A stretch of 32,366 nt of DNA from a virus. Lineage: Duplodnaviria > Caudoviricetes. This document shows, one piece after another, positions 1 to 32,366 of the stretch. The DNA lies in the IMG/VR virus record IMGVR_UViG_3300030333_004239, positions 1 to 32,366 of that record; one strand, given 5' to 3'. Positions within the stretch are counted from its first letter, which is position 1. Every line of letters begins with the position of its first letter. Under the pieces are notes generated by a model, which saw nothing but the letters and a program-made list of their open reading frames with translations, had not been told where the DNA came from and did not search any database. A program made the translations under genes and the position numbers.

Positions 1-1371
1 TATCTTGAAGCGGAACACTTCACAGACGCAACAAATCAGATGCTGTTTAAGTGTGTCAAAAAGTCTCTTCAGGATGTAAACAAGGTAGAGTTGTCATCAA
101 TTCTTTCTGCTGCTAATCAGCTTGGGTTTTATGAAAATATAAACAACCAAGAAGAGGTAGGTTTTCTCAGGTCTCTGTTCAACTTTCCAATACATAAAGA
201 AAATGTTGGATTCCACGCTGCGAAGCTGGCTAAGCTGCAAATTGCCAGAGATGTCAAAAAAACTCTAGCTGTTTGCTCAACTAGAATAGATAAGATAACT
301 GGCGATGAAGACATTAATGATATCATTTCGATTATAGAAACGCCCGTGCTGGATGCTACCGCCAAAATATACCAAAGGTCTGACAATAAACCAGAGGTTA
401 TTGGTAACGAAGTAGCCGACTATGTTGAGTTCTTATCTGAGAATAAGAGCGACATGCTTGGTATCAGCACAGGATTTCCAATTTATGACGAAGCGATAGG
501 CGGTGGTCTCCGTAGGAAGTGTGTCGATCTAATTGCCGCAAGACCAAAGGTTGGTAAGTCGATGTTTGGAGATGCCGTTGCTATGCACGTATCAAAAAAC
601 TTAGATATTCCCGTACTTGTACTAGATACAGAAATGTCTAAAGAAGACCATCTGAATAGGATGTTGGCAAATATCAGCGGTGTAGAGATAAATACAATAT
701 CAAGCGGTAAGTTCGCAGATAACGAACTCAATCTTGAAAAAGTTGAGATGGCAGCGAAGCAACTTGAAGAAATTCCTTACCACTATGTTAGTATCGCTGG
801 TCAGCCTTTTGAGAATATACTGAGCATTATGCGTAAGTGGATATATCAAGAGGTTGGATTTGACGAGACTGGCAGGACTAAAGATTGCTTAATAGTATAT
901 GATTATCTCAAGCTAATGAACTCTGATAGTATTTCTAATTCTATGCAAGAGTTTCAAGTCTTGGGCTTTCAAATAACACAGCTACATAATTTCTGTGTTA
1001 AATATGATGTCCCCTGTCTAAGCTTTGTACAGCTAAACAGGGATGGTATTACAAAGGAGTCAACAGACGTAGTTTCTGGGTCAGATAGGCTAATTTGGCT
1101 TTGTACTAGCTTCTCTATATTTAAGATGAAGTCAGATGAGGAAATTGCCGATGATGATGAAGACAATGGTAATAGAAAGTTAGTTCCTATTGTAGCTCGA
1201 CATGGTGCAGGATTGGACGATGGCGACTATATAAATATGAACATGTTTGGTAAGTTTGGTAAGTTGGTAGAGGGAGAGACTAGAAATGCTCTGAGAAAGA
1301 ACTCTACCGTTCGAGATAAAGGTTTTGTTTCCGAAGATGGAGAGCAACCAACAAATATTGAAGATCTCTAA
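1..1371 (+). CDS. dnaB: Replicative DNA helicase, DnaB family (5' end lies outside the window)
   Basis: Walker A AARPKVGKS, H1a LDTEMS, H2 VYDYLKLM, H3 FVQLNRDG. The frame is open from base 1 (YLEAEHFTDATNQMLF resembles the DnaB N-terminal domain), so ATG 40 is probably internal. Confidence 0.93.
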   Translation, partial: YLEAEHFTDATNQMLFKCVKKSLQDVNKVELSSILSAANQLGFYENINNQEEVGFLRSLFNFPIHKENVGFHAAKLAKLQIARDVKKTLAVCSTRIDKITGDEDINDIISIIETPVLDATAKIYQRSDNKPEVIGNEVADYVEFLSENKSDMLGISTGFPIYDEAIGGGLRRKCVDLIAARPKVGKSMFGDAVAMHVSKNLDIPVLVLDTEMSKEDHLNRMLANISGVEINTISSGKFADNELNLEKVEMAAKQLEEIPYHYVSIAGQPFENILSIMRKWIYQEVGFDETGRTKDCLIVYDYLKLMNSDSISNSMQEFQVLGFQITQLHNFCVKYDVPCLSFVQLNRDGITKESTDVVSGSDRLIWLCTSFSIFKMKSDEEIADDDEDNGNRKLVPIVARHGAGLDDGDYINMNMFGKFGKLVEGETRNALRKNSTVRDKGFVSEDGEQPTNIEDL

Positions 1372-2377
1372 TCAGCTATTCTCAAAGCTTCCTGAGCTAT
1401 TGAAATATCTTGAAATTGATTTCATTGAGTACCCTAATAGATATGCTTTCGCATGTCCAATTCATGGTGGAGACAACCCAGAGGGATGCTGCATTTTTCT
1501 AGATGGCAATAGCGTAAAAGGCAACTGGAACTGCTGGACAAATCACTGCGAATCTGATCACGGCAGGAACCTATTTGGATTTGTTAAGGGTGTCCTTGCA
1601 AATAAGGCTGACGGTAATCCTAATATATATGAGACCGTTAAGTTTTGCATGGATTTTCTAGGGTTAAGCGAGTCTGAGCTTAAGGACATCAAGAATGTAG
1701 ATTCCAACAATGATTTAAAGCTGCTTGAAATTTTTCACAGAGATCCAGAGAGGTCAACTCCTGCCATAGACAGAGATCTAATTTTACAGGAATTAAACAT
1801 ACCAGCTAGTTATTATATTAACAGAGGCTACAGTGAAGAGATTCTTGCAAAATTTGATGTAGGACTTTGTAGCAAAAAAAATAAGCCAATGTCTAACAGA
1901 GTTGTTGTCCCAATCTATGATGAGGGCTATAATTATATTGGATGTATAGGCCGGTCGGTCTACGAAAATATGAAACCTAAGTGGCTGCACAGCAGAGGGT
2001 TTAGAAAAAGCTCTTATCTGTACGGCCTAAATTTATCTAAGGACAAAATACTAGAAACAGGCACCGCATTTGTAGTTGAAGGGCAGGGAGATGTTTGGCG
2101 GTTGCATGAGGCAGGTATAGAAAATTGTGTCGGAATATTTGGCGCAAACATGAGCGATGACCAGTTAGTATTGCTAGAAAAAAGTGGCGCATTAAACTTG
2201 GTAGTCCTGACAGATTATGATGAAGCTGGACATAGAGCCGCTGAGCAGATAATGAAGAAATGCGGCAGGCGATTTAATTATCACAGACCAAACATATCGC
2301 AGAAAGATATTGGCGATATGACAGTAGAACAAATAAATAATGAAATACTTGAACAGTTAGAAGGAGTATTAGTATGA
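1337..2377 (+). CDS. dnaG: DNA primase, DnaG type (CHC2 zinc-binding domain + TOPRIM)
   Basis: CPIHGGDN...WNCWTNHC zinc domain; NRVVVPIYD...IGR; TOPRIM VVEGQGD and LTDYDEAG. ATG 1337 preferred over TTG 1325; overlaps the end of dnaB. Confidence 0.92.
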   Translation: MESNQQILKISNQLFSKLPELLKYLEIDFIEYPNRYAFACPIHGGDNPEGCCIFLDGNSVKGNWNCWTNHCESDHGRNLFGFVKGVLANKADGNPNIYETVKFCMDFLGLSESELKDIKNVDSNNDLKLLEIFHRDPERSTPAIDRDLILQELNIPASYYINRGYSEEILAKFDVGLCSKKNKPMSNRVVVPIYDEGYNYIGCIGRSVYENMKPKWLHSRGFRKSSYLYGLNLSKDKILETGTAFVVEGQGDVWRLHEAGIENCVGIFGANMSDDQLVLLEKSGALNLVVLTDYDEAGHRAAEQIMKKCGRRFNYHRPNISQKDIGDMTVEQINNEILEQLEGVLV

Positions 2378-3204
2378 CTAGAATCTTGGCGTTTGCTGGC
2401 AAAAAACAATCCGGCAAAAATTCATGTTGTTCATTCTTGCATGGATACCAAATGAGGTCTTATAATGTAATAGATGGTTTTGATCTTTCCGCAGATGGAC
2501 ACCTTGTTATAGATACGGTCTCTGTAGATGAAAACGGTGAGAAGAAAACCACAAAAGGCGCTCTTGATGTAACGCGCACCGACCTTGAGTTTGGCATGTG
2601 GGCGGCAGAGAGTATGTGGCCTTTTATTAAGCACTACTCTTTCGCATCATCTCTCAAAGAGATAGCTACTGGTCTTTTTGGATTAACAAAGCCACAGTGC
2701 TATGGTACAGATCTAGATAAGAACAGTCTAACTTGGATTAGGTGGGAAGACATGCCCGGCTATGAAGGCGAGAACGAAGGCAGGATGACAGCTAGAGAAT
2801 TTCTACAGCACTTTGGGACGGACATTTGTCGCAAGATTCATCCAGACATTTGGACTGATAGAACACTGAGAAACATTAGGGAAGAAGAGTCTTTATTTGC
2901 TGTTATCTCAGATTGCAGGTTTCCCAACGAGGCCGAAGCAGTTCAAAGAGCTGGTGGCAAAGTTATACGATTAACTAGGGGAGATGATTCAGATGACGCG
3001 CACTCTAGCGAGACAGAAGTTAACAATATAGAATACGACGCTGTGATTGATAATAAAGATCTTAGCCTTTTAGAAACGAACAAAGAAGTTATTTCTCTCT
3101 TAGAACAATGGGGTTGGTTGGGAGATGTGATACAACCCGTAGTACCGGAGCCAGTTGAGGACAAACCTGAACTTGTTGGCGGTATCAAGAAAATCAAGGA
3201 ATAA
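2374..3204 (+). CDS. Deoxynucleoside monophosphate kinase (T4 gp1-like)
   Basis: P-loop AGKKQSGKN; SFASSLKEI; TAREFLQHFGTDICR; VISDCRFPNE; HSSE. ATGA overlap with the primase gene. Confidence 0.88.
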   Translation: MTRILAFAGKKQSGKNSCCSFLHGYQMRSYNVIDGFDLSADGHLVIDTVSVDENGEKKTTKGALDVTRTDLEFGMWAAESMWPFIKHYSFASSLKEIATGLFGLTKPQCYGTDLDKNSLTWIRWEDMPGYEGENEGRMTAREFLQHFGTDICRKIHPDIWTDRTLRNIREEESLFAVISDCRFPNEAEAVQRAGGKVIRLTRGDDSDDAHSSETEVNNIEYDAVIDNKDLSLLETNKEVISLLEQWGWLGDVIQPVVPEPVEDKPELVGGIKKIKE

Positions 3205-3206
3205 AT

Positions 3207-4220
3207 ATGTTAGTTACATACATACGTAGCTCTAGTTACAACAATTTTGAGTATTGTCAAATGCAGTACTTTATGACCTATGTTTTAGGTCATCAGACCG
3301 TATCTGGCAAGAAAGCTCAGCTGGGAACTGTCGTCCATAAAGTTATGGAAGTTCTAGCCGGTTGTAAAAAGCTACACCAAGATAAGGCCGAGCTATTGCT
3401 TGAGGATGACGCTATCGGAGAGGTCGAGTTTACTAAACGTAGACTCGGAACAAAGAAATTTGTAAACGAAATCCTTAAGCGTAGCTACGACCATTACACA
3501 TCTAATTGCACTCACCATTACACTAATGCCGACTATAAGTTTTGTGATAAAACGACTTGGGAAGCGTTGACTTATGAAGATGGAATCTTTGATCCTCGCA
3601 ACAGAAATATCGTAGCTGCTGAACCACAATTTGATATTGCTATAGAAGAGGACTGGGCCAAATATGAGTACGATATGCCAGACGGAACTACCGTTGAGGG
3701 TCGGCTAGCTATTAAAGGTACTATTGACTTAGTGACCGAAGTTGATGACGGAGTTATCGAAGTTATCGACTGGAAGACGGGACGCAGACTTAACTGGGCT
3801 ACAGGAGAAGAGAAGACTTATGAGAAACTGTGTAAAGACCCGCAGTTAATGCTGTATCATTATGCAATTTCTAAACTTTTCCCTGAATATGAAGACGCGA
3901 TTATGTCGATATACTTCATTAGGGACGGTGGGCCGTTTAGTATTTGTTTTGAGGAAAGCGACAGGCAGAAGTTCTTGGGGATGCTGAAGGACAGGTTTGA
4001 AGAGATTAAGAAGACAACCAAGCCAAGACTGCTTTCTAGAAATCAATCTCACTGGAAATGCCAAAAGCTTTGTGACTTCTGCAAGAAAGACTGGCCCGGA
4101 ACTAATGAGAGTATGTGTAGACATGTGAGCAATCACTTGGAGCAGTTTGGTATGTTAGACACAATACAAGAATGCACAAGAGAAGGTTTTGATGTTGGGT
4201 ATTATGAGGCACCGGGATAA
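3207..4220 (+). CDS. PD-(D/E)XK exonuclease, Cas4/AddB/RecB-like, probable Fe-S cluster
   Basis: N-terminal SS..N.F..C; GTVVHKVME; E...GTIDLV...IDWKTG; QLMLY; C-terminal WKCQKLCDFC...C. Confidence 0.85.
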   Translation: MLVTYIRSSSYNNFEYCQMQYFMTYVLGHQTVSGKKAQLGTVVHKVMEVLAGCKKLHQDKAELLLEDDAIGEVEFTKRRLGTKKFVNEILKRSYDHYTSNCTHHYTNADYKFCDKTTWEALTYEDGIFDPRNRNIVAAEPQFDIAIEEDWAKYEYDMPDGTTVEGRLAIKGTIDLVTEVDDGVIEVIDWKTGRRLNWATGEEKTYEKLCKDPQLMLYHYAISKLFPEYEDAIMSIYFIRDGGPFSICFEESDRQKFLGMLKDRFEEIKKTTKPRLLSRNQSHWKCQKLCDFCKKDWPGTNESMCRHVSNHLEQFGMLDTIQECTREGFDVGYYEAPG

Positions 4221-4978
4221 TGGAACATTATTATGAAGGGTTACAGGGATTTTGGGGAGGACTCGATGCGTCTTTTTACAGCGAGATGGTGGAAAGATTC
4301 AACAGCGGCTCTCACTTTGTAGAGGTGGGTTCCTTCAAAGGTAAAAGCTCGTCATGTATGGCGGAACAGATTATTAGCAGTGGCAAAGATATAAGATTCG
4401 ACTGTGTTGACACATGGGCGGGCTCTCAAGAGCACCAGAGAGGAGGTATCGTAGAAGACAATAATGTGGTTGACGGTGATTTGTTTGAAGTGTTTTTAGA
4501 AAACACAAAACGGTTTTCAGATGTAATCAAGCCAGTCAGACTTCCGTCAAAAGAAGCCTCTATGCTCTACGATGAAGAGTCCCTCGATTTTGTTTTTATT
4601 GATGCTGCACACGATATGAGAAACGTTTTAGCAGACGTAGCTAGCTGGACTCCAAAGGTCAAGAAAGGTGGGATAATAGCCGGACATGATTACGGAGGTG
4701 GCTGGATAGGTGTTACCGACGCTGTTGATTTATATTTTAAAGATGTTTTACAAGTTGAGGTGCAGGTCTTTGAAAAATCTAGTTGCTGGTTTGTTGATAG
4801 AAGTTTTGATGTCCCCACCGGAAAGATTTTTGAAGATGGAATAGCGAGAAGATTGAAGGCTTGGGAGAACTCAGTCGATGGTCTGATTAAAATTAAAAGC
4901 ATAGAACAAATAAAAAAAGAAAAAGAGAAAACCAAAAGAGAAAGAGTAATTTTATGGAAGGCCGAGGATAATGATTGA
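4220..4978 (+). CDS. Class I SAM-dependent methyltransferase (Methyltransf_24-like)
   Basis: VEVGSFKGKSS; VDTWAGS; DFVFIDAAHD; VKKGGIIAGHDY. Confidence 0.88.
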   Translation: MEHYYEGLQGFWGGLDASFYSEMVERFNSGSHFVEVGSFKGKSSSCMAEQIISSGKDIRFDCVDTWAGSQEHQRGGIVEDNNVVDGDLFEVFLENTKRFSDVIKPVRLPSKEASMLYDEESLDFVFIDAAHDMRNVLADVASWTPKVKKGGIIAGHDYGGGWIGVTDAVDLYFKDVLQVEVQVFEKSSCWFVDRSFDVPTGKIFEDGIARRLKAWENSVDGLIKIKSIEQIKKEKEKTKRERVILWKAEDND

Positions 4979-5471
4979 AATAGAGATTACGGAAGAAATG
5001 AAGAAGCGCGCTTGGGCTAAGTCTAGAGAGATGGGTGTAATACGCAACTCCATCATGAAGGGCGGCGGAAATATCGCAGGTTTTTTAGGAGAAGAGGTTG
5101 CAAACGTAGTTATTGATGGTACAATTAATAACACATACGATTACGACATAGTTTCTAAGTCGGGCATCAAGTACGATGTTAAGACAAAGAGATGCACCTC
5201 AGAACCTAAACCGTTCTACGAGTGTTCAGTTGCTAATTTTAACACAAAGCAAAAATGCGACAGGTACGCATTTGTTAGGATTGAAAACAAGAACAAGCGA
5301 TGGGGTAGAGCTTGGGTCTTAGGATGGCTAGAGCATGATGAATATTTTGAAAAAGCCAAGAAGCTGACTAAAGGCCAGATAGACCCGTCTAATGGGTTCA
5401 TAGTTAGGGCTGACTGTTACAATGTTGCAATCTCAGACTTAAAAAGATTTAGACACAGAAAGACTACATAG
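4971..5471 (+). CDS. Phage protein with probable restriction-endonuclease-like PD-(D/E)XK fold
   Basis: Spacing GFLGEE...YDYDIV...YDVKTK...CDRYAFVRI fits the fold. Tightly packed in the operon. Confidence 0.55.
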   Translation: MIEIEITEEMKKRAWAKSREMGVIRNSIMKGGGNIAGFLGEEVANVVIDGTINNTYDYDIVSKSGIKYDVKTKRCTSEPKPFYECSVANFNTKQKCDRYAFVRIENKNKRWGRAWVLGWLEHDEYFEKAKKLTKGQIDPSNGFIVRADCYNVAISDLKRFRHRKTT

Positions 5472-5481
5472 GATTATTTAG

Positions 5482-7053
5482 ATGAGTTGGACTCCACTAA
5501 ATGTAAAAACTCACTTCAGTCTACAGCGAGGCTTCTCAAAGCCAGACAAGCTAGCTAAGAAGTGTAAAGAGTTTGGATACAAAGCGTGCGCAATCACTGA
5601 TATTAACACTATATCAGGGGCAGTTACATTCTACAAAGAGTGCAAGAAGAACGACATTAAGCCCATTATGGGATGTACTCTAGAGTTTGATAACGGCAAA
5701 AAGAAAACTGTTATCGCTAAGAATAAAGCTGGCTGGTATGCGCTGATTGACCTTGTTTCTAAGAAGAATATGTATGAAGATGATGTAGTGTATAAACTAA
5801 CGGAAGCTTCGCTTGATAAAAATCTTATCTGCATAGACGGATTGAAGCAATATTCTGCATACTACGTAGAAGAGAATGAAGCAGAGGTTCATAGGATACT
5901 TCTGTGTTCAGGCATGAAGACTACAATGTCTAAAGTCAAAGGTAAGCTCGACTCCTTCAAGCACTTGAAGCCCTTTTTCTCGTCAGACAAGTTTTACTTG
6001 CCGACTATAGAAGAGGTCAAGTCTAAGTACACTGACGAACAGATTGCTATGAGCAATGAAATAGCAGATCAGTGCGAGGAATACGACATTTTGGGTCAGC
6101 CAATGCTGCCTGAGTTCGACTGTCCAGAAGGATACACCGAAGACGAATATCTTAAGCAATTATGTAGAGATGGTTGGCGGATTTTACTCGCTGAAACTGG
6201 CAAGGTCGATGACGACCAAAAAAAGCAAGAGTATCTCGATAGAATCAAGAATGAGATGGACGTTATTTTTGACGCCAGACTGTCTGGTTATTTCCTAATC
6301 GTTCAGGATATTGTAAACTTTGTTAGGGAACAAGGCTGGTTGCCGGGGCCGGGAAGAGGCTCTGCTGCCGGATGTCTTATCTCCTACCTGATTGGTATCA
6401 CGGAGATTGATCCGATTGAATATGACCTAATTTTTGAGAGATTTTACAACGCTGGACGTAACACTGAAGATCATGTATCCCTACCTGATATCGACCTAGA
6501 TGTGCCAGCAGAAAAACGCGATGAAGTTATTGCCTATATCAAGACAAAATACGGCGAAGACAATGTATCACAGATGATTACCTTCAACAAACTACAGGGT
6601 CGCGCTGCTCTTAAGGAAGTCATGAGAATAAATAGCAATGTTTCTTTCTCTGAGATGAATGAACTTACTAAGAACATTCCCAATGAGGCAGATGTATCAG
6701 ACCTTTTAGAGCAAAGCGGCGAGAAGTCTTTAATCAGATGGACTCTATTGTATCAACCAGAAATTCTAGATAGATGGTGTAAAGTCAATAGTGAAGATGA
6801 CTTAATCGGGCCACTATCTTCTGTGTTTCAACAGGCTATGGATATTGAGGGTACTATAAAGTCTCAAGGCAAGCACGCCGCCGGAGTGATTATATCATCA
6901 AATAAATTAAATGAAGTGTGCCCAATGGTACAGGACAAAAACAACAACCTCGTCGCTGGTTTTGAAATGGGAGACCTTGAAGAGCAGGGGCACGTTAAAT
7001 TCGATATACTAGGTATTGACCTACTAAGTAAGATAATGGAGATAAAAGAATAA
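5482..7053 (+). CDS. dnaE: DNA polymerase III alpha subunit, N-terminal part (reduced PHP + palm/thumb)
   Basis: AITD, IKPIMG, YFLIVQDIV, GPGRGSAAGCLISYLIGITEIDP, LIFERFYN, PDIDLD, GKHAAGVII, VKFDILG. Stops 12 residues after KFDILG. Confidence 0.95.
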   Translation: MSWTPLNVKTHFSLQRGFSKPDKLAKKCKEFGYKACAITDINTISGAVTFYKECKKNDIKPIMGCTLEFDNGKKKTVIAKNKAGWYALIDLVSKKNMYEDDVVYKLTEASLDKNLICIDGLKQYSAYYVEENEAEVHRILLCSGMKTTMSKVKGKLDSFKHLKPFFSSDKFYLPTIEEVKSKYTDEQIAMSNEIADQCEEYDILGQPMLPEFDCPEGYTEDEYLKQLCRDGWRILLAETGKVDDDQKKQEYLDRIKNEMDVIFDARLSGYFLIVQDIVNFVREQGWLPGPGRGSAAGCLISYLIGITEIDPIEYDLIFERFYNAGRNTEDHVSLPDIDLDVPAEKRDEVIAYIKTKYGEDNVSQMITFNKLQGRAALKEVMRINSNVSFSEMNELTKNIPNEADVSDLLEQSGEKSLIRWTLLYQPEILDRWCKVNSEDDLIGPLSSVFQQAMDIEGTIKSQGKHAAGVIISSNKLNEVCPMVQDKNNNLVAGFEMGDLEEQGHVKFDILGIDLLSKIMEIKE

Positions 7054-7268
7054 TGGATATCAAAAAGGATTACAAATCAGTCATCTTTTCTGGATGCGCG
7101 ATTGAGTACAAGGATATTAGTTTATGCAATTTAGGAAGCTATATTCCATCAAGAAATGGGATGTCTCGTACTTATCAAGTACACTCTAAGAGGTTAAAGT
7201 TTAGCAAAATTTATAAGAGTATCGACGATGCTGTTGATATGTTCATAGAACTAAAAAGGAAAGCGTAA
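7053..7268 (+). CDS. Hypothetical 71-aa basic protein between the dnaE halves
   Basis: TAATG overlaps at both ends (7051-7055 and 7266-7270); exactly fills the gap. Confidence 0.7.
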   Translation: MDIKKDYKSVIFSGCAIEYKDISLCNLGSYIPSRNGMSRTYQVHSKRLKFSKIYKSIDDAVDMFIELKRKA

Positions 7269-7957
7269 TGAATTATAGAGATATTATTGTTTTTGACTTT
7301 GAAACAGGGTCTAGAAACCCACATAAGACGCAACCTACCCAGATTGCGGCAATAGCTCTTCATGGCAGACGATTAACGTTGCAGCCCGGCGGAGTATTCA
7401 ATAGTGAAATCAGACCCATTCTCGACGATAAGAAGGCTATTGAGGCAGGATTCGATCCTATCGAAGACGAGGCGCTTCAAATCACTGGGAAGAACCGCAA
7501 GGACTTAGCAAAAGCACCGTCACCAAAAAGTGTTTGGCAAAAGTTTGAGGATTTCTGCAACAAGTTCAACTTTAGAGGAACCTCTTATACGGCTCCGATT
7601 GCAGCAGGCTATAACATCATTGGCTTTGACCTGCCAATCGTCCAAAGGATGTGTGACATGTACGGCACGACTGACTCTAGAGGGAGACAGACTGTATTTA
7701 ATCCAATTTTTAAGTTAGACCTAATGGATATGGTATTCTCTTGGACTGAGAACAATAAAGACTTCAAGAGCCTTAGTATGGACTTCCTTAGAGAGTATAT
7801 GGGTTTTCCTGAAGAGAGCAAACAGAACGCTCACGATGCCCTACAGGACGTTAAGGACACGGCTAACATATTGATTAAGTTCTTAAAGTTCCAACGTAAT
7901 ATTTCAGAAAAGACTAAGTTTGAGAAAGCATTTGCAAATGGCGAATTCTACGTTTAA
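7268..7957 (+). CDS. DEDDh 3'-5' exonuclease, DnaQ/epsilon-like
   Basis: ExoI VFDFETG, ExoII AGYNIIGFD, ExoIII AHDALQD. Confidence 0.92.
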   Translation: MNYRDIIVFDFETGSRNPHKTQPTQIAAIALHGRRLTLQPGGVFNSEIRPILDDKKAIEAGFDPIEDEALQITGKNRKDLAKAPSPKSVWQKFEDFCNKFNFRGTSYTAPIAAGYNIIGFDLPIVQRMCDMYGTTDSRGRQTVFNPIFKLDLMDMVFSWTENNKDFKSLSMDFLREYMGFPEESKQNAHDALQDVKDTANILIKFLKFQRNISEKTKFEKAFANGEFYV

Positions 7958-9497
7958 TATTGACAACTTTAATGATGATAAAACTTGGGATCTAATCTGT
8001 GAAGGATATACCAAAGGAGTCTTCCAGTTAGAATCTCAGCTCGGTAGATCTTGGGCAAAAAGAGTACGCCCAAGAAATATTGAAGAGCTAGCTGCATTAA
8101 TTTCGCTTATTCGTCCCGGCTGTTTGAAAGCTTTTACCGAAGGCAAATCTATGACGCAGCACTATGTTGATCGTAAAGCGGGCATTGATGAGGTAAAGTA
8201 TCTGCATGATAGCCTTGAGCCAATTCTGAAAGAGACATTTGGGGTTCTTGTATACCAAGAGCAATCTATGAAGATAGCTCAACAGCTTGCTGACTTTGAT
8301 CTCAAAGAAGCCGACAATTTACGAAAGGCTATTGGCAAGAAAAAAGCTGGGCTTATGGCTGAAATCAAGGGCTCCTTTGTGCAGGGGGCTATTAACAAAG
8401 GTATTGATGAAGAGACATCAGAAGAAATATTTGGATGGATTGAGAAGTCGAACAGATACGCATTTAATAAGTCACACGCTGTTTCATATGCCGTCAACGC
8501 ATACAGAAGCGCCTACTGCAAAGTTCATCGACGGGTTAGGTTTTTTGAATCTTATCTTAATCACGCCCAGAGAAAGCCAGATCCTCAACAGGAGATCAAG
8601 GAACTAGTATCTGATGCTAAGCTATACGACATAGAGGTATTACCTCCTAGAGTTGGCCATTTCTACACAGACTTTACTGCTAATGGGGACAAGATATATT
8701 TTGGTATCACAAACGTAAAGGGTGTTGGTACTGCTGAGTCTAGGAAGATGCTTGATTTAATCCCTCAAATAGAGAAGAGGCTCGGCAAAGACTTCTCAGA
8801 TTTTACTTGGCTAGATACGCTTTTAACGCTAGGCTTCAAAGTAAACAAGACATGCATGGAATCCCTAATAAGTGTTGGCGCTTTTAATGGTAAAAAGAAC
8901 CGTATGCATAGAAATGAGATGATGTATGAATATAAAAGCTATAGGAGTCTTTCACAGAGGGAGCGAGAGTGGCTAAGCGAAAACTATAACTCAGATGATA
9001 CGCTAATTTATGCTATAGATAATATGATAAACAACCTTAAGATAAACTCCAATAGGCTTATTAAGGTGTTTGATATTAGAAATATGATTGATTCACCTCC
9101 ATACGACCTTACAGATCATGAGACTTGGATAGCTGACACAGAAAAGAAATACATGGGAACTTCCCTTACATTTTCAAAGACTGACGGCATACAAAGCTCT
9201 CTGGTAAATTGCACCTGCAAAGAGATTATCAATGGCAGAACTGGCAAAGTTAATGTTGCTGTTCATATTAATTCTTTACGGGAGTATGTTACTAAAAATG
9301 GTAAAAATCCCGGTCAAACAATGGCTTTTCTAAGCGTAGAAGACTCTAGCGCGACTCTAGACTCAGCGGTTATGTTTCCCGATGCATACGATGAGTTCAA
9401 AGGTATCATGTATGAGGGCAACACAGTACTATTGTTTGGGCAAGTTTCTAAGAAAAAAGATACAAGTTTGATAATTAACAAAGTGTCTGAAGTCTAG
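7938..9497 (+). CDS. dnaE: DNA polymerase III alpha subunit, C-terminal part (fingers, HhH, OB fold)
   Basis: DDKTWDLI...GVFQLES, LAALISLIRPG, ETFGVLVYQEQ, ADNLRKAIGKKK, YAFNKSHAVSYA, ITNVKGVG, MAFLSVEDS OB fold. ATG 7938 preferred over TTG 7920; overlaps the exonuclease by 20 nt. Confidence 0.95.
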   Translation: MANSTFNIDNFNDDKTWDLICEGYTKGVFQLESQLGRSWAKRVRPRNIEELAALISLIRPGCLKAFTEGKSMTQHYVDRKAGIDEVKYLHDSLEPILKETFGVLVYQEQSMKIAQQLADFDLKEADNLRKAIGKKKAGLMAEIKGSFVQGAINKGIDEETSEEIFGWIEKSNRYAFNKSHAVSYAVNAYRSAYCKVHRRVRFFESYLNHAQRKPDPQQEIKELVSDAKLYDIEVLPPRVGHFYTDFTANGDKIYFGITNVKGVGTAESRKMLDLIPQIEKRLGKDFSDFTWLDTLLTLGFKVNKTCMESLISVGAFNGKKNRMHRNEMMYEYKSYRSLSQREREWLSENYNSDDTLIYAIDNMINNLKINSNRLIKVFDIRNMIDSPPYDLTDHETWIADTEKKYMGTSLTFSKTDGIQSSLVNCTCKEIINGRTGKVNVAVHINSLREYVTKNGKNPGQTMAFLSVEDSSATLDSAVMFPDAYDEFKGIMYEGNTVLLFGQVSKKKDTSLIINKVSEV

Positions 9498-9502
9498 CAT
9501 AA

Positions 9503-9511
9503 TGCTATAAT
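9503..9511 (+). promoter_or_regulatory. Extended -10 sigma70-type promoter candidate (TGcTATAAT) upstream of ssb
   Basis: Exact TGnTATAAT in the only sizeable intergenic gap of the + strand run (9498-9543); AGGAG ribosome-binding site at 9534-9538; no clear -35. Confidence 0.6.
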
Positions 9512-9543
9512 CTCTTATAGTATGAAATTTGATAGGAGATTAA

Positions 9544-9873
9544 ATGAATAATTGTACTTTAATAGGAAGGTTCGTAGCCGATCCAGTTATAAGAGATGTT
9601 GGTAAAACAAAGCTTGTTACCTTTTCTTTGGCCATCGAAGAGTACAGAAAAGACAAAGACGGAAACAAAAAGAAGAGAGTTGACTTTTTTGACTTTGAGG
9701 CTTGGGATAGCGGAGCAGAAACAATAAACGAGTTCTGTGGTAAGGGTGATATTGTAGCTGTAAACTGTTCTGCTCGCCAGCAGAAGTGGACTAACTCAAA
9801 TGATGAACATAGACAGAAGGTAGTTTTCCGTGTCCAAAATTTTAGAATATTCTCAGGCAGAGAAAATGTCTAG
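9544..9873 (+). CDS. ssb: Single-stranded DNA-binding protein, OB fold only
   Basis: MNNCTLIGRFVADP, FSLAI, DFFDFEAW...AE, KGDIVAV. No acidic C-terminal tail. Confidence 0.9.
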   Translation: MNNCTLIGRFVADPVIRDVGKTKLVTFSLAIEEYRKDKDGNKKKRVDFFDFEAWDSGAETINEFCGKGDIVAVNCSARQQKWTNSNDEHRQKVVFRVQNFRIFSGRENV

Positions 9874-10345
9874 TATAGAAGCTCAGATAGATGACAACAT
9901 AGATATTATTATATATCTCATCACCGAGTTCAATAACACTACAGATACATATGACTTTGAAGACCTGCTTCAGGTAGGTTTTCTAGGCATGTTAAAAGCC
10001 ATAAACAAATTCGACGAGAACAAGGGAGAGTTGAGAGACTATATCTTCTGCTCCGTTAGAAACTCTCTCATAAAGTTCTTGAAGAAAGAACTGCAGTGGA
10101 AAGAGAATGTAAAGCTAGAGCCGAATATTTCTCCTGACTGGAATGACAACTACGAAACCATTGAATTCGACAATATCTTAAAGGCTTATTCTGGCAAGCT
10201 TATTCCACTTGAAAGCAAAATATTAGAGCTTAGATTTAGAGGTATGACCAGAAGGCAGATATGCGAAGAAACTGCCTTAACAAAGAATGAATACTACACT
10301 TTTCTCTATTCAGCAATAGGAAAGATAAAAAGGTATGAGACGTAA
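9866..10345 (+). CDS. Small sigma70-family RNA polymerase sigma factor (regions 2 and 4)
   Basis: FEDLLQVGFLGMLKAINKFDENKG (region 2); LESKILELRFRGMTRRQICEE (region 4-like HTH). ATG 9866 preferred over GTG 9830. Confidence 0.85.
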   Translation: MSSIEAQIDDNIDIIIYLITEFNNTTDTYDFEDLLQVGFLGMLKAINKFDENKGELRDYIFCSVRNSLIKFLKKELQWKENVKLEPNISPDWNDNYETIEFDNILKAYSGKLIPLESKILELRFRGMTRRQICEETALTKNEYYTFLYSAIGKIKRYET

Positions 10346-11984
10346 AAAAATTCTTTTCTGTTCAGAGGGGCATTTCCTGCCCACTGGCTATTCTGTATAT
10401 ACTAATCAGATTTTATCTAGACTAGCCGCTGACCCTAGATTTGAAGTCGCAGAGCTTGCCTGTTACACAGACACTGAAGCGGCGGCAAAGCATCAAAAGG
10501 ACTGGTTGATATTTCCTAATCAGCCACCCAAAAACGCCGAGGACTGGGAATTCTACAAAAGCAATCCATCTTACGAGTTTGGAGACTATACTTTTAACCA
10601 TGTATTGCTTGAGTTCATGCCAGATTTTGTCATGGATATTAGAGACTGGTGGATGTTTGAATTTCAACAGAGGTCTCCGTTTAGAGACTTATTTAATTGG
10701 TGCATAATGCCAACCGTAGACGCAAGCCCACAAAATGTACAGTGGATGGATACCTTCTCTACAGCGGACGCTGTGTTTGCGTACTCTGAATTTGGTAGAG
10801 ATGTTATGATGAAGCAGTCCAAATCTTTGAATTTCGTAGACCTAGCGCCTCCTTGCGCAAGCCAAGAGTTTTTTCCGGTGAGCAACAAGGAGCTACATAG
10901 AGACCGTCTAGGCATAGATCCTTCCTGCTTTATATTTGGGACAGTAATGAGAAACCAAAGGCGTAAGCTTTATCCAGACCTGTTCAAAACATTTAGGCAA
11001 TTTTTAGATGTTACCAAAGCGAACAATGCATATCTCTACTGCCATACATCTTATCCCGACATTGGCTGGCAAATACCCGAATTGCTACAAGAATACGGCT
11101 TGACTAACAGAGTCCTGTTTACCTATAAATGCAAAAACTGTGGCGATCTAAGGGCATCTTTTTTTGATGATGTTATTTCTCACTGTTATAACTGTGGCAC
11201 TTTCAAAAGGGAGCTAGTTGGTATAAACAATCAGCTTGATCGTCAAGAACTAGCACAGATTTACAATCTATTTGATGTATACGTTCAGTATGCTAATTCC
11301 GAGGGCTTTGGCATGCCTCAGCTGGAAGCAGCACAGTGTGGTCTTCCAGTAGTGACAGTGGATTATTCTGCCATGCAGTCTGTAGCAAACAATATAGGCG
11401 CTATAAAGATACCGCCATTGTCCATGTATACTGAATGTGAAACTGGATGCGAAAGAGCAATACCTAATAATGATAGTTTATTGGTAAATATGTGCGAGCT
11501 TTATAGTAAGCCTATAGAAAAACTAAGACAAATGGGATTTGCTACAAGACAAAAGACAAGAGAGAATTATAATTGGGACAAGACTGCAAAAGTCTGGGCT
11601 GACTATTTTGACAAAACGCCAGTTAGGGATCATCGTGAAACTTGGTTATCTGAACCCAAAATTTTAGAACCGCTTGCTACATCAGTCCCAGATGGGTTAA
11701 CGATCAAAGAACAGGTTGATTTTATATTCAAAAATATTTATAGAAGACCAGAACTTATTGGCAGCTATCTGTGGCGTAGAACAATAAAAGACATCACTTA
11801 TAAGTGCACTGCCAACAATACTAATGTTGACTTCTATTTCAATGAATCACACGTAAATAACAATGTTCGTAATTGGCGACCGTTCAACGTAGAAGATGCT
11901 TGTGAGCTAATGCTTGGCATGAGAAAAATTATAAATGACTGGGAAAAGGCCAGAGGAGATAAGTTAAGGAGCATGTCAACATGA
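10335..11984 (+). CDS. GT4 (GT-B) glycosyltransferase with inserted CxxC...CxxC zinc ribbon
   Basis: PTGYS; VMRNQRRKLYPDL; EGFGMPQLEA (EX7E); CKNC...CYNC insertion. Confidence 0.9.
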   Translation: MRRKKILFCSEGHFLPTGYSVYTNQILSRLAADPRFEVAELACYTDTEAAAKHQKDWLIFPNQPPKNAEDWEFYKSNPSYEFGDYTFNHVLLEFMPDFVMDIRDWWMFEFQQRSPFRDLFNWCIMPTVDASPQNVQWMDTFSTADAVFAYSEFGRDVMMKQSKSLNFVDLAPPCASQEFFPVSNKELHRDRLGIDPSCFIFGTVMRNQRRKLYPDLFKTFRQFLDVTKANNAYLYCHTSYPDIGWQIPELLQEYGLTNRVLFTYKCKNCGDLRASFFDDVISHCYNCGTFKRELVGINNQLDRQELAQIYNLFDVYVQYANSEGFGMPQLEAAQCGLPVVTVDYSAMQSVANNIGAIKIPPLSMYTECETGCERAIPNNDSLLVNMCELYSKPIEKLRQMGFATRQKTRENYNWDKTAKVWADYFDKTPVRDHRETWLSEPKILEPLATSVPDGLTIKEQVDFIFKNIYRRPELIGSYLWRRTIKDITYKCTANNTNVDFYFNESHVNNNVRNWRPFNVEDACELMLGMRKIINDWEKARGDKLRSMST

Positions 11985-13087
11985 AAATACTTTACATAGG
12001 AAACTATAATGACGGCACAGGCTGGGGTAACGCAGCGCTCAATAATATCTTAGCATTAGATTCTGCAGGAGTAAATGTTGTCCCTAGAGCAATAACCTTT
12101 AACAATTCTAACAACACCACAAACCAAAGAATTAAACAGCTTGAAGCGCAGAGCGAGCGCGGCTGTGATGTATGCATTCAGCATACGCTTCCAAATCTAT
12201 ATCACTGTAACACCTCTATAAAAAACATAGGTATATTCTACACAGAGACAAGCACTTTTTCCGAGAGTATGTGGCCTAAATATATTAACTTGATGGATGA
12301 AGCTTGGGTGGCTAATTCCCAAATGGTAAGAGCCTCGATTGCTAGCGGAGTAAAAATCCCGACTAAGGTATGTCCTCTGCCGATACATCTGGAGGATTAT
12401 GAAAATGTAGAAGACTGCGCCTCTATCGGGGAGTTTGATGGATGCTTCAACTTTTGTTTTGTCGGTGAATTTGTTAAAAGAAAAAATATAGAAGCTCTTC
12501 TGAGGGCTTATCACACAGAGTTTCACCCATCTGAACCAGTGAATCTATTTCTTAAACTCTCCATGCCGGGAGTTGACTCCAACAGCACTCTAGAGCAATT
12601 TGACAACTTTGCCTCAACAGTGAAGGCGGGCTTAAAAATCAGAAAGAAGTACAGAAAAGAAGTCGCTATCACGGGGATGCTTGAGAAAAAACATCTGATT
12701 TCTCTCATGAGCAAATGCGACTGCTTCGTAATGCCTAGCTTTGGCGAGGCTTGGTGTATACCAGCTTTAGAAGCTATGGCTTTGGGACTACCTGTAATTC
12801 ACACGCAAGGCACGGGCATGGATGACTTTTGTGTTGGTTGGCCCGTACAGTCAAAATCAACTAGATGTTACCTTGCTAATGACTCACTACAAGACGTTTA
12901 TACTTCCCTTACATCTTGGAAAGAAGTCGATGTTGAATCATTGGCCTCGACTATGAGGATTGCATACGAGACATATAAAAACGACAAGCAAGAGTGGCAA
13001 AAGATGAAGGCTTTAGCTAAAGAGACATCCCAAAACTACACGATAAGAAAGATAGGACAAGCAATGAAGGAGCTTTTAAATGGCTAG
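11981..13087 (+). CDS. GT4 glycosyltransferase
   Basis: TGWGNAA; FVGEFVKRKNIEALL; DCFVMPSFGEAWCIPALEAMALGLPVI. Confidence 0.92.
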   Translation: MKILYIGNYNDGTGWGNAALNNILALDSAGVNVVPRAITFNNSNNTTNQRIKQLEAQSERGCDVCIQHTLPNLYHCNTSIKNIGIFYTETSTFSESMWPKYINLMDEAWVANSQMVRASIASGVKIPTKVCPLPIHLEDYENVEDCASIGEFDGCFNFCFVGEFVKRKNIEALLRAYHTEFHPSEPVNLFLKLSMPGVDSNSTLEQFDNFASTVKAGLKIRKKYRKEVAITGMLEKKHLISLMSKCDCFVMPSFGEAWCIPALEAMALGLPVIHTQGTGMDDFCVGWPVQSKSTRCYLANDSLQDVYTSLTSWKEVDVESLASTMRIAYETYKNDKQEWQKMKALAKETSQNYTIRKIGQAMKELLNG

Positions 13088-14102
13088 CAGAGCTTCACAA
13101 CAGTCAATTAGATCCATAATTAGAAGATCAACATTGTCGCCTAGTGATAAACTTAATATACTCACCTTTTGTACCCACGAAAGATACGAACAGAACTTGT
13201 GTCGTACTGGGCATAACTTTTATTCCATAAATCACGGCAAGACTTGGAACAAAGATTTTGGTAAAATACCGGAAAACTACCAAGAGGGCGATGTTGCGCC
13301 TTGGCATGTAAACTTTGATTTAATATTATGTCATACTAGCTGTGAAAGAGTTTCATTGGCAAAGCAGTTACAGGCTTTATTTAATATTCCGATACTAAGA
13401 CACACGCATGTCCTTCCTGATATCAGGTATGATGTCCCTCAGCAGGTTGATGGATTTAACTCAATACCAGTGGAGCATAACAGCTTTATCTCTACATATA
13501 ATATGAAACAGTGGGGCAACCACAAGAACCAGAATACATCCGTTATAGAGCATGGTATAGATGTTGATTTCTGGGATAGCGGCGATAACCCAGAAAGAGA
13601 AAATGTCTTACTATCTGTAGTCAATCAGTGGCCAGATAGAGACTGGTGTTGTGGCTGGAATCTATGGCGAGAAACTGTCAACTTTTCTTCTCCGTCTCAA
13701 ATGCCTATAAGGGTTCTCGGAGATAGTCCGGGACTTTCTAAACCGGCAGAAAGCATTGAAGCGTTAAGACATGCGTACAAAAGCTCGTCTATATTCCTGA
13801 ACACATCAATACACTCTCCAGTGCCGACAGTCCTTATGGAGGCAATGGCCTCTGGATGCGCAGTAGTCAGCACAAACAACTGTATGATCCCAGAAATAAT
13901 CCAGCATGGCGAGAACGGTTTGCTTGCGGACACCGCAGATGAACTACGCGCATCTTGCCAGTATCTCCTAGACAACCCATCTAAAGCTAGAGAGTTAGGT
14001 GAGGCGGCAAAGAGGACAATGCAGGAAAAGTTTAATCTACAAAGATTTGTTGATAACTGGAATACTCTATTTTTTAATGTTATAGATAATTATAGGAAAT
14101 AA
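13080..14102 (+). CDS. GT4-like glycosyltransferase
   Basis: IEHGIDVDFW; FLNTSIHSPVPTVLMEAMASGCAVVST; IIQHGENGLL. Confidence 0.9.
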   Translation: MASRASQQSIRSIIRRSTLSPSDKLNILTFCTHERYEQNLCRTGHNFYSINHGKTWNKDFGKIPENYQEGDVAPWHVNFDLILCHTSCERVSLAKQLQALFNIPILRHTHVLPDIRYDVPQQVDGFNSIPVEHNSFISTYNMKQWGNHKNQNTSVIEHGIDVDFWDSGDNPERENVLLSVVNQWPDRDWCCGWNLWRETVNFSSPSQMPIRVLGDSPGLSKPAESIEALRHAYKSSSIFLNTSIHSPVPTVLMEAMASGCAVVSTNNCMIPEIIQHGENGLLADTADELRASCQYLLDNPSKARELGEAAKRTMQEKFNLQRFVDNWNTLFFNVIDNYRK

Positions 14103-14103
14103 A

Positions 14104-14541
14104 ATGAAGGTAATAATATCACACAAAAATCCGCAACAGGATAGTCATACATGGATACAAGATATATCAAGCCTAGATATTCTCGTAGATGACGCAGAAG
14201 CTACGGAAATAATAGTAGACTGCACGCTGTGTACGTTTGACTATAATAACATTGGGCCAATCTTGGGTAAAATAGTTTCTAAACTAAGACTTCAAGGAAA
14301 AGTTGTTGTATACGAAAAAGATATTGATATGATTTGTCACAACTACAACAAGTCTGGGATGAACATACAAGATCTGAACAACCTCGTCTTTGAAGAAACA
14401 CCGGCGGTAGCATGTCTGCTGAATACAGAAGTAATTTCTGACTTGCTAAAGCAGGCGGGTCTTACAATAGAAGAGAAATTCATAAACAATGACACTATGC
14501 AATCAATAGTAATTGCAAGGAGAGATAAAAATGCAGCCTGA
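14104..14541 (+). CDS. Hypothetical protein, degenerate class I methyltransferase-like fold
   Basis: DDAEATEIIV...IVSKLRLQGKVVVYEKD resembles the C-terminal 'RVLKPGG' half of Methyltransf_11; no glycine-rich SAM motif I. Confidence 0.45.
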   Translation: MKVIISHKNPQQDSHTWIQDISSLDILVDDAEATEIIVDCTLCTFDYNNIGPILGKIVSKLRLQGKVVVYEKDIDMICHNYNKSGMNIQDLNNLVFEETPAVACLLNTEVISDLLKQAGLTIEEKFINNDTMQSIVIARRDKNAA

Positions 14542-15355
14542 GTATCAAGTTGAAACATGGTGTAAGAATTGCCTATTTGCAGAATACACAGACAATACGC
14601 AAACGGGATGCAAATTAGGTAGACATAAGATTTTTAATCCCGAAGAAAATACAAAAGAAGAAGACGGAGTACATGCTTATGTCTTTGATAGGTTCTGTAC
14701 GGCTTTTCGTCCAGAAGAGTGGAAGTTGGTTTTGGACGACGAAGAAAAGAAGGACTTAGTAGCGACCGTAAAGTCTGAAATATTTCCGCCTTTAGGAATT
14801 TTCATGTTTCTAAAAACTACAGTCCCTAACCCCTTAGCAAATCTTAAAAACAGAATACAAGAGATAAAAGATCAGACGGCTGGCAGGCTAAGGTACATTG
14901 TTGTTATAAATGATAAGGTCGAATATAATGAACAGGTACATAGTATACTTCATGACTCATTTGATTTCGAGGTAACTGAGTTCCACATAGTACAAACTCT
15001 AACGCAGCAGAGAAATTTGCTGTTTATAGACGACGCATTTAAACATGCAAAGAATGGGTGGATATATGTAACCGAATCAAACCGGAAGATTAGAAAAGAT
15101 CTCTTCGAGGCTATTGATAATAACATAAATGTTAAGCTTAATAGAGTCGTTCTTGTTGAACCATCAGACGGTATTCAGGGAATGATTTTTCAAGCCGCTG
15201 TACATAAATTTCTTGACGGCAGCAATAGTCCAATAGATCCTGAAACAGGAGAAAAGGTAAGGATAGACTTCATTCAAAAGGTCAAAGCTCTTGCCGAAAA
15301 AGGTGAAGAAAAGACAGTGTTTACGCAGGAGGAGTTTTTCAATGACGCTTCCTAG
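14531..15355 (+). CDS. Hypothetical protein: N-terminal Cys cluster plus possibly degenerate GT-A domain
   Basis: CKNC...C...C at the N-terminus; YIVVIND and AFKHAKNGWIYVTES resemble GT2 strands without DXD. ATG 14531 preferred over TTG 14513. Confidence 0.5.
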   Translation: MQPEYQVETWCKNCLFAEYTDNTQTGCKLGRHKIFNPEENTKEEDGVHAYVFDRFCTAFRPEEWKLVLDDEEKKDLVATVKSEIFPPLGIFMFLKTTVPNPLANLKNRIQEIKDQTAGRLRYIVVINDKVEYNEQVHSILHDSFDFEVTEFHIVQTLTQQRNLLFIDDAFKHAKNGWIYVTESNRKIRKDLFEAIDNNINVKLNRVVLVEPSDGIQGMIFQAAVHKFLDGSNSPIDPETGEKVRIDFIQKVKALAEKGEEKTVFTQEEFFNDAS

Positions 15356-16181
15356 AGTGGCTGTTATAATTTCTAATTATAACTATGGTGATTTTGTTAT
15401 TGACGCTATAGATAGTGCCTTAAGTCAGGATTATGAAGGTGAGATTCGCGTTTATGTTCTAGATGACGGCTCATCTGATGGATCGTGGGATAAAATTTCC
15501 TCTTATGCTGCAGAAGATATTTCATCAATAACAGATAAGCACGAAGTAAACGAACCGTATTATAAAGGTTCTATGGAATCATTTAAATGTAGTGACTTAG
15601 GTTTATGGTGCTATCGCATCGAGAACTCAGGGGCGAGCACCGCTAGGAATGTAGCCATGTGGGAGGCTTGGAGCTGGGCAGATTACTTTGCGATTCTTGA
15701 TGCTGATGATATGTATCATCCCTCGAAAGTACGCAAGCATGTAGATGCCCTTCTCAAATATGAGGAAGTTGGCGTTAGTTACTCAGATTATATTGTACAT
15801 AAAACACACTACGGAAACGTTGACTACAAGAAATATGAATATAAGTATCCATATTCAATAAAAGAACTTCATCACCATTGTATTGTTCATAGCGCCGGAG
15901 TAATAAAGAAAAGACATTTAGAGAGAATAATACTAGACAACAAAGAATTTTATGATAGTGCATTACATGGCCCGGCATCAAAGGGCTTTATAGGATGCAC
16001 GGAAGATTATGATCTTTGGATTAGATTAGGAGATGTCTGCATGATTAACCACATAGCAGAGCCTTTATCTTTTGTTAGAGAGACAGGGCAAAACCAATCT
16101 ATGAAGATGGATCAAAATACTTTTATAAACAATATGCAGAAGATTAAGAGCAGGCATGAGCAGATTCATACAAAAAATTAA
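15342..16181 (+). CDS. GT2 glycosyltransferase
   Basis: VAVIISNYNY; VLDDGSSDGS; GASTARN; ILDADD; TEDYDLWIRL. AGGAGG upstream of ATG 15342. Confidence 0.92.
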   Translation: MTLPRVAVIISNYNYGDFVIDAIDSALSQDYEGEIRVYVLDDGSSDGSWDKISSYAAEDISSITDKHEVNEPYYKGSMESFKCSDLGLWCYRIENSGASTARNVAMWEAWSWADYFAILDADDMYHPSKVRKHVDALLKYEEVGVSYSDYIVHKTHYGNVDYKKYEYKYPYSIKELHHHCIVHSAGVIKKRHLERIILDNKEFYDSALHGPASKGFIGCTEDYDLWIRLGDVCMINHIAEPLSFVRETGQNQSMKMDQNTFINNMQKIKSRHEQIHTKN

Positions 16182-16869
16182 AAGAGGTTCCCTCACGACA
16201 GGAGTAGCTCTCTTATCTGCTGGACTTGGCAATCGGATTAGATCTAATGAACCACGTTCGCTAATAAAGATAGGAGGGAAGTGCCTCCTTGACCTACAAA
16301 TAGAAGCTCTGTCGTCAATGTTTTCAGAGCCAAACATTTTGGTTGGAATTGGTGTGGAATCTCAGAAGATAATAAAAAAGTTTACCGGGCGTGTTCGTCT
16401 TATTGAAAATCAGTTGTACAAAACTACAGGCCCGTTTGAAACTCTTAGGCTGCTCGTAAACTCCTCTACAGACGATAGCTTACTCATTATACATGGAGAT
16501 TTATATTTCAACTCTAACATACTTGATAGTGCAGACTTTTCTAAGTCTTTTATTGTGTCTGATACAACCGGCAGTATCTTAGAGAGAGAAGTTGGTATAA
16601 CATCCGTTAACAATAAAGCTAGTATACTATCCTATGGATTAAAAGATAAATGGGCTCAGATAGCCTTTTTGACAGGCAAAGAGTTAGCTATTCTCAGAAA
16701 CCTTTGCTGCAAATCAAATGATGACTCAAAGCACCTGCTGACTTTTGAGATAATAAACTCAATAATCAACAAAGGCGGCTCTTTTAAGGTGCATAAACCC
16801 GACAAAACATTTATAGTTGAAATAGATTGCATGAAGGACATAAAGAATGAAAATTTTAATATCAAGTGA
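16156..16869 (+). CDS. NTP transferase family protein (LicC/sugar-phosphate nucleotidyltransferase-like)
   Basis: LLSAGLGNRIRSNEPRSLIKIGG; IIHGDLYF; VEIDCMKD. Confidence 0.8.
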   Translation: MSRFIQKIKRGSLTTGVALLSAGLGNRIRSNEPRSLIKIGGKCLLDLQIEALSSMFSEPNILVGIGVESQKIIKKFTGRVRLIENQLYKTTGPFETLRLLVNSSTDDSLLIIHGDLYFNSNILDSADFSKSFIVSDTTGSILEREVGITSVNNKASILSYGLKDKWAQIAFLTGKELAILRNLCCKSNDDSKHLLTFEIINSIINKGGSFKVHKPDKTFIVEIDCMKDIKNENFNIK

Positions 16870-17893
16870 CGGGATGCACGCTCACTACTTCCAAAGGATG
16901 GCTTGGGCCAGAGCCTTTGCCGAGTGTGGTATGGAAGTGTACTTCTGGGATTCTAAAAACATACCAGCCTTCGATGCGTTTGATAGCTTTGAACCTGACA
17001 TATTTATGGGTCAATCTTACAATTTAGATAGAGCCTTACTAAAGTGTATCTACGAAAGACCGCACCTCAAGGTTGGTCTGAGGGCAGGCGACTGGGGAGA
17101 CTTTACACAAGACAATAGATTCAATGTGCTGTATGCAACAGAACACGAGTTAGAAGTTCTAAAAAGACTGAAGGAAGAGACAGGCAAGCCAGACTTCGTT
17201 CACATCCATTACGACCAGCAGGCGGTTGACCAGACTCATTCAAAATATAAGACTATTGGAATTGATGCTAAGTCTTTGATAATGTGTGCTGATGTACAGG
17301 AGTATCTCAAGTCTGACTATGACGAAGCTTTGTCTTGCGACATAGGTTTTGTGGGCGGTTACTGGCCTTACAAGGGCATCGTAATAGATAACTATCTGAC
17401 ACCTCTTTGCTATCCTGTTGGCAACTACAATATAAAAATATTTGGCAATCAGCCTTGGACTGGTGTTAATCAGTATTGTGGATATATACAGGACAATAAG
17501 GTAAAAGACCTATTTCGTTCCGCAAAAATATGTCCAAATCTTAGTGAGCCCCATGCTCACGAATATGGGTTTGACATAAACGAAAGATGTTTCAAAATAT
17601 TATGTGCCGGAGGCTTCTGTATTTCCGATAATATTACGTCTATCAGAAATATATTTGACGACAATGGTGTTGTGTTTGCAGAGTCTCCTGACGACTTTGC
17701 CTCAAAAATTGATTATTATCTAGAAAACGAGGACGAGCGAGTAGCTATTAGCCAAAAAGGGAGAGAGTTTGTTTTAAACAACCATACTAACTTCCATAGG
17801 ATCTCTGACATATTACAGCACTTTGGGTATCAAAAAGAAGCTACAGATATAGTAAGCGGCTGGCAAAACGCCAAGGAGTATATAAATGAATAA
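16847..17893 (+). CDS. CgeB-like GT-B glycosyltransferase (Glyco_trans_1_2)
   Basis: CDIGFVGG; AKICPNL; INERCFKILCAGGFCISD; VLNNHTNFHRI. Confidence 0.82.
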   Translation: MKILISSDGMHAHYFQRMAWARAFAECGMEVYFWDSKNIPAFDAFDSFEPDIFMGQSYNLDRALLKCIYERPHLKVGLRAGDWGDFTQDNRFNVLYATEHELEVLKRLKEETGKPDFVHIHYDQQAVDQTHSKYKTIGIDAKSLIMCADVQEYLKSDYDEALSCDIGFVGGYWPYKGIVIDNYLTPLCYPVGNYNIKIFGNQPWTGVNQYCGYIQDNKVKDLFRSAKICPNLSEPHAHEYGFDINERCFKILCAGGFCISDNITSIRNIFDDNGVVFAESPDDFASKIDYYLENEDERVAISQKGREFVLNNHTNFHRISDILQHFGYQKEATDIVSGWQNAKEYINE

Positions 17894-18842
17894 AGATAAG
17901 AGAATATTGATAACAGGCGGCACAGGCTTTTTAGGCAAGGCTGTAGTAGAAACGCTGCAATCAAGAGGCTATACTAATCTGCTTCCAATCGGAAGATCTG
18001 TTGACCTTACATGCTACAAGGAGACCCTTGAGTATTTCAAAGTAAAGAAGCCTGATGCTGTGATACACATGGCGGCGACTGTTGGTGGGATAGGAGCTAA
18101 CAAGGCGAATCCCGGATTATTTATGTATAACAACCTAGTCATGGGTAGCAACACTATAGAAGCATCTAGGCTAACTAAGGTTGAGAAGTTTGTGATGATT
18201 GGTACTGTCTGTGCATACCCTAAATTTACACCTGTACCATTTAAAGAGGAAGATATTTGGAATGGCTACCCAGAAGAAACAAACGCCCCTTACGGAGTTG
18301 CGAAAAAGGCACTTATGCAGCTTGTGCAATCGTATCATGAGCAGTACGATTTTAACGGCGTTAATCTCATTCCTGTTAATATGTACGGGCCTCATGACAA
18401 CTTTGATCCTGCCATAAGCCATGTAATTCCAGCACTAATCTTGAGGATCTACAAAGCTATGAAGTTTGATATAGACTCAGTAGAAGTTTGGGGTACTGGC
18501 AATGCCAGTAGGGAATTCTTGCATGTCCATGACTGTGCTGAGGCTATCGCTCTGTCGCTTGAAAAAGATATATCTCCAGAACCAATCAATATAGGAACTG
18601 GAGGAGAGACTCAGATAAGACATCTCGCTCGCACTATTGCGGATATTATGGGCTATAAAGGGTCAGTATATTTTAATTCTGATTACCCAGACGGCCAACC
18701 TAGAAGACAGTTGGATATTAGCCTTGCAAGAGAACAGCTAGGATACGAACCTAAAATAGGCTTACAAGAAGGTCTTGAAACTACGATAGACTGGTTTATG
18801 GAAAACAAGGAGGAATTTGATGCTTACCTCAATCGTGTTTAG
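17886..18842 (+). CDS. fcl: GDP-L-fucose synthase / ColC-like GDP-4-keto-6-deoxyhexose epimerase-reductase
   Basis: ITGGTGFLG; AATVGGIGAN; GTVCAYPK; YGVAKK; PVNMYGPHDNF; SHVIPAL; WGTGNASREFL; PDGQPRR. Confidence 0.93.
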   Translation: MNKDKRILITGGTGFLGKAVVETLQSRGYTNLLPIGRSVDLTCYKETLEYFKVKKPDAVIHMAATVGGIGANKANPGLFMYNNLVMGSNTIEASRLTKVEKFVMIGTVCAYPKFTPVPFKEEDIWNGYPEETNAPYGVAKKALMQLVQSYHEQYDFNGVNLIPVNMYGPHDNFDPAISHVIPALILRIYKAMKFDIDSVEVWGTGNASREFLHVHDCAEAIALSLEKDISPEPINIGTGGETQIRHLARTIADIMGYKGSVYFNSDYPDGQPRRQLDISLAREQLGYEPKIGLQEGLETTIDWFMENKEEFDAYLNRV

Positions 18843-19728
18843 TAAAGATAGGCCACTACAGCTCGACTTATGTCTCAAGAGTATAAAACAAAACCTTTTT
18901 GATGACAATAAGATTGTTGTTTTGTATAAAACCTCTACGGACCTTTATGAGTCTCACTACGCCAAAATTAAGGAAGAACACGACGATGTAGAATTTGTTA
19001 AGCAGGGTCATAGCATCTGGTCTTCAATTCTTGAGATAGTGAAAAATGCTTCACCTTATGTGACCTTTTTTACTGACGATGGTATAGTTTTTAGAAAAGT
19101 TGATTTCACTATGGAGAACGTCGATGTTGTATTTAACGCACCTCAGCCTCCAGCCACCTTTTCTTTGCGCATGGGGTTAAACTCAAGAACTAGAGATTAT
19201 GGCGATGGAGAGCAACGAGAAGACCCTGTGCCAAAGCCTGTATATAAATTAGAGGTGCCATCTTCACAAGAGGCTTTTTTGCTTTGGAATAGGACAGGAG
19301 TTGGCGTAGGTGGATATTGGAGCTATGCGCTTTCTGTAGACGGGCACATATTTACTAAAGGGTTTATGTTGCATTGCTGTGAAGAGCTGGAGCATCTTTA
19401 TAAATATTACGACAACAAGTCGCTTCCAAGAGAAACTTTAGCGTGGAGCAACACGCCAAATAGGTTTGAATCAGAACTACAAAGGTTTTACTTTTTTACA
19501 ACACCCATGATGGCATCACCTGAATTTAGTTGTGTGGTAAACAGTCCAAACAATAGAGTTCAAAGTGACGCAGAAAACAGAAACGGAGACCATTACTCTT
19601 ACGATGCCGAGTATCTAGCAGAACAGTTTGGATTAGGCAAAAGAATAGATCTTAACAAGATTGACTTTGATAAAGTCAAAATAACTTGTCCTCATACAGA
19701 AATAGATATACTGGAGGGTTTATCATGA
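18817..19728 (+). CDS. Putative GT-A fold glycosyltransferase
   Basis: IVFSKDRPLQLDLCLKS; FFTDDGIVF; lies inside the glycan island. Confidence 0.55.
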   Translation: MMLTSIVFSKDRPLQLDLCLKSIKQNLFDDNKIVVLYKTSTDLYESHYAKIKEEHDDVEFVKQGHSIWSSILEIVKNASPYVTFFTDDGIVFRKVDFTMENVDVVFNAPQPPATFSLRMGLNSRTRDYGDGEQREDPVPKPVYKLEVPSSQEAFLLWNRTGVGVGGYWSYALSVDGHIFTKGFMLHCCEELEHLYKYYDNKSLPRETLAWSNTPNRFESELQRFYFFTTPMMASPEFSCVVNSPNNRVQSDAENRNGDHYSYDAEYLAEQFGLGKRIDLNKIDFDKVKITCPHTEIDILEGLS

Positions 19729-20366
19729 TATTTAATTTACATCAGATCACAGACCACTACCAACTTAAAATAGGAGGCGCTATACATGTGGGCGCATTTG
19801 TTGGCGAAGAGCTTGATGCATATAGATCATTAGGCTTGACAAACACAATAATGTTTGAGCCGCAGAAAACACTTTACGAGATAGTAAAGGCAAAATGTAT
19901 AGATAATGAGGTTGTGCATAATGTGGCTCTTGGTAGTCATGCGCATACTACAGAAATGTATATATCTTATACTGAAGGTGGTATATCCAACGGTTCTGGA
20001 GCTTCTAGTTCGCTATACAGACCCAAGAAGCACTTGACCGAGCATCCACAGGTTAAATTTAATTCAAAAGAAGAGGTTAGAGTTGAGTGCCTAGACGACT
20101 TTTTAGCAGATAATAATATAGATGTTTCTGGGTACAACTTTTTAAACATAGATGTTCAGGGATATGAGCTAGAAGTCTTAGCTGGAGGTATTAAGCTTCT
20201 TCCTCAAATAGACATGGCGATTGTAGAAGTCAACAGAGATGAAGTCTACGAGGGCTGTCCTATGGTTGAAGAGATAGACCAGTTAATGAATGTTTATGGT
20301 CTCCAAAGAGCACACACTTTTTGGCAGTCCGAGAGCTGGGGCGATGCCCTGTATGTGAGGTTATAA
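19725..20366 (+). CDS. FkbM-family methyltransferase
   Basis: IHVGAFVGEE; MFEP; NVALG; SSSLY; FLNIDVQGYELEVLAG. GGAGG upstream of ATG 19725. Confidence 0.92.
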   Translation: MIFNLHQITDHYQLKIGGAIHVGAFVGEELDAYRSLGLTNTIMFEPQKTLYEIVKAKCIDNEVVHNVALGSHAHTTEMYISYTEGGISNGSGASSSLYRPKKHLTEHPQVKFNSKEEVRVECLDDFLADNNIDVSGYNFLNIDVQGYELEVLAGGIKLLPQIDMAIVEVNRDEVYEGCPMVEEIDQLMNVYGLQRAHTFWQSESWGDALYVRL

Positions 20367-21172
20367 TGAACTTTTTTGAAATGTGTCAGATAGAGACTTC
20401 TCTTTTTAATATTGATTTTGCTAAACAAGATCCAGACTGGGCGATGGTAAAGGATGTCTACGACAATAATCTATGTAAGAACGAAGAAGATTGCAAGATA
20501 CCAAAGATAATTCACTTTATATGGCTTGGCAGTGATCTTCCAGAAAAATATGTTGGGATAATTGACGGCTGGAAAAAGCACAACCCAGAATTTCAAATAT
20601 GGCTTTGGGATGATGAAAAAGTATCAACATTTTTGCCGCAGATGATAAATAAAGACCTGTACGATCAGACAGATAGCTTTGGTCACAGGTCTGACATGTT
20701 AAGATACGAAATACTAAAGCGTTACGGCGGCCTGTATGTAGACGTAGACTTTTTATGTAATGCTAATTTTAGCGCCGCACATAACAAGTACTGCTTCTAC
20801 GCTGGTATATGCTTGGAAAGACCTGTTCAGCTAAACAATGGCATTATGGCTTCAGCGCCTAATCACCCGATACTAGATATATGTATATCCCAGATGACTC
20901 TAGAAAACCCTTGGGGCATACAGTGTCCTCACACTCTCGTACTATATCAAACAGGACCTTGGGCGATCACTAGAAGTGTGCTGCACTATCTTAAGAATGT
21001 AGGCAACGAAGGCGTGATGATTTACCCATCTACTACGTTCCATCCATTTCCTGCCGCTAAGAGACACGATCCAACTGATGAGTTGATCAAATCCTACTAC
21101 AGACCTTGGACTATGGCTTGCCACCTTTGGCACTCAAGCTGGTCAGAAAAATCGGAGCACTATAATGGATGA
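20366..21172 (+). CDS. GT32 (OCH1/Gly_transf_sug DXD) glycosyltransferase
   Basis: IPKIIHFIWLG; SDMLRYEILKRYGGLYVDVDF; QTGPWAIT; HLWHSSW. TAATG overlap at 20364-20368. Confidence 0.9.
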   Translation: MNFFEMCQIETSLFNIDFAKQDPDWAMVKDVYDNNLCKNEEDCKIPKIIHFIWLGSDLPEKYVGIIDGWKKHNPEFQIWLWDDEKVSTFLPQMINKDLYDQTDSFGHRSDMLRYEILKRYGGLYVDVDFLCNANFSAAHNKYCFYAGICLERPVQLNNGIMASAPNHPILDICISQMTLENPWGIQCPHTLVLYQTGPWAITRSVLHYLKNVGNEGVMIYPSTTFHPFPAAKRHDPTDELIKSYYRPWTMACHLWHSSWSEKSEHYNG

Positions 21173-21998
21173 GTTTGCCATAAAGACCAATCACGAAAAC
21201 CCTCCTCACAACTACCAAATATTTGAGGAGTATTTCTATAATAGGTTCTCTGAGGAAAAACCCAACACCGTAAGGGAATATCTTCCTGTGTGCTGGACTA
21301 ATTACTACGTTTCAAAGAACTATTGTAATGATGATATGTCAGACATTCAGGACTACTTAAACTCGCTTGACAGAGCGAAAAAGTATTTCACAGTATGTCA
21401 ATGGGATGATGGTATTCGCAACAACACCGATGGGTTAGACTTGTTTGTTTATTCTTCGGGTGGAGTTGGAGACTATGCTTACCCTCTTAACTGCATGCCT
21501 CATGGAACACAAGACAATAAGGATAGAAATATCTTGGCTAGTTTTATTGGAGCTATTGGTGGCAGACATCAGGTAAGAGAGGCTATGTATAATACACTAG
21601 CCGATCTAGACGGCGTGTTTATAAGTGAATCAATTACATTCCAGAAATTTCAAGAAGTGCTAACTCAATCAATTTTCGCGCTGTGTCCTAGAGGATATGG
21701 AAAAACCTCTTTTAGAATCTGTGAAGCTTTGGAAGCTAGAGTAATACCAGTGTACATATATGATGAACGCTGGATTCCATTCGCAGACGAGCTTAGCTTC
21801 GAGGAGTATGGAGTCCTGTGCCATGTAAATCAACTGCCTTTCCTGCATAAAAAACTCATTGAAATGACGGCAGATATAAATAATATACAAAACTTAATAA
21901 CTAGAGGTGGCGAAGTATATAAAAGCCACTATTCGTTTGACGGATGTTATGAAAAGATAGTTGCGAGGGAGACGGAGAAGCCCAATGAAAACAATTAA
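21165..21998 (+). CDS. Exostosin-like (GT47) glycosyltransferase
   Basis: LASFIG...HQVR; SIFALCPRGYGKTSFRICEALEARVIPVYI; IPFADEL. Confidence 0.85.
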   Translation: MDEFAIKTNHENPPHNYQIFEEYFYNRFSEEKPNTVREYLPVCWTNYYVSKNYCNDDMSDIQDYLNSLDRAKKYFTVCQWDDGIRNNTDGLDLFVYSSGGVGDYAYPLNCMPHGTQDNKDRNILASFIGAIGGRHQVREAMYNTLADLDGVFISESITFQKFQEVLTQSIFALCPRGYGKTSFRICEALEARVIPVYIYDERWIPFADELSFEEYGVLCHVNQLPFLHKKLIEMTADINNIQNLITRGGEVYKSHYSFDGCYEKIVARETEKPNENN

Positions 21999-22911
21999 TA
22001 TCAACTTTGAAAAAATGTATGGCGGTTTCTTAAAAGAAGACAACCTGATTACAAACACGCTGAGACTAAGATACAACGTAGTTATCGACGAAAGCAATCC
22101 AGATGTAATATTCTGTCAGGACTTTCCCGGAGATCCTGCTGCGCCTGTAACAGCTAGCAGGCTTGGACGAAGTAAAATTGTGCATTGGTTTATAGAGTCC
22201 TTGGATAAGACTGGACTGCCAAACTATGACCATTGTGATTTTTCTATAAGCTCATGCAAATTTGATCATCCACAAAACATAAGAATACCTCTTTGGGCAC
22301 TTTATATTGATTGGTTTGGTAGACCATATAACCCAAACAGAAACCAAGCCTTCTTAGTATCACCTGAAAAGCTAGTAGAGCCAAAGACATACCAACCTAA
22401 AGAGAAGTTCTGCTCTATCCTGACCAACAACGGACAGGGATTAAGGGGGAGTGTATACCCGTACTTCATACAATACTTCATAGACAAAGGACTTCTAGTT
22501 GAGAGTAGAGGCAACTATCTAAGGAATATGGAGTCAATACAGGTAGGTGCAGGTGGTGACGAGAAAGTAAAGCTAGAGTATATTAAAAACTTCAAGTTCC
22601 ATTTATGTTTTGACAATAGCGAGTTTGATGGATGGATTACGGAGAAGCTTATTCACCCTCTTTACGAAGGTGTCATCCCTATATACTGGGGATGTCCAGA
22701 TGTCATAGAAGAGTTCAATAGCGATGCGTTTATTCATGTGAGAGACTTTTCTAATTCTGAAGAGGTATGCGACAAGGTTCTGGAGATATACCATAACCCA
22801 GATATGTTTAAGGATATACAGTCTCAGCCTACTTTCCCCGGCAACAAAATTCCAGAACACGTTAAGCCAGAGTCTATACTAGAAGATTTAACAAGGATTA
22901 TTGAAGCGTAA
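21985..22911 (+). CDS. GT10 alpha-1,3/4-fucosyltransferase-like protein
   Basis: KEKFCSIL; FKFHLCFDNSEFDGWITEKL...GVIPIYWG matches the alpha-1,3-FucT motif. ATG 21985 preferred over TTG 21961. Confidence 0.88.
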   Translation: MKTININFEKMYGGFLKEDNLITNTLRLRYNVVIDESNPDVIFCQDFPGDPAAPVTASRLGRSKIVHWFIESLDKTGLPNYDHCDFSISSCKFDHPQNIRIPLWALYIDWFGRPYNPNRNQAFLVSPEKLVEPKTYQPKEKFCSILTNNGQGLRGSVYPYFIQYFIDKGLLVESRGNYLRNMESIQVGAGGDEKVKLEYIKNFKFHLCFDNSEFDGWITEKLIHPLYEGVIPIYWGCPDVIEEFNSDAFIHVRDFSNSEEVCDKVLEIYHNPDMFKDIQSQPTFPGNKIPEHVKPESILEDLTRIIEA

Positions 22912-24074
22912 TGACAATACCAACTAAGTTATGTTCTGACATTATCGGAAAACAAGATATAGACCTGCTGATCGAATGGCTCAAAGATGTACCTAGACTC
23001 ACTAAAGGAGAGAAGACACTTGAGTTTGAAGACGGCTTTTCCAAGAAGATCAATTCCAAGCACTCTATATATTGCAACTCTGGGTCTTCTGCTAATTTAC
23101 TAATTGTCTCAGCTTTACAGCAAATGGGGCTTTTACATAACAATAAGATTGTAGTGCCACAGGTATCTTGGTCTACGACCGTATTTCCTGTTATACAATT
23201 CGGTTTAACGCCAGTCTTATGCGATTGCAATCTAGATAACTTAGGTATTGATGTTGCACATTTAGAGCAGATAATACGAGACGAGAAACCGGCAGCTATT
23301 ATTTTGGTTCATGTTTTAGGCTTTGACTCACATATTGAAAAAATCATTGAGCTATGCGAAGCAAATAACGTAATTGTGATTGAAGACACCTGTGAGAGTT
23401 TAGGATCAAAGACATCTGGGAAGATGCTTGGCACATTTGGGCTCGCCAGTTCATTCTCTTTTTATTTTGGTCATCACATCTCCACAATAGAAGGAGGAAT
23501 GGTTTGTACAGACGATGACGACTTTGCTGACATGGTACGAATGATTAGAAGTCATGGATGGGATAGAGATTTAAGTGACGAGAAAAAGCAGCAGTACAGA
23601 AGCGCATGTGATGCTACAGATTTTGATTCTCTTTACAAATTTTACTATGCTGGCTTCAACTTGAGATCTACCGACTTGCAAGCTTTTCTTGGTATCAACC
23701 AGCTTGACAAAATAGACTTTATAACAGAACAGCGAGAAGCAAACTACTGGACATATAGAAATAATTTAAGAGACGACCTGTGGAAACCTACACTAGAAAA
23801 AAATCAGGATACCGTATCTAATATGGGTTATCCAATTATCGTTAAAAATAAAAATGAAATCTACAACGCTCTTTCGGAAGAGCAAATAGAATGTAGACCT
23901 CTTGTTGCTGGAAGCATGGGTATGCAGCCAGCTTGGGTTAACTTGTATGGAGAAAGTGCTATGCCAAACGCGACTGTGATTGATGAGCAGGGCATGTATC
24001 TTCCTAATCATCAAGATTTGACTGAAGAGGGTGTCCTTGATATATGTTCTATTATTAACAAGGAGGCTAAGTAA
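22911..24074 (+). CDS. colD: PLP-dependent DegT/DnrJ-family enzyme, ColD-type GDP-4-keto-6-deoxy-D-mannose 3-dehydratase
   Basis: NSGSSANLL; VSWSTT; IEDTCESLG; SFYFGHHISTIEGG (His in place of the Schiff-base Lys); RSHGWDR; GFNLRSTD. Confidence 0.8.
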   Translation: MTIPTKLCSDIIGKQDIDLLIEWLKDVPRLTKGEKTLEFEDGFSKKINSKHSIYCNSGSSANLLIVSALQQMGLLHNNKIVVPQVSWSTTVFPVIQFGLTPVLCDCNLDNLGIDVAHLEQIIRDEKPAAIILVHVLGFDSHIEKIIELCEANNVIVIEDTCESLGSKTSGKMLGTFGLASSFSFYFGHHISTIEGGMVCTDDDDFADMVRMIRSHGWDRDLSDEKKQQYRSACDATDFDSLYKFYYAGFNLRSTDLQAFLGINQLDKIDFITEQREANYWTYRNNLRDDLWKPTLEKNQDTVSNMGYPIIVKNKNEIYNALSEEQIECRPLVAGSMGMQPAWVNLYGESAMPNATVIDEQGMYLPNHQDLTEEGVLDICSIINKEAK

Positions 24075-24958
24075 TGTCGGAGATAATCAACCTAGCAAAG
24101 GGCAATGGTGATGACCATGTTTATGAAGAAGCTGCGAGAATGGCTTCTAAAAAACTGAAGAATGATTACAGTTTTATAATACAGGTGTGGAAACATGAGC
24201 TACCTGAAAATACAAAGCACCCAAAAGTTTTCATCTCTACATCTGATGAAAACCATCAGCTCCCTGAACAAGTATATGACGACTCATTTGTTCATATATT
24301 TAAACAGTATATTCCGCTGCGCAACCCTCGTGACCATACAGATGTATATCAAAGATATGAAGTAGACGACAACTCTCCAGACATGGCCAAGGCTTTTGCT
24401 GCGGGCAGCAATGTGGCAGTAGATAAAGTAACTCCTCTGCCTCTATGCCACTTGGAGGGCGTTGAGAATAGAAACATACCTATTAAAGATAGAAAATTTG
24501 ACTGGTCTTGGATGGGTCAATTTAACCCTTATACTAGACTATACTTTAGGGGCAAGACAGACGAGCTAGAAAGTTCTCGTCCACAATACAAGAATAAAGT
24601 TCTTTGGTACTATGGGTGGAATAGCGGAGAAGGAACCAGCTCTTATACTGATGTTATCAATAACACGAAGATAATGCCCGTACCTATTGGATCGGGTAGC
24701 GTAGAGAGCTTTAGGTTTTTTGAGGCTATGATGTGCGGATGCGTTGTTCTCAATACAGGTGTTCCTCCTACAGAGTTTTATAATAAAGCCCCATACGTAA
24801 AGCTTGATGACTGGAACCAGCTAGTCGAAGCGATGGATATGTTGCTCAGTAATGAGAAGAAGATGGAAGAAATGTCACAAAAGTCGAAAGAGTGGTATCA
24901 AGAATTTTGTTCACCTGAGTCTATATGTGACCTCATCGTTTCTAAACTGGAGGGCTAA
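24074..24958 (+). CDS. Putative GT-B glycosyltransferase (exostosin/Glyco_trans_1_2-like C-terminus)
   Basis: RKFDWSWMGQ...R; TKIMPVPIGSGSVESFRFFEAMMCGCVVL. Confidence 0.7.
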   Translation: MSEIINLAKGNGDDHVYEEAARMASKKLKNDYSFIIQVWKHELPENTKHPKVFISTSDENHQLPEQVYDDSFVHIFKQYIPLRNPRDHTDVYQRYEVDDNSPDMAKAFAAGSNVAVDKVTPLPLCHLEGVENRNIPIKDRKFDWSWMGQFNPYTRLYFRGKTDELESSRPQYKNKVLWYYGWNSGEGTSSYTDVINNTKIMPVPIGSGSVESFRFFEAMMCGCVVLNTGVPPTEFYNKAPYVKLDDWNQLVEAMDMLLSNEKKMEEMSQKSKEWYQEFCSPESICDLIVSKLEG

Positions 24959-24960
24959 GA

Positions 24961-25677
24961 ATGAAAACCAAGTTTTATGTGATGCACTACAAGCAGGCAC
25001 CGGAAAGGAAAGAAATTCTACAGCCTAAGCTAGACGAGTTAGGAATAGACGTAGAGTGGTATACGGACTATGACCAAGAAGACCTTACAGAAGAAATACT
25101 AGAAGAACTCTACTCTGAAGACTTGGAGCTATTTAGGCGCAGAATGAATGGTTGGAAGACAGAGGAGGACTACAAAAACTATAAGGGTATAACAAAGTCT
25201 CACCTATCTTTAGTTATAAAATTTATTAAGTGTATTGAGATCATGGCGCAGTCTGACTATGACAATGTGGTTTTCTTTGAGGACGATGTTGTCTTTGATG
25301 ATGGTAGATATGGCTTTATCCCCGGAACCAAAGAATTAATATTTGAGTATATTAACATGGCAGAAGAAATCGGTTGGGATGTTCTGTTTTTTGGTGGCGC
25401 CTTCGATCATGGTCTTATAAGAGATAAAGTAAAGGGGCAGTACAAAAACTTGTTAGAGGTAGACCACCCCTCGACAAACACCACCTCGTCATTCGCTATG
25501 ACCAAAGAGGCGTGTGTGAAAATACTAGACACACTGTATCCTGTATGCAACTCCGTTGACTGGGAATTCAACTACCACTTTGCCGCTAATAACTTCAGGG
25601 TTTTTCACGCCTTCCCTTATATCTGTGGACAAGCGTCCACTTCTGGTAGATGTGAAAGCACGCTGACTCTAAAATAA
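24961..25677 (+). CDS. GT25-like glycosyltransferase
   Basis: FYVMHYKQAPERK; VVFFEDDVVF; WDVLFFG; SFAMTKEACVKIL; VDW. Confidence 0.75.
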   Translation: MKTKFYVMHYKQAPERKEILQPKLDELGIDVEWYTDYDQEDLTEEILEELYSEDLELFRRRMNGWKTEEDYKNYKGITKSHLSLVIKFIKCIEIMAQSDYDNVVFFEDDVVFDDGRYGFIPGTKELIFEYINMAEEIGWDVLFFGGAFDHGLIRDKVKGQYKNLLEVDHPSTNTTSSFAMTKEACVKILDTLYPVCNSVDWEFNYHFAANNFRVFHAFPYICGQASTSGRCESTLTLK

Positions 25678-25695
25678 TAATCTAAGGAACTGAAT

Positions 25696-26466
25696 ATGAA
25701 GAAAGTACTTTTTACAATAGCTAGGTATGAAGATCAAAGACAGGACTTCTTTGAAAAGTATACTAGACCTAAGAACAAGCGATACTGCCAAAAGAATGGC
25801 TTTGAGTATATAGAATATAATGACGATGGACATAAACACAGAGACTCTCTAACTAGGTCTTGGGATAAGTTCGGCAAGGTGCGGGAGCTAATGGAAGATC
25901 GCTATCTCAAGCCCGGAGATATAGTTACTAATATAGATGCTGATATGTGTCTAGTAGATGAAGACTGCCCACTGGTAACAAACAAAACATTTTCATATGC
26001 AATAGATTCCTGCAATACTCACTGCATGGGTGCATATTCTTTGAAAATTAATGAGTGGGGAATGAATTTAGTTAGGCTTATTCTTGATGAAGATAGATAT
26101 AATAAGTATAAAGATCACAAGACTATTGGGTCTATGGGCGAGATGAGTTCCTTTTGGGAGATATTTGGAGAGCAGGCTTCTTGGTATAGTTTAGCTGGAA
26201 TTAAGAGACATAGCTGGGTTCCCTTTGTTTTGATGCCTCACTATGGATGGCACTCAGAAACAAACGAGGACACTGTATATTCTCTAAAAGAGCTTTACGA
26301 AAATGTTGAAGTCTTAGATCCAAACTGGAATGTAACCCATATACCAGAAGAAGATGGACAAGATCAGTTCTACATGCTTCCTACACGCAAAGAGGATGTC
26401 ATAATTAGGCATTTTGCTGGCGGTAGAACTTGGAGAGCAGATTACTTTACTGGAGAAGAGCAATGA
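25696..26466 (+). CDS. Putative GT34/GMA12-MNN10-like GT-A glycosyltransferase
   Basis: NKRYCQKNGFEY; SWDKF; NIDADM (DXD); EQ; WN; IRHFAG. Confidence 0.65.
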   Translation: MKKVLFTIARYEDQRQDFFEKYTRPKNKRYCQKNGFEYIEYNDDGHKHRDSLTRSWDKFGKVRELMEDRYLKPGDIVTNIDADMCLVDEDCPLVTNKTFSYAIDSCNTHCMGAYSLKINEWGMNLVRLILDEDRYNKYKDHKTIGSMGEMSSFWEIFGEQASWYSLAGIKRHSWVPFVLMPHYGWHSETNEDTVYSLKELYENVEVLDPNWNVTHIPEEDGQDQFYMLPTRKEDVIIRHFAGGRTWRADYFTGEEQ

Positions 26467-26924
26467 GAAAAATATCAGCTATACTAGATACCTTATCTGC
26501 GTCACAAAATTCGTTTTACTTGATAAAAGAGTTTAATAAGCTTCAGGAGGACAATCAATATTCACCTGTGTGCTTTTATAATAACCTAAGTGCTACGCCA
26601 ATTAAAACACACTTTGCCTGTATGAACATATCATACTACTCGCGCTTTGATGGTGTGACGATTGCCACTAGCATTGATACGGCAAACACAGTAATTAAGA
26701 CAAACAATAATTCCAAAAAGTTTCTGTATCTATGGGATGTTGAGTGGATAAGAAAACCAATGGATTTTAATTATGTAAATTCTGTGTTATCTAACGACGA
26801 TATAGCTATAATAAGTAGGAGCAATTCGCACTCAGACCTTATAAAGAATTACTGCAATAAAGAGGTAGCTGGCGTTGTGCAAGACTGGGACATGGAACAG
26901 CTGGAGAAAATAATATGGACATAG
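26463..26924 (+). CDS. Hypothetical protein resembling a stand-alone GT-B N-terminal domain
   Basis: TIATSIDTA...KKFLYLWDVEW...IISRSNSHSDLI resembles WsaF-type N-terminal domain motifs. ATGA overlap at 26463-26466. Confidence 0.5.
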   Translation: MRKISAILDTLSASQNSFYLIKEFNKLQEDNQYSPVCFYNNLSATPIKTHFACMNISYYSRFDGVTIATSIDTANTVIKTNNNSKKFLYLWDVEWIRKPMDFNYVNSVLSNDDIAIISRSNSHSDLIKNYCNKEVAGVVQDWDMEQLEKIIWT

Positions 26925-27685
26925 ATATTATAACTAAAATGTATGTAGATGAGGGCAAGAGCACTCATGAGATAGCAGAGATACTTGGAACGTATCCAAA
27001 TAAGATTAGGCGTACACTTGTGTCTAACGGGATAGAATTGCGCAGTAGAAGTGCGTCTAGAAAGACAGCGTTAAAGTCTGGAAGGGCTGAACATCCAACC
27101 AAAGGAAAGAAGAGAACCGAAGAGGTAAAGGAAAAAATAAGTCAGTCTATGGAAAAGCAATGGGCTGACCTATCTGAAACCGAGAAAAAAAGACGTAGCG
27201 ATATCGGTAAAGAAGCTTGGGAAAGCAAAACTGAAGCCGAAAGATATGAGCTTCAGCTAAAAGCTGCTCAGGCGCTTAGAGAAACAATAGTTCATGGGTC
27301 AAAACCTGAAAGGCTATTATATGACAAGTTGAACGAGACAGGAAGAACTGTCGAACTTCACAGGAAAGGACTCATAGAAGGCACAAATTATGAGATGGAC
27401 TTATACTTGCCTGAATTGATGACTATAATTGAGGTTGACGGACCGCAGCATTTTAAGCCAGTTTTTGGAGAAAAAGGGTTGCGAGAATACGTTAAGCATG
27501 ATATAATTAAGAACGGGATTCTCATTAAAAGGGGATTCTGTGTAATTAGAGTGAAGTACCTATGCACCTCTTATAGTAGGGCTGTAGGTAGAAAGTTGTG
27601 GGAAACTGTAGAGCCTGTTATACAGCAGGTAGAGAAAAAGTTTCCTCCGAAGAGTAAAAGGCTTATTGAACTGGAGATTTCTTAA
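26915..27685 (+). CDS. HTH + NUMOD3-like + Vsr/DUF559-like endonuclease (probable free-standing homing endonuclease)
   Basis: MYVDEGKSTHEIAEILG HTH; KGKKRTEEVKEKISQS; SKPERLL...MDLYLPE...IEVDGPQHF...D..KN...GFCVIRV. Confidence 0.78.
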   Translation: MDIDIITKMYVDEGKSTHEIAEILGTYPNKIRRTLVSNGIELRSRSASRKTALKSGRAEHPTKGKKRTEEVKEKISQSMEKQWADLSETEKKRRSDIGKEAWESKTEAERYELQLKAAQALRETIVHGSKPERLLYDKLNETGRTVELHRKGLIEGTNYEMDLYLPELMTIIEVDGPQHFKPVFGEKGLREYVKHDIIKNGILIKRGFCVIRVKYLCTSYSRAVGRKLWETVEPVIQQVEKKFPPKSKRLIELEIS

Positions 27686-28470
27686 TGCAAGACCAAATTG
27701 ATTTAGAGTTGTTTGACGCTGAAAGTATGACTGAAGATGATATACTTTTAGTTCCTAAGCAAGAAGAAGAAGACCAAAACATTCCTGAGTACGGATCTCC
27801 AGAATGGAACAAGTACGTTATGGAACATTTTAGACCTGACGAATTAATCGACGGAAATCCTATTTGTGCAGGGCTGAGGAGAGTAGCAGGGTTGCTATTA
27901 GGGGAGATTGTAGAATCTGGCCCCGATCAGGTATTCCCAGCCACAGATGGAAATGGACCCGGACGAGCCACTGTTGTATATCAAGTGGTAGTAAACTGGA
28001 TGAATAGCGGCTCAGTTCGGGTTTTTAAGGAAGTTGCCGATGTATGGCATGGTAATACAGATGATCTATTTTGTGCTCATCCTGTTGCCACCGCTAGCAC
28101 TCGTGCGGAAGGACGCGCTTTACGTAAAGCTTTAGGTATCCGATGCTTAGCTGCTGAAGAACTAGCAAGAAAAGACATTGTATCTATTGTGCAACAAAGC
28201 GTAAAAAAGGATAATCCCATCAGCGGAGAGTGGGATGAAGCAGCTATGATTAGCTCTTCACAAATTAATTTTATTGACAATAAGTGCAGACAGTTAGATA
28301 TTAATGTTATGGAATTCATCAACTGCGGAGAAGGAGCCTATGACTCAATCGAAGAAGTTGAAAAAAGCAAAGCCTCCGCAATGCTTGGAGTTCTTAACAA
28401 ATATCAAACTAAGCAAAGCGAGATGCCGGAAGGTATCATGGGTTATAACAAGAATTGGAGAAATGCGTAA
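27685..28470 (+). CDS. Putative single-strand annealing protein (Rad52/Sak/ERF-like)
   Basis: Beta-hairpin RATVVYQV followed by helix ATASTRAEGRALRKALGI...AEEL; C-terminal SSSQINFI...KASAML module. Confidence 0.5.
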   Translation: MQDQIDLELFDAESMTEDDILLVPKQEEEDQNIPEYGSPEWNKYVMEHFRPDELIDGNPICAGLRRVAGLLLGEIVESGPDQVFPATDGNGPGRATVVYQVVVNWMNSGSVRVFKEVADVWHGNTDDLFCAHPVATASTRAEGRALRKALGIRCLAAEELARKDIVSIVQQSVKKDNPISGEWDEAAMISSSQINFIDNKCRQLDINVMEFINCGEGAYDSIEEVEKSKASAMLGVLNKYQTKQSEMPEGIMGYNKNWRNA

Positions 28471-28799
28471 TGAAAGTTGAATTAACTGCTGGTAAACTAA
28501 ACGTAGCTTTTGAAGGCGAAACCGTCCGTGAATTATGGAAGCAAATTGCTATATTTCAAGAGGTGTTTGGTGAAACCAAATGTGGGAAATGTGGCTCAGA
28601 GAACCTCAGATTTGTCGTAAGAGAAAACGACGGGAATGAATACTATGAGCTTCGCTGTATGGACTGTGGAGCTAAACTGTCGTTTGGCGCCAACAAGAAG
28701 GGTGGCGGATTGTTTCCTAAACGTAAGGATGCTGATGGAAATTGGCTACCTGACGGTGGGTGGCAGAGATGGAACCCTAAAACGAAATCCCTTGAATAA
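28470..28799 (+). CDS. Zinc-ribbon hypothetical protein
   Basis: CGKC...CMDC. TAATG overlap at 28468-28472; GGAG upstream. Confidence 0.75.
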   Translation: MKVELTAGKLNVAFEGETVRELWKQIAIFQEVFGETKCGKCGSENLRFVVRENDGNEYYELRCMDCGAKLSFGANKKGGGLFPKRKDADGNWLPDGGWQRWNPKTKSLE

Positions 28800-28817
28800 G
28801 GGTGCTCCGGTTAAGGC

Positions 28818-28852
28818 GACCTCGCTCAGGGAAACTTGGGCGAGGTTTCTTT
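28818..28852 (+). terminator. Rho-independent terminator of the + strand run
   Basis: Stem GACCTCGCTCAGG / CTTGGGCGAGGTT (with G:U pairs), GAAA tetraloop, followed by TCTTT; 18 nt after the last + strand stop. Confidence 0.8.
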
Positions 28853-28858
28853 ATGGCA

Positions 28859-28891
28859 TAAATAAAGCCCCGCGATTAAGCAGGGCTTTTT
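28859..28891 (-). terminator. Rho-independent terminator of the - strand block (possibly bidirectional)
   Basis: On the - strand: AAAGCCCTGC-TTAATC-GCGGGGCTTT then ATTTA; T-run on the + side as well. Confidence 0.8.
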
Positions 28892-28914
28892 AATGGACTT
28901 AAAGGCTCAAGTCT

Positions 28915-29856
28915 TTATAGGTACTCTAGAGATACATATAGTCCATATGATGTTTTTGATCCAATGCTTAATGGAGAAGCAGAGATAGCTGCATACCAAG
29001 TATGTCTTTGTGCTAATCCAGTTCCACCAAAAGTATTAGTAGTAGTCTTTGTTCCTAAGTTAGGAGTACCACCATTTGAGGCAGTATCTCTATATGTGCT
29101 GTCGTAATATTGTAACCATTTAGGTTGAACAGCAGAAACATTAGAGTTAACAGAGTTCACAAAGAACCCGCCACTTCCGGGAGAGTTAAAGAGAGGAACA
29201 ACAACACCAGTACCACCAACAGTTTCAGTGTCACCAGTAACAGTTCCGAGTCTTTCATCGCCATTGCCTTCACCAGCAGTAGCTTCTGTCTGAGTAAAGT
29301 TTTGGAATACAACACCAGAAGAGTTGGTATAGAAGTCTTGTGCAGCTCTCCAAGTACCAGCGTCTGGCCAAGGAGATCCCCACCAGAACATGTCGCCAGA
29401 ACCGTAGCAGTTACTGTTAAGAGCTACATTGTCCGAGCCGTTGCTAGATTCCCAAGCGGAAGTTGTCTTACCGTCAAAGTTTACGATTTCCGCAACCTTT
29501 GTCACAACACCAGATGCTGGGAAGTTTATATTACCTCTATCATATATTCTTAACTGACAGTTTTGAACATTAACATGAGTGCTATGATCAAAGTTGATGT
29601 GGAATGTTCTATTACCAGAATTGATCTTAGTAAGAGGAATACCAGAACCCACAGCAGTAGAGTTGCCTGAAGCGCAATTAGTGTACTTAATATTATTAGC
29701 TGATGGGCCTTGCGCCGTACCAGCTGCATTTGTTACAAACGTAGTATCTTGAAAAGAACCGATTTGCACGGATGAGCCAAAAGTAGCTCCATAAAAGCCG
29801 AGCCCAGAACCAGCTATATTTTGCTGACTCCCGATTCCAAATGTGATTTCAGCCAT
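28915..29856 (-). CDS. Probable virion structural protein (Gly/Ser/Thr/Asn-rich, beta-rich)
   Basis: 313-aa ORF with strong AAGGAG RBS (29866-29871) and a terminator directly downstream. Structural role is inferred from composition only. Confidence 0.6.
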   Translation of the reverse strand: MAEITFGIGSQQNIAGSGLGFYGATFGSSVQIGSFQDTTFVTNAAGTAQGPSANNIKYTNCASGNSTAVGSGIPLTKINSGNRTFHINFDHSTHVNVQNCQLRIYDRGNINFPASGVVTKVAEIVNFDGKTTSAWESSNGSDNVALNSNCYGSGDMFWWGSPWPDAGTWRAAQDFYTNSSGVVFQNFTQTEATAGEGNGDERLGTVTGDTETVGGTGVVVPLFNSPGSGGFFVNSVNSNVSAVQPKWLQYYDSTYRDTASNGGTPNLGTKTTTNTFGGTGLAQRHTWYAAISASPLSIGSKTSYGLYVSLEYL

Positions 29857-29890
29857 TGTTAAATTCTCCTTTAATATATCTAGAGTACCT

Positions 29891-29911
29891 TATGTAATAT
29901 AATACACAAAA
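29891..29911 (-). promoter_or_regulatory. Candidate promoter (TTTTGTGTATTATATTACATA) for the 313-aa gene
   Basis: AT-rich element containing TATTAT in the 81-nt intergenic gap upstream of the RBS; no canonical -35. Confidence 0.3.
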
Positions 29912-29937
29912 GTACAGTCATTAGGTTAAATTTTAGT

Positions 29938-30348
29938 CTATTTTCTGCCACACCCTCCGCATTTTCCTCTAGAAGCCTTATACGTCTCCCATTTACCAAT
30001 AGGACATCTCTCAGAAGCCCAATCAGTCTTTGCATCTACAAAACAACCACATTCAGAACAACGATTACCAGATAGAAATTCACAGCCTAAACAGTGCTCC
30101 ATGCGAGATTGTTTGACTGCCTCTGGAACACTTTGACCTCCATTCATAGCATGTCTAGCTACTGCTTTAGTGAAGTTTTTAGCCTGCTGAAACATAGAAG
30201 GCATTTTTGGTTTGTTATCTGGTATTTGTTTTTTGTGAGCTTCTATAACTTCTTCTACTTCATTAGAGCCGTATTCACCAAGCCCACAGGCATTGCACGC
30301 GCAGTCATTGCAGTTAAGCACTGCAGAGCAATTTTTACATCTTGCCAT
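29938..30348 (-). CDS. Small Cys-rich protein (DUF6171-like C-terminal domain)
   Basis: RMEHCLGCEFLSGNRCSECGCFVDAK...CPIGKW; additional CxxC pairs at both termini. Confidence 0.7.
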   Translation of the reverse strand: MARCKNCSAVLNCNDCACNACGLGEYGSNEVEEVIEAHKKQIPDNKPKMPSMFQQAKNFTKAVARHAMNGGQSVPEAVKQSRMEHCLGCEFLSGNRCSECGCFVDAKTDWASERCPIGKWETYKASRGKCGGCGRK

Positions 30349-30358
30349 CTTAAAATCC

Positions 30359-32366
30359 TTATAATAAACTAACTACCGGAAGAGGTGGTTCTCCAATCTG
30401 TATGTCTTTAGGTCGCTCATATGCTTTTGGTACTGTCAATATGTTACACTCAACGTATTCGCCGCCTTGTTTGTTATCACAGCAATCAAATACATGATTA
30501 TCTTCGTTCCCAAGCTTTATAACTTTTCCGTCATCACAACTATATCTATAATCAAATACTCCCCTCTGAGTAGCCGTATCTGGATGCCAACCTAGTACGG
30601 TATGCCATATATATCCACTTTGATAAGGCGGATGAGGCAAGCCACCAAGATATGAACTCACAACACAATATGTATCCGTACTTATACACCACGAATTCGG
30701 TATCTGTGGGTGGAAGCCAGAATTTGCCATTCCCTGCGCAGCCAGAGCTGGGTCATATAGAGGATTGTCTACCAACCAATGGCAGCAATGTACTCCGTCC
30801 TTGCAGGTGTACACCGTTCCTTGTGCACCAACCACCGGACTAAATACCTTATTAGCAGGGTTACATTCATAAGTTTCACAAGAAGTACAAGACACTGACT
30901 TATAGAAGTCATCTTCACCACCAGTTAGAGCTTTAGCTAAACCGCAATACGTATTATCGTCAGCGTATACTTCTCCTAAATCAAGCCAAGTAGTATCGCA
31001 AATGCTAACTTCTGGAGCTCCAAAGTCTTTACACTCCCACGTTCCACCAAAACCGCCATCGGCTACGGCATCCTCGCAGACTTCTTTCGGTGGTTTTAGC
31101 GGTGGTGGGTTTGGGTTTCCCGGTTGAAAGTTTCCAAAATCCCAGACACCTTGGATGATACTACCATCATCCTTATTTCTACAAAAACAGTGGAAATTAT
31201 CCTTCTCTCCTTTAGTCCCTATAATAGATCTATCTACTTTACCCACAGGAATTCCGCAGGCAAAAAATCCTTCAGGAGGCTCCTGTCCCGGAGAAAGGCA
31301 TGCATCACTAAATTCAGCTTTTAATTTTATATACGGTTTATGAACAAAGTATAAGTTTTTACAGTTATCTACTTTAACTCCCCCAATACATTGTTTTAGT
31401 TTTTTGGACAGGTTAAAAACTTCGTCAACGGCATGAGTACATTTGCCACCGCACTCTAACTGATTGTTGGCATTATTAATTCTTTTCCCTTGATCAAACC
31501 TTGGGGCAGGATCACCAACGCCAGTGAATATTGTTGTGGATATATCGTTACACCCATCGACAGCATCATTTATTGCGCACCCTCCAGCAAGCTCTTTAGC
31601 TGTTACTGCCGTGTTCTTTGACCTTTCTGGAGTATTACATGGACTCTCGCCACCTGCGTCTTGCGACCTTTTATCTTGACCTATAGGAGTATCTTCCATC
31701 TGGTCGGTGGCTAGATGCTCTGGAATCGTTGGATCGTACTGAAGCTCCCCTATGAAGGGTAACGATTGACCCCTTTTAGCTACAATATCATACCAGTATA
31801 TACTACCAGCAGCCTTGTAAAAAACTTCAGCGGCTTCAAAGTCTGTTACGAATCTTGTCCCCTTTTGGTCATATGAAGCATTAGACTGCTCCTCTTTCCT
31901 AGAGTCGAAGTTAGTCCACGCAGCAACAGAAGTTCTAAGGTCCGTATGCATGCCGCCCTTAGACCAAGGCGTATCAACATTGTTAGCATATTCTTTAATA
32001 ACGGTCTCGGGAGGATGCAAAACTGCTTTTTCTATACGTTCAAATTTTATATTATTTCCATCAAATTCGCCCTCGAAGAAATCAACACGCACTAAAAACG
32101 CATCTTTTTTACCGCAATGACTAAAACTATCTACGGAAGTTTGACTCCACGAACAAGAGTTTCCTAGATCAACACCGTCAACACCCCATAGTGTAGATAA
32201 TATTTTAACGTGGCCTGCTTCCCAAGAGGTTTGCACTGAATTCATTAAGCCAACATTAGCGTTAAACTTAGTATTTGGTGGCGGTCCGGGAAACTCGCCG
32301 CAATCACATCGTGCGGGGGTGGGCTTGCAGTTTGCTGTTGGCGAGGTAGGAAAGTCGCCCATTCTC
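30359..32366 (-). CDS. Large Cys/Pro/Gly-rich protein, probably virion tail/fibre-associated (5' end probably outside the window)
   Basis: At least 667 aa, about 32 Cys by my count; frame is open to the window edge. Function is inferred. Confidence 0.6.
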   Translation of the reverse strand, partial: RMGDFPTSPTANCKPTPARCDCGEFPGPPPNTKFNANVGLMNSVQTSWEAGHVKILSTLWGVDGVDLGNSCSWSQTSVDSFSHCGKKDAFLVRVDFFEGEFDGNNIKFERIEKAVLHPPETVIKEYANNVDTPWSKGGMHTDLRTSVAAWTNFDSRKEEQSNASYDQKGTRFVTDFEAAEVFYKAAGSIYWYDIVAKRGQSLPFIGELQYDPTIPEHLATDQMEDTPIGQDKRSQDAGGESPCNTPERSKNTAVTAKELAGGCAINDAVDGCNDISTTIFTGVGDPAPRFDQGKRINNANNQLECGGKCTHAVDEVFNLSKKLKQCIGGVKVDNCKNLYFVHKPYIKLKAEFSDACLSPGQEPPEGFFACGIPVGKVDRSIIGTKGEKDNFHCFCRNKDDGSIIQGVWDFGNFQPGNPNPPPLKPPKEVCEDAVADGGFGGTWECKDFGAPEVSICDTTWLDLGEVYADDNTYCGLAKALTGGEDDFYKSVSCTSCETYECNPANKVFSPVVGAQGTVYTCKDGVHCCHWLVDNPLYDPALAAQGMANSGFHPQIPNSWCISTDTYCVVSSYLGGLPHPPYQSGYIWHTVLGWHPDTATQRGVFDYRYSCDDGKVIKLGNEDNHVFDCCDNKQGGEYVECNILTVPKAYERPKDIQIGEPPLPVVSLL

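Follow-up and report, generated by a model that had tools for sequence, protein, structure and literature searches.

The DNA polymerase DnaE of a marine phage of the class Caudoviricetes is encoded by two intact open reading frames, the chain being broken after the final helix of the palm and before the fingers. The stretch analysed here (IMG/VR record IMGVR_UViG_3300030333_004239; 32,366 nt) is called the window throughout. Between the two halves lie a 71-aa ORF and a gene for a DEDDh exonuclease (Table 1), an arrangement already reported in the initial annotation and borne out by the ORF coordinates and junctions. Sequence comparisons make it probable that the two products, alpha-N and alpha-C, form a non-covalent replicative polymerase, with the exonuclease as its likely proofreader and the 71-aa microprotein as a likely dispensable, lineage-specific neighbour. 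To our knowledge, family C replicases have been regarded as one-chain enzymes except where an intein rejoins the pieces, and such DnaE halves are easily mistaken for fragments or pseudogenes.

Organization of the split dnaE locus

Table 1. Position and assignment of the genes in and around the split dnaE block.
Feature	Position	Strand	Remarks
DnaB helicase, DnaG-type primase, dNMP kinase, PD-(D/E)XK nuclease (upstream replication genes)	40..4220	+	Pfam and PHROG
166-aa conserved protein	4971..5471	+	no Pfam or PHROG match; dN/dS 0.049
Alpha-N (DnaE N half)	5482-7053	+	523 aa; C-terminal end KFDILGIDLLSKIMEIKE, then stop
71-aa microprotein ORF	7053-7268	+	unnamed phage family
DnaQ-like DEDDh 3'-5' exonuclease	7268-7957	+	229 aa; PF00929 (RNase_T), phrog_192
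Alpha-C (DnaE C half)	ATG 7938-9497	+	519 aa; fingers, HhH, OB fold
Single-stranded DNA binding protein	9544..9873	+	PF00436; directly after alpha-C

The genes of the block are joined by TAATG, a second TAATG and a 20-nt overlap between exonuclease and alpha-C. With the alpha-N stop at 7051-7053 and a new start ATG at 7938, DnaE is not encoded as a single polypeptide, and the domain order PHP, palm, fingers, HhH and OB is kept across the two ORFs (Pfam; PDB alignments). Mapped on E. coli DnaE by PDB alignments, residue 516 of alpha-N corresponds to residue 563 and residue 12 of alpha-C to residue 592. It had been proposed that only a linker is lost here; measured against continuous phage relatives, not even these residues are missing, the distance from KFD to the GVFQ glycine being 44 residues in the window and 42-52 in the continuous phage forms (49-50 in 125/129 of the bacterial-type proteins parsed). 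In the predicted model of P0001, a continuous relative, the break site lies within a coil linking two helices. Over 5300-9700, scans for promoters and terminators gave hits at chance level (9 vs 10.3 and 4 vs 2.7, respectively).

Alpha-N matches PF02811 (PHP) and PF07733 (DNA_pol3_alpha) and comprises a shortened PHP domain followed by palm and thumb. The catalytic aspartates D336, D338 and D508, all three of which had been assigned to this half, are indeed located there and, like GRGS, are invariant in 60/60 split N halves. The PHP metal ligands (HxH...D, TDH, E, DxH) are missing in the window, where N7, K9, R16, I41 and T66 are found and the DxH motif is absent; the domain is about 100 aa shorter than in relatives with intact ligands.

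The exonuclease retains D10, E12, D121, H189 and D194 (D-x-E, D, H-x4-D), which are invariant in 56/56 exonucleases, and among PDB entries it best matches the exonuclease domain of PolC (2p1j). Its C-terminal tail is short and conserved and ends in a KF-x-K-x-F-type motif, whereas the tail with which E. coli epsilon binds alpha is longer. An exonuclease/alpha-C frameshift fusion was considered as an obligate product and rejected, because whole genes are inserted at this junction in several relatives.

Alpha-C matches PF17657 (finger), PF14579 (HHH_6) and, weakly, PF01336 (OB; below the cut-off, E 9e-4), and R129/K130 and YxFNKSH are invariant in 57/57 C halves. The chain stops at the OB fold with nothing beyond it, lacking the C-terminal tau-binding region. 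A QxxLF clamp motif was detected in 0/61 C halves vs 13/22 bacterial-type proteins by a scan that would miss a non-canonical motif, and no beta clamp gene was found in five near-complete genomes; on the score of processivity, both results weigh against the proposed replicase.

Spread, selection and direction of change

Relatives were collected as 80 of 217 and 80 of 577, giving 139 distinct viral contigs after removal of duplicates. The same break point and gene order recur in 135 of these, all with the exonuclease between the halves and with C halves down to 42% identity; three of the others are continuous and one has only alpha-N in view. In most relatives the gene of the single-stranded DNA binding protein occupies the same place directly after alpha-C, while that of the 166-aa protein lies between the halves in five relatives and just before the exonuclease in continuous ones. 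A GTDB scan (7 of 64 parts) returned 80 loci, among which only L157 belongs to the family; this contig of 4.3 kb was binned with Dehalococcoidia, which is not evidence for a host.

Both halves are under strong purifying selection. Pooled dN/dS is 0.036 for alpha-N, 0.032 for alpha-C and 0.022 for the exonuclease, on which the constraint is the strongest in the block (7, 6 and 9 unsaturated pairs of 22, respectively), and the identities of the two halves covary pairwise (r 0.87; 56 representatives). All five genomes that are 94-100% complete, four of them split, contain one DnaE and no PolA or PolB. The break is not an assembly artefact, as mis-assembly is contradicted both by the 135 contigs with the same layout and by independent DNA runs: contigs from 4/4 runs (four studies) bridge the alpha-N stop and those from 2/4 bridge the exonuclease/alpha-C overlap. 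In run X8, a single DNA contig (depth 2.4, 28-nt side) skips 7025-7278; it is interpreted either as a relative lacking the microprotein or as noise.

Close relatives with a continuous dnaE, named in the initial annotation together with relaxed selection on the halves as a refuting observation, do exist at 59-61% identity. Nevertheless, neither half is under relaxed selection, and in the trees the continuous forms sit within split lineages. The trees need three (C half) or five (N half) state changes, and AU tests reject both a single split clade (p 3e-8 and 5e-5) and a single continuous clade (p 2.6e-4). The continuous phage forms, whose linkers are uneven in length, carry the junction letters of the split family, namely K at KxD+11 in 23/23 and W before GxTxG in 20/23; bacterial-type proteins have V or I at the latter position in 136/149 and W in 1/149. 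In all four continuous family loci with context, the exonuclease gene lies immediately or one gene upstream and the microprotein is lacking. IMG/VR yielded no continuous counterpart of P0001 or P0034.

The continuous relatives look like re-fusions, and the split is probably ancestral in this phage group, having likely been re-fused into one gene more than once. It would have arisen once near the base of this family of aquatic phages, with the gap holding the exonuclease gene, and fusions that left this gene just upstream would have reversed it at least twice. On the resolved C-half tree, one fission and two fusions take three steps vs four for four independent fissions, and the root within the phage clade shifted between trees; that split and continuous forms interconvert is more certain than the direction in which they did so.

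Probable assembly of the halves, and the proteins encoded between them

The active site of DnaE needs both palm and finger residues, as known from E. coli and Taq structures, so the two halves presumably must meet in trans. Since nothing that could splice the pieces is seen, they likely assemble as loose parts: made separately, alpha-N and alpha-C would bind non-covalently into a replicative polymerase whose chain break would sit in a loop and stay unsealed, and the DEDDh exonuclease would proofread for the pair. The initial annotation had gone further and envisaged a non-covalent replicase of three to four subunits. From this proposal, a selected, intein-less split is upheld, with halves that most likely assemble and an exonuclease that is likely the proofreader; the microprotein as a general subunit and a stoichiometry set by special translational coupling are not.

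Both gene linkage and PHP decay bear on the likely role of the exonuclease as proofreader of the split DnaE. In all family loci with context, whether split or continuous, it adjoins dnaE, and the TDH ligand motif is left in none of the 42 short-PHP representatives (39 parsed), so that no other proofreader is evident in them. The enzyme might instead be a separate nuclease, acting in host DNA breakdown or in primer or repair processing and merely riding in the operon of a replicase formed by the halves. It is kept in 17/18 long-PHP split lineages with intact PHP ligands and is therefore not simply a PHP substitute, its likeness to solved DnaQ-family proteins is distant, and a homologue in Bacteroides phage DAC16 (26% identical) is not accompanied by a DnaE among the 11 surrounding genes examined. 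Given the linkage, the loss of TDH and the strong constraint on the gene, such a separate function is considered unlikely.

The microprotein is a real gene, under purifying selection (dN/dS 0.136) and belonging to a family of 210 clusters at 50% identity. It has no Pfam or PHROG match, and only unnamed viral clusters, under 0.9, were retrieved from the ESM Atlas. Its predicted model (pLDDT 88) is of mixed helix and strand with four strands, and Foldseek returned no PDB or viral-model match at E<=0.001, the best viral row being a 71-aa protein at E 0.04. In an obligate four-subunit replicase, it would be a theta-like structural subunit, coupling would fix a 1:1:1:1 ratio, and the scheme may hold only in the clade of the window. 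It is present in 96/135 gaps and, in the 2/5 near-complete genomes that carry it, is single-copy at the gap position; in 18 further contigs the same slot is taken by a second small protein of Cys-Cys type. Nevertheless, homology between the two small families is not apparent, and 21 gaps contain neither. The microprotein is absent from 39/135 gaps and from 3/5 near-complete genomes, which contradicts its earlier description as a general replicase subunit, and in 13 contigs the exonuclease starts <=26 nt from the alpha-N stop. Theta (HolE) is a helical protein, and the strands of the model and the lack of a Pfam or PDB match speak against a likeness to it. Nor is the earlier suggestion of a stoichiometry set by special coupling supported: overlapping genes are the rule in the operon of the window, where 30/33 junctions overlap or lie within 3 nt, the halves are more than 1 kb apart in 40/135 contigs, and six relatives start the exonuclease with ATC or ATT (their ORFs first looked short and proved intact). 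An obligate four-subunit enzyme is accordingly regarded as quite improbable, and the microprotein is lineage-specific, not an obligate polymerase subunit.

A joining of the halves into one DnaE chain by unrecognized RNA splicing, ribosome bypass or protein ligation appears very unlikely. It would yield a normal protein, because no residues are missing compared with continuous relatives, and RNA coverage is thin. However, YAFNKSH is uninterrupted in alpha-C and no intein family was detected by Pfam on either half or on the exonuclease, as had been noted from the absence of intein ends; as a positive control, split-intein ends were detected in relatives fractured between RG and S or between FNK and SH (L083, L300, L308, L324). 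Rfam gave no match at E<=1 over 5000-10000. Among relatives, the tails following KxD are 18 to 41 residues long, the N-terminal leaders of the C halves are variable, and the halves lie 0.6 to 6.8 kb apart. The gaps may hold sugar enzymes, endonucleases, uracil-DNA glycosylase or aldehyde dehydrogenase, a content of unrelated genes that seems unlike an intron. No alpha-N to alpha-C joint was seen in four DNA runs or in four RNA runs, the latter as contigs of which none spans the whole gap (small shares of 0.05-0.13). One RNA contig covers 7030-7699 unspliced and is not counted as a bridge, because just 23 nt precede the stop. A decaying pseudogene or an assembly error, to which the continuous relatives might point, is a negligible prospect in view of the 135 contigs, the dN/dS of about 0.03, the bridging runs and the status of DnaE as only polymerase in near-complete genomes.

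Beyond a non-covalent polymerase as such, the split may be functional and not merely tolerated. Lacking a clamp gene, a clamp motif and a tau domain, the system would have its palm half and its fingers/HhH/OB half close around DNA as separable parts of a clamp-independent, subunit-exchangeable family C replicase, ancestral in a large aquatic phage family and repeatedly re-fused. This reading is tentative, and its correctness is regarded as doubtful.

Comparison with known split polymerases

Single-chain DnaE proteins of E. coli (2hnh/5fku), Taq (2hpi/3e0d) and M. tuberculosis (5lew) share the domain order and catalytic motifs of the window DnaE. E. coli has an inactive PHP domain and a separate DEDDh exonuclease, a combination common to both systems. 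In contrast, the window DnaE consists of two chains, stops at the OB fold and lacks the QxxLF motif. The best matches in cultured phages are about 30% identical, and the DnaE proteins of Gordonia phage RedWattleHog (gp79) and Mycobacterium phage JayJay (gp211) are continuous.

Cyanobacterial split DnaE likewise has two dnaE genes with others between them. There and in "fractured genes" with a homing endonuclease, split inteins re-ligate the products (Dassa et al., 2009; PMC2677866), and the sites differ, whereas no intein ends are seen in the window; relatives of the window additionally carry intein-type fractures at the two sites of the positive control. In that paper, the cyanobacterial break is considered irreversible. 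Group 2.2 jumbo phages have a split minimal Pol III alpha (Iyer et al., 2021; PMC7824862), which is likewise predicted to be a family C catalytic module made of two proteins without an intein. It is a minimal core without other Pol III domains, cut within the catalytic domain, encoded by distant genes and present beside a family B replicase. The full-length window DnaE, in contrast, is cut after the palm and is the only polymerase found, with no PolB in five genomes. An intein-less DnaE split with an exonuclease between the halves was not found described in the main texts of the open-access literature, and is not mentioned in the portions consulted of Timinskas 2014 (PMC3919608), Kazlauskas 2011 (PMC3201878), Benler 2021 (PMC8008677) and Al-Shayeb 2020 (PMC7162821).

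Intein-less split B-family polymerases are known from Aeromonas phages 25 and 44RR, with gp43A/gp43B (Edgell et al., 2010; PMC2988022), and from PhiKZ, with gp82/gp50 (Basu et al., 2026, preprint; PMC13648687). Their two polypeptides co-purify and are active, which is the working principle proposed for the window DnaE. They differ in their unrelated family B fold and in having the exonuclease as a polymerase domain, with no proofreader gene nested at the break; re-fusion is not described in the parts consulted of either source. The surprise is limited, since the two-part principle is already known from these phage enzymes. The split DnaE offers a natural two-part polymerase, a full-length DnaE kept in two-chain form across a widespread family of phages. 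Because split and continuous forms interconvert and occur as natural near-twins (60% identity, same gene neighbourhood) that permit direct comparison, palm/fingers assembly, the cost of fission and replication lacking an evident clamp become directly testable.

A DnaE encoded in two parts

The window, a 32-kb virus record of marine provenance, carries on its plus strand a tightly packed run in the order DnaB, primase, dNMP kinase, PD-(D/E)XK nuclease, methyltransferase, a 166-aa protein, the four ORFs of the DnaE block, SSB, a sigma factor and a long glycosyltransferase cluster. The four ORFs described in the initial annotation were all present. Independent DNA runs bridge their junctions and none shows an N-to-C joint; the 14 runs holding at least half of the region's words are all marine or seawater metagenomes. 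In alignment with E. coli alpha, the N half (alpha-N) reaches residue 563 and the C half (alpha-C) begins at 592. In the confident model (pLDDT 89) of P0001, a continuous relative, the break maps to a coil; the helix that follows the final palm strand lies before it and the first helix of the fingers after it.

Scanning IMG/VR with alpha-C confirmed 217 relatives, the best 80 of which (42-100% identity) are all cut at the same place, and another, with continuous proteins as its starting point, yielded 577 confirmed relatives from one third of IMG/VR, of which the best 80 were examined. After merging and removal of shared contigs, the search for the identical break point proposed earlier found it in 135 of 139 distinct contigs, with three continuous there and one showing alpha-N only. 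The exonuclease lies inside the gap in all 135. Among a further 76 loci, partly overlapping with these contigs, 50 were split and 22 showed one of the two halves; the four continuous ones were the family member L250 and three bacterial-type proteins of ~30% identity. Ten intein-bearing proteins (41-54% identity) likewise stop just past the KxD motif and are taken, on sequence, as N halves. Cultured phages gave no match closer than ~31%. In a 75%-identical relative (G001), four DUF1501 genes occur with NrdA/NrdB, PhoH, RecA, ClpP and Hsp20 nearby; the former may hint at a Planctomycetota or Verrucomicrobiota host.

The split DnaE is real and conserved. Pooled dN/dS (unsaturated pairs among 22) was 0.036 for alpha-N and 0.032 for alpha-C, indicating strong constraint on both halves; the exonuclease gave 0.022 and the microprotein 0.136. 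All 60 N halves keep D336, D338, D508 and GRGS without exception, and all 57 C halves keep R129/K130 and YxFNKSH. In each of five relatives, 145-169 kb long and 94-100% complete, there is a single DnaE, split in four of the five, and Pfam profiles detected no PolA, PolB or beta clamp. Because the DnaE active site draws on palm and fingers together, as in the E. coli and Taq structures, we infer that the halves must act together. A non-covalent two-chain DnaE replicase, with the exonuclease as its predicted proofreader, is likely.

The five DEDDh residues of the exonuclease are invariant (56/56), and its best solved-structure match is the PolC exonuclease domain. Set against its counterparts in basal relatives, the window PHP is ~100 aa shorter, and its ligands are gone (N7, K9, R16, I41, T66, no DxH); a TDH motif occurs in none of 42 short-PHP representatives (39 parsed), and HxH..D plus TDH are retained in 17/18 long split N halves. 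Because of this loss, the exonuclease is predicted to be the sole evident proofreader in the window's clade. Against this role, it is also retained beside intact PHPs. In six relatives its gene is intact with an ATC or ATT start behind a strong Shine-Dalgarno sequence, which may lower or regulate the proofreader level. Its short, conserved tail bears two spaced phenylalanines (F222 in 97% of 62). E. coli epsilon has a clamp-binding motif at roughly this place; the tail could be a candidate clamp- or polymerase-binding motif.

In its proposed working principle the arrangement resembles the split polymerases of Aeromonas phages, whose 43A and 43B co-purify and are active (PMC2988022), and of PhiKZ, a 1:1 complex by cryoEM (PMC13648687), but those are family B and this is family C. 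It differs from the split-intein DnaE of cyanobacteria or fractured genes (PMC2677866) and from the minimal split Pol III that jumbo phages of group 2.2 carry beside a PolB (PMC7824862). The open-access literature searched yielded no description of this split DnaE, which is probably undescribed so far.

Coordinates of features in the window and in relative contigs (L-numbers)
Feature	Position	Strand	Remarks
166-aa protein	4971-5471	+	Conserved, dN/dS 0.049, no family match; travels with polymerase block, inside gap in some relatives
alpha-N	5482-7053	+	PHP and catalytic domain (Pfam)
Microprotein	7053-7268	+	71 aa
Exonuclease	7268-7957	+	DEDDh
Exonuclease tail	7915-7957	+
alpha-C	7938-9497	+	Fingers, HhH, OB fold (Pfam)
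Sugar cluster	10335-26466	+	~16 kb behind replication genes; glycosyltransferases and nucleotide-sugar enzymes (GT1, GT2, GT10, GT25, GT47-like, DegT, epimerase, FkbM); first glycosyltransferase (549 aa) syntenic in most relatives
DUF1501 relative (G001)	L242:5049-14551
Non-AUG exonuclease starts	L095:8828; L097:4802; L106:8829; L120:7519; L126:8794; L066:7337
Extra split-intein fractures	L308:4998-10477; L324:2669-8200; L300:274-1188; L083:6992-11712		RG|S or FNK|SH
Wide-gap locus	L146:1759-10651		Halves 6.8 kb apart, ~nine genes between, including aldehyde dehydrogenase and class III aminotransferase
Genes between exonuclease and alpha-C	L040:7604-8005; L058:5673-6035; L061:7625-8005; L024:7303-7998; L051:7283-7999

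Origin of the break

The closest long proteins are the continuous DnaEs P0001-P0003 (59-61% identity), and 40 of the 50 highest-ranking proteins are unbroken at this site. Of two signs that the initial annotation named as refuting its reading, continuous dnaE in close relatives was found, and relaxed selection on the halves was not. In trees that include 22 bacterial-type outgroups, the phage proteins fall into one clade, whose internal root is unstable between trees; continuous forms nest among split ones in two places (C-half tree) or four (N-half tree). AU tests on 40 and 44 of 104 and 116 representatives (LG+G4, quick search) rejected both the grouping of all split forms in one clade (p 3e-8 and 5e-5) and the grouping of all continuous forms in one (p 2.6e-4). 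The continuous phage forms retain the junction letters of the split family, and their linker is uneven in length (42-52), versus 49-50 in 125/129 parsed bacterial-type proteins. P0001/P0002 share the derived, decayed PHP, and in L081, L082, L083 and L250, also continuous, the exonuclease adjoins dnaE just upstream. The simplest reading, and a likely one, would be a single fission followed by re-fusions. Recombination across the junction could also have moved the split or continuous state. At least four independent fissions at the same loop are an alternative that would require the exonuclease to have moved into the gap each time.

Search for a join between the halves

Intein families match neither half, which bears out the proposed intein-less state; split-intein ends are plain in fractured relatives (L083 and L324 at RG|S, L300 and L308 at FNK|SH), a positive control inside the family. 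L308 and L324 are fractured in addition to the common break and therefore have three DnaE pieces with an intein at only one junction; L324/L325, like L308, leaves one junction intein-less. A TnsA-like endonuclease ORF lies between the intein halves of L083. Rfam gave no family match. The gap spans 627-6782 nt (>1 kb in 40/135), and its cargo in relatives includes sugar enzymes, HNH/endonuclease VII genes, uracil-DNA glycosylase and aldehyde dehydrogenase. No joint appears in RNA contigs, a weak test as no contig covers the full gap. As far as can be seen, the halves are not spliced. In five relatives the junction of exonuclease and alpha-C holds inserts (endonuclease VII, FkbM methyltransferase, an unknown gene) that start in the overlap frame used by alpha-C in the window; the alpha-C of these relatives has a new start.

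The microprotein and the operon junctions

The 71-aa microprotein belongs to a sizeable family of 210 clusters (50% identity) and is a genuine gene; it is modelled with confidence as a mixed fold, for which PDB and viral models gave no match at E<=0.001. The initial annotation saw it as a subunit. An obligate one it is not, because it is missing from 3/5 whole genomes, and in 13 contigs no more than 26 nt separate the alpha-N stop from the exonuclease start; it may have an accessory role in the window's clade. Translational coupling, once proposed to set stoichiometry, probably aids expression and is not a special feature, with 30/33 junctions of this operon overlapping or within 3 nt. Among the 135 split contigs, the gap small ORF belongs to the 71-aa family in 96 and is an unrelated 59-66-aa Cys-Cys protein in 18, and 21 have neither. 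The Cys-Cys protein marks one clade (L053, L055, L059, L063, L065, L067-L074, L076-L078, L080) whose alpha-C leader bears a conserved CGC motif; these cysteines might share a metal.
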